Source: an uncultured virus (IMG/VR IMGVR_UViG_3300030376_007244) (taxonomy: Duplodnaviria; Heunggongvirae; Uroviricota; Caudoviricetes). Taken from it: a DNA stretch of 64,000 nucleotides. The notes beneath the pieces were generated by a model that had not been told where the DNA came from, did not search any database, and worked only from the letters and a program-made list of their open reading frames with translations. A program made the position numbers and the translations under genes. The DNA lies in IMG/VR virus record IMGVR_UViG_3300030376_007244; one strand, written 5' to 3'. Positions 1 through 64,000 of this stretch are shown here, one piece after another; within the stretch, counting starts at the first letter, position 1; every line of letters starts with the position of its first letter.

Positions 1-3000
1 AACCAAGGAAATACTGGATCCACTGGTGGAACTGGACCGACAGGAAACACTGGACCCACTGGAGCTCAAGGTGCCGAAGGTAACTTTGGTGGTGCAACGT
101 TTGCATATACTTTTGAGACAAACACTAATAATACAAACCCAGGTGCTGGTGATATTAGACTTGATAATGCTACACAAAATGCAGCAACAGGAATTTACAT
201 ATGTGATACTGATGAGGATGGTAATGACATACAATCTTTTATGCGTACTATTGATGATTCAACAAGCACAATTAAAGGTCACGTTAAGATCTCAAATAAA
301 TTAGACTCGGCACAATTTCTACTGTTTACTATTTCAAGTTTATCAGAAGAAAGTGGTTATTTCGATATTACAGTAAGTGCCATAGATTCTTCAGCTACAA
401 ATCCATTTACCGCGAACGAAGATATTTTAATCACCTTTGCTAGAACAGGTGATAAGGGAGATACAGGTGCCACTGGACCAACTGGATCTACTGGACCACA
501 GGGAAACCAAGGTAATACTGGCCCAACTGGAGCTCAGGGCAATCAAGGAAACACAGGACCCACAGGACCTCAGGGAAATCAAGGTAACACCGGACCTACA
601 GGACCTCAAGGCAATCAGGGAAATACTGGACCTACTGGACCCCAAGGTAACCAAGGCAATACTGGACCAACAGGACCTCAAGGTAATCAGGGAAATACTG
701 GACCAACAGGACCTCAAGGTAATCAGGGAAATACTGGACCTACTGGAGGAACTGGACCTACTGGAAATACTGGACCTCAAGGAAACCAAGGAAACACCGG
801 GCCTACAGGACCACAGGGAAATCAGGGCAATACTGGACCGACAGGACCGCAAGGAAACCAAGGCAATACTGGAGCTACTGGTGGAACAGGGCCAACAGGA
901 AATACTGGACCGCAAGGAAACCAAGGCAATACTGGACCAACTGGTCCGCAGGGAAATCAGGGAAATACTGGAGCTACTGGTGGAACTGGACCTACTGGAA
1001 ACGTAGGACCTACTGGACCAACTGGACCTGCTGGACCACAGGGAAATCAGGGTAATACTGGACCTACTGGACCTCAAGGAAATCAGGGTAATACTGGAGC
1101 TACCGGATCCCCTGGAAATAATTCAAACGTAGCAGGACCTCAAGGAAACCAAGGAAATACTGGGTCTCCTGGAAATAATTCAAACGTAGCAGGACCTCAA
1201 GGAAACCAAGGAAATACTGGACCTACTGGACCCCAAGGCAATCAAGGTAACACTGGTCCAAACGGTCCACAGGGAAACCAAGGAAATACTGGAGCTCCTG
1301 GAAACAATTCAAACGTAGCAGGACCTCAAGGAAACCAAGGAAATACTGGAGCTTCATCAAACGTAGCAGGACCTCCTGGACCAACTGGACCTGGATCAAA
1401 TGTTGCTGGACCTCAAGGAAACCAAGGAAATACTGGAGCTTCATCAAATGTTGCTGGACCTCCTGGACCAACTGGACCTGCATCAAACGTAGCAGGACCT
1501 CAAGGAAATCAGGGTAATACTGGAGCTTCATCAAATGTTGCTGGACCTCCTGGACCAACTGGACCTGATGGACCAACTGGACCTGATGGACCAACTGGAC
1601 CAACGGGGCCAAATGCTGGAATAACTTCATACACAAATAACGGTAATGACAGAGTAATAACATCTGTAAATTCATCTACAATAAACGCTGAATCTGCTCT
1701 AATATTTGATGGTCGTAACTTAGGTGTCGGTAATAACCCAAACTATGAATTAGATGTATCCAATACTGGTCTTACTGAGGGTAGAATAAGAGCAACTTCA
1801 GCTGGAAGAGCAAGGTTACACTTAGATGGATATAACGACATAGCAGAAATTTACTTTGCTAGAACTGGTACAAACAAATCTGCAATATATCAAGACTCAT
1901 CTGGAACAGTGTTAAATGTTTATAGTTTTCAAAATAATAATGAAATAATGACGTGGGATTTTGTTAATGACAGAGTTGGTATCGATGATTCATCACCCTC
2001 ATATAAATTAGATGTAAATGGAACAGGTAGGTTTACAGGCGCATTGCAGCTTGATACTGCAGCTGCTCAAAATTCAGAAGCAACTTCATTGATGATAAAT
2101 GGTAGTGGTGTAATTGGTACGAGAGAATTAGGAAGTAATGCTTTCAATAGTACAGCATTTACTACAAACACTGGTACAGTTACATCTGTGGCAACTTCTG
2201 GTAATGTAAACGGAATAACCTTAACAGGTGGAACTATTACTACATCAGGTACCGTTACATTGGGTGGAACGCTTTCTATCAACAACGGTGATTGGAGTGG
2301 TACAGATTTAGCAGTTGCAAATGGTGGTACTGGAGCAAGTGATACTTCTACTGCTCGTTCAAATTTAGGCTTACAGATTGGTGTAGATGTACAAGGATAT
2401 GATGCTGACTTAGCCGCTATTGCAGGTCTTACACCAGCCGACGGATCATTTATAGTTGGAACAGGTACAAGTGCTGGTAATTGGGCGGTTGAGACGGGAT
2501 TAGTTGCTGTAGGTAATGCCCTAACTTCATTTACTACATTCTCAGGCGCTGCAGCAAATACTCCTTTGGGTGCAGATCTTATTCCCATCTATGACTCGGA
2601 TCAAGGTGCTTGGAAAAAAGACACAATAACCAACGCTGCATTACAGGGACCTACTGGACCACAAGGAAACCAAGGAAATACTGGAGCAACTGGAGGAACT
2701 GGACCTACTGGAGGAACTGGACCTACTGGAGGAACTGGACCTGCTGGACCTACTGGACCTGATGGACCTGCTGGACCTCCTGGACCAACTGGAGGAACTG
2801 GACCTACTGGAGGAACTGGACCAACTGGACCTGCTGGACCAACTGGACCAACGGGGCCAAATGCTGGGATAACTTCATACACAAATAATGGAAATAACAG
2901 AATACTAACATCTGTTGATTCATCTACTATCAATGGTGAAGCTAGCTTGACTTTTGATGGTACTGAACTCTTATCGCTAGCTGGTGGAGGATCTCAAGCT

Positions 3001-3684
3001 CAGTTTTTGATGAACGATACCCAACACCATGGTGGAAACGCTGGTATTTCAATTCAAAGTAATACCATAACCCTTGGTGACATAAACAACAATGATATGT
3101 GTGATAGAATATTTTTCCAAGTTATGGGTGGTGCCAGAATGACAATTAATGATTCAGTAGTCTCAGTGGATGAACCATTCGTTTGTACAAACGGAGATTC
3201 GACTTCTCCAGGTCTTCAATTTGGTAGTGCTAATGATGGGTTCTTCCATGATACTTCTGATCCAGGTCAGGGTATAAAGATGATGGTAAACAACGCCAAC
3301 GAATTTTTATTTGCTAATGGCGGTGACTTTCACGCTGATGCCGATGTAATTGCTTTCTCTACTACAATCTCAGATAAAAGACTAAAGGATAATGTTGTAA
3401 CCATTGAGTCGCCTATGGATAAAATAAAAAGACTTCGAGGAGTTGAGTATGTTTGGAATATTGGTAAGAGAAAAGGGAAAAAAGATTTAGGTGTAATTGC
3501 TCAAGAAGTAGAAAAAGTAATACCAGAAATTGTTAAAGAAAAATATATGCCATTCATAGATGATACAGACACAAAGTATAAAACTGTTGATTATGAAAAA
3601 TTAACAGCAGTTCTCATAGAGGGTATAAAAGACCAACAAAAACAAATCGATGAACTTAGACGAGAAGTAGAGGAGCTGAAATAA
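1..3684 (+). CDS. Collagen-like tail fibre with C-terminal Peptidase S74 intramolecular chaperone; 5' end lies outside the window
   Basis: Frame 1 is open from base 1 ([10 protein letters not shown]...[10 protein letters not shown]...), so the ATG at 241 is internal. Long G-X-Y tracts; C-terminal [12 protein letters not shown]...LRGVEYVW...[13 protein letters not shown]...VDYEKL plus coiled coil is typical of S74. Confidence 0.9.
448..1614 (+). repeat. Collagen-coding tandem repeats (36-nt unit [12 protein letters not shown] and variants)
   Basis: Many near-identical ggacctcaaggaaaccaaggaaatactggacc units, no unique spacers; limits approximate. Confidence 0.9.
2647..2862 (+). repeat. Second collagen tract of fibre 1 (GPT/GGT/GPA triplets)
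   Basis: Tandem ggacctactggaggaact units; limits approximate. Confidence 0.85.
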
Positions 3685-4496
3685 TGGCAGTTCCTGGCAG
3701 CGGTGAACTTAGTTTACTACAAATTTGGAATGAGAAAAATGAAAGTGATTATACTTCTACTAATCAAGATGGTGAGAGTGATTTTAGTTTAAGGGGGATG
3801 TCTGATGATAATATCAGTGACAGTAGTGGTGGAAATATAACTATAAATACTGCTGGTGGTGGTAATGGTTTACAGACTCAGAATCAACCACACTCAGCGA
3901 GTGAGTTTTATGGTTATGACCATGATGCTGTTGCACTTCCATCGGTAGGTGCTTATGGTAATAGTAACTCTACCATAATGTTTTCAGGAAATCAAGGTAC
4001 TAGTTTAGTAACCGTTTCGAATATAGACTTATCATCAGCAGCTTATGTAGGACAATCACTCATCGGTGCGACAGGTCACATTTTCTTTAGGTTTGAGTCA
4101 GGAACATCTTTTAGATCTGATGCTCAGTTGACCAGACTAATTTACAACGGTGGTTCTGTATTCAAATCATTTTCTTCATCAGGAGTCAATGGTATTTTAA
4201 CAACAGATGAAACCACCAATGCAGCATACGATCACAGTGCTACATTTAATCAAGTTGGTACGAGTACTTCAAATAGAGGAAGTTGGGTTCAACTTAATGG
4301 TACACCACCTTCAGGTCAAACAGGTGTAAATGCAGATGCTATTTATTACGAATCAAGTGGTAATCAAGGAAGAAACAAAGATGTTTATCTAAGGTTTCCT
4401 GAGATTACTTTTTCTTCCAATACTATGACTTATGAAGGTTATGGTTACGGATCAAACATGGGTACTCTGTACTTAGGTATTTACATAACGGGATAA
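3684..4496 (+). CDS. Fibre-associated protein, possible distal adhesin
   Basis: N-terminus [17 protein letters not shown] resembles the MALPSSGxISL start common after S74 fibres; Ser/Gly/Thr-rich body; TAATG coupling to fibre. Confidence 0.6.
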   Translation: MAVPGSGELSLLQIWNEKNESDYTSTNQDGESDFSLRGMSDDNISDSSGGNITINTAGGGNGLQTQNQPHSASEFYGYDHDAVALPSVGAYGNSNSTIMFSGNQGTSLVTVSNIDLSSAAYVGQSLIGATGHIFFRFESGTSFRSDAQLTRLIYNGGSVFKSFSSSGVNGILTTDETTNAAYDHSATFNQVGTSTSNRGSWVQLNGTPPSGQTGVNADAIYYESSGNQGRNKDVYLRFPEITFSSNTMTYEGYGYGSNMGTLYLGIYITG

Positions 4497-4500
4497 TGAT

Positions 4501-4746
4501 ATGAGTCTAATACACAGTGGAAGTTGCGATGGTACAACACAATTATCCGAATCAATATACATATGCAGAACAGAAGATTATAGTATCATTAGTACAAAGG
4601 GAGCGACTTCAGGTTCATTACTAAAAATATCTTCAACTCACAATATGGATAGTGATGATGAAGAGATAGGTGACTTTATAACGGGCTCATTTTGTCCAGA
4701 ATGTAATGTGTTTTGGGTAGGAAATGATGTTAGTGGTTCGTATTAA
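4501..4746 (+). CDS. Hypothetical protein with CPEC motif
   Basis: 81-aa ORF filling the gap in the operon; Cys-rich. Confidence 0.6.
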   Translation: MSLIHSGSCDGTTQLSESIYICRTEDYSIISTKGATSGSLLKISSTHNMDSDDEEIGDFITGSFCPECNVFWVGNDVSGSY

Positions 4747-4759
4747 TTTGACATAAGTT

Positions 4760-4767
4760 ATATTTAT
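4760..4767 (+). promoter_or_regulatory. Putative late promoter core ATATTTAT
   Basis: Same core recurs upstream of sheath, tube and tape-measure units. Confidence 0.5.
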
Positions 4768-4790
4768 TATTATAATCAATAGGAAATAAA

Positions 4791-7700
4791 ATGGCAGGTT
4801 CACCTCCAGCTGATTCACCCTCACCAGGGTTTGCAACACCACCAAGAACTCTTAAAGGATCATTACGAGTAAAAAAGAGATTCTTTACTAAGGTGTCATC
4901 CTCTAATCAAAGATCGTTTATTTCCAGTTCAGTAGATAAAGAGATGGAATCATCAGATGGTAAATTTGGTGATAAAGCCATACACGCGTATGACTCAGCA
5001 TCTAAAACCCATTTAGTATCAGAAGAATTTTTTGAAGAGGTTTCTAAGTCTAGAGAATCTGGTCAGTTTATATATGATAGTGCTATGGCACCATATACTG
5101 CTCCTATTATGCTGAGTGTAGAAGAACTTAGGGAAGATGTAGAAGATATATTTCAATACGTTACTGGGTCTGGTGTACAGGGAAATCAAGGGGCAGCAGG
5201 TCCACAGGGTGCAGCAGGATCAAATGGAAGTAATGGACCACAGGGTCCGACTGGTCCTGATGGTAGAGATGGAGCAAATGGATCACCAGGCAATAATGGT
5301 AATAGAGGTGCACAAGGAGCTGCAGGAAATAATGGTGCACAGGGGAATAATGGTGCACAAGGAAATCAAGGTCCTCAAGGTTCTGAAGGTAATTTTGGTG
5401 GAGCTACTTTTCAATACAGATATAATAGTCAAGCTAACAGTGGAGACCCAGGTAGTGGAGCATTCATCACAAACAAGTCTACACAAAATGCATCAGACGT
5501 TATCATGGTCGATGATCTAGATGCTGGTAGCGAAGATATACAAACATATTTACGAACAATAGACGATTCTACTAGTACAATAAAAGGACATGTAAAAATG
5601 TCTTTACGTACAGACAGTGATAAATTTATTATGATGACCATCACTCGTGTAACTGAAGAAACTGGATACTTTGCCATTTCTGGAGGAGTTGTTGCTTCAT
5701 CAGATTCAAGTCCATTTAGTAACGGTGATTTTTGTATATTAACGTTTGCAAGAACTGGTGATAAGGGTGATACTGGATCTCAAGGTGCAAGAGGTGCACA
5801 AGGAGCAGCTGGAGCTCAAGGAAACACAGGAGCAGATGGACCAGCTGGAAATGATTCAAATGTTGCTGGTCCTCAAGGACAAAGAGGAGCACAAGGGGTA
5901 AGAGGAGCAGATGGACCAAATGGACCACAGGGTAATACTGGTGCACAAGGAAATCAAGGAAATACTGGACCAGCTGGAAACGATTCAAATGTAGCGGGTC
6001 CCCAAGGACCAAGAGGAAACACTGGAGCTGCTGGTGGAGACGGTAAACCTGGTACTGATGGAGGCACAGGAGCTCAGGGACAAAGAGGTGCACAAGGTTC
6101 AACTGGAGCTAACGGACCAAATGGACCACAAGGTAATACAGGAAATCAAGGAAACCAAGGTAATACTGGACCTCAGGGAAATCAAGGAAATACCGGACCA
6201 CAGGGATTAAGAGGAGCACAAGGCTTAACTGGGTCACAGGGAAACCAGGGAAGAACTGGCCCACAAGGTGCAGCTGGAAACAATGGAAGTAACGGAGCTC
6301 AAGGTGCACAAGGAAACCAAGGAAATACAGGAGCACAGGGTCCACAAGGAATATCTGGAGATTCTAACAAACATCTAAGTTTAGTTGTTGGGTCCAACAT
6401 GTCAGTAGATCAAACTGGACATAAGTTTTCTAAGACAGCTAACGATGCAAGTTGGAATGGTGAAGTAAGATCTGGAACTGGTTATAAAAGTGGATGCGTA
6501 ATTATAGTTTCACCAAATCAGACAAATAAATATTTTATGATTGGTTTAAATACTGATCCTGCAACAAATACTAGTTACAGTTCAATAGATTATGCTCTGT
6601 ATTTACATGGCGGTGGTGTTATAAAAATATATGAAGGTAGTTCTAATCCTTATAATGGAGGAGCGTATTCTGCTGGGGATATTTTTGCAATCACATATGA
6701 TAATGATAAAATTAGATACTATCATAATGGTAGTCTTTTAAGAACAGTTGATGTTTCGGCTGATTTAACCTTTTACTTAGATTCTTCATTTTACAATACA
6801 GGTACAGATCTAACTAGACACGTTTCTTTTTTACCAATGGGTCAAGTCGGACCTACAGGACCACAAGGTAATACAGGAGCACAAGGTCCTCGTGGAAACA
6901 CTGGAGCTGCTGGCGCAGATGGTAAGCCTGGAACAAACGGAAGCAACGGTGCACAAGGAGCAGCTGGAATAAACGGAAGTAACGGAGCTCAAGGAAACCA
7001 GGGTAATACTGGAGCTTCATCAAATGTTGCTGGACCACAAGGAGCAGCTGGTAATAATTCTAATGTTGCAGGTCCTCAAGGATTAAAAGGTGCACAGGGA
7101 AATCAAGGTAATACAGGGTCTCCTGGAAATAATTCAAATGTTGCAGGTCCACAAGGACCAGCAGGAAACAATTCAAATGTTGCAGGTCCTCAAGGATTGA
7201 GAGGTGCACAAGGTGCAAGAGGTGTACAAGGATCAGCTGGAAGTAATGGAGCACAGGGACCAGCAGGAAACGATGGAAGTAATGGAAGTAACGGAGCTCA
7301 AGGACCAAGGGGAAACACTGGAGCTGCTGGCGCAGATGGTAAGCCTGGAACAAACGGAAGTAATGGAGCACAGGGAAACCAGGGAAGAACTGGCCCACAA
7401 GGTGCAGCTGGTAATAATGGAAGCAATGGAGCACAAGGACCAGCAGGAAACAATGGAAGCAATGGAGCACAAGGAGCAGCTGGTAATAATGGAAGTAACG
7501 GTGCACAGGGAGCAGCTGGATCAAACGGAAGTAATGGAGCACAAGGACCAACTGGACCAAATGGACCTCCTGGAAACAATGGAAGCAATGGAGCACAAGG
7601 TCCTCGAGGATTTAATGGTACACTGGGTGCAGCAGGACCACAAGGACCAACTGGACCAGCAGGACCAGCTGGTAATAATGGCGCAGCTGGACCACAAGGA

Positions 7701-7850
7701 CCAACTGGACCAGCAGGATCGGCAGGACCACAAGGACCTTCAGGTGCTAGCAATAGTGCATTCACTGGAAACCAGGTGGTTGTATATAATGCTAAGGGTC
7801 AAACAGTAACATTTACATTTGATAAGGGAATATGTACTAGAATAAGATAG
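4791..7850 (+). CDS. Second collagen-like fibre protein with an internal lectin/SPRY-like beta domain (about 6363-6839)
   Basis: Three G-X-Y tracts (about 5172-5396, 5757-6362, 6840-7748); globular domain shared with fibre 1; beta-rich domain FMIGLNTDP...IDYALY...YSAGDIFAITYDNDKIRYYHNG. Confidence 0.85.
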   Translation: MAGSPPADSPSPGFATPPRTLKGSLRVKKRFFTKVSSSNQRSFISSSVDKEMESSDGKFGDKAIHAYDSASKTHLVSEEFFEEVSKSRESGQFIYDSAMAPYTAPIMLSVEELREDVEDIFQYVTGSGVQGNQGAAGPQGAAGSNGSNGPQGPTGPDGRDGANGSPGNNGNRGAQGAAGNNGAQGNNGAQGNQGPQGSEGNFGGATFQYRYNSQANSGDPGSGAFITNKSTQNASDVIMVDDLDAGSEDIQTYLRTIDDSTSTIKGHVKMSLRTDSDKFIMMTITRVTEETGYFAISGGVVASSDSSPFSNGDFCILTFARTGDKGDTGSQGARGAQGAAGAQGNTGADGPAGNDSNVAGPQGQRGAQGVRGADGPNGPQGNTGAQGNQGNTGPAGNDSNVAGPQGPRGNTGAAGGDGKPGTDGGTGAQGQRGAQGSTGANGPNGPQGNTGNQGNQGNTGPQGNQGNTGPQGLRGAQGLTGSQGNQGRTGPQGAAGNNGSNGAQGAQGNQGNTGAQGPQGISGDSNKHLSLVVGSNMSVDQTGHKFSKTANDASWNGEVRSGTGYKSGCVIIVSPNQTNKYFMIGLNTDPATNTSYSSIDYALYLHGGGVIKIYEGSSNPYNGGAYSAGDIFAITYDNDKIRYYHNGSLLRTVDVSADLTFYLDSSFYNTGTDLTRHVSFLPMGQVGPTGPQGNTGAQGPRGNTGAAGADGKPGTNGSNGAQGAAGINGSNGAQGNQGNTGASSNVAGPQGAAGNNSNVAGPQGLKGAQGNQGNTGSPGNNSNVAGPQGPAGNNSNVAGPQGLRGAQGARGVQGSAGSNGAQGPAGNDGSNGSNGAQGPRGNTGAAGADGKPGTNGSNGAQGNQGRTGPQGAAGNNGSNGAQGPAGNNGSNGAQGAAGNNGSNGAQGAAGSNGSNGAQGPTGPNGPPGNNGSNGAQGPRGFNGTLGAAGPQGPTGPAGPAGNNGAAGPQGPTGPAGSAGPQGPSGASNSAFTGNQVVVYNAKGQTVTFTFDKGICTRIR

Positions 7851-7864
7851 TACAAAAAAATTAG

Positions 7865-7890
7865 TTTTAGAATTTTAATTTAATATATAT
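7865..7890 (+). promoter_or_regulatory. Putative middle-class promoter TTTT-N14-ATATATAT
   Basis: TTTT at 7865, ATATATAT at 7883; same 18-nt offset at several other intergenic sites. Confidence 0.6.
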
Positions 7891-7907
7891 TATAAAAGAG
7901 GTTTTTC

Positions 7908-8501
7908 TTGCGAGGTGAATGGTGTTATTATAAACAAGCTTTTACAGAGGCCGAATGTGACGAGATAGTCAACATTGGGTTGTCAGGAGATTTAGGGTCT
8001 GGTGTTGTTGGAGATGGAGAATGGGGAAACTCTGACAGTATAACAGATTATGATATGAGAAATAGCGACCTAAGGTTTATAAATCCTGGTGAACTTGGAA
8101 CACAATGGATATTTGATAAAATGTGGAGATTGGCTTTAGAAGCAAACAAACAGTGGTTCAGTTTTCATTTAGAAGAAATAGAAAGTTTTCAATTTACACA
8201 GTACGATGGTAGCAAGAAGCAACATTATAGAGAACACGTTGATGTTTTTTGGGTTACTCGTAAACCTTCACATAGAAAATTATCAGCTGTAGTACAGTTA
8301 TCACATTCAGATGCATACATAGGTGGAGATTTAGAATTTAGACGTTTAGATGAATATCCTGATGATGGCCAAAAAGCTGAAATGAGATTAAAGGGATCAG
8401 TAATATTTTTCCCTTCGTTTGTTAGTCATTTAGTTTCCCCAGTAACATTGGGTATGAGACATAGTTTAGTAGTTTGGATTGACGGTCCAAAATGGAGATA
8501 A
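7908..8501 (+). CDS. 2OG-Fe(II) oxygenase, prolyl-4-hydroxylase/PKHD-like
   Basis: HVD...RKLSAVVQLS...GGDLEF...FFPSFVSHLVSPVTLGMRHSLVVW gives HxD..H triad and RxS; TTG start after GAGG. Confidence 0.85.
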   Translation: MRGEWCYYKQAFTEAECDEIVNIGLSGDLGSGVVGDGEWGNSDSITDYDMRNSDLRFINPGELGTQWIFDKMWRLALEANKQWFSFHLEEIESFQFTQYDGSKKQHYREHVDVFWVTRKPSHRKLSAVVQLSHSDAYIGGDLEFRRLDEYPDDGQKAEMRLKGSVIFFPSFVSHLVSPVTLGMRHSLVVWIDGPKWR

Positions 8502-8502
8502 A

Positions 8503-9540
8503 GTGAAACGGTTTTGTATCAATACACTAACTCATTCTGGAGAGAATAGAGTACAGCTTTTAAAAAAGACCATTGATCTGTTTGTGGACAATACAAACTT
8601 CGATACGTTAGATTGGTTTATTTACATAAATGGGTCAGATAAATCATATGATGGAATAGAAAGAGAATTTACTTCTAAATATCCACACATCAAGTGGAAC
8701 ATTACACATTCAAGTGTAAATTTTGGTGTTGGAGCTGGTATAAACAAACTAAATAGTTATTCTAAGGATTATGAATATACCTTGTTTTTAGAAGGTGATT
8801 GGTTTACTGTACCAGAAAATTTATCATTTATTGGTAAAGATTGGTTGAATACATCTTTGGATTTGTTAGATGAATCAAATATATCTCAAATCTTTCTTAG
8901 AAAATATATCGATGACATGGACGATAGACAATATGGGTATGGATACTGGATTAGGGAAAACAATATAACTTCATCAATTACAAAAAACGAAATAGAATAT
9001 TTAGTGTTGAAAGAGAAAGAGTACAGTAATAATCCACATATAAGAAGAAATTCTGACTATTATGATGTTGGTATATTTCCATTAACTGAGTTCTATGATG
9101 AAGATGGTAATCCAACAGAAATAAAAGGAAATAAGGATTGGGGACAAGCAGAAATTACAGCTGAAAATTTGGGAAAGCAACTATCAACTGTTTACATAAA
9201 GTTTGGAAAGTTTATTCATGGTGACAGGTATGATAGAAATATGAATGAAATAGGACTTAGAGGTTGTGGAGGATGTAAATTTGGATTAATGGAACCAACT
9301 AAGTGGTGGTGTTCTGCCTGTACAGATGATGATGAATTTACACAGTTTGAACAGCAACAGTGGTATTATGAACGAGAGTTGGATAGTGTGATAAAAGAAA
9401 ACAAAGACGATCCAGATAAAATATATGAGGTAGCAAGAAAATATCACAGAGCAGATCAAGATTATATAACAAAGGTTAGACTACCAAACTATAAACTTTC
9501 TATAGATGAGCTAAATGAAAACGAGCGGTTTGAAAGATAA
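8503..9540 (+). CDS. GT-A fold glycosyltransferase-like protein with Cys-rich C-terminal part
   Basis: YINGS...NFGVGAGINKL...YTLFLEGDW follows the GT2 pattern (ExD for DxD); GTG at 8503 after GGAG preferred to 8479. Confidence 0.6.
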   Translation: MKRFCINTLTHSGENRVQLLKKTIDLFVDNTNFDTLDWFIYINGSDKSYDGIEREFTSKYPHIKWNITHSSVNFGVGAGINKLNSYSKDYEYTLFLEGDWFTVPENLSFIGKDWLNTSLDLLDESNISQIFLRKYIDDMDDRQYGYGYWIRENNITSSITKNEIEYLVLKEKEYSNNPHIRRNSDYYDVGIFPLTEFYDEDGNPTEIKGNKDWGQAEITAENLGKQLSTVYIKFGKFIHGDRYDRNMNEIGLRGCGGCKFGLMEPTKWWCSACTDDDEFTQFEQQQWYYERELDSVIKENKDDPDKIYEVARKYHRADQDYITKVRLPNYKLSIDELNENERFER

Positions 9541-10433
9541 TGCAAGTACCAGATTTATTTTGTCATAATACTAATATTGAAACATTCTTTATGCATGTTG
9601 AAGATTCTAATATGAATGGATGGATAGCATCTACAGTTCCAATTGATACAATATCTATTGGAGAACGATCGTTGGTTTTTGATAGAAATAGTGTAAGAAA
9701 TGATGTTCAAGATTCATTGAATAATAATTCTGTAGCGTATTCGGTACAGTTTCCAAGATCTAGAGAAAGTTCTACAGATCCGATATGGGTTAATGGGCAA
9801 AATGCTGGAACTCTGTTTAAATATTATGTTTACCATTCTGGTTTTAATGTAAAAAATAATGATTTAGATATGGTAGTTGTAGAAAATTTTTATGATGATC
9901 CAGATATGGTTAGGGAGTTTGCTCTAAATTTAGAATATGGGGTAAACACTGCACACAGAGGATATTCTGCAAATTCATGGACATTGGATGGGACCAAGGA
10001 AAGATTCGAACAAATACTGCAAACTGAAATATTAGATTGGAACGACTCAAGATATAGAAATGGAATGTTTCAATATATTACTGGTAAAGACCCAATCGTT
10101 CACCATGTAGATGAAAACAATTATGCTGGAATAATCTATTTAACACCAGATGCACCGTTTGAAAGTGGTACTAGCTTTTACGAAAGCAAGTCTGAACGTA
10201 GAAGCTGGTTCAATCATGACCCAAATGATCGGGAAGCATATGAAAGAGCCTTCGAAGGTAATTTTTACAACAGACATAAGTTTACAGAGATAGATAGAAT
10301 AGGAAACGTTTATAATAGGTTAGTATTGTGGGACTCATTTAAGATACACGCCGCAACGCAGCATTTTGGAAATGACATGTACGATTCTAGATTGTTTCAT
10401 ATATTCTTTTTTGATACAGATGGAGGAAAGTAA
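9540..10433 (+). CDS. DUF6445-like 2OG-Fe(II) oxygenase with N-terminal extension
   Basis: VVENFYDDPDMVREFAL, HVD, AGIIYLTPDAP..SGTSFY, NVYNRLVLWDS..IHAA, SRL. Confidence 0.7.
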   Translation: MQVPDLFCHNTNIETFFMHVEDSNMNGWIASTVPIDTISIGERSLVFDRNSVRNDVQDSLNNNSVAYSVQFPRSRESSTDPIWVNGQNAGTLFKYYVYHSGFNVKNNDLDMVVVENFYDDPDMVREFALNLEYGVNTAHRGYSANSWTLDGTKERFEQILQTEILDWNDSRYRNGMFQYITGKDPIVHHVDENNYAGIIYLTPDAPFESGTSFYESKSERRSWFNHDPNDREAYERAFEGNFYNRHKFTEIDRIGNVYNRLVLWDSFKIHAATQHFGNDMYDSRLFHIFFFDTDGGK

Positions 10434-10434
10434 A

Positions 10435-12276
10435 TTGAAAATTAACGTTATAACAAGGTGTACTAGGCTTGATAACATATTAGAAGTCGGAGAATCAGTT
10501 AGTTCTGAATTTGCAGAATGGCATGTTATATTTGATACGTCAGTATTACGAGATATACCAACAAAATTAATTGATTCTCTACAGTCTATTCAAAATACAA
10601 AGTTACATTTTATACACGGAAAAGAGGGCGATTTATTATATCCACAATCTATGCAGGTTATTAGAGAAATTAAAGATGGTTGGATAATATACATAGACGA
10701 TGACAATATACAGCATGAAAATTACTATTCGTTAATATCGAAGGCTATCATTGATAAGTCTTGGGCTGGTGGTGAGACAATCAAAAAGATTATTATTGGA
10801 AAGCAGTTTGTAAACTTTAAAGATTTTACGGAATTGGAATATAGAGATGCAGCACCTGAACATACAAAATATCAACACATTGATTTGGCACAAATAACTT
10901 GGCACCATTCAGTTTTTAATGATTACGATTTCATAGGAGATTATGCAGCTGATGGTAAATTAGTAGAACAAATACATAATGAACACCCAGAATGGTTTAA
11001 ATTTATAAACGAAACCATATGTTATTACAATTATTTGGTAAAGCCACACAAGAGTTTTGTACCAAAAATATTGTACGTAGGTCCAGGAAAACCAGATTTG
11101 AAATCTAATCAGTTTGAAGAATGGGAAGAGAGTTCATTAAACACTTTACACGTTGAAAACGATAAAGGAATAGCTAGCGTTATAACTGATTTTAAACCAG
11201 ATTCAATATTAACTGTTTCTGATGATGACATAACTGAAAACCCAGAATTGTGTACAATGTCATTAGAGATTAGAAATAAATGGTTTAATATAAAAAGTTT
11301 GGATAGTGAAATATTAGCTGGAGACATTGCTTATGGTGTAGCAATGAACAATATGATAGAGAATCAGGTTTTGAAAGATTATGTTTCATGGTTCACTCCA
11401 ATATACAACACTGGGAAAAAACTATATCGTACATATGAATCACTAAAAAACCAAACAAATCCAAACTGGGAATGGGTTTTAGTAAACGATTCAAATGATG
11501 GTTCTAAAACCATATCTATAGCCGAAGATATTGCATCATCAGATCCAAGAGTTAAACTGTATGACTTCAATACTAAATGTAATGGTATTGTTGGAGAGGC
11601 AAAGTATAGAGCAGCTGTATTATGCAAAGGCGAACTTTTATCCGAGTTAGATCATGATGATTATTTAACCCCAGACGCAACACAATTATTATACGATGCA
11701 ATGGTTGCATATCCAGACGCTGGATTTTATTATACTGATTGCGTAGAGGTTGATGAAAATTGGAATTCATTGCAGTATGGAGAAGGGTTTGCAATGGGCT
11801 ATGGTACATATAGAGATGAAGAAAGTATGGGTAAACAGTTTAAAGTACAAGTTGCACCAAACTTAAATCCAAAAACAATACGACACATAGTTGGTGTTCC
11901 AAATCATATAAGATCTTGGAGAAGAAATACATACTTTGAAATGGGTGGTCACAACAGAGGTTTATCTATAGCTGATGATTATGAATTACTGGTTCGAACA
12001 TTTTTGTCTACTAGGATGTGTAGAATAGTTAAACTAGCTTATGTACAGTTTATATATGATGATGCTTCAGGAACAAACACTCACAATTCTTCTAGACGAG
12101 ACATACAACGTAGAGTTAGAACAGTAGCTAATCATTATGATGCTGATATTACAAGAAGATTCCAAGAGCTAGGACTTGAAGATTGGGTAGCTGGAACTCC
12201 ACAACAAGTAGTTGCAGACGTAGAATCTAGATTTGGTGAAGAAGAATGCGTAGCAAACTATAATTATATACCATGA
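10435..12276 (+). CDS. Two-domain GT2 glycosyltransferase
   Basis: First GT-A domain (INVITRCTR, YIDDDN, AADG) and second (VSWFTPIYN, WEWVLVNDS, ELDHDD, ADDYEL); TTG at 10435 after GGAGG preferred to 10366. Confidence 0.85.
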   Translation: MKINVITRCTRLDNILEVGESVSSEFAEWHVIFDTSVLRDIPTKLIDSLQSIQNTKLHFIHGKEGDLLYPQSMQVIREIKDGWIIYIDDDNIQHENYYSLISKAIIDKSWAGGETIKKIIIGKQFVNFKDFTELEYRDAAPEHTKYQHIDLAQITWHHSVFNDYDFIGDYAADGKLVEQIHNEHPEWFKFINETICYYNYLVKPHKSFVPKILYVGPGKPDLKSNQFEEWEESSLNTLHVENDKGIASVITDFKPDSILTVSDDDITENPELCTMSLEIRNKWFNIKSLDSEILAGDIAYGVAMNNMIENQVLKDYVSWFTPIYNTGKKLYRTYESLKNQTNPNWEWVLVNDSNDGSKTISIAEDIASSDPRVKLYDFNTKCNGIVGEAKYRAAVLCKGELLSELDHDDYLTPDATQLLYDAMVAYPDAGFYYTDCVEVDENWNSLQYGEGFAMGYGTYRDEESMGKQFKVQVAPNLNPKTIRHIVGVPNHIRSWRRNTYFEMGGHNRGLSIADDYELLVRTFLSTRMCRIVKLAYVQFIYDDASGTNTHNSSRRDIQRRVRTVANHYDADITRRFQELGLEDWVAGTPQQVVADVESRFGEEECVANYNYIP

Positions 12277-13004
12277 TAACAATAGTAATACCAACACTTT
12301 GGAGATCTCCAGAAACTTTACATAGTACGATAGAATCATTCAAGCGGACATTAAAGGACTATCCAAACAATGAACTTATACTGATAGACAATGCCAATTC
12401 TGATTTTAAAGATGACATAGTTAATGTTGTGAAACCTAGAAAAAATATAGGTGTTAACCCAGCATGGAATGTTGGAGCAGATATGGCATATAATGAACAT
12501 GTATTATTTATGAATGATGATATTACTGTAAACTTTAAACCCGTTTTAGAATGCCTATATAGGGATTTAGAAGGTTTAAAATATGGTACAATTACTGGAG
12601 ACAAGGAACGTATAGCTACAGAGGGTTTAAATGTTAACGATGATGGCGATACAATAGAGTTGACTAGGGACCATTCTGGTAGGTTTTTTGGGTTCGGCTG
12701 CTTCTTTATGGTACAAAAAGAATTGTATCACCATATACCAAAACGTTTTAAATATTTTTGGGGGGATGATTGGTTGTTCTATATTTTGGAACACTTACGC
12801 CAAAGAAAGTCTTATTTTTTTAAAAACTTAAATTTACCCGGTAAAATGTCAGTAACATCCAATGACATAGACCACGAGAATAATCATGAGGAAAACGACT
12901 GGTGGACACCCACTACTCAAGCTGCTCATGATTATTATAAAAGACTAAACAGTGCCTTGTTCAGAGGTGATTTTATAGACGATAAGAACGGACATCAGCA
13001 TTAA
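12273..13004 (+). CDS. GT2 glycosyltransferase
   Basis: ITIVIPT, LILIDN, NIGVNPAWN, LFMNDDI, YFWGDDW. Confidence 0.85.
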   Translation: MITIVIPTLWRSPETLHSTIESFKRTLKDYPNNELILIDNANSDFKDDIVNVVKPRKNIGVNPAWNVGADMAYNEHVLFMNDDITVNFKPVLECLYRDLEGLKYGTITGDKERIATEGLNVNDDGDTIELTRDHSGRFFGFGCFFMVQKELYHHIPKRFKYFWGDDWLFYILEHLRQRKSYFFKNLNLPGKMSVTSNDIDHENNHEENDWWTPTTQAAHDYYKRLNSALFRGDFIDDKNGHQH

Positions 13005-13010
13005 ATTAGC

Positions 13011-13036
13011 TTTTGGAAATTAACAACAATATATAT
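13011..13036 (+). promoter_or_regulatory. Putative middle-class promoter TTTT-N14-ATATATAT
   Basis: TTTTGG at 13011, ATATATAT at 13029. Confidence 0.6.
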
Positions 13037-13059
13037 AATAAATAGTTATGGAGAATAAA

Positions 13060-13374
13060 ATGTCAGAGACAAAATTTACAGAAGAAGAACTAACGTCACT
13101 TAGAGAAGTTCAAAGCAAATATCAAGCTATACAAATGAAGTTTGGTGCGTTAACTATGCAAAAGTTAGCACACGATAAGCAAGCTGAAGCATTAGCCGAT
13201 AGTGAAGATTCTCTTATGGGTGAACTGGAAAATTTGCAAAACTCAGAAAAGGAAATAGCCAAATCATTGAATGACAAGTATGGAGCTGGCTCATTAGATC
13301 CTCAAACAGGAGTTTTCACGCCTACACCAGATGCACCTACACCAGATGAAGTTCCTTCTAACGAAGATAAATAA
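13060..13374 (+). CDS. Small coiled-coil protein, possible fibre/tail chaperone
   Basis: Helical heptad pattern ending KYGAGSLDPQTGVF; GGAG at 13050 favours ATG 13060 over 13048. Confidence 0.7.
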   Translation: MSETKFTEEELTSLREVQSKYQAIQMKFGALTMQKLAHDKQAEALADSEDSLMGELENLQNSEKEIAKSLNDKYGAGSLDPQTGVFTPTPDAPTPDEVPSNEDK

Positions 13375-13391
13375 TATATAACCAAACTGAG

Positions 13392-13417
13392 TTTTCGGTT
13401 ATTTCTATGGTATTTAT
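13392..13417 (+). promoter_or_regulatory. Putative late promoter GTATTTAT, with TTTTCG 18 nt upstream
   Basis: Intergenic upstream of sheath. Confidence 0.5.
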
Positions 13418-13466
13418 CATTGAAATAGTTCGTTTACGTAAACAATAACTTAACTGGAGAAATTAA

Positions 13467-15851
13467 ATGGCTGAGAGAATTGTATCTCCGGGTGTATTTA
13501 CCCGCGAGAAGGATCTCTCCTTTCTTCCTCAAGGTGTTGCAGAAATTGGAGCAGCAATAATTGGACCAACAATAAAGGGTCCAGCTTTTGTTCCAACATC
13601 TGTTAGCAATTTCCAAGAGTTTGAAGAAATGTTTGGAGGTCTTAGTCAAGACTTTTATGTTCCATTCACTGTGAGAGAATATCTTAGAAGTGCTGGAACA
13701 GTCACAATAGTTCGTGTTCTTGGGTTAGGTGGATATAACGAAAAAGTAGTTGGCCTAAGTGTAATGCCACAGGTTAGTGCATCAGGAGCTTCTAATTATA
13801 AAAGAATGCTTTTAGCTGTATTAGCACCAAGTGCAACAAATGCAACCCCACCTTTAGGGTTTTCAGGCTTAACTACACCAGGTACATGGGAAAATTTTGT
13901 AATTAGTTCAGGAAGTTTCCAAGTTAGTGCCTCGTTTGATTCATCAAATTCAAAGTTCATAGAAAACGTCTTTAGTTCGAATCCACAATCGACTAAAGCA
14001 GGTGGTGTAGACTCGCCATTCTATCTATATAAATCTTTTAAATCAGCTATGGTACAGGTTGGACATAACTCAGGTAGTGCTGTTAGTTCTTCCCTTTTCA
14101 ATATAGATTTACAAAAAGATTATGAGAATGCATGTACACCATATATCACTTCACAAAAGATCGATGGAGCTACCAACAATCTATTTAAGATTAAGCTTAG
14201 ATCTCATGGTGAAACTGATACACATGGAAAATATAAGATTGGTATCTTAAATGTCAAGCAGGCATCAGATGTTCCAGGTTCTGATTTTGGAACCTTTTCT
14301 GTGCAGGTTAGAGAAATAGACAGACAATCTTTTAAACAATCAGACGATGTTATAGTTGAACAGTTTGATAATTGTAACTTAGATCCAACTTCTGCAAATT
14401 ATGTTGCTAGAAAGATTGGTGATAGGTACGTTACTATAGATGCGCAAGGAAAGTTGACATATAATGGTGACTGGCCAAACAGATCTAAGTACATATATCT
14501 TTCAGACTATGACACTGTTAAAAGTGGTCTTCCAGGAACTCAAGTACCTTTTGGTTTTGGTAAAGTGATATCGCCTATCAATAGCGGTAGTGCAAATGTC
14601 ACAGTAGCAAGTGCTTCATTTGTTAAAACCCAAACCAATAGTACAACTAGTGAATTCGATACAAGCGTATTTTATGGCTTTAACTTCGAAGACACAACAA
14701 ACAGAGAGTACTTGGCTCCATTACCAGCTAACGCAACAGCAGATTTAAACGCTACATTTAGTTTAAATGACCAGACTGGACACGCTGATGCTTCTGCTGC
14801 TGATTTTGGTGGATCATCAACGTTTGCTACTAGTGCATCTTCACTCGCATTGGGAACATCTAATGTTGCCCAGCATAAGTTCATGGTACCTTTTCAAGGT
14901 GGTTTTGACGGTGCTAATCCAGCGATTAAGAAAAATACTGGTACAGACATCTCTGCAACAAACCAACAAGGATTTGATTGTTCTACATCAAGTGCTAGTG
15001 GTTCAATTGCATACAAACGTGCTATAAACTCAGTTAGTAATCAAGATGAATTTGATATTAACATGCTATCAACACCAGGTTTGATCTATAATCTTCACCC
15101 AAATCCTATCAATAGAGGTATATCTATGGTAGAGGCTAGAGGTGATGCATTTTATGTATATGATCCAACAACTTGGAGTGAAGGCATATCTGCTGCTACT
15201 GACGCAGTTTCATCTAAAGATACTAACTACGCAGCTGTTTACTATCCATGGGTCAAGATACTCGATGATAGTGTAAACTTACCAACATGGGTACCACCTT
15301 CAGTGGTAATTCCAGGAGTTTACTCTAGAAACGATGCAGTAGCTCATGAGTGGTTTGCACCAGCAGGTTTGAATAGAGGTGGATTACGAAACGTTTTAGA
15401 AGCAAAAACTAGATTAACACACGCAGAGCGTGACCTTCTTTATGAAGATAGAGTTAATCCGATCGCTTCATTTCCAGGTCAGGGCGTTGTAGTTTTCGGT
15501 CAGAAAACATTACAAGCAAAGCCATCGGCATTGGATAGAATTAACGTTCGTAGATTGTTAATTAGATTGAAGAAGTTCATTGCTAGTAGTTCACGTTACT
15601 TAGTATTCGAAAACAATACTGTAGCTACTAGAAATCGTTTCTTAAACATTGTTAATCCGTATCTTGATTCAGTTCAAGCTGCACAGGGTCTAACAGCGTT
15701 TAGAGTTGTAATGGACGATTCTAATAACACGCCAGATGTTATCGATAGAAATCAACTAGTTGGACAAATATTCTTACAGCCTGCAAGAGCTGTTGAATTT
15801 ATTGTTCTTGATTTTGTCGTACAACCGACTGGAGCATCGTTTCCAAGCTAA
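13467..15851 (+). CDS. Contractile tail sheath protein
   Basis: SPGVFTREKDLS start; YYPWVKI, WFAPAGLNRG, GQKTLQ...DRINVRRL, FENNT..TRNRF, LQPARAVEFIVLDF. Confidence 0.97.
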   Translation: MAERIVSPGVFTREKDLSFLPQGVAEIGAAIIGPTIKGPAFVPTSVSNFQEFEEMFGGLSQDFYVPFTVREYLRSAGTVTIVRVLGLGGYNEKVVGLSVMPQVSASGASNYKRMLLAVLAPSATNATPPLGFSGLTTPGTWENFVISSGSFQVSASFDSSNSKFIENVFSSNPQSTKAGGVDSPFYLYKSFKSAMVQVGHNSGSAVSSSLFNIDLQKDYENACTPYITSQKIDGATNNLFKIKLRSHGETDTHGKYKIGILNVKQASDVPGSDFGTFSVQVREIDRQSFKQSDDVIVEQFDNCNLDPTSANYVARKIGDRYVTIDAQGKLTYNGDWPNRSKYIYLSDYDTVKSGLPGTQVPFGFGKVISPINSGSANVTVASASFVKTQTNSTTSEFDTSVFYGFNFEDTTNREYLAPLPANATADLNATFSLNDQTGHADASAADFGGSSTFATSASSLALGTSNVAQHKFMVPFQGGFDGANPAIKKNTGTDISATNQQGFDCSTSSASGSIAYKRAINSVSNQDEFDINMLSTPGLIYNLHPNPINRGISMVEARGDAFYVYDPTTWSEGISAATDAVSSKDTNYAAVYYPWVKILDDSVNLPTWVPPSVVIPGVYSRNDAVAHEWFAPAGLNRGGLRNVLEAKTRLTHAERDLLYEDRVNPIASFPGQGVVVFGQKTLQAKPSALDRINVRRLLIRLKKFIASSSRYLVFENNTVATRNRFLNIVNPYLDSVQAAQGLTAFRVVMDDSNNTPDVIDRNQLVGQIFLQPARAVEFIVLDFVVQPTGASFPS

Positions 15852-15872
15852 AGGATAACGAAAAATAAGATT

Positions 15873-15903
15873 AAGGCTCAGAGTTTCTGGGCCTTTTTCT
15901 TTT
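15873..15903 (+). terminator. Rho-independent terminator
   Basis: AGGCTCAGA-GTT-TCTGGGCCT hairpin followed by T tract. Confidence 0.8.
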
Positions 15904-15923
15904 GTGGTTTTTTCATTTCGACG

Positions 15924-15932
15924 ATATTTATA
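15924..15932 (+). promoter_or_regulatory. Putative late promoter ATATTTATA
   Basis: Upstream of tail tube gene, just after the terminator. Confidence 0.55.
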
Positions 15933-15970
15933 AACAAATATAGCAAAGCTTTTTTATTAGGAGAAATAGA

Positions 15971-16459
15971 ATGCCACAGTTGATTGATCCAAATGACGTA
16001 ATGTTTACGCAGTTTGAACCCAAGGTTCAGAACAGATTCATTATGTACATAGAAGGGATTCCTGCATACACAATCAAAGCTGCTGCAAGACCTGAAATTC
16101 AGTTTGAAACGGTAACATTAGACCATATAAACGTCAAACGTTATGTCAAAGGAAAAGGTGAGTGGCAGACATTAACAATAACATTATACGATCCAGTTGT
16201 ACCCTCAGCTGCACAAGCAGTTATGGAATGGGTAAGACTATCACATGAGTCAGTAACTGGTAGAAATGGATATTCAGATTTTTATAAGAAAAACGTCACA
16301 TTTAACGTTTTAGGTCCTGTTGGAGACATAGTTGAAGAATGGCAATTAGTGGGTAGTTACATCGAAGGTGCAAACTTCGGTACCCTAGATTGGTCTACAA
16401 CTGATCCAGTAGAAATAGAATTAACACTTAGATACGATTACGCTATACTACAGTTCTAA
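15971..16459 (+). CDS. Tail tube protein (T4 gp19-like)
   Basis: FEPKVQNRF, KGKGEWQTLTITLYDP, EEWQLVG, LTLRYDYA; follows sheath. Confidence 0.92.
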   Translation: MPQLIDPNDVMFTQFEPKVQNRFIMYIEGIPAYTIKAAARPEIQFETVTLDHINVKRYVKGKGEWQTLTITLYDPVVPSAAQAVMEWVRLSHESVTGRNGYSDFYKKNVTFNVLGPVGDIVEEWQLVGSYIEGANFGTLDWSTTDPVEIELTLRYDYAILQF

Positions 16460-16569
16460 ATTTGCTTTAAATTAGCATTTCAAGTTGTGGCATTCTAGTT
16501 TGCTAATTTACTTCGCAAAACGTTTTGTGATACATATATATAATAAATGCTATACGTAAAGGAGTTATA

Positions 16570-17370
16570 ATGTCAGACGAAAAAGCAAAGATACCAGGGC
16601 AAACTGGTGCGCCTGAAAAACCGAAGTTTCCTACTGAAGTAGTAGATCTTCCAAGTAAAGGATTGTTGTATCCTGAGGGACATGCACTTAGTAATGGTAC
16701 GGTAGAGTTAAAATACATGACAGCTAGGGAAGAAGACATACTTTCTTCTGCAAATCTTATACGAAAAGGTTTGGTAATTGATGAGCTGCTAAAATCATTA
16801 GTAGTTTCTGACGTTAATTTTGATGATATTCTTGTTGGAGATAAGAACGCAATCATGGTTAATGCTAGAATATTTGGATATGGTAAGCAGTATAAATCTG
16901 ATGTTACATGTCCAAAGTGTGGTAAAGTAGAAAAAGACTGTGACTTTGATTTGACAAGTATTGGATACAAAGAGATCGATGAAAAATTATGCAATCGTAA
17001 GAACGAGTTCGAATATGAGTTACCAAATTCAAAGCGTAAGATAGTTTTTAAGATGTTGACACAAGCTGATGAAGTAGCAATAACAAAAGATATTGAAGCT
17101 GTAGCTAAACATGTTAACAACGTAACACCAGAGGTAACAACTAGACTTCGTTATCAGATAAAATCCGTAGACGGTAATGAAGACAAAACATTCATAAACA
17201 ACTTTATACAGAATGAATTTTTTGCTGTAGATTCTAGAGCTTTTAGGGAGTATTACGCAAAGGTGCAACCAGATGTAGAGTTAGAATTTTTGTTTGGATG
17301 TGGATCTTGTGGAGAGCAGTCTATAGCTGATGTGCCTATAACGGTAAATTTCTTCTGGCCTTCCCAGTAG
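16570..17370 (+). CDS. Tail/baseplate-hub assembly chaperone (T4 gp26-like), Zn-ribbon motifs
   Basis: TEVVDLPSKG, MTAREEDIL, CPKC and CGSC, ends FFWP; lies between tube and tape measure. Confidence 0.85.
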   Translation: MSDEKAKIPGQTGAPEKPKFPTEVVDLPSKGLLYPEGHALSNGTVELKYMTAREEDILSSANLIRKGLVIDELLKSLVVSDVNFDDILVGDKNAIMVNARIFGYGKQYKSDVTCPKCGKVEKDCDFDLTSIGYKEIDEKLCNRKNEFEYELPNSKRKIVFKMLTQADEVAITKDIEAVAKHVNNVTPEVTTRLRYQIKSVDGNEDKTFINNFIQNEFFAVDSRAFREYYAKVQPDVELEFLFGCGSCGEQSIADVPITVNFFWPSQ

Positions 17371-17558
17371 ATCCCGAACTTCGTCCCCAAGTTCATAAGT
17401 CAATATTCGATATGGCTTACTACAGCGAAGGCGCATTCTCATTTGGGGATCTTTATGAAATGCCAATACAACTTAGACGTTTCTATATGGATAAGTTAGT
17501 TGAGGCTAAAAATGAAGAGAAGAACCGAATGGATAAGGCTACTAAGAAACGGTCTTAA
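17346..17558 (+). CDS. -1 frame extension of the tail chaperone (or a 48-aa ORF from ATG 17412); absent from ORF track
   Basis: Slippery A-AAT-TTC at 17346-17352; -1 frame reads ...PVDPELRPQVHKSIFDMAYYSEGAFSFGDLYEMPIQLRRFYMDKLVEAKNEEKNRMDKATKKRS* to TAA 17556-17558. Confidence 0.7.
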   Translation, partial: KFLLAFPVDPELRPQVHKSIFDMAYYSEGAFSFGDLYEMPIQLRRFYMDKLVEAKNEEKNRMDKATKKRS

Positions 17559-17573
17559 TAACCTACATACTCC

Positions 17574-17582
17574 ATATTTATA
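17574..17582 (+). promoter_or_regulatory. Putative late promoter ATATTTATA
   Basis: Upstream of the 17620/tape-measure unit. Confidence 0.55.
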
Positions 17583-17619
17583 AATGTAATATTACGTTTC
17601 AATTATACAGGAGCTTATC

Positions 17620-17865
17620 ATGTCTAAGAAAAAACTAGACGAAGGATTCTTAACAAACTTAGCAAAAAATGTTGCAGTATATCTTGCTGTTAATGCAGTG
17701 AGGAATAAGAAACCAAAATCAGCAATCCAAGATCCCGGTTTACAAGCTATGTACAAAGACTTAGACAAGTATATGGACAGGATTGAAAAAGAAGCTCAAA
17801 AACGGATTGCAAAGAAAAGTCCAGAGGAACAAAAAGAATTAGCTAGAATAATGAAGATGTTGTAG
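17620..17865 (+). CDS. Hypothetical protein
   Basis: AGGAG SD, 81 aa, N-terminal KKKLDEG. Confidence 0.7.
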   Translation: MSKKKLDEGFLTNLAKNVAVYLAVNAVRNKKPKSAIQDPGLQAMYKDLDKYMDRIEKEAQKRIAKKSPEEQKELARIMKML

Positions 17866-17874
17866 GGGTAAACC

Positions 17875-20238
17875 ATGCCTGCAGGACCAACAAGAAAACA
17901 ATTAGAAGAAGAACTAAAAGCAGCAGAAAGAACGTCCGATCAATTAAACGTTTTATTGAACTTGGCGAAGCGTGGCTCAGCAAGGTTCACAGAATTATCG
18001 AAAAGGATATTTGAAGTTAACTCCAATATCAGGGAGATGACTAAGGGTATTGAGGTTTTTGATAAAAAAACAGAAGCTATTGACAAATTTACGGCTGATC
18101 TAAAAAAGGCAAATAAAGAGCTAGAAGACTTAGGCGACACCACTGATAGTTTTGGTATAGACTTGGCAAAATCCCTGGACAAGGGTAAAGAGGGTTGGAC
18201 AGAAATAAGTAAAGCTGCTGGGAAATACGCCGCCCAAGGAAAGGACCTTCAAAAGGGTATTTTAGATGAATTAAAAGACGTTGACGTCCAATTGAAAGGT
18301 AATGCAAAGAGTCTTGCATTAGGTCTGAAAGTAGACGCAACCTCTATTGACTTATTACGAGATCAGCTTTTAACAAAACAACAAATAGCTCAACTATCAG
18401 AAGAAGACCGAGAAGCAGTTATATCACAAAATAATGCAAACCGAAAGCTGCTGAACACATTAGAGTCCCACGCTAGAATTCAAGAAAAGATAAACGACGC
18501 AACAGCAGATATGATACCAATAGTGCAACAGATTACGGATGCGTTTACTTCTGGAGCTGGCTTTATGATAGCAGCTATTAGTGCCATAGAAACAATATTG
18601 TTATCTGGAGTTCAAAGAACCAAGGAATTAAATACACAGTTAGGAATTGGTGTTGGAGAATCTGGAAAGATAGCAGCAAATTTAGCACTTGAAAATAAAG
18701 TTGCATTTGCATCAGGTTTTGGTGAAGAAATAGTTGCGGCTGCTTCTGCTGCAGCTGATGTTTCTGGAAACTTAGATCTTGCTAGGAATTCAGCTATTGC
18801 TGTAAGCGATGCAGCTATAGCGTTTCAAACTGGCTTAGATGCTTCAACCGTTGCAGGACTTGCAGAAACTTTAACTATAACAACCAATCTTACTCGAGAA
18901 CAAGCTTCTGCTACTTTAAGTTCGGTTGCAAACTTAGCGCAACAAAATAAGGTTGCACCTAAAAAGGTCATGGAAGATTTAGCAAATTCTTCAGCTGATA
19001 TGGCAAAGTTTACAGATGGTAGCGCTGAAAGTTTGGCAAAAGCTGCTGTACAAGCTGCAAGGTTGGGTATAACATTAAGTAAGTCTGCACAAATATTAGA
19101 TAAAATGTTAAGCTTCGAAGAAAGTATTACTTCACAGTTTGAAGCCGAAGTATTATTGGGAAGAGAATTAAATTTTGACAGAGCTAGACAGTTAGCATTA
19201 AATAACGATATAGCTGGAGCTGTACAAGAAGTAGTTGGGCAGTTAGGATCTGAAGCAGAGTTCAACGAATTAAATGCAATACAGAGACAAGCATTAGCAG
19301 ATTCTATCGGTGTTGGTGTAGAAGATTTAGCAAGTATGGTGGCAAAGGGTGGAAAAGCAGTTTTAGAAGAAGACAATTTAGGTGAACAACAATTAAAGGG
19401 AACAATGGATCTCATAAAACAGGGTTCTGTAATGGGTGGAAAAATAGATACGCTAATTAAAATCGTATCGGCTGGATTTGTAGCTTTAGTTGCTGGTCAG
19501 TGGTTAACTGCCGGTTTAGGTAAATTGAAAGGACTGTTTGGAAAGGGTGGAGTACCAGGATCAGGAATCAAACCACCTGTACCAAAAACTGGTCCTGTTA
19601 AAACTGGAAACTTAGGCAAACTTAATCAGTCTAAAATTAAACCAATGGGAAATGTCACAGACGATGTAGCTAAAAACATGAAGAAGAGTATGGATGCTGG
19701 TAGAATTGCAATCAAAGAAGGTACTGAGGCAACGATCAAACAGACAACTAAAACAGTTGGTAAAGCAACGGGTAAATCGTTACTAAAGAAAATACCAATA
19801 TTGGGAGCTGTAGCTGGTTTAGGATTTGCTACTAGCAGACTTTTAAAAGGTGACTTTTTAGGAGCAGCTTTAGAAGTTGCAAGCGGTGGAGCTAGTATAT
19901 TACCAGGAGCAGGAACTGGAGCTTCATTAGGTATAGATGCCTTACTAATGGCACGAGATATAAAGGGAGCATTTGCAGATGGTGGAACAGTTTCATCAGC
20001 GGGTACATATTTAGTAGGAGAGAGAGGACCAGAATTAGCCCATCTTCCACGTGGTTCTTCAGTTGTACCAAACGAAAATATTAAGGGGGCACTTGCAGAA
20101 GGTCAATTTGGTCAAGTAGATATGAAACCAGTGGTTGCAGCTCTAAATGCCATGACCGCTGAATTACGAGAAATAAAACGTAGTAGTGGAGCTACTGCTA
20201 CAAATACAGGTAACTTTTCAATAGGATCATCAAACTAA
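17875..20238 (+). CDS. Tape measure protein
   Basis: Ala/Leu-rich helical; FEESITSQFEAEVLLGRELNFDRARQLAL and FADGG...LVGERGPEL..LPRGSSVVPN motifs; position. Confidence 0.85.
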   Translation: MPAGPTRKQLEEELKAAERTSDQLNVLLNLAKRGSARFTELSKRIFEVNSNIREMTKGIEVFDKKTEAIDKFTADLKKANKELEDLGDTTDSFGIDLAKSLDKGKEGWTEISKAAGKYAAQGKDLQKGILDELKDVDVQLKGNAKSLALGLKVDATSIDLLRDQLLTKQQIAQLSEEDREAVISQNNANRKLLNTLESHARIQEKINDATADMIPIVQQITDAFTSGAGFMIAAISAIETILLSGVQRTKELNTQLGIGVGESGKIAANLALENKVAFASGFGEEIVAAASAAADVSGNLDLARNSAIAVSDAAIAFQTGLDASTVAGLAETLTITTNLTREQASATLSSVANLAQQNKVAPKKVMEDLANSSADMAKFTDGSAESLAKAAVQAARLGITLSKSAQILDKMLSFEESITSQFEAEVLLGRELNFDRARQLALNNDIAGAVQEVVGQLGSEAEFNELNAIQRQALADSIGVGVEDLASMVAKGGKAVLEEDNLGEQQLKGTMDLIKQGSVMGGKIDTLIKIVSAGFVALVAGQWLTAGLGKLKGLFGKGGVPGSGIKPPVPKTGPVKTGNLGKLNQSKIKPMGNVTDDVAKNMKKSMDAGRIAIKEGTEATIKQTTKTVGKATGKSLLKKIPILGAVAGLGFATSRLLKGDFLGAALEVASGGASILPGAGTGASLGIDALLMARDIKGAFADGGTVSSAGTYLVGERGPELAHLPRGSSVVPNENIKGALAEGQFGQVDMKPVVAALNAMTAELREIKRSSGATATNTGNFSIGSSN

Positions 20239-23117
20239 TGGCACTTAAAGATTTTGATTTATCGAAAATATCCAAGTTTTCTTATGGAACAGTAAATGCA
20301 AATAAGAAAGTTGGACAGTCTTTTAGAGACGGACACTCTGAAGGTGTAGTTACTGGTGTAAAAAATGTTATAGAAAATAAATTTATTTCTGCAAACAATT
20401 CAGAATGGCCAAATCAACAGTTAGTTTCTGGAAGAATTGGAGCTAGAGAAGCCTCACCACCTCAAGGAGTTGGATCTAAAGATAACCCACAAACCTTTCT
20501 AGTCAATAATGCAGCTGGTGAAAGAGAAATAACTGGAATACAAGGATCTATAACGTTTGATGGTAACGATGACTTGATTTCAAAAAGTTTAATTATGAGT
20601 ACAATGAACGATCAGTTGACAAGTGGAACACTTAGATCGTATGATATGGCTGTAATAAACAGCAACCAAATGGGTTGGAGACAGATTCCAATAGGTTTTA
20701 GAGATTTTGGAACAACGTCTTTAGAAGATCTGCCAGATAAAATATCAGGTGATGCATCATTTCCAGGATTTACAGTACTTCAAGCAAATCCACAATGGAC
20801 AGATGGACATGTTAGTAACTATACAGATATAACAACTCTTAATTCATGGTATGGACGATTTATAAACAAGTTCGTAAACCTATCCAGTGATCAGGTGATG
20901 AGAGGAAGTGGTATAGTCGGTGATACGTTTTCTCAATTTGATTCATTAAGCTTTCCAATAGGCTTCAGTCCTGGTATAAGAGCTATAACTTTTGGAAATC
21001 TAGTAGAAAAACCAAGCTATACAAAACAAGTAAATTTTGTTGGAGGAGTATATCCAAATACAGGAAAATTAAGGTATGTAGATTCAAATCTTGAGGACAG
21101 GTTAACATTTAATCCTGGTGATTTCAATGGAGATTCTGATTTTGTACCAGAAGACGGAAATAAAATGTTGTATTTGTATGATAAATTCATAATGAATGCA
21201 AATGAGATGAGATTTGGAAGAGCGTTTAACGATATAGTAATTGATTCAATATTTGGTGATAGGTTCCCATTGGTTCCTGGTCAAAATTTAGTTAGATCTG
21301 CACACATTCAATCTTTAGAAACTGATAAGTTTAAATTTAACCCAGCTTTCCCTGATGTATCATCAGTAAATTATTATAGTGGAGAAAGAGGAGATTCTGA
21401 CGAAGTTGCACAATTATATGCAGGAAAGAATCAAGTTTATTTTGATGGACAAAGTAGATTGTATAGGCATCCTATTGCTGATACACAATCAGATAATCAA
21501 TATAATGTTTTTGTATATGACCAATTAAGTGATAGGTTTAATGCATCTTATAATGCTAGCGCTGAATTTACAGATCAGGCAGGAGAAGCAGTAGTAACCA
21601 GTTATGTTTCTAGTTTACATAAACAGGGATTAGAATATTCTGTTCCCGTTGGAACTCCAGTTGCAGGTGAAGGTGGAAATAGTGCAGATGTAACAGGGTT
21701 GAATTTTAGCCCATTTACTTTTTTCAGCAAATCACCTGGTCAAGCTAAAACATTTAATATAAAGGGTACAAAGGAGTTTGATTTAAGACGGCAAAATGAC
21801 GGTACTTTAGAAGACAGGTTATCAATGTCAAATCAAGTTAATGAGAAACCAGTTGGAGCAGAGAATGTACATCCAACACTTGCTTCGTTTGTAACCGATA
21901 GACAAGTTGGAGACCCAATTGACGAGTTTTCTCAAGAAATAAGCATGGTTCCAGGTGCCGCAGGAACAGGAAACGCAGTACCATTAGAAGATTTTCAAGT
22001 AACAAATGCGTCGTCTATTCATAGAACTCCAATAAATTTAACATTGATGGACAAATATTCATCATTAGCCTATCCTGTTTTAGGTGTTGATGATGGCTCA
22101 GATACTATAGATCCAAATGGTGCAAGATCTATAATGTATGATAAGACATTAAGAAGTGCAGGTGAATTAAACGAGACCATAGATGTCAAGTTTGGTGGTA
22201 GTGGACAATCAGATAGATCCCCAGGGTTAGAGGCACAAAGTCATCCAAAAGGACGTGGAGCTAGAGATAGAGCACAAAAAATAGTTTATAATATTGGAAG
22301 AAGCGATCACGGTGCAGTACAGGTAGTAAAAGACGAGATTATGAATGTACCAGGAAGATTCGAAACTGGAGCGATAAAGGTAGATGTAGATGGAAAAGCA
22401 ATATCTAAGTTGACAACTAACGTTGATAAGATTAACGCAATACCATATGGTGGAGATGACAAGCAAAACGAAGCCGCGTTTAATTCTGCAGATAAGGATG
22501 ATTTTGTACCATTAGTATTTTATGATGTTTTCAATAAAAAGAATATTGTTTTTAGAGCAATATTTGAAGGTGACATTACAGACACAGTAACACCAGACTA
22601 TAATCCAGTTGGTACAATTGGACGACCAAATAAGGGAGCAGTTTATGGTGGAGTAGACAGGAAAATATCCTTTGGATTTCAATTGTATCCAAAAACAAAA
22701 CAAGAATTTCCAATCATGTTAGAAAAACTAAATTACTTGGTTGGATTATGTTATCCAAATTTGGATGACTATTATAGAATGTCAGCACCCATGATAAAAT
22801 TAACTTTAGGTGATATTTTTAGAAGACAGCTCGGGTATTTGACAACATGTACAGTTACGTTTCCATCTGAAAGTGATTGGGAAATAGAAAGAGGTTTGAG
22901 ATTTACAAAACTAATAAAGGTTCAAGTAGATTTTGATTATATCGGTGGACAAATACCTATCTCTACTGGTAAACATTATAGTTTAGGATGGTTAGATGGG
23001 ACTAAACTTCCAGATGCAGATCCAATTAGGGTAACAAATGGTGGAAACGAAACATCAGTAAGTTTACCAAATGTGGGAAAGATATTTGATGAAGCCAAAG
23101 ATATGGTAGGAAGCTAA
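20238..23117 (+). CDS. Baseplate/tail-tube initiator-like protein (C-terminal tube-like domain)
   Basis: C-terminal FRAIFEGDITD...GRP...YGGVDRKISFGF...KLNYLVGLCYP...PMIKLTLGD...WEIE. Confidence 0.65.
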   Translation: MALKDFDLSKISKFSYGTVNANKKVGQSFRDGHSEGVVTGVKNVIENKFISANNSEWPNQQLVSGRIGAREASPPQGVGSKDNPQTFLVNNAAGEREITGIQGSITFDGNDDLISKSLIMSTMNDQLTSGTLRSYDMAVINSNQMGWRQIPIGFRDFGTTSLEDLPDKISGDASFPGFTVLQANPQWTDGHVSNYTDITTLNSWYGRFINKFVNLSSDQVMRGSGIVGDTFSQFDSLSFPIGFSPGIRAITFGNLVEKPSYTKQVNFVGGVYPNTGKLRYVDSNLEDRLTFNPGDFNGDSDFVPEDGNKMLYLYDKFIMNANEMRFGRAFNDIVIDSIFGDRFPLVPGQNLVRSAHIQSLETDKFKFNPAFPDVSSVNYYSGERGDSDEVAQLYAGKNQVYFDGQSRLYRHPIADTQSDNQYNVFVYDQLSDRFNASYNASAEFTDQAGEAVVTSYVSSLHKQGLEYSVPVGTPVAGEGGNSADVTGLNFSPFTFFSKSPGQAKTFNIKGTKEFDLRRQNDGTLEDRLSMSNQVNEKPVGAENVHPTLASFVTDRQVGDPIDEFSQEISMVPGAAGTGNAVPLEDFQVTNASSIHRTPINLTLMDKYSSLAYPVLGVDDGSDTIDPNGARSIMYDKTLRSAGELNETIDVKFGGSGQSDRSPGLEAQSHPKGRGARDRAQKIVYNIGRSDHGAVQVVKDEIMNVPGRFETGAIKVDVDGKAISKLTTNVDKINAIPYGGDDKQNEAAFNSADKDDFVPLVFYDVFNKKNIVFRAIFEGDITDTVTPDYNPVGTIGRPNKGAVYGGVDRKISFGFQLYPKTKQEFPIMLEKLNYLVGLCYPNLDDYYRMSAPMIKLTLGDIFRRQLGYLTTCTVTFPSESDWEIERGLRFTKLIKVQVDFDYIGGQIPISTGKHYSLGWLDGTKLPDADPIRVTNGGNETSVSLPNVGKIFDEAKDMVGS

Positions 23118-23118
23118 A

Positions 23119-23421
23119 ATGTTTAGGCGATATAAAACTGCTAAAGTAAAGGTAGATCAAAAAACCAAAAATAGATACTATTCTCCATTGTTGTATCCGA
23201 CAATATTAGAAAAAGATACAGATATTATTCACAACATAAGATCAGGTGACAGGTTAGATTTATTAGCTAATACGTATTATGGTGATGTTAATTTGTGGTG
23301 GATTATAAGTCGTGCAAATAGACTTGATCCGTCTGACCTAGGTTTAGAAGTAGGGACAACTTTAAGAATACCTGTAGATGTTGGCGAAATATTGGGGAAG
23401 TTACAAGAAGAAAATAGGTAG
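23119..23421 (+). CDS. LysM-like baseplate wedge protein (gpX/gp53-like)
   Basis: GDRLDLLANTYYGDVNLWWIISRAN...GTTLRIP. Confidence 0.88.
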   Translation: MFRRYKTAKVKVDQKTKNRYYSPLLYPTILEKDTDIIHNIRSGDRLDLLANTYYGDVNLWWIISRANRLDPSDLGLEVGTTLRIPVDVGEILGKLQEENR

Positions 23422-23426
23422 GTGAT

Positions 23427-26324
23427 ATGCCTAATCAATTTGTAAACATAAATAAAAAAATTCAACACGGCTTGAACCAAAGAGTGAAGGCTATGAATTC
23501 GTTTGGAGGTGATCCATTACTAAGAACACTTGGAGACGAAATAATGAACGATCCATTGGGTTCTGTTCAAGATGAAGGTTATGAATTAAGTATGGAACAA
23601 CAAATGGTAAAAACGCCATTTGCCAGAATCATATCACCAGGTGAATCTAGTACTGAAGTATTATACGGAACATTTAATCATACGTTTGATCAAGAACTGG
23701 GTACTTCAGATGAGTCTTCAGGTGTGGATGCATTTAAATCATTGGGTGATAGTATAAAACCTAGCGAACAAGCATATTATAATTTTGACGTTGATAAGAA
23801 AAGAGATGGAATGGATTTTGGTAAACCAAGACCAGGAATAGAAAGTATAGCTATAGATTATCAAGGATACGGTGGAGCTATAAGAAAGGCGACAATTGCT
23901 ATTAACATATTTTCGCTTGCAGATTTAGAAAAATATACAAACAACTCTATACTATCGATTGGACGAAACTTAATAGTTGATTGGGGATGGGTTAGAGGAA
24001 GTAGCTCATCTGAGTTTCAGATACCTACACTTTTAAATTTAGAAGAAGATGGAAAATTATCGTTACGTAAAAGTTTATTTTTCCCAGTTGTAAATGCGCA
24101 AACTAAAAAAATAGAAAAGCCTGCTGAATTTAGGGAATTACCATTTGATTATTATGGAGACTGGGGAGGATTGTTTGGTAGAGTTATGTCATCTACATGG
24201 TCTACAAATGGAAGCGTTTTTCAATGTACGGTAGAAGTATTGGCAAAAGGTAATAATGTGTTCCAAAAAATAATGGATAACTCAAAGCCAAATAAGCAAG
24301 TGTATTCCATGCCGTCTAGACCAGCTGAAAACATAGACAAATATGTTGAAGCCACAACTAAAGATAAAGACGGTTCTTTAGATACAAGAACTCATAATAT
24401 TGTTGAAAGAATAAAACAGCTTGATATGGAAATATTAATGAAGATGTTTTCTGATACAAAAATTGGCGTATTTGGAAATGAATGGGATGAAGCTATAGAT
24501 ATAGTAAACGAATCTGGTGGTGAAATACTTGTTTCAGAATGTGAAAACATAGTCATGATGGTTGCACCAGATCCTTCAAGTACAGTTACACCAGAGCTAC
24601 TAGATACTGAGGGATTAAGTGATACTCAAATAAAGTTCAATGCATTTTCAGGATTAACAAAACAAATTTGGATTAGATGGGGATGGTTTGAAGATAATGT
24701 TGTTTGTTATTATGCAAAATCTGCAATACTAGAAAAGAAAACTGGTAATGTAATGAAGGAAGCAGAATTTAGATCTATACAGGAAGTCAATGGAGAATTG
24801 GTATCAGTAAAAATATCAAATGATGAAGAGCTGTATACACATACTCCAAGTGCATTTGTTATACCTGGACAATATAAATCAGAGTGGTTTCCAACATCTG
24901 AAGTTAGCAATCAGTTGAAAGAAGACCCAGCTACTTTATATAAACAACTAGCAGATACGTTTAACGGACTAAAGTTTCAATTTGCAGTTGATAGTAAAAA
25001 ACAGCAAGGATATTTGAGAAACATGTATGTTAATTACAATCAGATAAAAAGTTCATTCGTTTCTCCAGGTTCCAGTATAGAATCGGGAATGATGAAGCTT
25101 GCAAATTCATTGAATACACGATTAGATTTTTGGGACTTTGAAGTAGAAAGCAAAGAACTAAATACTTCTTGCTTATTGACGGTTTCTATAATAGAAAAGG
25201 ACAATGTTTCTGAAGAAAACGAGGGATTGTCAGAAGAGTTAGACCCAAAAAAGTCATTTATATTTGACAATTATGGTATGAATTCTCTAATTCAGGAAAC
25301 AACATTGGAAATGTCTGTACCAGATAAGTTTGCAACATCTATAGGATTAGGCGCAAATACAGACTCTGCTATAGAAGGAACAGACGCAGATTCAATAGCA
25401 AAATATTTAAAAGAACAAAGATCAAACGACGAAGGTGATGAGGAAGACCAATACGTTAGGTTGGCAAAAATGTTTAATGATTCTCAAAACATATCAGAAA
25501 TACAGGATAAATTGGAAAACGATAATGCTAATCAAAATCCAATAAACATTGGAGAATTGGAAATAGGGCCAGATCCAATAGTTACGGAAATTGTAGATTC
25601 TGTAAAGTCAAAAGCAACTACTGGAGGGTTTGATCACAACTTACAAGGTTTTCCAATTGTTAGCACAGAAGAACAAATGCAAGCAGAATTATCTAAAAAG
25701 ATTCAAGCAGAAGTACAGAAAACATCAGCTGTATTTGAGATAGGTCAAAAAAATGGAGCTATTAATATTGATATAGGTGGAACAAGTGTGTCTATAAGTA
25801 AAGTTCAGGGAATAGGTATATTGGATCCTACGGATTCGGAAAATAAAGAGTTTGCAAAAGCTTTGCCAGGACAGGGATACAATTACGATTCTACTGGACA
25901 ATTGAGACAAAATGCATTGAATTACCTAAAATTTATGTTTGAAGAATCACCGATATCAAGAAAGAAAAGCGATACGTATAAGTTAACATTACCTTTAGAG
26001 GTTTCCATTACATTAGATGGTTGTTCTGGCTTGACAATAGGAAACATGTTCAGACTCTCAAACATTCCTGAAAAACCCTACAATCAGTATTCGTTAGATC
26101 CTTCTACGTATTTTTATGTTAGTGGTTTACAGCATAATGTACAGTCAACAAGTTGGACTACTACAATAACTGGAAAATTAGATAGGGTTAGAAATGGAGA
26201 ATTAGATCCACTATCAAGAATAACTAGGGAAAATAAAGTTGCCATACGTCAAAAACTAAAAGAGCAGTTTAGTAAAAACTTAAAAAGATTTTTAGATTTA
26301 CAGAGTGCAGAGGAAGAAGATTAA
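23427..26324 (+). CDS. Baseplate hub-like protein
   Basis: PRPGIESI...RKATIAI...VDWGW; C-terminal LPLEVSITLDGCSG..IGNMF...LQHNVQSTSWTTTITG; position. Confidence 0.65.
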   Translation: MPNQFVNINKKIQHGLNQRVKAMNSFGGDPLLRTLGDEIMNDPLGSVQDEGYELSMEQQMVKTPFARIISPGESSTEVLYGTFNHTFDQELGTSDESSGVDAFKSLGDSIKPSEQAYYNFDVDKKRDGMDFGKPRPGIESIAIDYQGYGGAIRKATIAINIFSLADLEKYTNNSILSIGRNLIVDWGWVRGSSSSEFQIPTLLNLEEDGKLSLRKSLFFPVVNAQTKKIEKPAEFRELPFDYYGDWGGLFGRVMSSTWSTNGSVFQCTVEVLAKGNNVFQKIMDNSKPNKQVYSMPSRPAENIDKYVEATTKDKDGSLDTRTHNIVERIKQLDMEILMKMFSDTKIGVFGNEWDEAIDIVNESGGEILVSECENIVMMVAPDPSSTVTPELLDTEGLSDTQIKFNAFSGLTKQIWIRWGWFEDNVVCYYAKSAILEKKTGNVMKEAEFRSIQEVNGELVSVKISNDEELYTHTPSAFVIPGQYKSEWFPTSEVSNQLKEDPATLYKQLADTFNGLKFQFAVDSKKQQGYLRNMYVNYNQIKSSFVSPGSSIESGMMKLANSLNTRLDFWDFEVESKELNTSCLLTVSIIEKDNVSEENEGLSEELDPKKSFIFDNYGMNSLIQETTLEMSVPDKFATSIGLGANTDSAIEGTDADSIAKYLKEQRSNDEGDEEDQYVRLAKMFNDSQNISEIQDKLENDNANQNPINIGELEIGPDPIVTEIVDSVKSKATTGGFDHNLQGFPIVSTEEQMQAELSKKIQAEVQKTSAVFEIGQKNGAINIDIGGTSVSISKVQGIGILDPTDSENKEFAKALPGQGYNYDSTGQLRQNALNYLKFMFEESPISRKKSDTYKLTLPLEVSITLDGCSGLTIGNMFRLSNIPEKPYNQYSLDPSTYFYVSGLQHNVQSTSWTTTITGKLDRVRNGELDPLSRITRENKVAIRQKLKEQFSKNLKRFLDLQSAEEED

Positions 26325-26325
26325 A

Positions 26326-26937
26326 ATGGATGGATTGTTACCTAAATCGTTTGTTAACAGCGAAGCTCTTCAAAATGTAGAAAGAGTTGAAGGGCCATTC
26401 GTCTCAATGAAGAATCAATTTTTTTATTTTGGTGAAGAGTTAACGGTGTTAGAGGGTAGCGAATATTTAATACACTATTTAAATAGTAAGAATGTTAAGT
26501 ATACCCTTATAAAAACTGGAGAAGAAATAGCCTCAAAAAAGAAATCTAATTTTGAAATGTACTCATCATTAGGCGCAAAAGCTAGAGACGATTATCCAGT
26601 TCCATTTTATCCAACATCAGTCAAACTTCCATATTCTAACGTTTACATAAACAGAACATTTGCAATTAGTAATATTTTTAAGAGTAAAGGTATATTGGAA
26701 GTAGAAGCAAAATCAAAAACAAATCTTTTTAGATTTATAACAATAGAATGGCAAATAGGTGGTAGTGCAAATGAAGCTAGACTGTTTAATAGAAAACAGT
26801 TAGACGGTGTACCTGCAGAATTTGGAGAATTGAGAGAACAATTACCAGAATTACAGCTTCACGAGTCTAAAGTGTTAATGGTTTCCGGGGTAAGTTCTAT
26901 GTCTAAACTTCTCCAACATGGCCAAAATTTTTATTAG
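26326..26937 (+). CDS. Hypothetical protein (tail module end)
   Basis: ORF with ATG 26326 after GAGG; no recognisable motif. Confidence 0.6.
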   Translation: MDGLLPKSFVNSEALQNVERVEGPFVSMKNQFFYFGEELTVLEGSEYLIHYLNSKNVKYTLIKTGEEIASKKKSNFEMYSSLGAKARDDYPVPFYPTSVKLPYSNVYINRTFAISNIFKSKGILEVEAKSKTNLFRFITIEWQIGGSANEARLFNRKQLDGVPAEFGELREQLPELQLHESKVLMVSGVSSMSKLLQHGQNFY

Positions 26938-26963
26938 TTTTGACGAAATAGTTTTATATATAT
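26938..26963 (+). promoter_or_regulatory. Putative middle-class promoter; ATG follows 5 nt after core (leaderless)
   Basis: TTTTGA at 26938, ATATATAT at 26956, ATG at 26969, no SD. Confidence 0.6.
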
Positions 26964-26968
26964 TATAA

Positions 26969-28270
26969 ATGGTTATAGAATTTAAAGATCAATACAACGA
27001 TCTACTCAAACGTATATCTGGCCAAGAAGTTACCGCAGTCGCAATACGTCAAGACTTTAGACTTCATCCTTGTTCGAGTAGCACAACATGTATAGCTATA
27101 TGTTTCAATGGACAAACATATTACATACTATCCAACCATTCAGAATCTTTAGGCGACAATTTAGATATATCAAAACTTTCTTGTGTAAAAAGGTTTTGGG
27201 TAGATGATCTAAAACAGTTTTATCATTTGACTGGGTTTGAAAGGTTATATGATATTAAAATGATGGGGTGGGTTAACGATATAGAATATGAAGATGTCCC
27301 AGTTTCAGAAGCATTTAGGGCAATACATTTAAGGTCACAGAATGATCATAGAGCAAACGAAATTGTACCTATTGTAAAGTTGAAAGAACACTGTTATGAT
27401 AGGTTGGTATCGATGACATTGGCTAGAGATTCTATGAAGGTAACAAGACCATTTGTAAAATATAACGGTTTGCTATTAGAAATGGCAAAATTAGAAGGTA
27501 CTGGTATAGGAATATCTGATGGGTATTTTGATAAAGTTTTTAGCGGTGACACTGCACATTCTAACTATAATTTTTATACGTCTACTGGTAGACCTTCAAA
27601 TACATTTGGTGGAATAAATTTTGGAGCACTAAATAAGAGTGATGGTGTACGAAAGGGAATAGTTCCTAAAAATGGTGGAATGCTAGTAGAGTTTGATTAT
27701 GATGCGTATCATCTTAGATTGTTGGCTAATTTAGTAGGTTGGGATTTTCCACTGGATAGAGACGTACACCAATATTTTGCAGATGAAGTCTACAAGTGCT
27801 CATATGAAGAAGCAAAAACAAAATCTTTTCAGATACTATATGGACAAGTTCCATCTTCAGAAGACAATACATCATTCTTTTGGGCAGTAAATGAGTTATC
27901 CAAAACTTTAGAACACTATTTTAAAGCAAACAAATGTTTCAATTCTCATATTTATAAGAAACCATTTTATTTGGCTGGTCAAAGTGACGTCAACAGGAAT
28001 AAGTTGCTCAACTATTACATTCAGTCTTTTGAAACAGAACGAAATGTAGATGTAATTAAGAGCATACACAAGTATCTGAGGAGCAAGGAAACATCAATGA
28101 TTTTGTATACGTATGATAGTTTTTTATTCGATTTCAAAGTCTCTGAGGGGTTACAAACGTTATCCTCTATAAAAGAACTACTTGAAAAGGATGGATTTCC
28201 TGTAAAGGCAAAAGCTGGTAGTAATTACCATGAGTTACAAGATATAACGGAGAAGTTACGTGGATCTTAA
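26969..28270 (+). CDS. polA: Short family-A DNA polymerase homologue
   Basis: TSTGRPS, motif A FDYDAYHLRLLA, motif B AKTKSFQILYG, NYYIQS, motif C LYTYDSFLFD. Confidence 0.8.
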   Translation: MVIEFKDQYNDLLKRISGQEVTAVAIRQDFRLHPCSSSTTCIAICFNGQTYYILSNHSESLGDNLDISKLSCVKRFWVDDLKQFYHLTGFERLYDIKMMGWVNDIEYEDVPVSEAFRAIHLRSQNDHRANEIVPIVKLKEHCYDRLVSMTLARDSMKVTRPFVKYNGLLLEMAKLEGTGIGISDGYFDKVFSGDTAHSNYNFYTSTGRPSNTFGGINFGALNKSDGVRKGIVPKNGGMLVEFDYDAYHLRLLANLVGWDFPLDRDVHQYFADEVYKCSYEEAKTKSFQILYGQVPSSEDNTSFFWAVNELSKTLEHYFKANKCFNSHIYKKPFYLAGQSDVNRNKLLNYYIQSFETERNVDVIKSIHKYLRSKETSMILYTYDSFLFDFKVSEGLQTLSSIKELLEKDGFPVKAKAGSNYHELQDITEKLRGS

Positions 28271-30428
28271 AAAAATAATAAGTGATGCAATCGATAATGT
28301 ATCATATAGAACGACAAACGGTATGGTGGATTTAAACGATCCATATCATTTGCACGAAGTACAATTAGAATTAAAAAAATATCTGGACCCAAATACAGTT
28401 GAAATGGTATTGTATGAGAAGGATAAGGAAAAGCAACCACCACTAGACGATGCAGGCAAAAAAGAAAAAGAAAAATTAGGGTTGATTTGGAAAGGTCAAG
28501 GCTATGGTAAAGAGAACGAAGATGGTATAACACATAAAAATGATGGTGGAAAATTAGTTAAAATAGAAAAGGATGTGGACAAAAAGGACGATAAAACAGG
28601 AAGCATCTTTAAAGATAAAGAACAAGATTCTAAAGACGTTGTAAGAAATAAAGACTATGACGCTAAAAATGCAGATTGGCAACCTGAAGGTGGAAACCAA
28701 GAAAAAGCAGTAAAAAGAACAGCTGATAAGTTGAGAAATGCTGTCAGTCAAATACCGTTTGAATCAGAAGAAGACGAAGCTGCAACCAATAGAGTTATAT
28801 CTAACATAGAAAATGGTGATCCTATTGATCCAAAAGATTCAGAAGTTTTTAACAAATACATAAGAATTAAAGAAACCGGTGGACAGTCAAATCCAGAATT
28901 TGCATTTTACATTTCTAATACAGCAGCTGGTGATTTTAGACAGGGACGAAGAGTAAAGGTAGAAATGGGTACTGGTCAAAATGGTCATATGGTAAGAAGG
29001 AAGTTAGAGGCTCAAGGTATACAAGCTGCAAGTGCATCTACCACTGCCGGAAAGGTACCACCAAAACTTTCTGGAAAGATAATGACCATGACTAAAATAG
29101 CCCAAGATAAGGGTGGAGGAATAGTAGAGCATAAAGTCAAAAAGACTAGAAATGCAGATGGTCAAATAGAATCTGTGACAGTTGGTGGAAGAACGATAAA
29201 AAGAATTCCAGAACCAGATAGAAAAGAATTAGAAGCTCAAGGAATGTCCGAAAAGGATATTAACAAAAAGATTGCTACCATAAAAAGAAACAATAAAATG
29301 GTAGATCAATATGAAAACATTGATCAGGTTGAAGAAGCACGATTGGTTAAGGGTGCAGATACTAGCACAAAAGAAGGAAGAGAAAAAACTGCAAAAGAAG
29401 GTCCAGTAGTTATGGCTGATTCTATTCGGGCTCATATGGAAAAAGCTGGCCCATTAACAAAAGCTGAAGAAGCAATGTTAGATCGGATGAAAGCATTAGG
29501 AGACATCGAAGATCCAGAAGAATATGAAAGAGAAGCAATGAAAATGTTATCCGATATGCAAAAAATTGAGAGTATGAGAAAGGGTGTTCCTGATGTAGCT
29601 GAAGCGATAATTATGTGTGTAATGAACAAGAAGGGACTAGATTGTGTGGCACCAGCTGGAGAAACATATAAGGTTGCAGATTTAATTGTGTTCCCTCCAA
29701 AAGACAATCCAGAAGATCCAAACTCTGCAGAATATATAGTCTTTTTAGAAAGTACTGGTGGATTGAGTGTTAAGTGGAAAGGTGGAGCTGCTTCGGGTGC
29801 CAGAGCTAAAGTAGAAGTTACCGCATTTAAGAGCGAAGAAACACAGGGAAGATTAACAAAAATTTTAGATCTACATAATAATTTTATGGGTACATCAAAG
29901 CAACCATTAACAAGAAAAAGAATAGATAGTGGTAAAGCTGAGTTAGATAAGCAAGAACAATGGGCACGTCAAAATGGTATGTTATCTGATGATGATTTTG
30001 GAGATGATGGATCATTAATAATTCCAGGATCAAAGGGTAATAGAACGACAAAACAGTGGGCAAATGATTCAATAGCTGATTGGCAAAGTAAAGGTAAGTT
30101 ACCACCAGACTGTACCCCAACATTAAAACAAAGTGGAATAGAATGCCTAACAAAGGAAAATAAAGCTTTACTAGTAGATTCACTAGACCAATATTGTAGA
30201 GGTGGAATAATGTTGGCAAAGATTCATAATAAAGATTTAGAGTATCAACCGTATGGAAATGCAAATGGAACAGCTGATGCATTAGAGTTATCAAATGGAA
30301 TAGATTGTGTTAATCACATGCATTTTCAACCAAATCCTGGGTTTGATTTTACTAAAGACAAAGACGGAAATAACATAGTAAGACCTAACGCGGTTTATGC
30401 TGGACATTTGGAGAAGGTGTGTGATTAA
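28260..30428 (+). CDS. Large charged hypothetical protein, possible PD-(D/E)XK-like domain
   Basis: 722-aa ORF, GTG start after GGAG; AE...ADLIVF...GLSVKW pattern; function is a guess. Confidence 0.6.
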   Translation: MDLKKIISDAIDNVSYRTTNGMVDLNDPYHLHEVQLELKKYLDPNTVEMVLYEKDKEKQPPLDDAGKKEKEKLGLIWKGQGYGKENEDGITHKNDGGKLVKIEKDVDKKDDKTGSIFKDKEQDSKDVVRNKDYDAKNADWQPEGGNQEKAVKRTADKLRNAVSQIPFESEEDEAATNRVISNIENGDPIDPKDSEVFNKYIRIKETGGQSNPEFAFYISNTAAGDFRQGRRVKVEMGTGQNGHMVRRKLEAQGIQAASASTTAGKVPPKLSGKIMTMTKIAQDKGGGIVEHKVKKTRNADGQIESVTVGGRTIKRIPEPDRKELEAQGMSEKDINKKIATIKRNNKMVDQYENIDQVEEARLVKGADTSTKEGREKTAKEGPVVMADSIRAHMEKAGPLTKAEEAMLDRMKALGDIEDPEEYEREAMKMLSDMQKIESMRKGVPDVAEAIIMCVMNKKGLDCVAPAGETYKVADLIVFPPKDNPEDPNSAEYIVFLESTGGLSVKWKGGAASGARAKVEVTAFKSEETQGRLTKILDLHNNFMGTSKQPLTRKRIDSGKAELDKQEQWARQNGMLSDDDFGDDGSLIIPGSKGNRTTKQWANDSIADWQSKGKLPPDCTPTLKQSGIECLTKENKALLVDSLDQYCRGGIMLAKIHNKDLEYQPYGNANGTADALELSNGIDCVNHMHFQPNPGFDFTKDKDGNNIVRPNAVYAGHLEKVCD

Positions 30429-30429
30429 A

Positions 30430-30813
30430 ATGAAAGACATAATACTTGAACGTAAAAACGTAGATACTGCTGGTATAATTGTACGATCAGATCAAGGCAT
30501 AATTTTATGTAAAGACTCAGAAAAATGGGGCATTCCTAAGGGTAAAGTGGAGCTCGGGGAAACACCAATACAGGCTGCAATTAGAGAAACTGCTGAAGAG
30601 GTATCAATTCTTGTATCAGAAAACGGGTCTCACATCAACACACCAGTAACATTAAAAGCCGTTAAGAAAAATTCTATAGGTAGGGATTTTCACATATTTG
30701 AATGTAGGTTAAAATATCCCATATTACCTACTAAAAGTTTAGAGCACGAAGAGGTGCGATATTTTTCAATATTACCAGAAGACACAGATCCACGCTTGAA
30801 GGATTTAATATAA
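30430..30813 (+). CDS. NUDIX hydrolase
   Basis: WGIPKGKVELGETPIQAAIRETAEEVSI Nudix box; ATG 30430 preferred to 30397. Confidence 0.9.
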   Translation: MKDIILERKNVDTAGIIVRSDQGIILCKDSEKWGIPKGKVELGETPIQAAIRETAEEVSILVSENGSHINTPVTLKAVKKNSIGRDFHIFECRLKYPILPTKSLEHEEVRYFSILPEDTDPRLKDLI

Positions 30814-31202
30814 TGAAAACACAATTATTATGTACATTTTGTACAAAGTATGATTTAGACGAGGTAGTAGAATTAATTACATTGGGAACATCAGTGGTTT
30901 TCAATAAGATATATGTTTTTGAAAATACAGAAAAACCAGATTCATTAATCTGTACATATAATGTAGAAAAAACAGAAGACTTCATTCAAAATTCCAAAAC
31001 GATGGCAATACATCGTAAGAAGGAAACAAATACACTGTATACTATTAACGCATTAAATGAGGCCATAAGAGAAGCAAATAATGGAATATTAGATAAAAAG
31101 TTCTCTTTGTCATGGTCAATGTATAGGAACAGTTTATTACTAACAAACGATCAGGGATTGAACGTAGTTAGAACAAAACTTCACAAAATTGTTAACGTAT
31201 AA
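30813..31202 (+). CDS. Hypothetical phage protein
   Basis: 129-aa ORF coupled by TAATG; KTQLLCTF...HRKKETNTLYTINALN. Confidence 0.7.
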   Translation: MKTQLLCTFCTKYDLDEVVELITLGTSVVFNKIYVFENTEKPDSLICTYNVEKTEDFIQNSKTMAIHRKKETNTLYTINALNEAIREANNGILDKKFSLSWSMYRNSLLLTNDQGLNVVRTKLHKIVNV

Positions 31203-31222
31203 ATAATTCGAAAAAAACTCAC

Positions 31223-31248
31223 TTTTCAATAATTGCGTTAATATATAT
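31223..31248 (+). promoter_or_regulatory. Putative middle-class promoter TTTT-N14-ATATATAT
   Basis: TTTTCA at 31223, ATATATAT at 31241. Confidence 0.6.
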
Positions 31249-31303
31249 TAATGTAATCAATAAATAATGACAAATAACAGTAATAAATATAGGAGAAATT
31301 GTT

Positions 31304-32074
31304 ATGGATATATCAGCCATTAAGGCTAAACTTGGTCAACTTCAACAGTCCAACAACCGCACTTCAAACCTTTGGAAACCCACACCTGGAAAAACTCAAG
31401 TGAGGATTGTACCTTACAAATTCAATAAGGATAATCCTTTCATCGAGTTATACTTTCATTATGATATGGGAGATAGATACTATCTTTCACCACAATCATT
31501 TGGGCGTCCTGATCCGATTGAAGAATTTGCTACTAAACTTAAAACATCTGGAAACAATGATGACTATAAGTTAGGAAAGCGAATTGAAGCCAAAATGCGT
31601 ACTTTCGCACCAGTAATAGTGCGCGGCGAAGAGAATGAAGGTGTTAAGTTTTGGGGTTTTGGAAAGACTGTATATCAAGAACTACTTTCAATAATCGCAG
31701 ATCCAGATTATGGTGACATCACAGATCCAGTAAATGGTCGTGACATTGTGGTTGAGTTCAAAACCAGTGAAGAAACTGGTAGGTCATTTCCAATGACAAC
31801 TATTAGGGTAAAACCTAATCAAACTCCAGTAACGGAGAAAGCTGATGAGATGAAGACGATGAAGGAAACACAGAAAAATATCACCGAAATCTATAACGAG
31901 CTCAGCTATGATGATCTCAATGAAGTTCTCAAGAACTGGTTGAATCAAGATTCTGGCGTTAAAGATGAAGAAGTCACTACTCCAGTTGAGACTAAAAAGG
32001 CAACAAACAATATGCCTTCTCAAGCGGAAGTATCAGATGTTTCTTCAGCATTCGACGAGTTATTTAGCAGTTAA
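31304..32074 (+). CDS. Single-stranded DNA-binding protein (T4 gp32-like)
   Basis: LWKP..GKTQVRIVP, VKFWGFGKTVY, DITDPVNGRD, acidic tail AFDELFSS. Confidence 0.88.
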   Translation: MDISAIKAKLGQLQQSNNRTSNLWKPTPGKTQVRIVPYKFNKDNPFIELYFHYDMGDRYYLSPQSFGRPDPIEEFATKLKTSGNNDDYKLGKRIEAKMRTFAPVIVRGEENEGVKFWGFGKTVYQELLSIIADPDYGDITDPVNGRDIVVEFKTSEETGRSFPMTTIRVKPNQTPVTEKADEMKTMKETQKNITEIYNELSYDDLNEVLKNWLNQDSGVKDEEVTTPVETKKATNNMPSQAEVSDVSSAFDELFSS

Positions 32075-32087
32075 ACAAAAATGGAAT

Positions 32088-32113
32088 GAAGGGGCCGAAA
32101 GGCCCCTCTTCTT
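32088..32113 (+). terminator. Rho-independent terminator/hairpin
   Basis: GGGGCC-GAAA-GGCCCC followed by TCTTCTT. Confidence 0.75.
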
Positions 32114-32128
32114 AACAGGGGAAAAGTT

Positions 32129-33229
32129 ATGAGCGATAAAAATGCGCTAGCGTCACAGCTAGCAGAAAGCTTAAATCAAAAATTCAAAGGTCAAAAGGTT
32201 GCATACTTTCTAGATGGAAAGGATAATACACCAACAGACGTTAAGGATTTTATTTCAACAGGTTCATCTTTATTAGATTTGGCAATATCAAATAGACCAG
32301 ATGGTGGAATAGCTGTAGGAAGAATAACCGAAATAAATGGTTTATCTTCTACTGGTAAGTCACTATTGGGTGCACATGTATTAGCTGAAACTCAAAAGAA
32401 AGGTGGTGTAGCAGTGTATATTGATACTGAAACATCAGTTAGTAGAGAGTTTTTACAGGCTATTGGATGTGATGTTGGTAATCTTTTGTATTTACACATT
32501 GAAACAGTTGAAGAAATCTTTCAAGCAATAGAAGATATAATTTTAAAGATACGTGAATCTAGTAAAGACAAACACGTCACAATTTTAATCGATAGTTTAG
32601 CAGCTGCTTCAACAAAAGTTGAAATGGAAGCTGATTACGATAAAGATGGTTGGGCAACTAGTAAAGCCATTATCATATCTAAAGCTATGAGAAAGATTAC
32701 ACAGATGGTTGGAAGACACAAAATTACTCTTGTGTTTACTAATCAACTTCGTCAAAAGATGGGTGTAATGTTCGGTGATCCATACACAACAAGTGGTGGA
32801 TTAGCGTTACCTTTTCATTCATCTACAAGAATACGACTCAAAAATATGGGTCAAATCAAGGATAAGGAACAAAACGTAATTGGTGTCAAGTGTAGAGCAC
32901 AGGTTATAAAGAATCGAATTGGTCCACCTATGAGAAGTACAGATTACGACATGTATTTTGATAGAGGTATAGATGATGTTGGTGGATGGCTTCAGGTTCT
33001 CAAGGAATTAAAAGTCGCAAAAGTGGCTGGAGCTTGGTATACAATCAATTACAAGGGAGAAGATAAAAAATTCCTCTCTAAAGATTTTGTTTCTATCTTG
33101 AAAGAAGATCCAGACTTTAAATCGTATCTCTATAAAACAATATGTGATAATAGCATATTGCAATATCAAGAAAATAGAGGTATAGATGATGTTGAATTCA
33201 CTGACGAAGTGATAGACGAAGATGCGTAA
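32129..33229 (+). CDS. recA: RecA/UvsX recombinase
   Basis: GRITEINGLSSTGKS Walker A, YIDTE, LIDSLAA, FTNQLRQKMGVMFGDP.TTSGG.ALPF, KNRIGPP. Confidence 0.95.
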   Translation: MSDKNALASQLAESLNQKFKGQKVAYFLDGKDNTPTDVKDFISTGSSLLDLAISNRPDGGIAVGRITEINGLSSTGKSLLGAHVLAETQKKGGVAVYIDTETSVSREFLQAIGCDVGNLLYLHIETVEEIFQAIEDIILKIRESSKDKHVTILIDSLAAASTKVEMEADYDKDGWATSKAIIISKAMRKITQMVGRHKITLVFTNQLRQKMGVMFGDPYTTSGGLALPFHSSTRIRLKNMGQIKDKEQNVIGVKCRAQVIKNRIGPPMRSTDYDMYFDRGIDDVGGWLQVLKELKVAKVAGAWYTINYKGEDKKFLSKDFVSILKEDPDFKSYLYKTICDNSILQYQENRGIDDVEFTDEVIDEDA

Positions 33230-34244
33230 GCGATACGCTGAAATTCTCACTCAGATAGGTCAACAAGTAAACACAAATCAATCCATTAATGACCATGTTT
33301 TGGTTGTTGATGGGTTGAACAACTTCATTCGGGCTTGGTCGGCTTCCCCTGCATCCAACGCGGATGGAGTTCACATAGGTGGGATGATAGGGTTTTTACA
33401 AAGCGTAGGCTTTGCAATTAGAACTCTATCACCCACTCGTGTAATTATTTGTTTTGATGGTGCTGGAGGATCTCAGAAAAGACGTAAAATTTATGACGGT
33501 TATAAAGCACAACGGAAACCATTAAAGACACCAAACAGATTTAAAGGTATGCAAGGGTTGGAAGAGCCTTCAGATAGTATGCATAGACAAATTAAAAGGT
33601 TATCAGAATATTTGAATGTTTTGCCTCTAACATCTCTGTCAATCGATAACATTGAAGCTGATGATTCGATTGCTTACATTGCAAAATCTGTTTTAAAGGA
33701 TAGTAAAGTTTCTATTATGTCAACCGATAAAGATTTTCTACAATTGGTTGATGATAGAATCAATGTTTGGTCTCCAACAAAAAAAGCGTTATATGATAGG
33801 AGTAAGATAGCCGAAGAGTATGATATGCTTGCTGAAAATTTGATTTATTTTAGAATTATAGATGGAGATAAGTCAGATAACATAAATGGTATTAAGGGAT
33901 ATGGATTGAAAACTACTCTCAAAAAAATGCCATTTTTGAAAGATAAGATTATATATAATATTGAAGACTTTCTCAAAGAGACTTCAGAATTTGGTTATGT
34001 CAATAAAGACGTTTTAACAAGAAATTATAAACTAATGCAATTGAGCGATGTTGAAATATCTGGTTCTGCAAAGAGTAAGATATTAAATATAGTTAATGAG
34101 GTTCCAAATAGATTGGTAAAATACAAGCTTCACAAGATGTTTTTGGAAGATACAATAAATCAGGTTATAAAAAACCCAGATGTTTGGTTGCAGGATACGT
34201 TTAACAGATTGGATATGGTGATAAATAATGCCTCCAATAGCTGA
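33222..34244 (+). CDS. 5'-3' exonuclease / flap endonuclease (T4 RNase H-like)
   Basis: VVDGLNNF, CFDG, YKAQR, EADD, STDKDFLQL, GDKSDNINGIKGYG. Confidence 0.93.
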   Translation: MRKRYAEILTQIGQQVNTNQSINDHVLVVDGLNNFIRAWSASPASNADGVHIGGMIGFLQSVGFAIRTLSPTRVIICFDGAGGSQKRRKIYDGYKAQRKPLKTPNRFKGMQGLEEPSDSMHRQIKRLSEYLNVLPLTSLSIDNIEADDSIAYIAKSVLKDSKVSIMSTDKDFLQLVDDRINVWSPTKKALYDRSKIAEEYDMLAENLIYFRIIDGDKSDNINGIKGYGLKTTLKKMPFLKDKIIYNIEDFLKETSEFGYVNKDVLTRNYKLMQLSDVEISGSAKSKILNIVNEVPNRLVKYKLHKMFLEDTINQVIKNPDVWLQDTFNRLDMVINNASNS

Positions 34245-35607
34245 TTCACTTACAAAGTATGGTTCTAGTTTTCAAACTAAAATCATAACATGTTTACTAA
34301 CACAAGCAGATTTTTTAACTACATGCTATGACATGATTCAGCCAGAACAGTTGGACACTGAATCCAAACAGTGGTTGGTTAGAGAAATCAAATCTTATTT
34401 TTATGAATATAAAGTTTTGCCTACATTGGAAACATTAAAGGTAAAAATACAAGAAATAAAATCTGATATACTGCAACAAACTGTTGTTGATGAACTTAGA
34501 GAAGTTACTAAATTAGTCGAGTCTAGTGACTTAAAGTTTGTAATGAACGAAACTTTAGAGTTTTGCAAAAATCAAGAATTAAAGTCTGCAATAATGAAAT
34601 CTGTAGACATGCTTCAAAATGGTAGATATGATGAAATAAAAAGATTAATCGATAATGCTATGAGAGCTGGAACCAAGCGAGATGTTGGTTTAAATTATAT
34701 GGAAGAATGGGATTCGATATTAGAAGACATAGCAAGAGATTGTACTGGAACTGGATTTGAGCCTGTAGATGAAATAACAAATGGTGGTTTAGCAGGTGGT
34801 GAACTTGGAATAGTAGTTGCACCTTCTGGTGTTGGTAAAAGTTGGTTATTGCAAGCGATTGGTGCAAATGCTTTACGATTAGGAAAAAACGTAATACATT
34901 ATACTTTAGAATTAAATCAAGCATATGTTGGTTTAAGATATGCAGCTATATTTTCTGGAGTAGAAGCAGCACACATTCCAGATCAAGCTAAAAAAGTAAA
35001 AAGCATGGTAGACGAACAGTGTAGAGGTGAATTATTAATAAAATATTATCCCACAAGATCTGCTAGCGTTCAAACTATTTATACTCATCTTAAAACTGTA
35101 GAATTATTAGGTCATTCACCAGATTTAATTTTAGTTGATTATGCAGATCTATTAAGTGACACATCTGGTAATGGAGAGATTAGGTTGCAATTGTCTAACA
35201 TTTATGAAGAGCTACGTGGACTAAGTGGTGAGTTCGGGATACCAATGTGGACAGCTTCTCAGTCAAATAGAAGTAGTTTAGAAGATTCTGTTATTGGAGC
35301 AGAAAAGATTGCTGAATCGTATAATAAGATTATGACTGCAGATTTTGTTATGAGTTTATCAAGAAAAATTGAAGATAAAGTTGCGAATACTGGACGTATA
35401 CACGTAATTAAAAATAGATTTGGTCCAGATGGGATGACGTTTCCGACATCGATGAACACATCAACAGGTCAAATTAATATTTTCAATTCTGGCACTCAAG
35501 ATGGTGCAGAAGTTCAAACTAAAATGAATAATGGAAATGAGTATGTCAGAAAGTTGCTTAAGAAACGTCATAACGAAATGTTTAGCGAAGAAGACGTTAC
35601 AAAATAA
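34228..35607 (+). CDS. DnaB-like replicative helicase
   Basis: GGLAGGELGIVVAPSGVGKS, YTLEL, LVDYADL, WTASQSNR, KNRFGPDG. Confidence 0.93.
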   Translation: MPPIADSLTKYGSSFQTKIITCLLTQADFLTTCYDMIQPEQLDTESKQWLVREIKSYFYEYKVLPTLETLKVKIQEIKSDILQQTVVDELREVTKLVESSDLKFVMNETLEFCKNQELKSAIMKSVDMLQNGRYDEIKRLIDNAMRAGTKRDVGLNYMEEWDSILEDIARDCTGTGFEPVDEITNGGLAGGELGIVVAPSGVGKSWLLQAIGANALRLGKNVIHYTLELNQAYVGLRYAAIFSGVEAAHIPDQAKKVKSMVDEQCRGELLIKYYPTRSASVQTIYTHLKTVELLGHSPDLILVDYADLLSDTSGNGEIRLQLSNIYEELRGLSGEFGIPMWTASQSNRSSLEDSVIGAEKIAESYNKIMTADFVMSLSRKIEDKVANTGRIHVIKNRFGPDGMTFPTSMNTSTGQINIFNSGTQDGAEVQTKMNNGNEYVRKLLKKRHNEMFSEEDVTK

Positions 35608-35635
35608 TGTTAGTTGTATATAAGGAGATTTAAAA

Positions 35636-37648
35636 ATGAGTGATAAATTTACACTTACACCGTCGTTTGTAAAAAAATACCAGAGAAAGTCAGCACCGTT
35701 CGGTTTTAATGGTCTAGGAGAAATGGTATACATGAGAACATATTCTAGAATCAAAGAAGACGGTAAAAATGAAATGTGGTGGGAAACAGTTAGAAGAGTT
35801 GTTGAAGGCACATACACAATGCAAAAAAAGCATATCGATTCAAATCAATTGGGTTGGAATGCATGGCAAGCACAAAGATCAGCACAGGATATGTACGATA
35901 GAATATTCAATATGAAATTTTTACCACCTGGACGTGGACTGTGGGCAATGGGAACAGAAATGACAGAAGAACGTGGATTGTATGCTGCGTTAAATAATTG
36001 TGCGTTTGTTTCAACGGATACATTAAAGGACGATTTAGCCAAACCATTTTGTTTTCTTATGGACGCATCAATGTTGGGTGTAGGTGTTGGTTTTGACACT
36101 AAAGGTGCAGAAAAAATAATTATAAAGGGTATAGATAAGGGTAAAAATGAACAAACGTTTGTTATACCAGATAGTAGAGAAGGTTGGGTTGAATCGTTAA
36201 AAATGCAGCTAGAAAGCTATTTTATGGGTACAGCAGCAATATCGTTTGATTATTCTGAAATACGAGAAGAAGGTGCACCAATTAAAGGATTCGGTGGAGT
36301 TTCTAGTGGACCAGCACCGTTAGAAGAGTTACATAAAGCTGTTATGGATATTTTAGAAAAAAATACTGGTGAACCAATAACAATAACAACAATTGTAGAC
36401 ATAATGAACTTAATTGGTAAATGTGTCGTGGCTGGTAATGTGAGAAGAACAGCCGAGATTGTATTTGGTGAGCCAGATTCTGAAGAATATTTAGATTTAA
36501 AAAATTATGATGTTAATCCACATAGAGATCAATATGGCTGGACATCAAACAATTCAATATTTGCAGAATTAGGAATGGATTATACTGAAGCTTGTAAAAG
36601 AGTTGTAGATAATGGGGAACCTGGTTTTGCATGGTTAGATAATATGAGAAAATATTCTCGCATGAAAAATGGCGGAGATAATAAGGATCATAGAGTTGCA
36701 GGCGGTAATCCGTGTTTAGAGCAATCATTGGAGAGTTATGAGTTATGCTGTTTGGTTGAAACATTCCCAAACAATCATGATTCGTTTGAGGATTATGCTA
36801 GAACTCTTAAGTATGCGTATTTATATGCGAAAACTGTTACTTTGGGTCGTACACATTGGCCAGAAACAAACAGGGTAATGTTACGTAATAGAAGAATAGG
36901 ATGTTCAGTTAGTGGAATAGCACAATTTATAACATCAAGAGGAATAGACAGTTTAAAGGATTGGTTAAATGATGGATATGGAGTCATACAAACTTGGGAT
37001 AAAATGTATTCAGATTGGTTTGCAGTACCACGTTCCATTAAAACTACTTCTGTTAAACCTTCTGGCACCGTTTCATTATTGGCTGGCGCTACTCCAGGCT
37101 TGCATTATCCCGAGTCTAGGTTTTATATTAGACGTATTAGATTAAGTAATAGCTCTCCATTGATTGCACCATTAGAAAAAGCAGGATACAAAATAGAGCC
37201 TGCTTTTGGATCAGAAGAAACTACTAGTGTAGTTGAAGTTCCAGTAGACGTTGGAGAAGGAATACGAACAGTATCAGATTTAACCGTATGGGAACAATTT
37301 AGTTTAGCTGCTTTTATGCAAAGACATTGGGCAGATAATCAAGTTAGTTGTACAGTTACGTTTAATCCTGAAACTGAAGGACCACAACTTCCTCATGTAT
37401 TAAATTATTTTCAATATCATCTTAAGGGCATAAGTTGCTTACCTAGACATGATTTTGGTGCATTTCCACAAATGCCATATGAATCTATAGACGAAGAAAC
37501 TTATGATAAATTACTTAAGGGATTGGGAAGATTAAGTTTTAGACAAGTAAAAGGGAATGAAGCGGAAGTTGATAAGTTTTGTAACAATGATGTTTGTGAA
37601 ATAATCCCCACAGCCGGTGATAAAGACGATCAGGAATATGCAAACTAA
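35636..37648 (+). CDS. nrdJ: Adenosylcobalamin-dependent ribonucleoside-triphosphate reductase (class II, monomeric type)
   Basis: YMRTYSR, PPGRGLW, LNNCAF, GNVRRTA, NPCLEQ, VKPSGTVS, C-terminal FCNNDVC. Confidence 0.95.
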   Translation: MSDKFTLTPSFVKKYQRKSAPFGFNGLGEMVYMRTYSRIKEDGKNEMWWETVRRVVEGTYTMQKKHIDSNQLGWNAWQAQRSAQDMYDRIFNMKFLPPGRGLWAMGTEMTEERGLYAALNNCAFVSTDTLKDDLAKPFCFLMDASMLGVGVGFDTKGAEKIIIKGIDKGKNEQTFVIPDSREGWVESLKMQLESYFMGTAAISFDYSEIREEGAPIKGFGGVSSGPAPLEELHKAVMDILEKNTGEPITITTIVDIMNLIGKCVVAGNVRRTAEIVFGEPDSEEYLDLKNYDVNPHRDQYGWTSNNSIFAELGMDYTEACKRVVDNGEPGFAWLDNMRKYSRMKNGGDNKDHRVAGGNPCLEQSLESYELCCLVETFPNNHDSFEDYARTLKYAYLYAKTVTLGRTHWPETNRVMLRNRRIGCSVSGIAQFITSRGIDSLKDWLNDGYGVIQTWDKMYSDWFAVPRSIKTTSVKPSGTVSLLAGATPGLHYPESRFYIRRIRLSNSSPLIAPLEKAGYKIEPAFGSEETTSVVEVPVDVGEGIRTVSDLTVWEQFSLAAFMQRHWADNQVSCTVTFNPETEGPQLPHVLNYFQYHLKGISCLPRHDFGAFPQMPYESIDEETYDKLLKGLGRLSFRQVKGNEAEVDKFCNNDVCEIIPTAGDKDDQEYAN

Positions 37649-37665
37649 TTTTACACAAAAAGCGG

Positions 37666-37699
37666 ACAGGCAGACGGCACACCTGTAGAAAAATGTGCC
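37666..37699 (+). promoter_or_regulatory. H-type RNA pseudoknot in the leader of the TonB receptor gene
   Basis: S1 ACAGG(37666-70)/CCTGT(37682-86); S2 GGCACA(37676-81)/TGTGCC(37694-99); A-rich loop AGAAAAA. Confidence 0.65.
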
Positions 37700-37729
37700 A
37701 CTTACTAATCAAAAGCAAGGAGACAGATT

Positions 37730-40456
37730 ATGAACTATCGTAATCTTGCTGTATTATTATTACTCTCAACTGGTTTGTTTGCGCAAACTATGGTAGGAGT
37801 AGTATTAAATGCAGACTCAGAACCACTTGTTGGAGCTAATGTAGTAGTTGAAGAAACAGATATTGGAGGAGTTACCGATTCAGAAGGTAAATTCCAAATA
37901 GATGTCGTTTCTGGGGACTATGACGTTACGGCTTCCTTCATTGGTTATGTTCCTATCACTAAATCAGTTAGTGTTGGGGATATCGTTTCAAGCGTTAATT
38001 TCTTTTTAGAAACTGACGTTGTTGCAATGACAGCATTAGAAGTTTTGGCTTCACGTGCTGACGAGAACACACCTGTTGCTTATACTACGGTTGAAAAAGC
38101 TGAAATGGAAATAAGACTTGGTTCACAAGATATTCCAATGGCTCTTAATATGACACCGTCAGTATATGCGACACAACAAGGTGGAGGTGCGGGTGATGCT
38201 CGTATCAACGTTCGCGGGTTTAACCAAAGAAATGTTGCTGTTATGATTAATGGTGTTCCTCAAAACGATATGGAAAACGGTTGGGTTTATTGGTCCAATT
38301 GGGATGGAGTAGCAGATGCTGCCAATTCTATTCAGATGCAAAGAGGTCTATCAGCAGTCAATCTAGCAACACCTTCTATAGGTGGAACTATGAACATAAT
38401 AACAGATCCTGCTGGTCACGAAAAAGGTGGCAAGTTTAAGCAGGAAGCTGGAGCTGGTGGTTTTATGAAGACCACTTTGAACTACAACTCAGGTCTTATT
38501 AACGATAAGTTGGCTATTAGTGGAACTATCGTTCGTAAAACAGGAGATGGAATCATTGATGGAACTTGGACAGATGCTTGGGCTTACTATTTAGGGTCAA
38601 GTTATGCTGTTAGTGACAAACAACGATTCGAACTATACGCTATTGGTGCACCACAGCGTCATGGTCAAAATCTATACAAGCAGAATATAGCGACTTACTC
38701 GCAAGATCTAGCAGGAGACATTGATGGTTATAATGACTCTGCTTATGTTGCAGGTGAGAAGTTTGAAACTGAAGCTGGTAGATTGTTTAACCAGAACTGG
38801 GCACCTGTGGATGAATCCTATAAAGGCAAACAGTATTTTTATATGTATGGTGCAAACACTGCAGATAGAATGAATGCTGGTATGCTTAATGAAAGGGAAA
38901 ATTACTTCCACAAGCCTCTTGTCAATTTAAACCACTTTTTAACTTTAAATGACAATGCAAGATTAAGTTCAGTACTATATTGGAGTGGTGGCTCTGGTGG
39001 AGGAACTGGAACTTATGGTAGCGTAAGTAGAACACCCGCGGTAGAAGGAGAAAGATGGTATGCATCTTCACCCTGGCAATGGGATTGGAATGCTGAGATA
39101 GCACAGAACTCTGCTAATGTAGATTCTGCTTTTTCAGATACAGAAAATCGCTCAACAGGAATCCTTCGTAATTCAATTAATCGTCAAAACACTTATGGAT
39201 TAATTTCTAAACTTAATTATGATGTATCAGATGAGTTAGAAATTCAAGTAGGTATTGATTGGCGAACTGCTGAAATAGAACATGCGCGTGAAGTACGTGA
39301 TCTACTTGGTGGTGATTATTATGTAGATTATGCAGACGACAATGCCGAAGACGGTAAAATTGTTCGTTTAGGTGATGAAATCGCATACTTTAACACTACA
39401 ACAGTAGACTGGTTTGGTAGTTTTGCACAAGGTAAGTACACAACTGACAAAATGAGTTTATACGGTATGGGTGGTTTATCCACTATAGCTTATTCTTATC
39501 AAGACCACTTTACAGTGCTAAATGAGAAGATTAAAGCTGACCCGATTACTACATTTCAGTTAAAAGGTGGTGCTACTTACAATTTAGATGATCGTATGTC
39601 TGGATTTGTTAATTACGGATACGTTCAAAAGCCGCCAATTATGGACAACGTCATATACTATGATGGAACAGTAGCTACTGACCCTGATAATGAGAAGTTT
39701 AAAAGCTTTGAATTTGGTGGAAAGTATAACAGTGATAAAGTAGCTGTTAAGCTAAGTCAGTACAACACACGCTGGATTGATAGAAATATCACTAAAGCTG
39801 TTTCAACAGGTCAAGGCGATTCTGGTGATACTGATGTTATCTTTTTACGAGGAGTTGAACAAAATCATACTGGTTGGGAAGTGGAAAGTAAAATTGCTGT
39901 TCACGAAATGCTAGATATTGATTTGGCTTTAAGTAAAGGTAATTGGAAGTTCGTAGGTGACGCTGATGGTACATATCAAGAACAAGAGTTCAATGAGAAC
40001 GGTGAAGTAATTGGTATGACAACATCTGAGTATTCTTATGCGCTTAATGACCTTATGGTTGGTGATATGCCACAAACAGCTTATGTTGGTGGATTAACAT
40101 TCAAGCCAATTAAAGGTCTAAACATGCAAGCTCTTTACAGAATGTATGATGATAATTACTCCGATTGGAGTCCTGATTCACGTGAAGTAGATGGTGATGC
40201 AGATAGAGATCAGGTTTGGAAAGCACCTGGTTATGGTAAGTTAGACTTACACTTATCTTATAAGCTTCCAATAGATGCAGTTGATATGACAATATCAGCA
40301 CACATCTTTAATGCACTTGACGGAGTATACGTACAAGATGCTGTTGACAATAGTCAATATAATGGGTATGGTGACAAAGTTCACGCTGCTCATAACGCAG
40401 AAGTATTTCTTGGAACACCAAGATATGCTAATGTAGGAATTTCGGTTAATTTCTAA
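37730..40456 (+). CDS. TonB-dependent outer-membrane receptor (signal peptide, carboxypeptidase-regulatory-like domain, plug, beta-barrel)
   Basis: Signal MNYRNLAVLLLLSTGLFAQ; EPLVGANVVV..GGVTDSEGKF..ASFIGY; plug RINVRGF..VMINGVP..IQMQRG..GGTMNIIT; C-terminal NALD...GTPRYANVGISVNF with terminal Phe. Confidence 0.95.
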   Translation: MNYRNLAVLLLLSTGLFAQTMVGVVLNADSEPLVGANVVVEETDIGGVTDSEGKFQIDVVSGDYDVTASFIGYVPITKSVSVGDIVSSVNFFLETDVVAMTALEVLASRADENTPVAYTTVEKAEMEIRLGSQDIPMALNMTPSVYATQQGGGAGDARINVRGFNQRNVAVMINGVPQNDMENGWVYWSNWDGVADAANSIQMQRGLSAVNLATPSIGGTMNIITDPAGHEKGGKFKQEAGAGGFMKTTLNYNSGLINDKLAISGTIVRKTGDGIIDGTWTDAWAYYLGSSYAVSDKQRFELYAIGAPQRHGQNLYKQNIATYSQDLAGDIDGYNDSAYVAGEKFETEAGRLFNQNWAPVDESYKGKQYFYMYGANTADRMNAGMLNERENYFHKPLVNLNHFLTLNDNARLSSVLYWSGGSGGGTGTYGSVSRTPAVEGERWYASSPWQWDWNAEIAQNSANVDSAFSDTENRSTGILRNSINRQNTYGLISKLNYDVSDELEIQVGIDWRTAEIEHAREVRDLLGGDYYVDYADDNAEDGKIVRLGDEIAYFNTTTVDWFGSFAQGKYTTDKMSLYGMGGLSTIAYSYQDHFTVLNEKIKADPITTFQLKGGATYNLDDRMSGFVNYGYVQKPPIMDNVIYYDGTVATDPDNEKFKSFEFGGKYNSDKVAVKLSQYNTRWIDRNITKAVSTGQGDSGDTDVIFLRGVEQNHTGWEVESKIAVHEMLDIDLALSKGNWKFVGDADGTYQEQEFNENGEVIGMTTSEYSYALNDLMVGDMPQTAYVGGLTFKPIKGLNMQALYRMYDDNYSDWSPDSREVDGDADRDQVWKAPGYGKLDLHLSYKLPIDAVDMTISAHIFNALDGVYVQDAVDNSQYNGYGDKVHAAHNAEVFLGTPRYANVGISVNF

Positions 40457-40465
40457 TTGAAATTT

Positions 40466-40538
40466 GGGGCTGTAGCTCAGTTGGGAGAGCATCGCACTTG
40501 CACTGCGAAGGTCGCTGGTTCGAACCCAGTCAGCTCCA
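40466..40538 (+). tRNA. tRNA-Ala(UGC), CCA not encoded
   Basis: Acceptor GGGGCTG/CAGCTCC with G3:U70, D arm GCTC/GAGC, anticodon arm TCGCA-CTTGCAC-TGCGA, T loop TTCGAAC, discriminator A. Confidence 0.95.
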
Positions 40539-40541
40539 CTA

Positions 40542-40597
40542 CAGGCTAGCTCTCGAGTGTTTGTCTTTATGACATTGTAATTCTCCAGAGCAGCCTG
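40542..40597. ncRNA. Long imperfect hairpin, candidate structured RNA
   Basis: CAGGCT/AGCCTG, GCTCT/AGAGC, GAG/CTC and TGTC/GACA nested stems. Confidence 0.45.
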
Positions 40598-40618
40598 ACC
40601 ATAATTAAAAAAGTTATA

Positions 40619-40672
40619 AAAAAATGAAAAAAAGCATGTACATATATACTATTTTACGTGTAGATTCTAATA
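40619..40672 (+). promoter_or_regulatory. Putative early (host sigma70-like) promoter with A-tract UP element
   Basis: AAAAAAAGCATGTACA-18 nt-TAGATTCTAATA; near-identical copy at about 42292-42344. Confidence 0.7.
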
Positions 40673-40692
40673 TAAATTAAAGGGATACAATT

Positions 40693-41547
40693 ATGTATGA
40701 ACCAAACCTAAATAAAACTCTATTCAGTATCGTATCAGATGTTATGAGACGTGGCAATGATGTTGAAGCTAGAGGTACAAAGCAAAAAGAAATAACATTT
40801 TATAAATGCACAATAGAAGATCCAACTGATTTATTGATTGCATATCCAGATAGAAAGTTCAATCCAGATTATGCAATTACAGAATGGTTATGGTACTTAT
40901 CTCAACATAAAAGCACAGAAAACATTGGTAAAATGGCTAAGATATGGGATATGATTAAGGATGAAAATGGTGAATGTGAATCAAATTATGGTGAATATCT
41001 CATTCCTTCTGGTCAATGGTCTTGGGTAATAAATGAATTGATTAATGATCCAGATTCTAGACGTGCAACTATTGCCATAAATCAACCATATCATAAAGGT
41101 AAAAACGTAAATGATATTCCATGCACTCAATACATTCAATTTTTTATTCGCAATGGTAGATTGGATATGGGTGTCTATATGAGATCTAACGATGTCATAT
41201 ACGGTTTTTGTAATGATATATTTACATTTTCATTATTTCATCAGTTAATGTGTAATGACTTAAAATCTTTAGGCCTCGATGTTGAATTAGGTGAATATCA
41301 TCACCACGCAGGTAGCATGCACATATATGAAAGACATTATGATATGGCAAATAAGATTATTTCAAATGAAGCATCGGTACATTACAAAAAGCAATTACCT
41401 AAAATTAAATTGCATTCTCATGTTACATTACAATATATATTATCAAAGGAACTCTATCTTCCCCGAGTTCCAATGACAAAACAAGAAATTAAAGAAAAGT
41501 CTTTAGAGTTATCAAAAATGTTATTAGAAGAGGTTTCAAATGGCTAA
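40693..41547 (+). CDS. Thymidylate-synthase-fold enzyme, dCMP hydroxymethylase (T4 gp42)-like
   Basis: EWLWY, SNYG, DSRRA, DIPCT, MRSNDVIYGFCND with Asp at the specificity position, SMHIYERH. Confidence 0.75.
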   Translation: MYEPNLNKTLFSIVSDVMRRGNDVEARGTKQKEITFYKCTIEDPTDLLIAYPDRKFNPDYAITEWLWYLSQHKSTENIGKMAKIWDMIKDENGECESNYGEYLIPSGQWSWVINELINDPDSRRATIAINQPYHKGKNVNDIPCTQYIQFFIRNGRLDMGVYMRSNDVIYGFCNDIFTFSLFHQLMCNDLKSLGLDVELGEYHHHAGSMHIYERHYDMANKIISNEASVHYKKQLPKIKLHSHVTLQYILSKELYLPRVPMTKQEIKEKSLELSKMLLEEVSNG

Positions 41548-41872
41548 AAAACAATCAATATTGCAACAAGCAGATAGTATAATAAACGATAGATCAGAAG
41601 AGAAAGAAAGAATGTATGGTCCTTTCTCTGAAGGTATGCGTCGTGCTGCTATGATAGCAACTGGTATGACTGGTAAAGAATTTACTGGTTCTGACATTTA
41701 CGCTGCTATGGTTGCTCTTAAATTAAGTCGTCATTCATATTCATATAAACAAGATAATTTGTTAGATGCGTGTGCTTACTTAGGTGCACTTGACAATTAT
41801 GTTGACGAATTCGGTTACAAAGATACAGAAAAACAAGTAGAATTAGGAGAACAGTCCAATGAAAGTAAGTAG
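41540..41872 (+). CDS. DUF6378-like all-alpha NTP pyrophosphatase-like protein
   Basis: SILQQA..IINDR...YG...MVALKLSR...DNLLDACAY. Confidence 0.7.
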   Translation: MAKKQSILQQADSIINDRSEEKERMYGPFSEGMRRAAMIATGMTGKEFTGSDIYAAMVALKLSRHSYSYKQDNLLDACAYLGALDNYVDEFGYKDTEKQVELGEQSNESK

Positions 41873-42293
41873 AATACGAGATGTCAAACTTCCACAGCGA
41901 GCAAATGCTAATGATGCAGGTATTGACTTTTTTGTTCCTAATGATTTTAAAGGTAAGTGGTTAGGAAAGAACGAAGGAATATTAATACCGTCAGGTGTTA
42001 GAGTTAATGTTCCAGATAATCATGCATTGATTGCATTTAACAAATCTGGTGTTGCAGTAAAAAGGCAGTTATTAGGTGGAGCATGTGTTGTAGACGAAGG
42101 TTATCAAGGTGAATTACATATTCATGTTATCAATCTTAGTCAAGAACCACAGGAAATAATAGCTGGAGAAAAGATTATGCAGTTTATTTTGATGCCAATG
42201 TTTTATGATGGTGTTGAAGAAGTTGAAGATGGAGAGTTGTTTTCTGAAGAATCAACAAGAGGTGATGGTGGATTTGGTTCAACAGGTGTATAA
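41859..42293 (+). CDS. dut: Trimeric dUTPase
   Basis: AGIDF, NKSG, VVDEGYQGE, GEKIMQ, RGDGGFGSTG. Confidence 0.95.
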   Translation: MKVSRIRDVKLPQRANANDAGIDFFVPNDFKGKWLGKNEGILIPSGVRVNVPDNHALIAFNKSGVAVKRQLLGGACVVDEGYQGELHIHVINLSQEPQEIIAGEKIMQFILMPMFYDGVEEVEDGELFSEESTRGDGGFGSTGV

Positions 42294-42344
42294 AAAAATA
42301 AAAAAAGCATGTACTTTTAATCCTGAATCGTTTAGATTCTAATA
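42292..42344 (+). promoter_or_regulatory. Putative early promoter, second copy
   Basis: AAAAAAAGCATGTACT-17 nt-TAGATTCTAATA upstream of polB. Confidence 0.7.
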
Positions 42345-42360
42345 AATAAATGAGGTTATA

Positions 42361-44793
42361 ATGAAATTATCAAGAGTATGTTCTAAGTTCAATAAAGGTA
42401 AGTGGAATCTTAGTCTGTTTGGCTATGATGAAAACAATACACCAGTCAGTAAGAAAGTGTTGTATGAAGATTACTTTTATTATGATAAAGAACACATCAA
42501 AGATGTTGCCACATATGGCTTCAGAGTAGAAGAAGGTAAGTCATATCCAAGTTTATACGGCAAAGATGTTGTAAAGGTTTATTATCGTTCTATCAAGAAC
42601 AAGAACCAGTTGGTAAGATCAAAACCAGACAGAATATTCGAAGCTGATATTCTACCAGAACAAAAGTACATACTAGACAATAAGTTAGAATGGTCAAGCT
42701 ATCGTAACATTATGTTCTTCGATATTGAAACATGGTATGACGCAGATGATCCTGATGGTAATATGCCAGATGCTGCACGTCAACCTATAACTGCAATTGT
42801 TGGTTACTCAACACTTGATAAAGAATACTTCGTCTTCTCATGGAATCCTGAAAAGACTAAAGATTACACAGAACCCAAACTCATAAGTAAAGATGGTATC
42901 AACTATTCATTCTTCAGTGATGAACAAACTATGTTAGCTTCATTTATGGATTTTGTTAGGTTATCTCATGTCGATGTTCTAACAGGTTGGTATTCAAGTC
43001 AATATGATTTACCATATATTATCAATCGTGCTAAAAATATTGGATTGAACCATAAAGCAATATCACCAATTGACGAAATACGAATGTATAAGAAAGGTGA
43101 CTATTGGAGAATCTATCTTCAAGGTGTAGATCACATTGATATGCAAGATGCATTGCAAGACTTAGGTTACAATCTTCCAAACTGGAAGCTAGCAACTGCA
43201 GCTGAAACAATTGTTCAAAATACAGATGTTGAAAAGTTAAAAGAAGTAACATGGCAGAATTGGTTAGATGATTACAAAGGCTTCATTGAATACGCAGTAC
43301 GAGATGTTGAAATACTAGTTGAGATCGAAAAGAAAGTAAAGATATTTGATTTGTATACATCACTACAAGAAACAGCTGGTCTTGTCAACATGAGTCTAGT
43401 TATGAGTAAGTCTGTTGTAGTTGATTCTTATATCAAGACAGCATTCAGTGGCAACATTGTGTTTCCAACACGAGTCACTCTACCAAAACAAAAGTATATG
43501 GGTGCCATTGTATTAGATCCAGTTGAACCAGGTGTACACAAAGATATGTCAATCTTAGATTATACATCACTATATCCAACAACTATTATGGCATTTAACA
43601 TATCACCTGAAACATTCATTGCATCTGAAGATCAATGTATACAAGCAGGTATGAAAATTGATGATGTTATTGAATCTCTAAACAATGAAAATATACCATT
43701 CATCGATACTGGTTGTCACGAGGATCTCTTCGGTAAGCGTTATTTGTTTTATGCTCATGAGTACAAGCTTGGCCTTATGCCATTCTTACTTAAAAAGTTG
43801 TTTCTTCAAAGAGTTGAAGCTAACGAAAAACTTAAATTAGATACTACACCAGAAGCAGAAAAGCTATCATTGAACGTCAAACAAAAAGCAATTAAGTTGA
43901 TATTGAATTCAGCGTATGGTGCTATGGGCTTTAACTACTTTAGACTTTACAAACCTGAATGTGCAGATGCAATAACATTTTTTGCTAGAGAAGCATTGAA
44001 ATATGCAGTTGTAAAGTGGCATACAAACATGGATCATCCAGTAATTTACGGTGATACTGATTCAATCATGATTAAACAAAATGGTTATTCTGTAGATCAG
44101 ATAAAAGTCAAGCTAGATGATTTCACTGAAATGCTAAAGAACGATTTCTTCAAACAATACAGTAATACACTAAACGAAGACTACTTTATGATGGATCTAA
44201 AGTTCGAAATGGACTTAGAATACATGTATTTCGGTAATGCTAAGAAACGTTATTATGCGATTGAACGTGGATCTGGTAAGAGTTATATCAAAGGTCTAAA
44301 CATCATTCGTAAAGATGCTCCTAAGTTTGCAAAGGGTATTCTAGATGAGCTTGCTGAAAAAGCAGTTAGACAGCAACTTACACTTGAAGATCTAACAAGT
44401 CTAAGACAGAAGATTCTTACAATACCGTATCAAGAAATCGGTATCACAAAATCTTTCACTAAGAAGTTCTTCATGTACAATAAGAATAAACCTCAACATC
44501 TAACTGCAGCAATGTGGGCTAATGAAATTATGAATGCAGGTGTAGATCACATGGATAAGCCTTTATTATTTTATGTGAAGTCTAAATGTCAAGAAGACTT
44601 AAAGCCTAGAGAAAGAAATACAGCTATCTGTTTGAATGAAGAACAGTTGAACTTAATTGACGATAACACAGATAAGTTTGAAATTGATTACGACATGTGG
44701 TTTCAAAAGCAAATCTTAGATCAAGTAGAAGAGTTTGCTGAAATACCATCGGTTAAAGATGTCGTAGAACGATATAAAGGAGTTATAGCATGA
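42361..44793 (+). CDS. Family-B DNA polymerase with 3'-5' exonuclease
   Basis: FFDIET, YDLPYI, YAVRDV, DYTSLYPT, KLILNSAYG, YGDTDS, KKRY. Confidence 0.96.
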   Translation: MKLSRVCSKFNKGKWNLSLFGYDENNTPVSKKVLYEDYFYYDKEHIKDVATYGFRVEEGKSYPSLYGKDVVKVYYRSIKNKNQLVRSKPDRIFEADILPEQKYILDNKLEWSSYRNIMFFDIETWYDADDPDGNMPDAARQPITAIVGYSTLDKEYFVFSWNPEKTKDYTEPKLISKDGINYSFFSDEQTMLASFMDFVRLSHVDVLTGWYSSQYDLPYIINRAKNIGLNHKAISPIDEIRMYKKGDYWRIYLQGVDHIDMQDALQDLGYNLPNWKLATAAETIVQNTDVEKLKEVTWQNWLDDYKGFIEYAVRDVEILVEIEKKVKIFDLYTSLQETAGLVNMSLVMSKSVVVDSYIKTAFSGNIVFPTRVTLPKQKYMGAIVLDPVEPGVHKDMSILDYTSLYPTTIMAFNISPETFIASEDQCIQAGMKIDDVIESLNNENIPFIDTGCHEDLFGKRYLFYAHEYKLGLMPFLLKKLFLQRVEANEKLKLDTTPEAEKLSLNVKQKAIKLILNSAYGAMGFNYFRLYKPECADAITFFAREALKYAVVKWHTNMDHPVIYGDTDSIMIKQNGYSVDQIKVKLDDFTEMLKNDFFKQYSNTLNEDYFMMDLKFEMDLEYMYFGNAKKRYYAIERGSGKSYIKGLNIIRKDAPKFAKGILDELAEKAVRQQLTLEDLTSLRQKILTIPYQEIGITKSFTKKFFMYNKNKPQHLTAAMWANEIMNAGVDHMDKPLLFYVKSKCQEDLKPRERNTAICLNEEQLNLIDDNTDKFEIDYDMWFQKQILDQVEEFAEIPSVKDVVERYKGVIA

Positions 44794-45188
44794 AGTTAAA
44801 TCCAGTTAATGTGATTAATGATTCACCAAATGGGACAACCAATAAAGATGTGGACATCATAGATTATATGGAAGAAAAGTATCCAGGTATGACATCTGAG
44901 TTTAAGAAGATTCAGAGAGAACAATATGAATTATTTTTGCATAAGCAACACGATTATGGTCCACAAAATATTGCTGTTGGACAAATGTTGCAAAATGCAC
45001 AAGAAATAAGGTTATCTTTGATGGGTATTTGGTTTAGAATTAACGATAAAGTAGAACGAATAAAGACTATATTAATGAGAGGTGACGATGGATCCTTAAA
45101 AGGAGAAGGATTGGTCGACAGTTATAGTGATATTTCAAATTATGGAGTCATGGCACAAGTTGTGGCTAGAGGAAAGTGGGCTAAATAA
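44790..45188 (+). CDS. DUF1599 / nucleotide-modification-associated domain 1 (MazG-like) protein
   Basis: LFLHKQHDYG..NI...FRINDKVERI...EGLVDSYSDISNYG. Confidence 0.8.
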   Translation: MKLNPVNVINDSPNGTTNKDVDIIDYMEEKYPGMTSEFKKIQREQYELFLHKQHDYGPQNIAVGQMLQNAQEIRLSLMGIWFRINDKVERIKTILMRGDDGSLKGEGLVDSYSDISNYGVMAQVVARGKWAK

Positions 45189-45409
45189 TGGCAAGAGGAA
45201 GAAAAAAGAAATACGTAAGACCAACAATTGAGTGTGAGTGCGATACATGTGGCAAAGGTTTAACACAGCCTTACATTCATATAGCATTGGCTAGATCAGG
45301 TTTCATAACGTCAACACCAGTTGAAGAAGGAACTAAAAACAGAGATTTACCAGGTGCTAAAACTGGTTATTACTGTAATACTGAATGTTACAGGGAGTCA
45401 GCAGTATAA
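45188..45409 (+). CDS. Small Zn-finger protein
   Basis: CDTC and YCNTEC motifs, basic N-terminus. Confidence 0.65.
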   Translation: MARGRKKKYVRPTIECECDTCGKGLTQPYIHIALARSGFITSTPVEEGTKNRDLPGAKTGYYCNTECYRESAV

Positions 45410-46287
45410 TGGAAAAAATAAGTTGGTCACAAGTACAAATATATAATCAATGTCCATGGAAATGGAAGTTAAACTATATAGATAAAATAAGACCAGTAAG
45501 TGATTCTATTTATACAATATATGGTAAAGCTTTACATGAAGTGCTTCAGACATACCTAACAGAAATGTACGATCATTCTATCAAAAAAGCTGATGAATTA
45601 GATCTGCCTAATTTGTTAGTAGATAGGGTAAAGTTTTATTATGGTGATGCAGTTGAAGCACGACGAGGTTCTCATTTTTCAACACAAGGAGAGTTATCCG
45701 AATTTTGTATACAGGGAGCAAAAGCTTTACAGTGGTTTAAAAAGAGAAGAGGTCAATATTTCTCAAAGAAGAACTGGGAACTTTTAGGTATTGAAGTACC
45801 ACTAAATACAGAGTATAACGGTGTTAAGGTTTTAGGTTTTATTGATGTGTTATTGAGAAATAAGAAGACTGGAAAGTATAGGTTGATCGATATTAAGACT
45901 TCTACTAGGGGTTGGAAATACGAAAAGAAAGATCCAATGAAACGTGGTCAGTTAATTTTCTATAAGAAGTTTATAGCTGAAAAGTATGGTTGTGATATTG
46001 CAGATATTGATGTTGAGTTCTTTATTGTTAAACGATTGTTATGGGAAAAGTCAGATTTTCCTCAAAAGTACATTCAGAAGTTTGAACCTCCATCGGCCAA
46101 TGTATCAATTAATAAAACATTTAAAACTGTAGACGTATTTATAGATGAATGTTTCAATGAAGATGGAAGTTACAAAGTAGATCAAAATTTTATGAAACGC
46201 GGAGTTAAAACAAAGTGTAAATGGTGCGAGTTTAAAGACAAACCAAAGATGTGCGATAAACTCTACGTGGAAAGTGAGGACAAATGA
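45409..46287 (+). CDS. PD-(D/E)XK nuclease, Cas4/RecB-like
   Basis: SWS...CPWKW, GKALH, GIEVPL..GFIDV..IDIKT, QL.FY, C-terminal CKWC...C; ATG 45409 preferred to 45385. Confidence 0.88.
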   Translation: MEKISWSQVQIYNQCPWKWKLNYIDKIRPVSDSIYTIYGKALHEVLQTYLTEMYDHSIKKADELDLPNLLVDRVKFYYGDAVEARRGSHFSTQGELSEFCIQGAKALQWFKKRRGQYFSKKNWELLGIEVPLNTEYNGVKVLGFIDVLLRNKKTGKYRLIDIKTSTRGWKYEKKDPMKRGQLIFYKKFIAEKYGCDIADIDVEFFIVKRLLWEKSDFPQKYIQKFEPPSANVSINKTFKTVDVFIDECFNEDGSYKVDQNFMKRGVKTKCKWCEFKDKPKMCDKLYVESEDK

Positions 46288-46724
46288 TACAGACAGTTAG
46301 GTTTAATACAGAAGATTTTATAGGCACAGATTTTGAAGATGTAGTTTGGGATAAACTGAAGGATTGTAAGAAAAAATCAAAGTTTAAAATTTTATTCTAC
46401 GTAACGCATAATCAAAATATGAAAGCTGTTACTGATTGCATTATGAAACACGATGATGCTTTATCATACAAGACAGAGATCCAATTAGAAGATCTCGCCA
46501 TGAAACATCGAGTGTTTTTAGAAGTAGAAAATTCAAACAACCTATTAGGTAATACTGATTATAGATTCAAAATAACTGCTCCAGCTCCAATAAACTTAAT
46601 GAAAGCTATTGATTTTATGGATGATCATAGGTCATTTACCGAAAATCAAGGCAAAACTGCAATGGAGTTATCTAAAAAGCAGAAAAGAAATGATTCAAAT
46701 GAGTACGATTATAATAAAAAGTGA
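46284..46724 (+). CDS. Hypothetical protein
   Basis: ATGA-coupled 146-aa ORF. Confidence 0.65.
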   Translation: MIQTVRFNTEDFIGTDFEDVVWDKLKDCKKKSKFKILFYVTHNQNMKAVTDCIMKHDDALSYKTEIQLEDLAMKHRVFLEVENSNNLLGNTDYRFKITAPAPINLMKAIDFMDDHRSFTENQGKTAMELSKKQKRNDSNEYDYNKK

Positions 46725-46726
46725 CA

Positions 46727-46752
46727 TTTTAAGTATATACGACAATATATAT
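46727..46752 (+). promoter_or_regulatory. Putative middle-class promoter TTTT-N14-ATATATAT
   Basis: TTTTAA at 46727, ATATATAT at 46745. Confidence 0.55.
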
Positions 46753-46775
46753 AGTTATATATAAAGAGGAATGTT

Positions 46776-46979
46776 ATGATAAACGATATATGGAAACTAA
46801 CATCAATCAAAGTATTGTCTGATGTTTACAAACAGTTCAAAAATCAAGGAAAGATGAATAATATTACATTACAAAAGCTTGTTAACAGGTCAATGTATAT
46901 GTACTTAAATGATGAGAACTTTGCAGAAAAGATAGAAAGTGTAAAAGATCTTAAAGAAAATTACAAAAACGGTTATTAA
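46776..46979 (+). CDS. Small protein, possibly ribbon-helix-helix DNA-binding
   Basis: LTSIKV strand then two helices (YKQFK, LQKLVNRSM); GAGG SD. Confidence 0.55.
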   Translation: MINDIWKLTSIKVLSDVYKQFKNQGKMNNITLQKLVNRSMYMYLNDENFAEKIESVKDLKENYKNGY

Positions 46980-46990
46980 AAGGAGATTCA

Positions 46991-48481
46991 ATGTACAAGG
47001 TCGGTGATATTCGTAATGGATACGAAGTGCTGCCGAAAGAAGAACGCAAAACCATACTCTTATTGAGTGATGATATGCGTATGACATCTGGAGTTGGAAA
47101 TATGTCCAGAGAAATTGTTATACAAACTATTCATAGGTTTAATTGGGTTCAAATCGGCGGGGCTATCAGTCATCCTGATAACGGAAAAAATGTTGATATG
47201 AATGAAGACATAACAAACAGAACTGGTGTTCCAGATTGCAATGTAAAGGTACACCCAGTTAATGGTTATGGTGATCAAATGCTCGTAAGAGGTTTAATGG
47301 GTCACTACAATGTAAGTGGCTTAATGATTTATACAGACCCAAGATTTTGGGAATGGTTGTTTCAGATGGAAAGAGAGATAAGACAAGATGTACCGATTAT
47401 GTACTATAATATTTGGGACGATTTGCCATATCCAATGTGGAATCAAAAATATTATGATTCAGTAGATGCGTTGTTTAACATATCTAAGCAAACAGTTAAC
47501 ATAGTTAACAATGTTAGATCAGAGATTGAGCCATGGCAATCAACCTACATACCTCATGGAATAAATGAGGAAGATTATTTTCCCATTGATGAGTCATATG
47601 AGAAGCATGACGATTTTTTAAAGTTTAAAGAACAACTCACACGGAAGGGCAAAAAGAAATTTGTAATCTTTTATAATGCTAGAAACATTCGTAGAAAACT
47701 TCCAGGTGATATAGTTTATGCGTATAGAACATTTTGCGATCAGCTTACAAAGGAAGAAGCTGATGAATGTTTATTGTTAATGCACTGTGCACCTAGAGAT
47801 CAGAATGGTACAGACTTACCAAATCTTGTTGAGAATTTGTGTCCAGAATATGATGTTGCATTTTCAGATCATAAATACGAAAGAGAACAGATGAACTGGT
47901 TGTATAATTCTGCAAATGTATCTATATTGATTAGTTCTAATGAAGGCTTTGGTTTAATGGGTGCAGAAACATTAATATGCGGTACTCCATTACTTGTTAA
48001 CGTATCTGGTGGAATGCAAGATTATTGTGGATTTAAAAAAGAAGATGGATCATATTTGACAGTAGATGATTACACGACAGAATGGGGATCTAATCACGAT
48101 GGTCGGTATAAAGATCATGGTGAATGGGTTTTCCCAGTGTGGCCACAATCTAGGTCACTTCAGGGTTCTGTACCGACACCATACATTTCAGACGATAGAC
48201 CTGATTTTCAAGATGTGGCTATTCAGTTACTGACTGCTTACAGATTGGGACCAGATGAACTAAGACGTAGAGGATTAGAAGGTCACAAATACGTAATGAA
48301 TCCAGAATATGGATTTACAGCTTCGGAAATGGGTAGAAGGTTTATAAACGATATTGATACAACGTTTGAGAAGTTCGAACCACGAGATAGGTTTGAAATA
48401 ACAAATGCAATTACGTATACTAAACCTCAGCCTAAATTTAATGGATTAACACTTAGTAAGGAGATTATTGCAAATGTATAA
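46991..48481 (+). CDS. GT-B (GT4-like) glycosyltransferase
   Basis: ILLLSDD..SGVG, YIPHGI, RNIRRK, SSNEGFGL..AE..ICGTP. Confidence 0.88.
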   Translation: MYKVGDIRNGYEVLPKEERKTILLLSDDMRMTSGVGNMSREIVIQTIHRFNWVQIGGAISHPDNGKNVDMNEDITNRTGVPDCNVKVHPVNGYGDQMLVRGLMGHYNVSGLMIYTDPRFWEWLFQMEREIRQDVPIMYYNIWDDLPYPMWNQKYYDSVDALFNISKQTVNIVNNVRSEIEPWQSTYIPHGINEEDYFPIDESYEKHDDFLKFKEQLTRKGKKKFVIFYNARNIRRKLPGDIVYAYRTFCDQLTKEEADECLLLMHCAPRDQNGTDLPNLVENLCPEYDVAFSDHKYEREQMNWLYNSANVSILISSNEGFGLMGAETLICGTPLLVNVSGGMQDYCGFKKEDGSYLTVDDYTTEWGSNHDGRYKDHGEWVFPVWPQSRSLQGSVPTPYISDDRPDFQDVAIQLLTAYRLGPDELRRRGLEGHKYVMNPEYGFTASEMGRRFINDIDTTFEKFEPRDRFEITNAITYTKPQPKFNGLTLSKEIIANV

Positions 48482-49763
48482 GCCAACAGTAGTCGTGACT
48501 TCTCCAGCTGCAACGAGATCTGGATATGGATCTAGGGCTAGAGATGTTATACGAGCATTGATTGATATTGGAAAATACGATGTGCATGTTAATTTGGTTC
48601 CATGGGGTAATACTCCACAAAATGCATTATCGATGGATGATCCAAAAGATAAGATGATCATTGATAGAATAAACTATAATATTGATTTTCAACCTGATGT
48701 ACATGTTCACATTGTTGTACCAAATGAATTCACACCAGCAGGAAAGTTTAATATAGGAATAACTGCAGGATTAGAAACAACGTTGATACCTCAAAGTTGG
48801 ATTGACGGTTGCAATAGAATGGATTTAGTATTAGCCAGTTCAAACTTCTCTGCACAAACTATGGTATCTACAGAGTTTAGAAACGATCAAACAAAGGAAG
48901 TTTTAAAGATAACAAAACCAGTTGGTGTATTATTTGAAGGAGCAGATACAAATCTATACAAGATTACAGATGAATGTTCTGTACCATTAGCTGAGCAGAT
49001 GGATAAAATAAAGGAATCATTTAATTTCTTATTTGTTGGACATTGGCTCCAAGGTGGATTAGGAAGAGATAGAAAAGATGTTGGAATGTTAATTAAAACG
49101 TTTTTAGAAGCTTACACATCTAAGCATAATGTTGGATTAATATTGAAAACATCTGGTGCTACACCTTCAAAAATAGATTATCAAGATTTAATTCATAAGG
49201 TTGAAGAAATAAAGAAAATAGTTAACAATCCAGATCCACCAAACATATACATTCTACATGGAGATCTTCATGATTATGAAATGAATCAACTTTATAATCA
49301 CCCTAAAGTGAAGGCACATGTTACGTTTACACACGGTGAAGGTTTTGGAAGACCATTATTGGAAGCGTCCTTATCTGCTAAACCAGTATTGGCACCAGGT
49401 TGGAGTGGTCACGTAGACTTTTTAGATAAGAAATATGCTGTGTTATTTGGTGGTGGTTTAGTTGGCGTAGGAGAAGACGCACTACCTGAACAAATATTTA
49501 TGAAGGAAATGAAGTGGTTTATGGTCAATCATAAGCAAGCTGCATCAACTATGAAAAATGTTAAACGTAATTATAGGCGTTTTAAGATTGCAGCTAGAAA
49601 GTTAGCTAAGCAAAATGCGGCTAAGTTTTCATTTAAATCTATGGTAAGCCATTTGAACACTATACTTGATCAGAGTCTGCCAAAGTTTACACAGACTGTT
49701 GATGTCAAACTACCAAATCTAAAAAAGCTACCTAAAAAACTACCTAAATTGGAGAAAGCATAA
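48468..49763 (+). CDS. GT-B (GT4-like) glycosyltransferase
   Basis: RSGYG..ARD, FLFVGHW...DRKD, HGEGFGRPLLEA..KPV..GWSGHVDF; start may be ATG 48474. Confidence 0.88.
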   Translation: MQMYKPTVVVTSPAATRSGYGSRARDVIRALIDIGKYDVHVNLVPWGNTPQNALSMDDPKDKMIIDRINYNIDFQPDVHVHIVVPNEFTPAGKFNIGITAGLETTLIPQSWIDGCNRMDLVLASSNFSAQTMVSTEFRNDQTKEVLKITKPVGVLFEGADTNLYKITDECSVPLAEQMDKIKESFNFLFVGHWLQGGLGRDRKDVGMLIKTFLEAYTSKHNVGLILKTSGATPSKIDYQDLIHKVEEIKKIVNNPDPPNIYILHGDLHDYEMNQLYNHPKVKAHVTFTHGEGFGRPLLEASLSAKPVLAPGWSGHVDFLDKKYAVLFGGGLVGVGEDALPEQIFMKEMKWFMVNHKQAASTMKNVKRNYRRFKIAARKLAKQNAAKFSFKSMVSHLNTILDQSLPKFTQTVDVKLPNLKKLPKKLPKLEKA

Positions 49764-50200
49764 TGGAAAGAGTTGTAGATTGTCCACACTGTGGAGATGA
49801 AGATAGGTGTTTTGAAGAAATGCAAGATGGATACAGTAGCTTTATGTGCTTTAACTGTGGATTCATGAGTGATACAAGGTTTACAGAAGAAAACGAAGCT
49901 AAAATGGATAGAGATACTAGCATACTTATTAATAGATTAAGTTGGTATGATGAAATCGGTAAGATATATTGGTTTCCAACTGTATTGAATATGGGTCAAA
50001 AGTTAGGTATGATATTTCCAGAAGGAACAGAAGAAGAGTGGAGATGGACCTATGCAAAAACAGTTCCAATTCCAGAAGAAAAGAAAGCTGCAATGGGAAA
50101 TCATGATTATATGTTAGATGTTGATAATGCAAAAACATATGATAAGTTGGATTTTTTAACTGCATGTAAAGATATGGGAATAGCCAAAGACATCAAATGA
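49763..50200 (+). CDS. Zn-ribbon hypothetical protein
   Basis: CPHC and CFNCG motifs. Confidence 0.7.
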   Translation: MERVVDCPHCGDEDRCFEEMQDGYSSFMCFNCGFMSDTRFTEENEAKMDRDTSILINRLSWYDEIGKIYWFPTVLNMGQKLGMIFPEGTEEEWRWTYAKTVPIPEEKKAAMGNHDYMLDVDNAKTYDKLDFLTACKDMGIAKDIK

Positions 50201-50673
50201 AAAACATCTCATGGAATATTGTAAGACAGGGTGATATTGTCCAGTTTAGATATAAGGGTGTTAGACCCAATGCAAAAGCTAGAATTAGAACAGTTTTGGT
50301 ATTGAATGCAAACCATAAAAAGTCTGTAAAAGATGGAACGGTAAGGTTGGTACACGGTATTGAACTTACTGCAATACCTTCAAGAGTGGGTGTAATAACT
50401 AAACAAGAAAAAGAACGAATGGTTGTTGCAGCTGCAGAAGCACGTGGACTGGAATACAGGCAATTGGATAAGTCTGTAGAAAGGATTGCAATTGTTGAAG
50501 GTAATGCTAAGTCCATATATGCACAACTTAGAACTATAGTGTCTAAACATGGTAACTATAGGACATACAGATATGATAGAGCCAAGAAATACCCAGTAAG
50601 ATTAGACACTGAGTATGACTGGCCTAAGGTTTTAGTCGACGAGTTAAAAGTAAAATTTAATTCACCAAAATAA
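50197..50673 (+). CDS. Hypothetical protein
   Basis: ATGA-coupled basic 158-aa ORF (GDIVQFRY, YRTY). Confidence 0.65.
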   Translation: MKNISWNIVRQGDIVQFRYKGVRPNAKARIRTVLVLNANHKKSVKDGTVRLVHGIELTAIPSRVGVITKQEKERMVVAAAEARGLEYRQLDKSVERIAIVEGNAKSIYAQLRTIVSKHGNYRTYRYDRAKKYPVRLDTEYDWPKVLVDELKVKFNSPK

Positions 50674-50685
50674 ACAGGAGGTTAT

Positions 50686-51279
50686 ATGTTAACGGCAATT
50701 GGCGATGTAATGCGAGAAGCATATAAACGCGGATGGATAACCACAAGAGATGGGAATATCTCTGTAAAAATGCGAGGTAGAAAAACCTTGTACATCACTC
50801 CGTCCGGTTGGAGAAAAACAATAATTCATCCAGAACACGTAGTAAAATTAAGATACGAAGACAATAGAAAATTAATCGTAAGAAAAAATAATGCCAGTGG
50901 TGAATTACATATGCATCACTTGATTCAATCTGGAACTATGAGTACAACATCAGTTGTACATTTACACCCAACTTACACGATAGCGGCAATGCATGCAGGA
51001 CATGATCTACAAAAAGTGGCTAGAGATTTTCCAGAGATTAGTCGATACACCAAAGTAGGACGAACAGTTCCAGAGCTTCCACCAATATCTGAAGAACTGG
51101 GATTGGCAACTGCTGATGCAATTGGAACAGGTGAAGGTGAAGATAACATACAGTATGATATTGTTGGACAAGAAGCACACGGTGTATGTGCAGTTGGTTG
51201 TAACCCATGGGATGCATTCGAACACATAGAACGATTAGAACATATTTGTCAAATTGTTTTAGCTTCTGGAAAATTATAA
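50686..51279 (+). CDS. Class II aldolase/adducin family protein
   Basis: DGNIS, ITPSG, SGELHMH, VVHLHP, HGV, IERLEH. Confidence 0.9.
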   Translation: MLTAIGDVMREAYKRGWITTRDGNISVKMRGRKTLYITPSGWRKTIIHPEHVVKLRYEDNRKLIVRKNNASGELHMHHLIQSGTMSTTSVVHLHPTYTIAAMHAGHDLQKVARDFPEISRYTKVGRTVPELPPISEELGLATADAIGTGEGEDNIQYDIVGQEAHGVCAVGCNPWDAFEHIERLEHICQIVLASGKL

Positions 51280-51289
51280 CAATATATAT
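51264..51289 (+). promoter_or_regulatory. Putative middle-class promoter; ATG follows 5 nt after core (leaderless)
   Basis: TTCTGG at 51264, ATATATAT at 51282, ATG at 51295, no SD. Confidence 0.55.
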
Positions 51290-51294
51290 AATAA

Positions 51295-51918
51295 ATGAAA
51301 ATAAGTTACGCAGTTACAACACATCAAGAGCATGAGGAAATATCAAGGCTAATACCATTTTTATTGGAACATAAGGATGATGAAGATGAATTGGTTATTG
51401 TTGACGACTATTCTGATTATAAATGTTGGGCAACCTTTGATAAAGTAATACACAGAGAAGATGTTACATTTGTTGAGCACCAACTAAATAACGATTTTGC
51501 GGTACATAAGAACTTTTTAAATTCTAACTGTACTGGAGACTGGATTGTCAACATAGATGCTGATGAAATGCCTCATGAGCAGTTGATAAAAAACATAAAA
51601 CTGCTGATAGAAACAAACCCAACAGTTGAACTTTATTGGGTACCGAGAGTGAACACAGTAGATGGAATAACACCTGAACATGTTAGAGCATGGGGTTGGA
51701 ATGTTGATGATAAAGGATGGGTAAACTTTCCAGATCCTCAGCAAAGAATTTATAAGAACGCAGAGCATATTCAATGGGTTAGACCAGTTCATGAACGATT
51801 AATTGGTGCAGTACAAGATGCATACTTACCATTCGAAGAGGAATGGAGTTTCTATCATCATAAAACAATAAGCAAACAAGAACAACAAAATAAACACTAT
51901 ACGGAAATATTAAAATGA
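51295..51918 (+). CDS. GT2 glycosyltransferase
   Basis: ISYAVT, VIVDDYS, NIDADE, VPRVN, PDPQQRIY, VHE. Confidence 0.9.
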   Translation: MKISYAVTTHQEHEEISRLIPFLLEHKDDEDELVIVDDYSDYKCWATFDKVIHREDVTFVEHQLNNDFAVHKNFLNSNCTGDWIVNIDADEMPHEQLIKNIKLLIETNPTVELYWVPRVNTVDGITPEHVRAWGWNVDDKGWVNFPDPQQRIYKNAEHIQWVRPVHERLIGAVQDAYLPFEEEWSFYHHKTISKQEQQNKHYTEILK

Positions 51919-52781
51919 AAGCATTAGTAACAGGTGGAGCAGGATTTGTAGGAACAAACCTAATAAATAAGCTCGTAAAAGATGGTCATGAAGTGATCAG
52001 TATTGATAACTATTCAACTGGCTTTACTGAGAATCATAACATAAAGGCAACATATCACAACTTAGATATAGCAAAGGTTACAAGCTATACAGCTTATACT
52101 AAACCAGATGTTGTGTTTCATTTGGCAGCTTTGGCAAGAATACAACCTTCATTGAAAAATCCAAGAAAATGTATAGAAAACAATTTTAATGGTACGTTTA
52201 ACGTTGTAGAATGGTGTAGAATAAACAATATCCCATTAGTTTACGCTGGTTCATCATCGATGCATCACGGTTTATACGGAAGCCCTTATGCATGGTCAAA
52301 GTTTGGTGGTGAAGAACTTTGTAGATTGTACACGAATGCATTCAATTTGAAAACTGCTATATGTAGATTTTACAATGTATATGGAGATTGTCAACTAGAA
52401 GATGGAGAATATGCAACTGTTATTGGAATATTTCTAAAACAGTTTAGAGAAGGAAAGCCGTTGACAATAACATCAGATGGTAAACAAAGACGAGATTTTA
52501 CACATGTAGACTTTATTGTAGAAGGATTAGTTAGCTGTGCACACGGACTTTTAAATGATACACTCATTGAAGGAGAAACGTTTGAATTGGGAACTGGTAG
52601 TAATCACTCGATAAATGAATTAGCTGATATGTTCCCATCAGATTATCCACGAGAATACATATCAAAACGAAAAGGTGAGTACGACTCTACATTGTGTGAT
52701 ATATCCTATGCTGAAGAGGTATTGGGTTATGAACCAAAGGACGTACTAAAGGATTACATAAGGAAGGCAACTAATGTATGA
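51915..52781 (+). CDS. NAD-dependent sugar epimerase/dehydratase
   Basis: GGAGFVG, HLAA, YAWSK, RFYNVYG, RDFTHV. Confidence 0.93.
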   Translation: MKALVTGGAGFVGTNLINKLVKDGHEVISIDNYSTGFTENHNIKATYHNLDIAKVTSYTAYTKPDVVFHLAALARIQPSLKNPRKCIENNFNGTFNVVEWCRINNIPLVYAGSSSMHHGLYGSPYAWSKFGGEELCRLYTNAFNLKTAICRFYNVYGDCQLEDGEYATVIGIFLKQFREGKPLTITSDGKQRRDFTHVDFIVEGLVSCAHGLLNDTLIEGETFELGTGSNHSINELADMFPSDYPREYISKRKGEYDSTLCDISYAEEVLGYEPKDVLKDYIRKATNV

Positions 52782-53475
52782 TGCATTTGTATTGACGTAT
52801 GATACACCTGATGGTATTGTACATAAGAAAACTCAGGATCTATTACTAAACCTAAAGACTAAAGGTTACCATGATATAATAGTTTATGGATTACCGTGGG
52901 TTGAAAGAAAGAATTTTAAATCTTTAATACCACACAGACATTTTGAACCAATCAATGTTAGCACACGAGATTTATGTGAAAGGTTGGGATATGTATATAG
53001 CGCATTGCCTATGGAAGACGTAGTCAGTCAAATGGATGTATACAGTGAAATGTACCTGTTAATTGGTGGAGCTGGAATTCTACCTAAAGAATTGTGCGAT
53101 ACGAACAGGGTAATAAATTCTCATCCAGCCTTTTTACCATACGTTAGAGGGTTGGACTCTTTAAAGTGGGCAATATACGAAGGTCAACCAGTAGGAGTTA
53201 CTTCACATATAATATCAGATGAGTGCGATGCTGGTTTTCTAATAAAACGGGAAATGGTTGCATTATATTCGTGGGATACATTTCATAGTGTGGCAAGAAG
53301 ACAGTACGATATGGAAATCAACATGTTAGTAGACGCTTTAGAAGATGTTAAAACAGCTGATCTTACACACGAATTGACAACATCAAAATCTGAAGCACAC
53401 AGAAGAATGTCACATCAGCACGAAATGAGATTGATGAAAAGGTTTAGAAAGATGATAGATGGGATACAAATCTGA
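52774..53475 (+). CDS. N10-formyl-THF-dependent formyltransferase-like protein
   Basis: INSHPAFLPYVRG...GVTSH..SDECDAG. Confidence 0.8.
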   Translation: MYDAFVLTYDTPDGIVHKKTQDLLLNLKTKGYHDIIVYGLPWVERKNFKSLIPHRHFEPINVSTRDLCERLGYVYSALPMEDVVSQMDVYSEMYLLIGGAGILPKELCDTNRVINSHPAFLPYVRGLDSLKWAIYEGQPVGVTSHIISDECDAGFLIKREMVALYSWDTFHSVARRQYDMEINMLVDALEDVKTADLTHELTTSKSEAHRRMSHQHEMRLMKRFRKMIDGIQI

Positions 53476-54494
53476 TGTTCCTTCATGTTGTAGGAGCAAG
53501 ACCTCAGTTTATGAAGTTGGCTCCACTTGCACAACAGTTTGAAAAGAAGGGAATGGATTACGACATATTACATACTGGTCAACATTATGATAAAAATATG
53601 TCTGATGATTTTTTCAAAGAATTAGGAATTAAGAAACCAGATTATTTGTTGGACCACAATGGTAAGCCATATCCAGAATTGTTGTCTGATATGATAGAGG
53701 ACATTAGTTACCATATAAATCAATACACAGATGTTGTAGTTTATGGAGATACACTTTCAACATTAGCTGGATCTTTAGCCGCAAGTTTTAGTGGCAAAAC
53801 TCTTCATCATGTAGAATCAGGTTTAAGGCTTCCAAGTTTACAAATGCCAGAGGAAAGAATACGTAGAATGGTAGATGAAGTATCTGATCATCTGTATTGT
53901 ATATCTGAATCGGATGCTAAGAATCTATCGCATGTAAACGGAGATGTGCACGTGGTTGGTGACATTATGTACGATAATTTTTTGCATAGAGAAGTTTCCG
54001 ACTCTCCATTTTATGGTATCATCCCTTATGTTTTTGTAACAATACACAGAGAAGAAAACACACATAAAAAAGAGTTAACGTTTATTATAGAACAGTTAAA
54101 TCAGCTTAGTAAGACTATTGATATAGTTTTTCCAGTTCATCCTAGAACACAAGCTGCAATAGACGAATACAATATAAGTGTAGAGTTTCCAATACATGAT
54201 ACTATGTCACAACTACAAACTTTACAATACATCAACGGATGTGAGTATGTTATTTCAGATAGTGGAGGTGTACCAAAAGAAGCATATTGGATGAAAAAGA
54301 AAAGCATTGTTGTATTAAAGGATTTGGTTTATCCAGTTTTAGAGGAACACAATTATTGTATGAGAGCTGATTATAATAAAATTTTACGTTGCGTAAATAA
54401 TATAGACAAACTAGATACACCATCATTTATGGTTAAAAACCTATTAGGGTATGGTGACGCAGCGCACAGAATAACGGAGATAATGAATGCATAG
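53475..54494 (+). CDS. Non-hydrolysing UDP-GlcNAc 2-epimerase family (WecB/WbpI-like)
   Basis: VVGARPQFMK, HTGQHYD, YGDT, HVESGLR, MPEE, TIHREEN, DSGGVPKEA. Confidence 0.92.
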   Translation: MFLHVVGARPQFMKLAPLAQQFEKKGMDYDILHTGQHYDKNMSDDFFKELGIKKPDYLLDHNGKPYPELLSDMIEDISYHINQYTDVVVYGDTLSTLAGSLAASFSGKTLHHVESGLRLPSLQMPEERIRRMVDEVSDHLYCISESDAKNLSHVNGDVHVVGDIMYDNFLHREVSDSPFYGIIPYVFVTIHREENTHKKELTFIIEQLNQLSKTIDIVFPVHPRTQAAIDEYNISVEFPIHDTMSQLQTLQYINGCEYVISDSGGVPKEAYWMKKKSIVVLKDLVYPVLEEHNYCMRADYNKILRCVNNIDKLDTPSFMVKNLLGYGDAAHRITEIMNA

Positions 54495-55383
54495 ATTCGG
54501 ATTGATAGGAGCCGCAGGATATATAGCTCCAAAACATATGAGAGCAATAAAGGATACAGGAAACGATTTGGTGTCGATATTGGATCCAAATGATTCAGTC
54601 GGTATAATAGATAGTCATTTTCCAGAGGCATCATATTTTTCAGAATTTGAACGGTTTGATAGACACTTAGATAGGTCTAGAAGAATGGGAAAGGGTGTAG
54701 ATTATATTAGTATAGCTTCACCAAATTATTTACATGATTCCCATATGAGATTTGCCCTAAAGACTGATGCACATGCAATATGTGAAAAGCCTTTGGTTAT
54801 GAATCCATACGCTTTAAATTCACTCAAACAGTTGGAACAAGAAACTGGTAAACGGGTATACCCGATACTACAATTAAGATTGCATCCAAGTATTGTAAAA
54901 CTTAAGAAAAAAATTGAAAAAAGTGTTTCCAATTCTCATCAAATTGTATTAGATTATGTTACGCCCAGAGGAAAATGGTATAACTATTCGTGGAAAGGAA
55001 ATCATGACAAGTCAGGAGGAGTTGCAACAAACATTGGTATACACTTCTTTGATATGTTACTTTGGATATTTGGACCAGTTCAAAACAGCTATGTTGATTA
55101 TCACACAGATACTAAAGCTAGTGGACATTTAGAGTTGGAAAAGGCAAATGTACAGTGGAGACTAAGCATAGATGCAAACGACATACCTAAAATGGGCATA
55201 ATAAGAGAATGGAAAGCTTACAGATCAATTACTATAGATGGAAAAGAAATAGAATTTTCAGATGGTTTCACAGATTTACACACTGAAAGTTATAAGAATA
55301 TATTGAATGGCAAGGGATTTACAATAGACGATGCAGAACCTTCACTAAAACTTGTACATCAAATAAGGAACTCTAAAAAATGA
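54487..55383 (+). CDS. UDP-GlcNAcA 3-dehydrogenase (WbpB/WlbA-like, Gfo/Idh/MocA)
   Basis: IGAAGYIAPKH, DSVGIIDSHFP, SPNYLHDSH, CEKP, SWKG..KSGGVATNIGIHFFD, EFSDGFTDLH. Confidence 0.9.
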   Translation: MHRFGLIGAAGYIAPKHMRAIKDTGNDLVSILDPNDSVGIIDSHFPEASYFSEFERFDRHLDRSRRMGKGVDYISIASPNYLHDSHMRFALKTDAHAICEKPLVMNPYALNSLKQLEQETGKRVYPILQLRLHPSIVKLKKKIEKSVSNSHQIVLDYVTPRGKWYNYSWKGNHDKSGGVATNIGIHFFDMLLWIFGPVQNSYVDYHTDTKASGHLELEKANVQWRLSIDANDIPKMGIIREWKAYRSITIDGKEIEFSDGFTDLHTESYKNILNGKGFTIDDAEPSLKLVHQIRNSKK

Positions 55384-56357
55384 ACAATGAAAACATTATA
55401 ATATACGTTTCATCTCGAAACAATTATGACATGTTAGAAGGTGAAGTGTTTAAGAACATAGACAGAGAAGGGTTTGAACTAATAAACGTAGACGATAAAT
55501 CATCAGAAGAGGAAGTACAAAAGGGCAAACAAATGTGTGACACTGCTGGTATTGTATTCTTAGAGAATAAATCCAGAGGTGTGCAAATGGCAACCGATAC
55601 TGTTGTTGATTTTATATCCGATAATAGACCAAATTGTAAGTGGATTATTTGTTTTCAGCATGACATTTATCCAGTTAGTAAGAACTTTTTTTCTAGACTA
55701 TCAGCATTGATAGAGACTGGAAAGCTAGACGAATTTGGTGGAGTAGGTTTTAATATATTGGATAAGGGTGATTATGCTGGAAATGCTTGGGAATTATTTC
55801 AAAATGGTGAGATGCCAATTGGTGGAATTGGGTTTGGACACCTAGGTATATCGGATAATAGTGGAAGATGGTTGGCAACAGGAAAAAACTCAACAGTTAG
55901 AAATAAACCTGAATTATTTAAGAATCCATTTATATGCGAATTTGCAATGTGGCCTGTGGTAGGGTTAAACGTAAATGTATGGAAGGATAAAGTCATAGCA
56001 AGTGAAGACTATCAATTTCACATTTGGTATCCAGATGTAGCAATGCAATTGAACTATAATAATTTTCCAATAGTTCAGCTTCCAAGATTGTATTGTTATA
56101 ACAATCAGTGGCTCAAAGAAAAATACGGAATGCATTATAACAGTGCAGTTGGAGCAAGACAAGGAGACGCATACCATTTCGGTAGTTATGGAGATCATTT
56201 TACCGCATGGAAAGAGAGATGGGGTTGGGACTATGAAAATGTGTATGGAACATTTGAATCTATAAAACACAATTATGAAGGAACATTAATCTACGATTAC
56301 TACCACCATGACTATGATAATGGACCATTAAAAACATATAATTTTGGAGAATATTAA
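55380..56357 (+). CDS. GT-A glycosyltransferase-like protein
   Basis: IYVSSRNN, INVDDKS, WIICFQHD. Confidence 0.65.
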   Translation: MNNENIIIYVSSRNNYDMLEGEVFKNIDREGFELINVDDKSSEEEVQKGKQMCDTAGIVFLENKSRGVQMATDTVVDFISDNRPNCKWIICFQHDIYPVSKNFFSRLSALIETGKLDEFGGVGFNILDKGDYAGNAWELFQNGEMPIGGIGFGHLGISDNSGRWLATGKNSTVRNKPELFKNPFICEFAMWPVVGLNVNVWKDKVIASEDYQFHIWYPDVAMQLNYNNFPIVQLPRLYCYNNQWLKEKYGMHYNSAVGARQGDAYHFGSYGDHFTAWKERWGWDYENVYGTFESIKHNYEGTLIYDYYHHDYDNGPLKTYNFGEY

Positions 56358-56359
56358 CG

Positions 56360-57328
56360 ATGAAAGTATTAGTAACTGGAGCAGCAGGATTAATTGGTAG
56401 TCACATGTGTGATGTACTAGTTAGTAATGGTCATGAGGTAATTGCAGTTGATGACCTTTCATATGGTAACCCGGATAATATTAATAAAAACGTAAAATTT
56501 ATAGAAGCAGATTGTTCAACCGATTTTGCAAGTTTATCGAATAATTGTATGTGTGAAGTTTCATGTGGTTGCGATATAACTGACATAGATTTCATATATC
56601 ATTTTGCTTCTGTAAAGAAATTGTGGAATGACATAGATGAAACAAATATTTTAGACGTAAATTTTAGAATGACAAAACAAGTTGTAGATTTAGCTATAAA
56701 AAATAATGCTCACTTAGTGTTTGCATCTACTTCTGATGTATACGGAAATCACGATACATTTTTAGAGTCAGATCCGATTACAATTGGACCTTCAACCATA
56801 GAAAGGTATTCGTATGCAATGTCAAAACTACACAGCGAACAATACATTTTAAACTTGGTCAACAAAAATAAATTGGATGCAACAATAATACGTGTATTTG
56901 GTTGTGCATCAGAGAGATCGGCTAAGAGTTATTTAGGAATGCACGTTGCCCTGTTTACAGTACAAGCAATCAATAGTGAAGAGATAACAATATTTGACGA
57001 TGGATTACAAACGAGATCTATATCTCATGCTGAAGATGTTGTAAACGGTTTTTATGCAGTGATAGATAATAGTGTTAGAGCAAACGGAGAAATAATAAAT
57101 TTAGGAACTGATCAGCAAACAACGATAAAGTATGTAGCTGAATATATTACTGATAGAATACGATATTCAGGTAACATAAAATATGTGCCAATGGAGGAAC
57201 GATTTAAGGGATACCCAGAAATAAAGGTTAGGTTTGCAAATTTAGATAAGGCTAAAGAATTATTAAATTATAAAGTAACTAAAACAACAGAGGATGTTAT
57301 GGACGAAATAATTGAGGCATGGGCATGA
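56360..57328 (+). CDS. NAD-dependent epimerase/dehydratase (UDP-glucuronate decarboxylase-like)
   Basis: GAAGLIG, FASTSDVYG, RYSYAMSK, GLQTRS. Confidence 0.9.
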   Translation: MKVLVTGAAGLIGSHMCDVLVSNGHEVIAVDDLSYGNPDNINKNVKFIEADCSTDFASLSNNCMCEVSCGCDITDIDFIYHFASVKKLWNDIDETNILDVNFRMTKQVVDLAIKNNAHLVFASTSDVYGNHDTFLESDPITIGPSTIERYSYAMSKLHSEQYILNLVNKNKLDATIIRVFGCASERSAKSYLGMHVALFTVQAINSEEITIFDDGLQTRSISHAEDVVNGFYAVIDNSVRANGEIINLGTDQQTTIKYVAEYITDRIRYSGNIKYVPMEERFKGYPEIKVRFANLDKAKELLNYKVTKTTEDVMDEIIEAWA

Positions 57329-58275
57329 GAGCAGCAGTTATAACACCAATTGATCACTTACCGAATGTAAAGAAGCTCATTGATAAAAAATTAGGTGATA
57401 ATAATGTGTACTATTTACAAGGTAAAGTGACTGAAGGGAACGTTGTAAATTTTGTACAACGGGCAAAAATAGATACAATAATATGTAACCCAAATGAACA
57501 GCAATTCAAGATAGGTGCACGAATATTGAGTAACGGTATAAAGAGAATATTGACATGCTCAACAGGATTAAATCACATTGACATGGAGTGGTGTAAATTA
57601 TGGAACATAGAAGTTTTGTCACTAACCAATGATCATGATTTATTACAGCATTTACCTTCAACTGCAGAGCTAGCGTTTGGTTTGACATGTGACTTACTCA
57701 GAAACATTACAAAGTCATCTCAATCTGTGATAAAGGGTGAATGGAGTTACACGCCATATGTTGGAAGACAGATGAGAGGAATGAAAGCTGGAATTATAGG
57801 TTATGGACGATTAGGTTCAATGATGGCTAATTATTTTCACGCTTTCGGCATTGACGTATATATTTATGATAGAGATCAAGAAATAATGACTGATCCAACG
57901 TTAATGTATAACAACTGTACATTAGAAAAAATGTTTACGGATTGTGATGTTATAAGTTTACACGTTCATGTTAATGATACAACAATTGGAATGGTAAACA
58001 AAGAATTGATTAACAAGTCAAAAAAAGGTTTTTATTTGATTAACACTTCGCGAGGAGAAATAGTAAAAGAACCAGATGTTGTAGATGGTTTAAAATCTGG
58101 TAAAATTTTAGGTTATGGAACTGATGTTTTGGAAGATGAGTTTGGAGACATAAACGATTCTCCAATTCTACATGCAGCTAGAGATGGCCATAACGTTATA
58201 ATCACTCCTCACATAGGAGGAATGACATTTGAAGGACAAGAAAAGGCATACACATGGGCAATAAACAAACTCTAG
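57319..58275 (+). CDS. D-isomer-specific 2-hydroxyacid dehydrogenase
   Basis: STGLNHID, STAE, GIIGYGRLG, SLHV, INTSRGE, DVLEDE, TPHIGG; start may be 57325. Confidence 0.92.
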   Translation: MGMRAAVITPIDHLPNVKKLIDKKLGDNNVYYLQGKVTEGNVVNFVQRAKIDTIICNPNEQQFKIGARILSNGIKRILTCSTGLNHIDMEWCKLWNIEVLSLTNDHDLLQHLPSTAELAFGLTCDLLRNITKSSQSVIKGEWSYTPYVGRQMRGMKAGIIGYGRLGSMMANYFHAFGIDVYIYDRDQEIMTDPTLMYNNCTLEKMFTDCDVISLHVHVNDTTIGMVNKELINKSKKGFYLINTSRGEIVKEPDVVDGLKSGKILGYGTDVLEDEFGDINDSPILHAARDGHNVIITPHIGGMTFEGQEKAYTWAINKL

Positions 58276-58943
58276 AGTTACCACCAAAGGTATGGTTAGA
58301 TGAGGAAACCATACAAAAGGCATTCGAAGAAATAGACCAATTTCAAATAGAAATGAATCCTATGGTCTATCATGAAAGGTGGTCAATAAAGGATTGTAAA
58401 AGAATAATCATTGTGGGTCCACAGAGGAGTGGAACTACGTTTACGTCTAAAGCATTTGCATGGACTATGGGATGGGAAGTGGTAGATGAAGATGCATTTG
58501 ATGTTATTAATGTTGATAAGTTTACAGATATAATACGAAATAGGGATAGAATTGTTGTACAAGCTCCAGCTATGACACCTCACATACACAGTTTGGCAAC
58601 TGAAGATGATATGATTATTTTTATGCATCGAAAGTGGTCAGATATTATAAAGTCAGTGTACAGAAAGAATGGTAGATTAAGCGATTGGATATTACAAGAA
58701 ACAATGTTTGACGTAGAACGTTATCATTACTGTAAATTGGATCCAAAAGCTGGAGATGTATTTGATAATGTAGTTGATAAAAACTCATACTACTTAAATG
58801 CATTTTATTCAATGTGGAAGAACTATCAAAAAGATATTATACCAAACTGTGTAGAATTAGAATACGAATCAATGAGCGAACACGATTTATGGATAGATAA
58901 ATCTAAAAGAGGGAAATTTCATGAAAAGCAAACGACGTTATAA
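58254..58943 (+). CDS. PAPS-dependent sulfotransferase-like protein
   Basis: 5'-PSB-like IVGPQRSGTT; 3'-PB-like HRKWSDIIKS; LEYE. Confidence 0.7.
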   Translation: MGNKQTLELPPKVWLDEETIQKAFEEIDQFQIEMNPMVYHERWSIKDCKRIIIVGPQRSGTTFTSKAFAWTMGWEVVDEDAFDVINVDKFTDIIRNRDRIVVQAPAMTPHIHSLATEDDMIIFMHRKWSDIIKSVYRKNGRLSDWILQETMFDVERYHYCKLDPKAGDVFDNVVDKNSYYLNAFYSMWKNYQKDIIPNCVELEYESMSEHDLWIDKSKRGKFHEKQTTL

Positions 58944-59466
58944 AATATTAACGATCATACCAGCTAAGTTAGATTCTACTAGACTGAAGGAAAAGAACAT
59001 TCGGCAATTAGATGGCAAACCTTTATTTCATCATAGTATAGATTATGCAAAGGATTCGCGTCACCTAAATACTATAGTTGTATCTACCGAAAGCGTAAAG
59101 TTGGCTTCGATGATACCAGATGGTGTGTATCACCACTATAGAGATTCTTCTCTTTGTGGAGACGTTGAAGTGGTAGAGGTATATTTGGATGTAGTAAAAA
59201 AATCAGATTCATATTACGATTATGTAGTGTGTCTCCAACCAGATAATCCAAACCGTAGTAACACATTAGACGAATGTTTGGATTACATGATATCGAATAA
59301 CTATGATGATCTGGTTACAGTGAATGAAAAATATAAAAGAAGTGGATCTGTCAGAATATTCAAATACGATGACTTAGTAAATGAAACTGTTTCGAAAAGA
59401 ATGGGTATCATCAAAGATTCAGCAGTAGACATACATTATAAAGAAGATTTAGAGGCAATACAATGA
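58921..59466 (+). CDS. neuA: CMP-nonulosonate synthetase (acylneuraminate cytidylyltransferase)
   Basis: IIPAKLDSTRLKEKNI..LDGKPL, VVSTES, LQPDNPNR, VDIH. Confidence 0.85.
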   Translation: MKSKRRYKILTIIPAKLDSTRLKEKNIRQLDGKPLFHHSIDYAKDSRHLNTIVVSTESVKLASMIPDGVYHHYRDSSLCGDVEVVEVYLDVVKKSDSYYDYVVCLQPDNPNRSNTLDECLDYMISNNYDDLVTVNEKYKRSGSVRIFKYDDLVNETVSKRMGIIKDSAVDIHYKEDLEAIQ

Positions 59467-60263
59467 CTAAACTAATAGCAGAAATAGGTTGGAATCATAT
59501 GGGAGATATGAATCTCGCAAAGGAAATGATTGCAGCAGCAAATGAAAGCGGTGCAAATAGTGCCAAGTTTCAAACATGGTCTGTTCAAAGACTTAAACAC
59601 GGGTCTTGGGACGATGATGGTAGATTAGAGATTTATAAGAAAGCTGAACTAAGTTTAGATCAGCATTTTGAATTGAAGGAATATTGTGACAAAGTAGGTA
59701 TAGAATTTTTATCATCAGTGTTTTCAATACCAGATGCTAAGTTACTTTCAGAAGTTATAACGCACACTGTTAAGATTCCAAGTGCAGAATCCAGGAATAT
59801 ACAGCTATTGAGATATGCTTATCACACGTTTGATCATGTATATTTGTCTACGGGTACAAGTACCATAGATGAAATAGCTGAAGTAACACGTGGTCATGAA
59901 CATAAAACTACATATTTACACTGTGTTTCAGCATATCCATGCTTGTTTAAACAGAGTAATTTAAATAGGATAAAACATCTTAAGGACAGGTTTGGTGACA
60001 ACGTAGGTTTTTCTGATCACTGTAGAGTAATCGATCCATCGGTTTTAGCATTGAATTATGGAGTAAAGGTTATAGAAAAGCATTTTACAATAGATCAAAA
60101 CTTACCAGGTAGGGACAATGAAAACGCAATACTTCCTAAGGATATGGAAAATTTACGAGGTTGGATAGACGTAAATGATATGTGTCATGAAATCGATACA
60201 CCAGATTATCAAGATTGTGAAGAAGATGTCAGAGAAAATTATTCAGGGAGGTTTGATGGATAA
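59463..60263 (+). CDS. neuB: Nonulosonic acid (N-acetylneuraminate-type) synthase, no C-terminal SAF domain
   Basis: IAEIGWNHMGD, AKFQ, KIPS, STG, LHCVSAYP, GFSDH, IEKHFT. Confidence 0.92.
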   Translation: MTKLIAEIGWNHMGDMNLAKEMIAAANESGANSAKFQTWSVQRLKHGSWDDDGRLEIYKKAELSLDQHFELKEYCDKVGIEFLSSVFSIPDAKLLSEVITHTVKIPSAESRNIQLLRYAYHTFDHVYLSTGTSTIDEIAEVTRGHEHKTTYLHCVSAYPCLFKQSNLNRIKHLKDRFGDNVGFSDHCRVIDPSVLALNYGVKVIEKHFTIDQNLPGRDNENAILPKDMENLRGWIDVNDMCHEIDTPDYQDCEEDVRENYSGRFDG

Positions 60264-60903
60264 TGTATCGGTTATAATCCGTTCTAAAAACGAACAAAAT
60301 CATATAGGTTTTGCAATACAATCATGCTTGGATCACCTAAACAATCCACAAATAATAGTTGTAGACAATGAATCAACCGATGATACATTGGGAGTAGTAA
60401 ATTTATTTGTTGACAGAGCAGATATAAAAATTGTATCTATTGAAAAAGACCAGTACACACCGGGACGGTCTATAAATATGGGTGTACGGGAAGCCGATCA
60501 AGATACGTGTTTGGTTTTATCTGCTCATTGTCAAATAAAGGCTTTAGTTGGTTACAATTTCTACAAAAAACTAGATGCATATTGTGCAGTATTTGGAAAG
60601 CAAACACCAATCTATATGGGAAAGAAAATTACACCTCGTTATATTTGGTCACACTTCGGGGATGAAGAAGTAGTTAACATGCATTCTAAAATAGAAGACC
60701 GATTGTTTCTGCATAATGCCTTTTGTTTTTACAAACGCGAAACATTGGTGGATCATCCTATGCCAGAATCATACTCTGGAAAGGAAGATAGATATTGGGC
60801 AATAGATATGGTTGATAATGGTCATAAATTCTTGTATTGGCCACGATTGCTTACTTATCACTATTACACAAACAATGGTGCCACATGGAGGGGAATGTCA
60901 TGA
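60256..60903 (+). CDS. GT2 glycosyltransferase
   Basis: VSVIIRSKNE, VVDNESTD, LSAH, EDRYWA; ATG 60256 after GGAGG preferred to 60175. Confidence 0.85.
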   Translation: MDNVSVIIRSKNEQNHIGFAIQSCLDHLNNPQIIVVDNESTDDTLGVVNLFVDRADIKIVSIEKDQYTPGRSINMGVREADQDTCLVLSAHCQIKALVGYNFYKKLDAYCAVFGKQTPIYMGKKITPRYIWSHFGDEEVVNMHSKIEDRLFLHNAFCFYKRETLVDHPMPESYSGKEDRYWAIDMVDNGHKFLYWPRLLTYHYYTNNGATWRGMS

Positions 60904-61610
60904 AATTAGCGGTTGTTACAGCATTGTACACTGATGATCCAAACAAACTATACGGGGACATAATACATTACGAGCACGATAAAGATAACGTTGACTATAT
61001 TTGCTATACAAATAGTGATCACATAAGTAATGATTTTTGGGATGTAAGAAAGACAGATGTTTGGAGAGATGGTAGATGGTCAGCTAGAAAGATTAAAACA
61101 GCTCCTCATAGAGTATTGCCAGAATATGATGCATGGCTTTGGATGGATGCACAAATATACTTTACGTATGATCCAGTTTCTTTAGTTGAGAAGCACTTAG
61201 GACAATACGATGTTGCAGTACACTCACACAGTGATAGGACTTGCATATATCAAGAAACTCAAGCAGCTCTTCAAAGACCAGGAACAAAGAGAGATATAGC
61301 TGAAAAGGTTATACATCAAGCAGAACAATATAAGAATGACGGTTATCCTGAAGGAAATGGTTTGTATGAGAATGGAATATTGTTTAGGAAGAATAACGAT
61401 AACGTTGTAAAATTTAATGAGATGTGGTTTGAAGAGACTGCTAAGTGGAACACAGAAGATCAAATATCTTTTTGTTATTCATTATGGAAAATGCCAGAAA
61501 TTAAAGTAAACAGGATCAATAAAACATTTATAGCTCATCAACCTCAAAATAATTTAGAGAAAACAGATGAATTTTATACACTACCGAGGGCAATGAGACA
61601 TGTCGGATAA
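60900..61610 (+). CDS. DUF616 (TOD1/MUCI70-like) glycosyltransferase
   Basis: YICYTN, ARKIKTAPH, WLWMDA, H..RTCIYQE, EDQISF.YSLWK; ATG 60900 preferred to 60837. Confidence 0.8.
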   Translation: MKLAVVTALYTDDPNKLYGDIIHYEHDKDNVDYICYTNSDHISNDFWDVRKTDVWRDGRWSARKIKTAPHRVLPEYDAWLWMDAQIYFTYDPVSLVEKHLGQYDVAVHSHSDRTCIYQETQAALQRPGTKRDIAEKVIHQAEQYKNDGYPEGNGLYENGILFRKNNDNVVKFNEMWFEETAKWNTEDQISFCYSLWKMPEIKVNRINKTFIAHQPQNNLEKTDEFYTLPRAMRHVG

Positions 61611-62712
61611 ATGTTTATTAATACTTAGTAACCCAAGAGTATGTGAAAAGATACTACCAATAATTCCAAAACTATCTAAAACATTTGATATTACTATTTT
61701 TAAAATAGGTGAGTATAGTGATGATACACCATGGAATGGATCATTAGATCCAAGAGCAATAGACATGTTCAATTATGATATGTATTGTGAGAATGTAATC
61801 AATGGTCCAGGTTTTAGATTCCATGGAGATAGATTTACGGAAGATTTAAACGACTATGTTGATGTAACAGATTTTCCACTAATACTATTTGATGATTGTA
61901 AGGAAATGTCAGAACTGAAGATGCCAGCATTGTATCAAAAGGCAAAGGCAAATGGATGTTTAGTTATTGGTAATCATCATGGAAACCAAGAGTTTAACCA
62001 ATCTGGAATATTCGGTCATACTGGGATGAAGAAATCGTTTGATAAGATATTTGTGTTTGGAGAAAAAGAGAGACAAATATTCTCACAGGTTTTTGACCCA
62101 AAAGATGTATTGGTTGGCGGAATACCTGGTAATGATTCGTTATTCGACGCACATATGGAACATAATATTAGTAACCATGTTGATTCACATATATTGGTCA
62201 TACCTAACTTTTTAGGAAACAGATCTCACCCATTTTCTAGAGCCATGGATGAAGATTTTGTAAGAGATACACAATTAGAACAGTTATCACAAGAGTATGG
62301 ATTACCAATTGTCACCAAAATTAAGTCACGATTAGACGATCCAAACAGGGAAAGAAATATTGAGTACGTAATGGATTTGATTCCAAACGGAGAGGTTGTT
62401 GTAGATAGTGATGATATAGACACATTGGTTGCAAATTCAAATGTCGTGGTGAGCGCATTATCAACGTTGGCATTCAAACCTATACAGTTTGGTAAGAGAA
62501 CGATAGTAATTGAAGGAACTGGACAGGTCGGTAATTTTTATGATTATAATTATTTGGTGGATCCAGCTGAAGTCAACATGATAGAAATAGTTAACGGTTT
62601 CGAACAAGATAGGGAATTTATAAAGACAACTCTTGCTGGTGGAATAGATTTTTGTGCTAAAAACATATACATAGAAGAATTATTGAGGACATACAATGAA
62701 AGTAATATATAG
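61600..62712 (+). CDS. GT-B-like protein (candidate nonulosonate or phospho-transferase)
   Basis: NHHG, FDKIFVFG, VGGIPGND, VVVSALSTLAF pattern. Confidence 0.5.
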   Translation: MSDKCLLILSNPRVCEKILPIIPKLSKTFDITIFKIGEYSDDTPWNGSLDPRAIDMFNYDMYCENVINGPGFRFHGDRFTEDLNDYVDVTDFPLILFDDCKEMSELKMPALYQKAKANGCLVIGNHHGNQEFNQSGIFGHTGMKKSFDKIFVFGEKERQIFSQVFDPKDVLVGGIPGNDSLFDAHMEHNISNHVDSHILVIPNFLGNRSHPFSRAMDEDFVRDTQLEQLSQEYGLPIVTKIKSRLDDPNRERNIEYVMDLIPNGEVVVDSDDIDTLVANSNVVVSALSTLAFKPIQFGKRTIVIEGTGQVGNFYDYNYLVDPAEVNMIEIVNGFEQDREFIKTTLAGGIDFCAKNIYIEELLRTYNESNI

Positions 62713-63388
62713 AATATCTGATGGTGGTTACGCTAAGGAAAAACCAGATTATATAGACAACGAGAAATGTTTATTTAATGCATCTCTCAGATTTGGTGCT
62801 AGCAACATTCATGTAATTGCAGATGGTTGTGGACCAAGAACTATGAAGATGATACGTAAAGAGTTTCCAAAGAGCAGCATAACTAAAGTACAGGTTGGAC
62901 ATGGTGCAGGTACATTTAATATTGCCTTAGATATGGCATTGAATCAGTTTAAAAATGAGGACTATATTTACTTCTTAGAAAATGATTATCTACACAAAGG
63001 ACAAGCTAGAGAAGTGCTTCAAGAAGGTATAGATCTCGGAGCATCGTTTATTGCATTGTACGATCATCCAGATAAATACCTAGACCCAAGCAAAGGTGGT
63101 AATCCATACTGTGAAGGTGGTGCTGAGGATACAAGAGTTTATTTAACGAAGACATGCCATTGGAAAGTGACCAATTCTACAACAATGACATTTGCAGCAA
63201 GAGTGGATGTGTTGAGAGAGACAGAGCCCATACTAAGAAAGTGGACAACTGGAACATATCCAGAAGATTTTAAAATGTTTTTAGATTTAAGAGAGAATGG
63301 ACATCTACTAATATCATCGATTCCAGGTTTTTCTACCCATGGAGAAACAGCATGGCTGTCTCCACTAACTGATTGGAGCGTACAATGA
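62696..63388 (+). CDS. GT-A glycosyltransferase-like protein
   Basis: HVIADGC, IYFLENDYLH, LYDHPDKY, STTMTFA. Confidence 0.65.
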   Translation: MKVIYRISDGGYAKEKPDYIDNEKCLFNASLRFGASNIHVIADGCGPRTMKMIRKEFPKSSITKVQVGHGAGTFNIALDMALNQFKNEDYIYFLENDYLHKGQAREVLQEGIDLGASFIALYDHPDKYLDPSKGGNPYCEGGAEDTRVYLTKTCHWKVTNSTTMTFAARVDVLRETEPILRKWTTGTYPEDFKMFLDLRENGHLLISSIPGFSTHGETAWLSPLTDWSVQ

Positions 63389-64000
63389 TTTCAGTAATAA
63401 TACCAACATATAAGGAACCAGAAGCTTTAGATTTATGTTTAAGATCTGCAGTGGAGGGAATGAAGACTAACTACGAAGAGATTATAGTAGTCGTAGATGG
63501 GACGTATGATGTAAACAAAGAAGTGCTTGACAAATACGAAACAGTAAAGTACATTGTGTTAGATGAAAACTATGGTACAGGACATGCAATCAATATTGGC
63601 GTTAGTTCTGCAACACAACCATATGTTTTAATTGTTAATGATGACAATGTATTTCCTCGTGATTGGGATAAGAAGCTTGTTGGGTACTGTAACGAACAAT
63701 GGGTTGTGGCACCAAATCACATAGAACCGTACGATTCTATATTTGAACAGTTTCATATAAAAGATTTAGGAAGAGATCCAAAAACATTTGATTTAGAAAA
63801 GTTTTGGGATTACGAAGAAAGTATATCCGAGAAAGAAACAGATGTTACAGGTTCAACGTTTCCAGTGTTGGTTTCTAAACAGGCATTTCTATATCTTGGA
63901 GGGTGGGATACCAACTATCCTACACAAGCTGGATTAGTTGCTGATTGGGATTTCTTTTTGAAGGCTACGCTAGCAGGTTTAAAATTGATGAGAACATATC
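63385..64000 (+). CDS. GT2 glycosyltransferase, runs off window end; absent from ORF track
   Basis: ATG 63385: MISVIIPTYKEPEALDLCLRS...IIVVVDG...LIVNDDNVFP...ADWDFF, no stop before 64000. Confidence 0.85.
   Translation, partial: MISVIIPTYKEPEALDLCLRSAVEGMKTNYEEIIVVVDGTYDVNKEVLDKYETVKYIVLDENYGTGHAINIGVSSATQPYVLIVNDDNVFPRDWDKKLVGYCNEQWVVAPNHIEPYDSIFEQFHIKDLGRDPKTFDLEKFWDYEESISEKETDVTGSTFPVLVSKQAFLYLGGWDTNYPTQAGLVADWDFFLKATLAGLKLMRTY

Follow-up and report, generated by a model that had tools for sequence, protein, structure and literature searches.

Collagen-like tail fibres of an uncultured aquatic phage and the adjoining oxygenase and glycosyltransferase genes as candidate collagen-modifying enzymes

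Animals, giant viruses and spore-forming bacteria are all known to modify collagen. In Clostridioides difficile, SgtA is described as adding beta-O-GlcNAc to Thr in the repeats of the neighbouring BclA3 (PMC7157674), and the glycosylation of Bacillus BclA is likewise on record (PMC8968730). Mimivirus L230, as presented in PMC9614988, and animal LH3/COLGALT1 exemplify the pairing of a 2OG oxygenase with a glycosyltransferase (GT), in the former case encoded by a virus for its own collagen, as we propose here. The cuticle collagen of Riftia pachyptila is reported to owe its stability to glycosylated Thr in the Y position, not to Y-hydroxyproline, the enzymes being those of the animal (PMC11766948), and (Gly-Pro-Thr)10 is described as needing glycosylation in order to fold (PMC11923368). 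Bacterial operons joining a 2OG oxygenase, a transferase and a collagen-like or tail-collar substrate were predicted, as in the present work, from gene neighbourhood (Iyer 2010, PMC2938197); those described there comprise beta-hydroxylase/phytanoyl families and sulfotransferases of bacteria, unlike the GT-A, PKHD-type and DUF6445 families of the phage. As to phages themselves, the PKHD-type 'P4HA' genes of cyanophages and pelagiphages are counted among the commonest aquatic auxiliary genes, their substrates being called cryptic (PMC9301287), and GT islands are, as a rule, interpreted as host-LPS genes (PMC7029224). Outside subscription journals, our literature search returned no paper demonstrating collagen modification in bacteriophages and none naming DUF6445.

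In the window analysed here (the whole stretch of 64,000 nucleotides, from an uncultured aquatic phage), two collagen-like tail-fibre genes are followed by a block of five enzyme genes: a PKHD-type 2OG oxygenase (OX1), a Zn-finger-like GT-A, a DUF6445 2OG oxygenase (OX2), a double GT-A and a further GT-A (Table 1). This gene content and order had been recognised in the first-pass annotation and is retained with small corrections: fibre 1 is cut at its 5' end, the contig beginning at window base 1; two small genes lie between the fibres; and the unit, although positioned before the sheath gene as claimed, is separated from it by a 108-aa gene (13048-13374), which precedes the sheath in relatives with and without the enzyme unit. 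The count of two oxygenases and four GT-A domains was right, each having a Pfam match, an ESM Atlas match or a predicted fold. The likely start codons are at 8503 (GTG) and 10435 (TTG), both preceded by GGAG; on these starts, neighbouring genes among the five either touch or share 1-4 bases, and they form one tightly coupled operon. A GT-A gene adjoining a GPT- or Thr-rich collagen-like gene is what the locus shares with the described SgtA-BclA3 and BclA systems. Compared by description and not by sequence, SgtA combines one GT with TPR, whereas the phage block holds four GT-A domains, no TPR in its three GT genes according to Pfam, two oxygenases and a tail fibre as neighbour.

Table 1. Features of the phage locus, with window coordinates, strand and the evidence for each assignment
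Position	Strand	Feature	Evidence
1..3684	+	Collagen-like tail fibre 1, candidate substrate	Pfam Collagen and Peptidase_S74; PHROG tail fibre
3684..4496	+	270-aa protein matching no known family; probably accessory to the fibres and non-enzymatic	Context
4501..4746	+	81-aa protein
4748..4776	+	Sigma-70 consensus 12/12, overlapping the ATATTTAT motif
4791..7850	+	Collagen-like fibre 2 (1019 aa), candidate substrate	Pfam, PHROG, triplet counts
7883..7894	+	AT-rich promoter-like motif ahead of the operon	Picked by eye from intergenic stretches
7908..8501	+	OX1, PKHD/P4H-type 2OG-Fe(II) oxygenase, candidate X-Pro hydroxylase	PF13640
8503..9540	+	GT-A glycosyltransferase, 345 aa	Alignment of 88, AlphaFold, fold comparison
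9540..10433	+	OX2, DUF6445 2OG-Fe(II) oxygenase with N-terminal beta domain	Pfam, alignment, model
10435..12276	+	Double GT-A, 613 aa	PF00535 (3e-20), alignment, Atlas
12273..13004	+	GT2-family GT-A, 243 aa, invariant NDD	Pfam, alignment
46991..64000	+	Second, larger sugar cluster

The two fibres differ in their repeats. Fibre 1 (more than 1227 aa, with a C-terminal S74 intramolecular chaperone) contains 147 triplets, among them GPT (33), GNT (26), GNQ (22) and GPQ (21); Pro occupies 45% of the X positions, Thr 52% and Gln 31% of the Y positions, and the repeats are uncharged (2.4% charged residues at X and Y). Fibre 2 is built of GAQ, GPQ, GSN and GAA repeats with globular interruptions, and its 181 triplets include only 5 GPT (X-Ala 28%, X-Pro 22%, Y-Gln 33%), so that the richness in G-P-T, G-N-T and G-P-Q once ascribed to both holds for fibre 1 and not for fibre 2. 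Pro in the Y position is indeed scarce (3.4% in fibre 1, 3.3% in fibre 2; median 1% in linked phage loci), and Y-Lys occurs in 1 of 147 and 2 of 181 triplets, respectively. Animal C-P4H and chlorovirus vCPH need Y-Pro (X-Pro-Gly), and Mimivirus L230 is described as acting on Y-position Lys (PMC9614988); animal-style chemistry on Y-Pro or Lys was therefore rejected for fibres in which these residues are nearly absent.

Both oxygenases carry the expected residues. In OX1, H110, D112, H174 and R184 are invariant in 28 homologues, the iron-triad and 2OG-Arg roles being assigned from motif position, and PF13640 places it in the double-stranded beta-helix fold. Profile matches in the PDB (PKHD 3e-13, P4H 5e-4) make PKHD/PiuC proteins, not prolyl hydroxylases, its nearest solved relatives. 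It is 37-40% identical to the cyanophage and pelagiphage 'P4HA' genes; unlike these, with their cryptic substrates as described (PMC9301287), OX1 has a specific candidate substrate next door. OX2 conserves H189, D191, H270 and R284 (roles again taken from motif position). PDB sequence-profile searches with OX2 and with the 345-aa GT gave nothing useful, and folds were needed: the OX2 model (pLDDT 92) matches OGFOD1 best (Z 13.6, rmsd 3.2, 162 aligned), which identifies a double-stranded beta-helix, and the top matches are the protein hydroxylases OGFOD1, PHD and EF-Tu P4H (Z 12.8-13.6). The L230 domain reaches only Z 10.4, below OGFOD1 and PHD; of the entries that bear on a PLOD-type hydroxylase domain, 6ax6 has Z 10.4 and 8zgc Z 10.0, other 2OG enzymes scoring higher. 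These matches cover residues 104-297; the N-terminal domain had no usable match in the Atlas and none in Pfam.

Among the glycosyltransferases, the 345-aa enzyme has no Pfam match, but an AlphaFold model (pLDDT 94) for which Foldseek finds GT-A and TarS aligns with Z 16.5 (rmsd 2.9, 193 aligned). In an alignment of 88 sequences E97-G-D99 is invariant, as are four C-terminal Cys, a possible Zn site. The double GT consists of an N-terminal GT-A with a DDD motif, a linker domain and a highly conserved C-terminal GT2 (DHDD); the N-terminal fold rests on Atlas features (residues 1-205, 0.98 to a GT-A cluster) and on the motif. DxD-type metal motifs are conserved in all four domains: E97-G-D99, D88-D89-D90, D406-H-D408-D409 and N81-D82-D83.

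Does the block follow collagen genes in other genomes? Single-sequence locus scans returned near-identical copies only. Anchoring on the 345-aa GT yielded 44 lineages, of which the 24 well-flanked ones were counted: the double GT is present in 23, the 243-aa GT in 22, OX2 in 17, OX1 in 16, collagen in 22 and the sheath in only 8. With the double GT as anchor and at least 8 kb of upstream sequence required, collagen is in the locus of 24 lineages out of 28; three of the other four were checked, and collagen lies just past the locus edge in one and elsewhere in the record in two. In a sheath-anchored control of 22 lineages, collagen accompanies the block in 4/5 and is found in 3/17 without it (Fisher p 0.02). 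Taken over all these tests, the linkage exceeds chance. The phage counts run from the block or from the sheath to collagen; collagens without a block occur in Mel-JY01, in G056 and in three records 92-100% complete. The proposed co-occurrence extends to bacteria. The double GT is the core of the system, and its family has collagen in 26 of 50 bacterial loci, at most 4.9 being expected; in one alphaproteobacterial order, collagen is present in 5/5 genomes with the core GT and in 1/56 without. The link spans the chromosomes of several phyla. In Flavobacterium, 21 of 80 genomes without the core GT still have collagen, and none of the loci of the five Flavobacteriaceae orthologues (L237-L241) contains a collagen, one of these genomes lacking it altogether.

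Because relatives of the block adjoin collagen genes in so many phages and bacteria, we consider it likely, by association, that the block modifies the phage's own collagen fibres, its GTs glycosylating them probably at Y-Thr and/or hydroxyproline. The strongest competing explanation, to which we would still give a rather small chance, is that the acceptors are other proteins of the virion (capsid, tube, fibre domains other than collagen) and the collagens are neighbours only through the variable fibre island. Many accessory enzymes do gather there, glycosylation of mycobacteriophage capsid and tail tube is published (as cited in PMC12619734), and two lineages have no collagen within about 25 kb of the double GT. 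However, the link persists in bacterial chromosomes, where a virion context is not required, and also where the phage locus lies apart from the sheath (collagen is kept in 11 of 13 sheath-less loci anchored on the 345-aa GT), and fibre islands without collagen also lack the block.

If the fibres are the substrate, modification would take place in the host cytoplasm, ahead of fibre assembly. The C-terminal GT2 of the double GT would be the collagen-dedicated enzyme, starting an O-glycan on Y-Thr or hydroxyproline. Its elongation might fall to the remaining three GT-A domains, and the second cluster (GT4s, GT2s, epimerases, a formyltransferase, UDP-GlcNAc 2-epimerase, a cytidylyltransferase and NeuB) is a possible donor-sugar supply for the operon. 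That such enzymes serve collagen fibres agrees with the first-pass annotation; its sequence of events, hydroxylation and then glycosylation, stays hypothetical: the core GT family adjoins collagens without detectable OX1 in 28 bacterial loci, and in most fibres Thr is directly available. Modification would serve to stabilise the helix, fibre 1 being uncharged and rich in GPT, a repeat that as (Gly-Pro-Thr)10 reportedly does not fold unless glycosylated; shielding may be a second use.

Which residue OX1 acts on is less certain. Median X-Pro is 35% in lineages with OX1 vs 13% in those without (15 vs 6 lineages, p 0.003), a contrast noticed by eye, one of 44 tests, with a statistic that ignores kinship. 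All 10 OX1-less lineages, on about four branches of a quick tree, have at most 28% X-Pro; five OX1-bearing lineages have 12-20%. GPT is found at 1.3 times expectation beside OX1 and at 0.23-0.27 in bacterial collagens without it, but at 2.1 in OX1-less phages, the GPT contrast partly separating phages from cells. Among OX1 relatives, collagen is absent in 13 of 27 loci of at least 15 kb, and Pro-poor collagens are adjoined in 3 of 26; other 2OG genes are present in some lineages that lack OX1. X-position hydroxyproline is reportedly a source of extra stabilisation in Gly-Hyp-Thr, a result of Bann and Bachinger from 2000. Because OX1 tracks X-Pro and G-P-T content, on about four independent losses, it could hydroxylate X-position Pro in G-P-T/G-P-X triplets, a reading for which we would claim not quite even chances. 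X-Pro, one of the targets suggested earlier, thereby gains some comparative support; Asn, another, was rejected, X-Asn showing no covariation with either oxygenase (p=0.2). For OX2 we give about even odds to a role within glycan synthesis, with a sugar as its substrate or by creation of an acceptor hydroxyl, and not with Pro as its substrate; among 57 long DUF6445 homologues scanned, 21 are fused to a GT-type domain and 15 more to a methyltransferase.

Gln-directed chemistry on G-X-Q, by hydroxylation or amide glycosylation of Gln, would be a different use of the same enzymes and appears improbable, to much the same degree as the acceptors discussed above or slightly more so. Among linked loci, Y-Gln amounts to at least 25% in 27 of 31 from phages and in 24 of 28 from bacteria, above the published averages of 13-18% (PMC3368898, Table 4), and Y-Thr is absent, or Pro nearly so, in some linked collagens (the L088 fragment, L274, L278, L282). 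Against this, three linked bacterial collagens contain only 0-6% Y-Gln, and specificity for Gln was rejected on a median Y-Gln of 35% in the 21 collagen-bearing Flavobacterium genomes without the core GT vs 39% and 41% in linked ones (p 0.09, 0.05).

That the GTs remodel host surface polysaccharide in superinfection exclusion, the oxygenases tailoring sugars, was proposed, as far as GTs are concerned, for a pelagimyophage fibre island (PMC7029224), and polysaccharide and teichoic-acid GTs are what the block GTs match in the PDB and NCBIfam; WavE, GT25 and FkbM among the DUF6445 fusion partners and the large sugar cluster in the same genome point the same way. Yet this function does not predict the collagen linkage, none of the five proteins has a membrane segment (at most 11/19 hydrophobic residues), and the block includes no flippase or polymerase; we hold it unlikely. 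DNA hypermodification by a base hydroxylase and GT, or small-molecule synthesis, is very unlikely: phage GTs are described as glucosylating DNA (PMC12619734), NgTET1 is among the OX2 fold matches (Z 10.2, rank 31) and halogenases occur in some variants, but the best OX2 matches are protein hydroxylases, and the block follows collagen and not replication genes. Pfam gives no TET/JBP-clade match for the block oxygenases, and PHROG labels identified no DNA-modification cluster elsewhere in the genome, results that we do not weigh either way.

Returning to fibre modification, a wider and distinctly more tentative proposal, drawn from sequence comparison, is that large aquatic phages and scattered bacteria might share an undescribed collagen-maturation pathway, in which a PKHD-type oxygenase would produce X-hydroxyproline in G-P-T/G-P-X, a dedicated GT2 would start a glycan on Thr or hydroxyproline, DUF6445 would oxidise the growing glycan, and enzyme sets would be matched to repeat type (GT9/TibC-like with GTS/GSS). 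The block offers candidate substrates together with five soluble enzymes; if the proposal is true, the abundant phage 'P4HA' genes and DUF6445 would gain a substrate. The block itself could provide a prokaryotic toolkit with which to stabilise recombinant collagen without Y-hydroxyproline.

The pre-sheath region as such is a hypervariable fibre island, which also gathers halogenases, sulfotransferases and other GTs. The 270-aa protein between the fibres has no Pfam or PHROG match, and its homologue is placed after the S74 gene in two relatives (L060, L220). The ATATTTAT motif is found also ahead of the tail tube and other structural genes, the sigma-70 and terminator scans being overall at chance level (43 vs 38.8). 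The AT-rich motif recurs ahead of the second sugar cluster (51282) and of other genes, and a similar motif is present in five close relatives.

The five genes at 7908-13004 constitute a real block that is well linked to collagen-like fibres, and the modification chemistry proposed for it is putative. They belong to a large myovirus with a linear record of 121,140 bases (estimated completeness 64%; the window is its first 64 kb), whose sheath protein is 49% identical to that of Microcystis phage Mel-JY01 and 39% to that of Flavobacterium phage immuto. Repeats rich in GPT, GNT and GPQ, which the first-pass annotation had ascribed to both fibres, describe fibre 1 (147 triplets: GPT 33, GNT 26, GNQ 22, GPQ 21); fibre 2 has 181 triplets, chiefly GAQ, GPQ, GSN and GAA. 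Pro at Y is indeed scarce, about 3% in each fibre, Lys at Y occurs in one triplet of fibre 1 and two of fibre 2, and charged residues occupy 2.4% and 9.7% of the X and Y positions, respectively.

Features of the window and of the whole virus record (record coordinates marked as such)
Feature	Coordinates	Strand	Annotation
Fibre 1, cut at contig start	1-3684		Pfam Collagen and S74 chaperone; PHROGs: tail fibre
Fibre 2	4791-7850		Pfam Collagen; PHROGs: tail fibre
OX1	7908-8501		PKHD-type 2OG-Fe(II) oxygenase
345-aa GT	8503-9540
OX2	9540-10433		DUF6445 2OG oxygenase
Double GT, 613 aa	10435-12276
243-aa GT	12273-13004
108-aa gene	13048-13374		between block and sheath gene
DNA polymerases	26969-28270 and 42361-44793		family-A-like and family-B genes both present
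Metabolic and uptake genes	35636-40456		B12-dependent ribonucleotide reductase, then TonB-dependent receptor
AAAGCATGTAC element	40631, 42304; record 72097, 83726, 84425, 92366, 97622	+
Two thymidylate synthases	40693; record 80044		ThyA; second synthase
Second nucleotide-sugar/GT cluster	46991-64000 (record: to 64155)
Adjacent pilin-like gene pair	record 67125-68262		second gene matches PHROG pilin (4e-7), first has no PHROG match

Given starts at 8503 and 10435, the genes of the block abut or overlap by 1-4 bases, and the proposed content of two 2OG oxygenases and four GT-A domains is borne out by Pfam, structural models, Atlas and conserved motifs. OX1 matches PF13640 and PKHD-type models, and keeps H110, D112, H174 and R184 across 28 homologues; its profile matches PKHD/PiuC structures (3e-13) much more strongly than it does prolyl 4-hydroxylases (5e-4). 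For the 345-aa protein a Pfam search gave no match, but its model (pLDDT 94) adopts a GT-A fold (TarS, Z 16.5), with E97-G-D99 and four Cys residues invariant. The model of OX2 shows a 2OG fold closest to OGFOD1 (Z 13.6), a PHD (Z 12.9) and an EF-Tu P4H (Z 12.8), with invariant H189, D191, H270 and R284. The double GT carries a C-terminal GT2 (the core GT) and, at its N-terminus, a domain resembling GT-A (Atlas 0.98; DDD motif), and the 243-aa protein is a GT2.

Co-occurrence of collagens with this enzyme set holds across phages. A profile search with the 345-aa GT gave 69 viral and 74 metagenome loci, and clustering at 85% identity sorted 142 loci into 44 lineages; among the 24 with enough flank, collagen is present in 22, the double GT in 23, the 243-aa GT in 22, OX2 in 17, OX1 in 16 and sheath in 8. 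Sheath is missing from 13 of the 20 lineages with at least 7 kb downstream, 11 of these 13 having collagen. With the double GT as anchor (193 loci, 46 lineages), collagen appears in 24 of the 28 lineages with at least 8 kb upstream; of the exceptions, one has collagen just beyond the locus edge, two elsewhere in the record, and the fourth (L089) was scored from its locus alone. A sheath-anchored sample, mostly of fragment records, comprised 160 loci, of which 37 had 7 kb or more upstream and represented 22 lineages; collagen lies upstream in 4/5 of these lineages with the double GT versus 3/17 without (p 0.02).

The core GT family also occurs in 54 bacterial loci from several phyla, 28 of them with collagen; for the 50 whose genomes were searched, 26 with collagen were observed versus at most 4.9 expected. 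Within one alphaproteobacterial order (61 genomes sampled), collagen was found in 5/5 genomes with the core GT versus 1/56 without, the five being possibly related and including the centre of the sample. Counting against the linkage, 21/80 Flavobacterium genomes without the core GT contain collagen, and none of the five Flavobacteriaceae orthologues (L237-L241) has a collagen beside it. The family predicts collagen far more than collagen predicts the family. These five, from cultured Flavobacteriaceae, are an orphan 410-aa form of the core GT (51-53% identical, one chromosomal site) that lies near phage sequences in the tree.

Gln was first suspected as the target because Y-Gln dominates linked collagens, and was rejected on a control, unlinked Flavobacterium collagens having 35% Y-Gln versus 39% and 41% in linked ones. 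Median X-Pro is 35% in 15 lineages with OX1 versus 13% in six lacking it (p 0.003 in one of 44 tests, on a contrast noticed by eye); it is at most 28% in all ten OX1-less lineages, whose placement on the GT tree requires about four changes. A search of five OX1-less records (9-52% complete) for OX1 at other positions found none. GPT is favoured beside OX1 (observed/expected 1.32 and 1.33, with medians of 12% and 20%), and bacterial collagens avoid it (0.27 with the core GT, 0.23 without; medians 0%), a contrast that may partly be one of phage versus cell. One weak OX1-like match was seen in 21 collagen-bearing Flavobacterium genomes lacking the core GT. Since relatives of OX1 lack collagen in 13/27 long loci and, in complete genomes that have no double GT, accompany other sets of GTs, OX1 is a modular partner whose uses extend further. 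OX2 occurs beside collagens of 0-8% X-Pro (L360, L297, L266, L282), which makes Pro an improbable target for it. Of the 150 best DUF6445 homologues, 63 are 400 aa or longer; in the 57 of these that were scanned, a GT-type domain is present in 21 and a methyltransferase in 15 more. P0256 fuses DUF6445 to a domain resembling the N-terminal GT of the 613-aa protein, and the second-ranked BFVD match is a GT2 fusion from a giant virus.

In the proposed mechanism, the infecting phage would express soluble enzymes that modify the fibre chains before the trimers fold or while they do so. X-Pro would be the target of OX1 hydroxylation. The core GT2 would attach the first sugar of an O-glycan to Y-Thr or to hydroxyproline; lengthening it would fall to the remaining GT-A domains, and tailoring of the sugar to OX2. 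A GPT-rich helix without charge has to be stabilised in some way: (Gly-Pro-Thr)10 is a random coil unless glycosylated (PMC11923368), while for recombinant, unglycosylated collagens of E. coli prophages stability is attributed to charge and X-Pro (PMC3368898). The block would work in the manner of SgtA-BclA3 and of mimivirus L230 without belonging to either, and the same oxygenase/transferase/collagen logic is predicted for bacterial operons by Iyer (2010). Our literature search found no demonstration of collagen modification in a phage; new here are the linkage controls, the failed Gln test, the covariation of X-Pro and GPT, and a promoter-like motif.

This AT-rich motif (6/6 copies intergenic) precedes OX1, the 108-aa gene, the baseplate-hub gene, a polymerase-like gene and a GT2 of the second sugar cluster; a similar one before OX1 is retained in five close relatives, and the motif ahead of fibre 2 and of the tube gene is a different one. 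Because it was chosen by eye, it only suggests separate control of the block, shared with the sugar cluster. That cluster (GT4s, GT2s, two epimerases, a formyltransferase, UDP-GlcNAc 2-epimerase, a cytidylyltransferase, NeuB and TOD1/MUCI70) suffices for a nonulosonate or formamido-sugar glycan. The element with AAAGCATGTAC has seven intergenic copies, all before genes, and is early-promoter-like.

A second repeat class, GTS/GSS, occurs in Mel-JY01 (L001:2-8430), L157, L161, L223, L229 and L429, with Y-Ser at 30% in L157 and 59-86% in the others. In L157 and L161 it has GT9/TibC-like or GT4-methyltransferase neighbours by Pfam, and a Mel-JY01 fusion looks similar by eye; the Mel-JY01 repeat ORF is on the + strand, where the record annotates small CDSs on the minus strand. 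An unrelated phage (L090:5191-8641) has a G-X-Q/G-X-T collagen followed by two GT2 genes, SgtA-like by eye, and a core-GT relative. Tryptophan-halogenase-like and several further 2OG oxygenase genes lie amid fibre genes, near Gly-rich proteins, in L116/L128, L146 and L393, and at L160:13867-15780 a homologue of the 243-aa GT appears in a single frame with an IS605-family TnpB-like sequence.

Follow-up and report, generated by a model that had tools for sequence, protein, structure and literature searches.

A gene for an intact, 908-residue TonB-dependent transporter (TBDT) lies in a 64,000-nucleotide stretch of DNA from an uncultured virus (IMG/VR record IMGVR_UViG_3300030376_007244; the whole stretch is referred to here as the window). 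The gene probably encodes a host-derived importer that was captured once from a SAR406 host and has been kept as an accessory cassette adding import capacity. Of the readings considered, a nutrient import module has the best support, and the suggestion of a preliminary description that the gene forms a cofactor or nutrient import module holds in part: host derivation, an intact reading frame, purifying selection and a conserved TonB box and plug speak for import, while its cofactor form, based on vitamin B12, is unsupported.

The same description had placed the TBDT gene 81 nt past nrdJ and within phage replication genes, and the ORF coordinates and neighbour annotations agree. In the numbering of the window, the features are:

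35636-37648, + strand: nrdJ, 670 aa (TIGR02505; Pfam RNR_Alpha and RNR-II_ins_dom; phrog_367)
37649-37729, + strand: leader or spacer between nrdJ and the TBDT gene, 81 nt
37649-40416, + strand: segment missing from the phage contig L164, i.e. the leader and the TBDT ORF minus its last ~40 nt
37666-37699, + strand: predicted H-type RNA pseudoknot, 34 nt, with covariation in viral leaders
37730-40456, + strand: TBDT gene, 908 aa, whose usual upstream neighbour is nrdJ
38036-38059, + strand: candidate TonB box LEVLASRA, aa 103-110, between the N-terminal extension and the plug
40466-40539, + strand: tRNA-Ala, anticodon tgc (ARAGORN; Rfam tRNA, 70 bits)
40693-41547, + strand: thymidylate synthase gene thyA (Pfam Thymidylat_synt; phrog_160)

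NrdJ is a class II adenosylcobalamin-dependent ribonucleoside-triphosphate reductase of the RTPR type (TIGR02505, 368.1 bits against a cut-off of 340). The surrounding phage genes encode sheath, tube, baseplate, gp32, UvsX/RecA, FEN, DnaB, ThyA, dUTPase and PolB, and the TBDT gene sits within this myovirus (T4-like) replication module, among the genes of nucleotide metabolism. Only 9 nt separate its stop codon from the tRNA-Ala gene; the next neighbour downstream is thyA in the window's sub-lineage and PolB in most other loci. A promoter and terminator scan of the window performs at chance level (11 sites observed, 10.6 expected); no + strand terminator-like site was found between nrdJ and the TBDT gene, and co-transcription of the two is therefore possible. 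The same window also carries collagen-like fibres and a large sugar/nonulosonic-acid cluster, both part of its surface chemistry.

ORF and domain matches agree with the preliminary description of an intact 908-aa TBDT with a signal peptide, a plug and a terminal Phe. By eye, the N-terminus is signal peptide-like, with a basic start, a hydrophobic core and a cleavage-like site (...FAQ). The putative signal peptide (aa 1-19) is followed by a CarboxypepD_reg-like N-terminal extension (aa 20-100), a TonB-box/linker segment (aa 101-112), the plug (~aa 113-255) and a 22-strand barrel (~aa 261-908) that ends in Phe, the barrel borders and strand count being a by-eye reading of the model's DSSP string. 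CarbopepD_reg_2 matches residues 23-101 (E 1.5e-15), and the Plug family PF07715 matches residues 112-220, N-terminal to the barrel (E 3.2e-14; 53.8 bits against a cut-off of 23.9); the Pfam barrel models gave zero matches, even at E<=10. The AlphaFold (AlphaFold2) model has a pLDDT of 70.6, with the barrel mostly at 70-90 and the plug poorly modelled (below 50 at residues 129-190). A Foldseek search of the PDB with this model returned 299 matches at E<=0.001, the best solved TBDTs being Fiu, PqqU, YncD, FhuA and FecA (E 8.5e-28 to ~1e-21), with target-normalised TM scores against solved TBDTs mostly at 0.6-0.76. As modelled, the fold is that of a bona fide TonB-dependent transporter.

The segment LEVLASRA is a candidate TonB box by its position and its likeness to the consensus. 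Across 41 phage and host sequences, E104, A107, S108 and R109 never vary, and V105, L106 and A110 are kept in at least 90%. The C-terminal F908 is invariant in the same set. A plug motif singled out in the preliminary description can be read directly from the translation as NDMENGWVYWSNW, at residues 179-191. Reference collections give the protein generic names: PHROGs offers only phrog_5687, whose function is unassigned there, over the plug region, the protein atlas match is to a generic TonB barrel family, and distant relatives bear generic names only. A SusC/RagA-type glycan importer was considered and rejected, with TIGR04056 reaching 58 bits (cut-off 368) over residues 20-180 only, and with no SusD/RagB partner either next to the phage gene, which is followed by tRNA-Ala and thyA, or among the 120 neighbours of host orthologues.

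Relatives of the TBDT are encoded on at least 363 IMG/VR stretches, 80 of which, with TBDTs 65-100% identical to that of the window, were kept for comparison, and more than 5000 related proteins occur in metagenomes. The gene is flanked by phage genes on both sides in 75 of 77 loci, and none of the 116 full-length copies extracted has a broken ORF. The order nrdJ-leader-TBDT recurs in 73 of the 77 informative, independent viral contigs, which excludes a chimeric assembly and settles the contiguity that the preliminary description had wished to see confirmed. The linkage with nrdJ, which it had wanted tested across phages, stands as a frequent arrangement but not as a constant one: nrdJ lies directly upstream in those 73 loci, yet 26 of 65 informative nrdJ-anchored phage loci have no TBDT, and two contigs (L052 and L067) carry TBDT and leader without nrdJ beside them. 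The settings of the cassette also include sugar-modification and other contexts. In L164, a near-identical phage with flanking genes 91-99% identical to those of the window, the alignment runs through window positions 37321-37648 and then jumps to 40417-40539, a clean TBDT deletion scar. The tRNA-Ala gene is retained in this deletion variant, and it lies 3′ of the TBDT gene in L160, L165, L013 and L052. The TBDT is thus both dispensable and mobile among these phages, and since many relatives do without it, any benefit must be conditional. ExbB was not found in five large phage contigs, fragments that at 34-66% completeness are too partial to speak for its absence.

Outside viruses, the gene has a clear chromosomal counterpart. 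Among 68 loci with a TBDT relative in genome_contigs, 66 are cellular, and 47 of these 66, with identities of 52-71%, bear the name Marinimicrobia, Neomarinimicrobiota or Fidelibacterota; two metagenome-assembled genomes (MAGs) contain mis-binned phage contigs, and binning errors thus do occur. An orthologue at E<=1e-50 is present in 71 of 121 sampled Marinimicrobia/Neomarinimicrobiota (SAR406, Fidelibacterota) genomes. In rooted trees the phage TBDTs group as one clade (SH-aLRT 99) that branches from within the cellular orthologues, and an AU test on a 43-row subset of the 103 rows, with the clade named after inspection of the tree, rejected a topology in which the cellular rows are forced together (delta lnL 94.8, p-AU 1.3e-6). 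On this phylogeny, the phage clade derives from the Marinimicrobia (SAR406) chromosomal orthologue group, and together with the MAG labels it makes SAR406 the probable host.

The genomic surroundings of the orthologue were surveyed at 20 cellular loci, where its neighbours are housekeeping genes. A SRAP gene lies directly upstream in 12 of the 20, and none of the 120 neighbours is a SusD, TonB/ExbBD, siderophore or cobalamin gene. An S1/P1 nuclease gene occurs nearby at four loci and a deoxynucleoside kinase gene at three; both occur in no more than one or two related sub-clades of the hosts and are not operonic with the TBDT gene, and as lineage-limited neighbours they were set aside as a clue to the substrate. 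Across all 66 cellular loci, nrdJ was never found near the orthologue.

The phage gene is under purifying selection, with dN/dS values of 0.07-0.19 in all 14 phage TBDT pairs. In phage and host alike, the plug and then the TonB-box region have the lowest entropy of all regions (0.39 and 0.37, respectively, for the TonB-box region), and the two consensus sequences agree at 91-100% of TonB-box-region and plug positions. Only one of 908 positions shows a fixed host-to-phage difference. Extracellular loops keep their lengths, and their entropy is 0.55 in phages compared with 1.07 in hosts. Contigs from RNA libraries, in four runs of three studies, cover most of the TBDT ORF at 92-99% likeness; such contigs may hold DNA and are consistent with TBDT expression but no proof of it. 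The 3′ end of nrdJ and the 5′ end of thyA have little or no cover in the RNA runs and are uninformative.

The leader of the phage gene has an architecture that is conserved among 50 distinct viral leaders: a pseudoknot is followed by a G-poor, A/C/T-rich linker and by the Shine-Dalgarno sequence AAGGAG at 37717-37722. In the pseudoknot, stem S1 pairs 37666-37670 with 37682-37686, stem S2 pairs 37676-37681 with 37694-37699, and loop 3 (37687-37693) is A-rich. The element is present in all 50 of the aligned leaders, including those of the nrdJ-less L052 and L067; pairing is kept in 98.2% of 550 cells, with compensatory changes in 6 of 11 pairs, and slid controls are only 18-53% paired. The covariation score of 0.237 compares with 0.099 for shuffled alignments and was reached by none of 500 shuffles. 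By eye, none of the cellular orthologues inspected has the pseudoknot ahead of its gene. A structural motif scan of the window finds the TBDT leader and two weak matches within ORFs, with 0.75 expected by chance; the leader is the only convincing pseudoknot in the 64-kb window, and none resembling that of gene 32 was seen upstream of the window's gp32 gene. Against Rfam at E<=10, the leader gave only three matches; at E 0.5-4.3 these are noise, fall far short of gathering scores and include no riboswitch, and the known small pseudoknot riboswitches, such as the preQ1 classes, were rejected as candidates, since the leader matches no Rfam covariance model. Nor does the knot qualify as a readthrough or frameshift signal for nrdJ, since among the loci it begins anywhere from ~6 to more than 30 nt past the nrdJ stop codon and it persists in the two contigs where nrdJ is not the neighbour.

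An ancestor of a marine clade of T4-like myoviruses would have captured the TBDT once from a Marinimicrobia (SAR406) host, and the gene would have been retained ever since as an accessory (auxiliary metabolic) gene. The proposed cassette is self-contained, consisting of the 34-nt pseudoknot leader, a strong Shine-Dalgarno sequence and the ORF, and its usual site is a cargo slot with nrdJ on one side and PolB or thyA on the other. During infection, the signal peptide would direct export via Sec and the C-terminal Phe insertion into the outer membrane, where the host's TonB-ExbBD is predicted to energise the transporter through the conserved TonB box. The phage copy would then add to, or maintain, the infected cell's import of whichever substrate the host orthologue takes up, and the extra import may support phage production in the nutrient-poor ocean. 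The pseudoknot may act as a phage-specific cis-element governing translation or mRNA stability.

The neighbouring enzyme suggests a more specific role. Class II ribonucleotide reductases require adenosylcobalamin, which crosses the outer membrane through TBDTs, and import of cobalamin for the adjacent NrdJ, as the preliminary description had envisaged, would fit the direct upstream position of nrdJ in most loci, the assignment of NrdJ to a B12 enzyme family and the possible co-transcription of the two genes. In four of five Marinimicrobia genomes that contain the TBDT orthologue, however, the sole cobalamin riboswitch (73-86 bits) precedes a different TBDT of 681-704 aa; one of these riboswitch-linked proteins (L157) has BtuB/BtuB1 of Bacteroides (8p98_A, 8blw_A) as its best match in the PDB, and one that was compared directly with the phage TBDT is unrelated to it beyond the N-terminus (BLASTP E 0.009). 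RF00174 has no match at E<=10 in window positions 37500-37900, and no riboswitch, RF00174 included, reaches the gathering score in the whole window or in four cellular orthologue loci. Neither the profile nor the single sequence retrieves BtuB from the PDB at E<=0.01, and the best 50 of the 299 Foldseek matches do not include it. BtuB (E. coli BtuB; Bacteroides BtuB1-3, 8p98, 8blw) does share the general TBDT fold and, within FCB-group bacteria, a CarboxypepD_reg-like N-terminal extension, but the phage protein is ~220 aa longer, has no sequence match to it and lacks a cobalamin riboswitch, while the hosts own a separate, riboswitch-controlled BtuB-like gene. Four observations leave the supply of B12 to NrdJ unsupported: the host riboswitch lies elsewhere, the orthologue is never found by nrdJ (0/66), 26 of 65 nrdJ loci dispense with the TBDT, and L052 and L067 keep it without nrdJ. 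As far as these sequence comparisons go, the adjacency is positional and holds no link to B12, and the phage TBDT is very unlikely to be a B12 importer.

Import of the breakdown products of nucleic acids (nucleotides, nucleosides or oligonucleotides) for phage dNTP synthesis would explain why the gene sits among nrdJ, thyA and dUTPase in a nucleotide-metabolism block, and it would give meaning to the nuclease and kinase genes near some host orthologues. These neighbours are nevertheless restricted to a small part of the host tree and lie outside any operon with the TBDT gene, the commonest host neighbour, SRAP, has no link to transport, the cassette also occurs in sugar-modification and other contexts, and we know of no TBDT for nucleotides; we regard this role as improbable. 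A role related to phage adsorption starts from the fact that TBDTs are common phage receptors. A phage-made copy of a surface protein could replace or mask the receptor and so exclude superinfection, serve as a decoy or alter how sister phages adsorb, in keeping with a window rich in surface chemistry and with a secreted TonB C-terminal domain, encoded by some relatives, that could block TonB-dependent entry. That secreted module is absent from the 64-kb window, however, and the phage copies have not diverged at the surface, their loops being less variable than those of the host. Conservation is highest in the TonB box and plug, for which a mask or decoy would have no use, and additional copies of a phage's own receptor would presumably trap its progeny. 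Receptor replacement or exclusion, also put forward in the preliminary description, has gained no support from undiverged extracellular loops and a single fixed difference in 908 positions, and such a role is rather unlikely. Finally, the loss of the TBDT from many relatives without obvious harm and the two MAGs with mis-binned phage contigs might point to a functionless passenger, a contaminant or a misassembly, i.e. host DNA acquired by chance or an assembler join. The low dN/dS across a clade in which identity to the window's protein is only 65-96%, the intact ORF in every full-length copy, a dedicated covarying leader and the same junctions in 73 independent contigs in effect refute this.

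A host-derived importer would matter for several reasons. Few uncultured bacterial groups of the dark and the low-oxygen ocean are as abundant as SAR406 (Marinimicrobia), and to our knowledge almost nothing is known of its viruses; a TBDT of host derivation, nested in the SAR406 clade, allows hundreds of viral contigs to be assigned to a host from sequence. The phage uptake genes known to us are so far mostly periplasmic or inner-membrane components. It is conceivable, although we advance this tentatively and with some doubt, that the gene is the first conserved energy-coupled outer-membrane importer to serve as a viral accessory gene, that its switch is a pseudoknot riboregulator of a new class, tying the import of scarce nutrients to infection, and that, given its place within the SAR406 orthologues, it marks a large, abundant and unrecognised group of SAR406 myoviruses. 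Viruses would then alter what infected cells take up from seawater at the outermost barrier, through a strongly selected TonB-dependent gate, and presence/absence variants such as L164 would amount to a natural experiment on the conditions under which extra import is worthwhile. The 34-nt pseudoknot, with its covarying stems, is small, tractable and without a catalogued family. For annotation, the locus is a caution that adjacency to a cofactor-dependent enzyme is no proof that a transporter imports that cofactor.

The closest counterpart of the phage protein is the chromosomal orthologue of Marinimicrobia, an uncharacterised TBDT of ~910-990 aa with the same order of CarboxypepD_reg, Plug and barrel, 52-71% full-length identity, a near-identical TonB-box region and plug and a matching loop pattern; unlike the phage gene, it has no pseudoknot leader and sits in a housekeeping setting, often behind a SRAP peptidase gene. 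The accessible parts of the literature describe neither this phage TBDT clade nor its leader, and supplementary tables might list the gene. TonB-dependent receptor ('SusC') genes have been noted as auxiliary metabolic genes of megaphages (marine Mar_Mega_1, LR745206) and, like the present gene, are phage-borne TBDTs proposed to raise nutrient uptake during infection; in the passages on them they receive a passing mention without phylogeny, selection, linkage analysis or leader RNA, and the host belongs to a different phylum from SAR406 (PMC9723777). GenBank megaphage records match only the plug region of our TBDT, at 22-29% coverage and 23-27% identity.

For the leader, the nearest parallel is the translational operator of the T4 gene 32 mRNA, in which a 5′ pseudoknot is followed by an unstructured A/U-rich stretch reaching to the ribosome-binding site and which the phage's ssDNA-binding protein binds. 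The TBDT leader follows the same plan, with a 5′ H-type pseudoknot, an unstructured G-poor stretch and a Shine-Dalgarno sequence, but it precedes a transporter gene rather than gene 32 and is a predicted RNA without an Rfam family. Cyanophage pstS, which encodes the periplasmic binding protein of an ABC system for phosphate, is thought to relieve nutrient-limited phage production. Like pstS and other uptake genes among the auxiliary metabolic genes of phages, the TBDT gene is a host-derived uptake component of marine myoviruses with an accessory, patchy distribution, and its host derivation, phage flanks in 75 of 77 loci and purifying selection in 14 of 14 pairs match what is expected of such genes. 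Unlike PstS, the phage TBDT is predicted to be an energy-coupled gate in the outer membrane that relies on the TonB-ExbBD system of its host.

The window is a region of a T4-like-tailed myovirus in which every gene lies on the + strand: genes for fibre proteins with collagen repeats and for the sheath, tube and baseplate form the first block, a replication block (gp32, UvsX/RecA, FEN, DnaB, nrdJ, ThyA, dUTPase and PolB) follows the structural genes, and the last part is a large gene cluster for sugar/nonulosonic-acid biosynthesis.

241-3684, 4791-7850, 7908-8501 and 9540-13004, +, collagen-repeat/oxygenase/DUF6445/GT2 set
35636-37648, +, nrdJ, adenosylcobalamin-dependent ribonucleoside-triphosphate reductase (NCBIfam equivalog, 368.1 bits, cut-off 340)
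37666-37699, +, H-type pseudoknot (5-bp and 6-bp stems; loop 2 absent; loop 3 A-rich)
37730-40456, +, ORF of the TonB-dependent transporter (TBDT), 908 aa, starting 81 nt past nrdJ
starting 9 nt past the TBDT stop codon, tRNA-Ala
46991-63388, +, sugar-nucleotide and nonulosonic-acid genes

The set at the left end opens with a pair of very large collagen-triple-helix-repeat proteins, of which one has a C-terminal endosialidase-chaperone (Peptidase_S74); behind them come a 2OG-Fe(II) oxygenase, a DUF6445 protein and GT2 glycosyltransferases. The combination suggests collagen-like tail fibres that are hydroxylated or glycosylated. The ~16-kb block at the right end encodes NeuB, a CMP-transferase, a UDP-GlcNAc 2-epimerase, epimerases/dehydratases, a formyltransferase and several glycosyltransferases, and could serve host surface remodelling or virion decoration.

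Re-examination of the ORFs, spacer and domains showed the preliminary description of the nrdJ-TBDT locus to be correct in all particulars. The TBDT begins with a signal-peptide-like stretch, carries a CarboxypepD_reg-like extension and a Plug domain, and ends in Phe. Pfam barrel models do not match it; its AlphaFold2 model (pLDDT 70.6) resembles solved TonB-dependent transporters, with Foldseek E-values down to 8.5e-28. The TBDT is a real, ordinary-looking transporter in an unusual place. In three relatives (L165, L013 and L162) further tRNAs (Glu, Gln, Cys) lie beside tRNA-Ala, which suggests that the slot 3′ of the TBDT is also a small tRNA island.

TBDT relatives are encoded on at least 363 IMG/VR stretches, and the 80 that were kept are 65-100% identical. 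Linkage with nrdJ, which the preliminary description had proposed to check across phages, is borne out: among the 77 kept loci with sufficient upstream DNA, nrdJ lies immediately 5′ of the TBDT in 73, is separated from it by a ~1.1-kb insert in two and is missing in two (L052 and L067). Across these loci, conservation of the TBDT (64-96%) is on a par with that of nrdJ (mostly 73-87%, full-length matches) and exceeds that of DnaB (47-78%) and FEN (30-68%). Since the arrangement recurs in independent contigs, misassembly or a chimera is excluded. Two contigs from MAGs labelled Flavobacteriales and Methanobacteriota (L082 and L089) also carry nrdJ-TBDT, the latter together with gp32, UvsX, FEN and DnaB; both are mis-binned phage contigs.

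Reverse anchoring on nrdJ (510 viral stretches, 78 new loci) yielded 65 loci with at least 600 nt downstream, in which nrdJ is followed by the TBDT in 39 and directly by PolB or ThyA in 26. One of the viral contigs, L164, stems from a phage almost identical to that of the window (DnaB 96%, nrdJ 91%, ThyA 92%, dUTPase 97% and PolB 95% identical); here the nrdJ stop codon abuts the final ~40 nt of the TBDT reading frame, followed by the same tRNA-Ala, so that L164 has cleanly lost window 37649-40416. Away from nrdJ, leader and TBDT occur with tRNA-Ala amid sugar-modification genes (L052) and near HSP20 and halogenase genes (L067). Given the TBDT-less nrdJ loci, the L164 deletion and these two placements, the leader-TBDT unit behaves as a cassette, and the site beside nrdJ is a cargo slot and not a sign of functional coupling. 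L164 (3049 onward) additionally lacks the 78 nt (40540-40617) that separate tRNA-Ala from the region upstream of thyA and contain a long, imperfect inverted repeat.

The TBDT also occurs at 68 loci in species-representative genomes, two of which, the mis-binned L082 and L089, have nrdJ; the other 66 share the TBDT (52-71% identical) and, of 12 further window genes tested, have none. By record title, 47 of these 66 are Marinimicrobia, Neomarinimicrobiota or Fidelibacterota, 17 unnamed bacteria and two other MAG labels, and several sit on contigs of 200-570 kb. Within the Marinimicrobia phylum, 71 of 121 sampled genomes hold the orthologue (E<=1e-50). In a tree rooted on distant relatives of 31-47% identity, including Gemmatimonas, Calditrichota, Bacteroidota and one Marinimicrobia paralogue, the phage TBDTs group as a single clade, with support 99, inside the set of cellular orthologues. 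Forcing the cellular rows together was rejected (delta lnL 94.8, p-AU 1.3e-6; 43-row subset, the group having been named only after the tree was viewed). The phylogeny is best read as one host-to-phage capture. A 4,266-nt contig of a Neomarinimicrobiota MAG (L083) carries a TBDT (986-3736) that nests within the phage clade and has no pseudoknot leader. A DegT aminotransferase gene and another CarboxypepD_reg protein lie on either side of it, and back-transfer from phage to cell or mis-binning of a fragment could account for it. A Winogradskyella MAG locus (L091) is nearly identical to a Marinimicrobia locus (L092).

The preliminary description had considered import of a cofactor, B12 among the candidates, or of a nutrient in aid of dNTP synthesis, or else receptor replacement or exclusion. 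Four of five orthologue-holding Marinimicrobia genomes have a single cobalamin riboswitch (73-86 bits), not at the orthologue; each precedes a different ORF of 681-704 aa that matches CarboxypepD_reg or Plug, in some cases weakly. The one such ORF checked against the PDB (L157) finds Bacteroides BtuB transporters as best matches, and the one compared with the phage TBDT (L154) resembles it at the N-terminus only (BLASTP E 0.009). The phage TBDT itself has no BtuB match by sequence (PDB) or in the Foldseek top 50, and no riboswitch was found at it in an Rfam search. The cellular orthologues are surrounded by housekeeping genes, with an SRAP peptidase gene directly upstream in 12 of 20 loci; among 120 neighbours at these loci there are no SusD, TonB/ExbBD, siderophore or cobalamin genes. 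As the host riboswitch serves another, BtuB-like TBDT and the phage protein lacks a BtuB match, the B12 reading is not supported.

All 14 phage TBDT pairs tested give dN/dS of 0.07-0.19. With regions taken from the AlphaFold2 model (borders are our own reading of it), the candidate TonB-box/linker and the plug are most conserved in phage and host alike (entropy 0.28-0.39), the phage extracellular loops keep their lengths and show no divergence, and a single fixed host-to-phage difference occurs over 908 positions. Because these regions have diverged so little, the phage TBDT is a faithful copy of the host transporter, presumably coupled to TonB, and not a surface-altered variant.

A protein of 107-130 aa is encoded by some relatives that carry the TBDT (contigs of L032 and L036; also L048). 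In it a signal peptide leads straight into a TonB C-terminal domain (PF03544, 45-46 bits, cut-off 24.6), without a membrane anchor (L236:3247-3570, +; L237:3494-3886, -). Its gene lies just 5′ of gp32 in a module with two prepilin-like proteins that has no match in the window. Free in the periplasm, such a TonB domain could interfere with TonB-dependent uptake or with the entry of phages; there is an E. coli precedent for this.

The leader RNA is new. Pseudoknot pairing holds in 98.2% of cells across 50 distinct viral leaders, with compensatory changes in six of 11 pairs; none of 500 shuffles reached the covariation score, and slid controls pair at 18-53%. A G-poor linker and then a strong Shine-Dalgarno site lie 3′ of it. 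No pseudoknot was seen by eye upstream of cellular orthologues, no Rfam family matched, and a motif scan found one convincing instance in the window. It may control translation as an operator, stabilise the mRNA or work as a small riboswitch; involvement in readthrough of nrdJ was rejected because the nrdJ-to-pseudoknot spacing varies and the pseudoknot also occurs without nrdJ. About 5-15 nt 5′ of it, many viral leaders share a short conserved TTCACATAC-like motif, also present upstream of the cellular orthologues L091 and L092; the motif may mark where transcription starts or be a promoter element, inherited from the host.

Contigs from four runs filed as metatranscriptomes (three studies) span most of the TBDT ORF, the longest piece being 1,599 nt, with 92-99% likeness; they are consistent with transcription, not proof of it, and do not give transcript ends. 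From these sequence comparisons we infer that the TBDT is a host-derived, selection-maintained and dispensable import gene, carried with its new leader as a cassette by phages that probably infect SAR406. The full-text literature, as far as the search reached, yielded no published description of the phage TBDT clade; the nearest published case is the marine megaphage Mar_Mega_1, whose listed auxiliary genes include a 'SusC' TonB-dependent receptor (PMC9723777).
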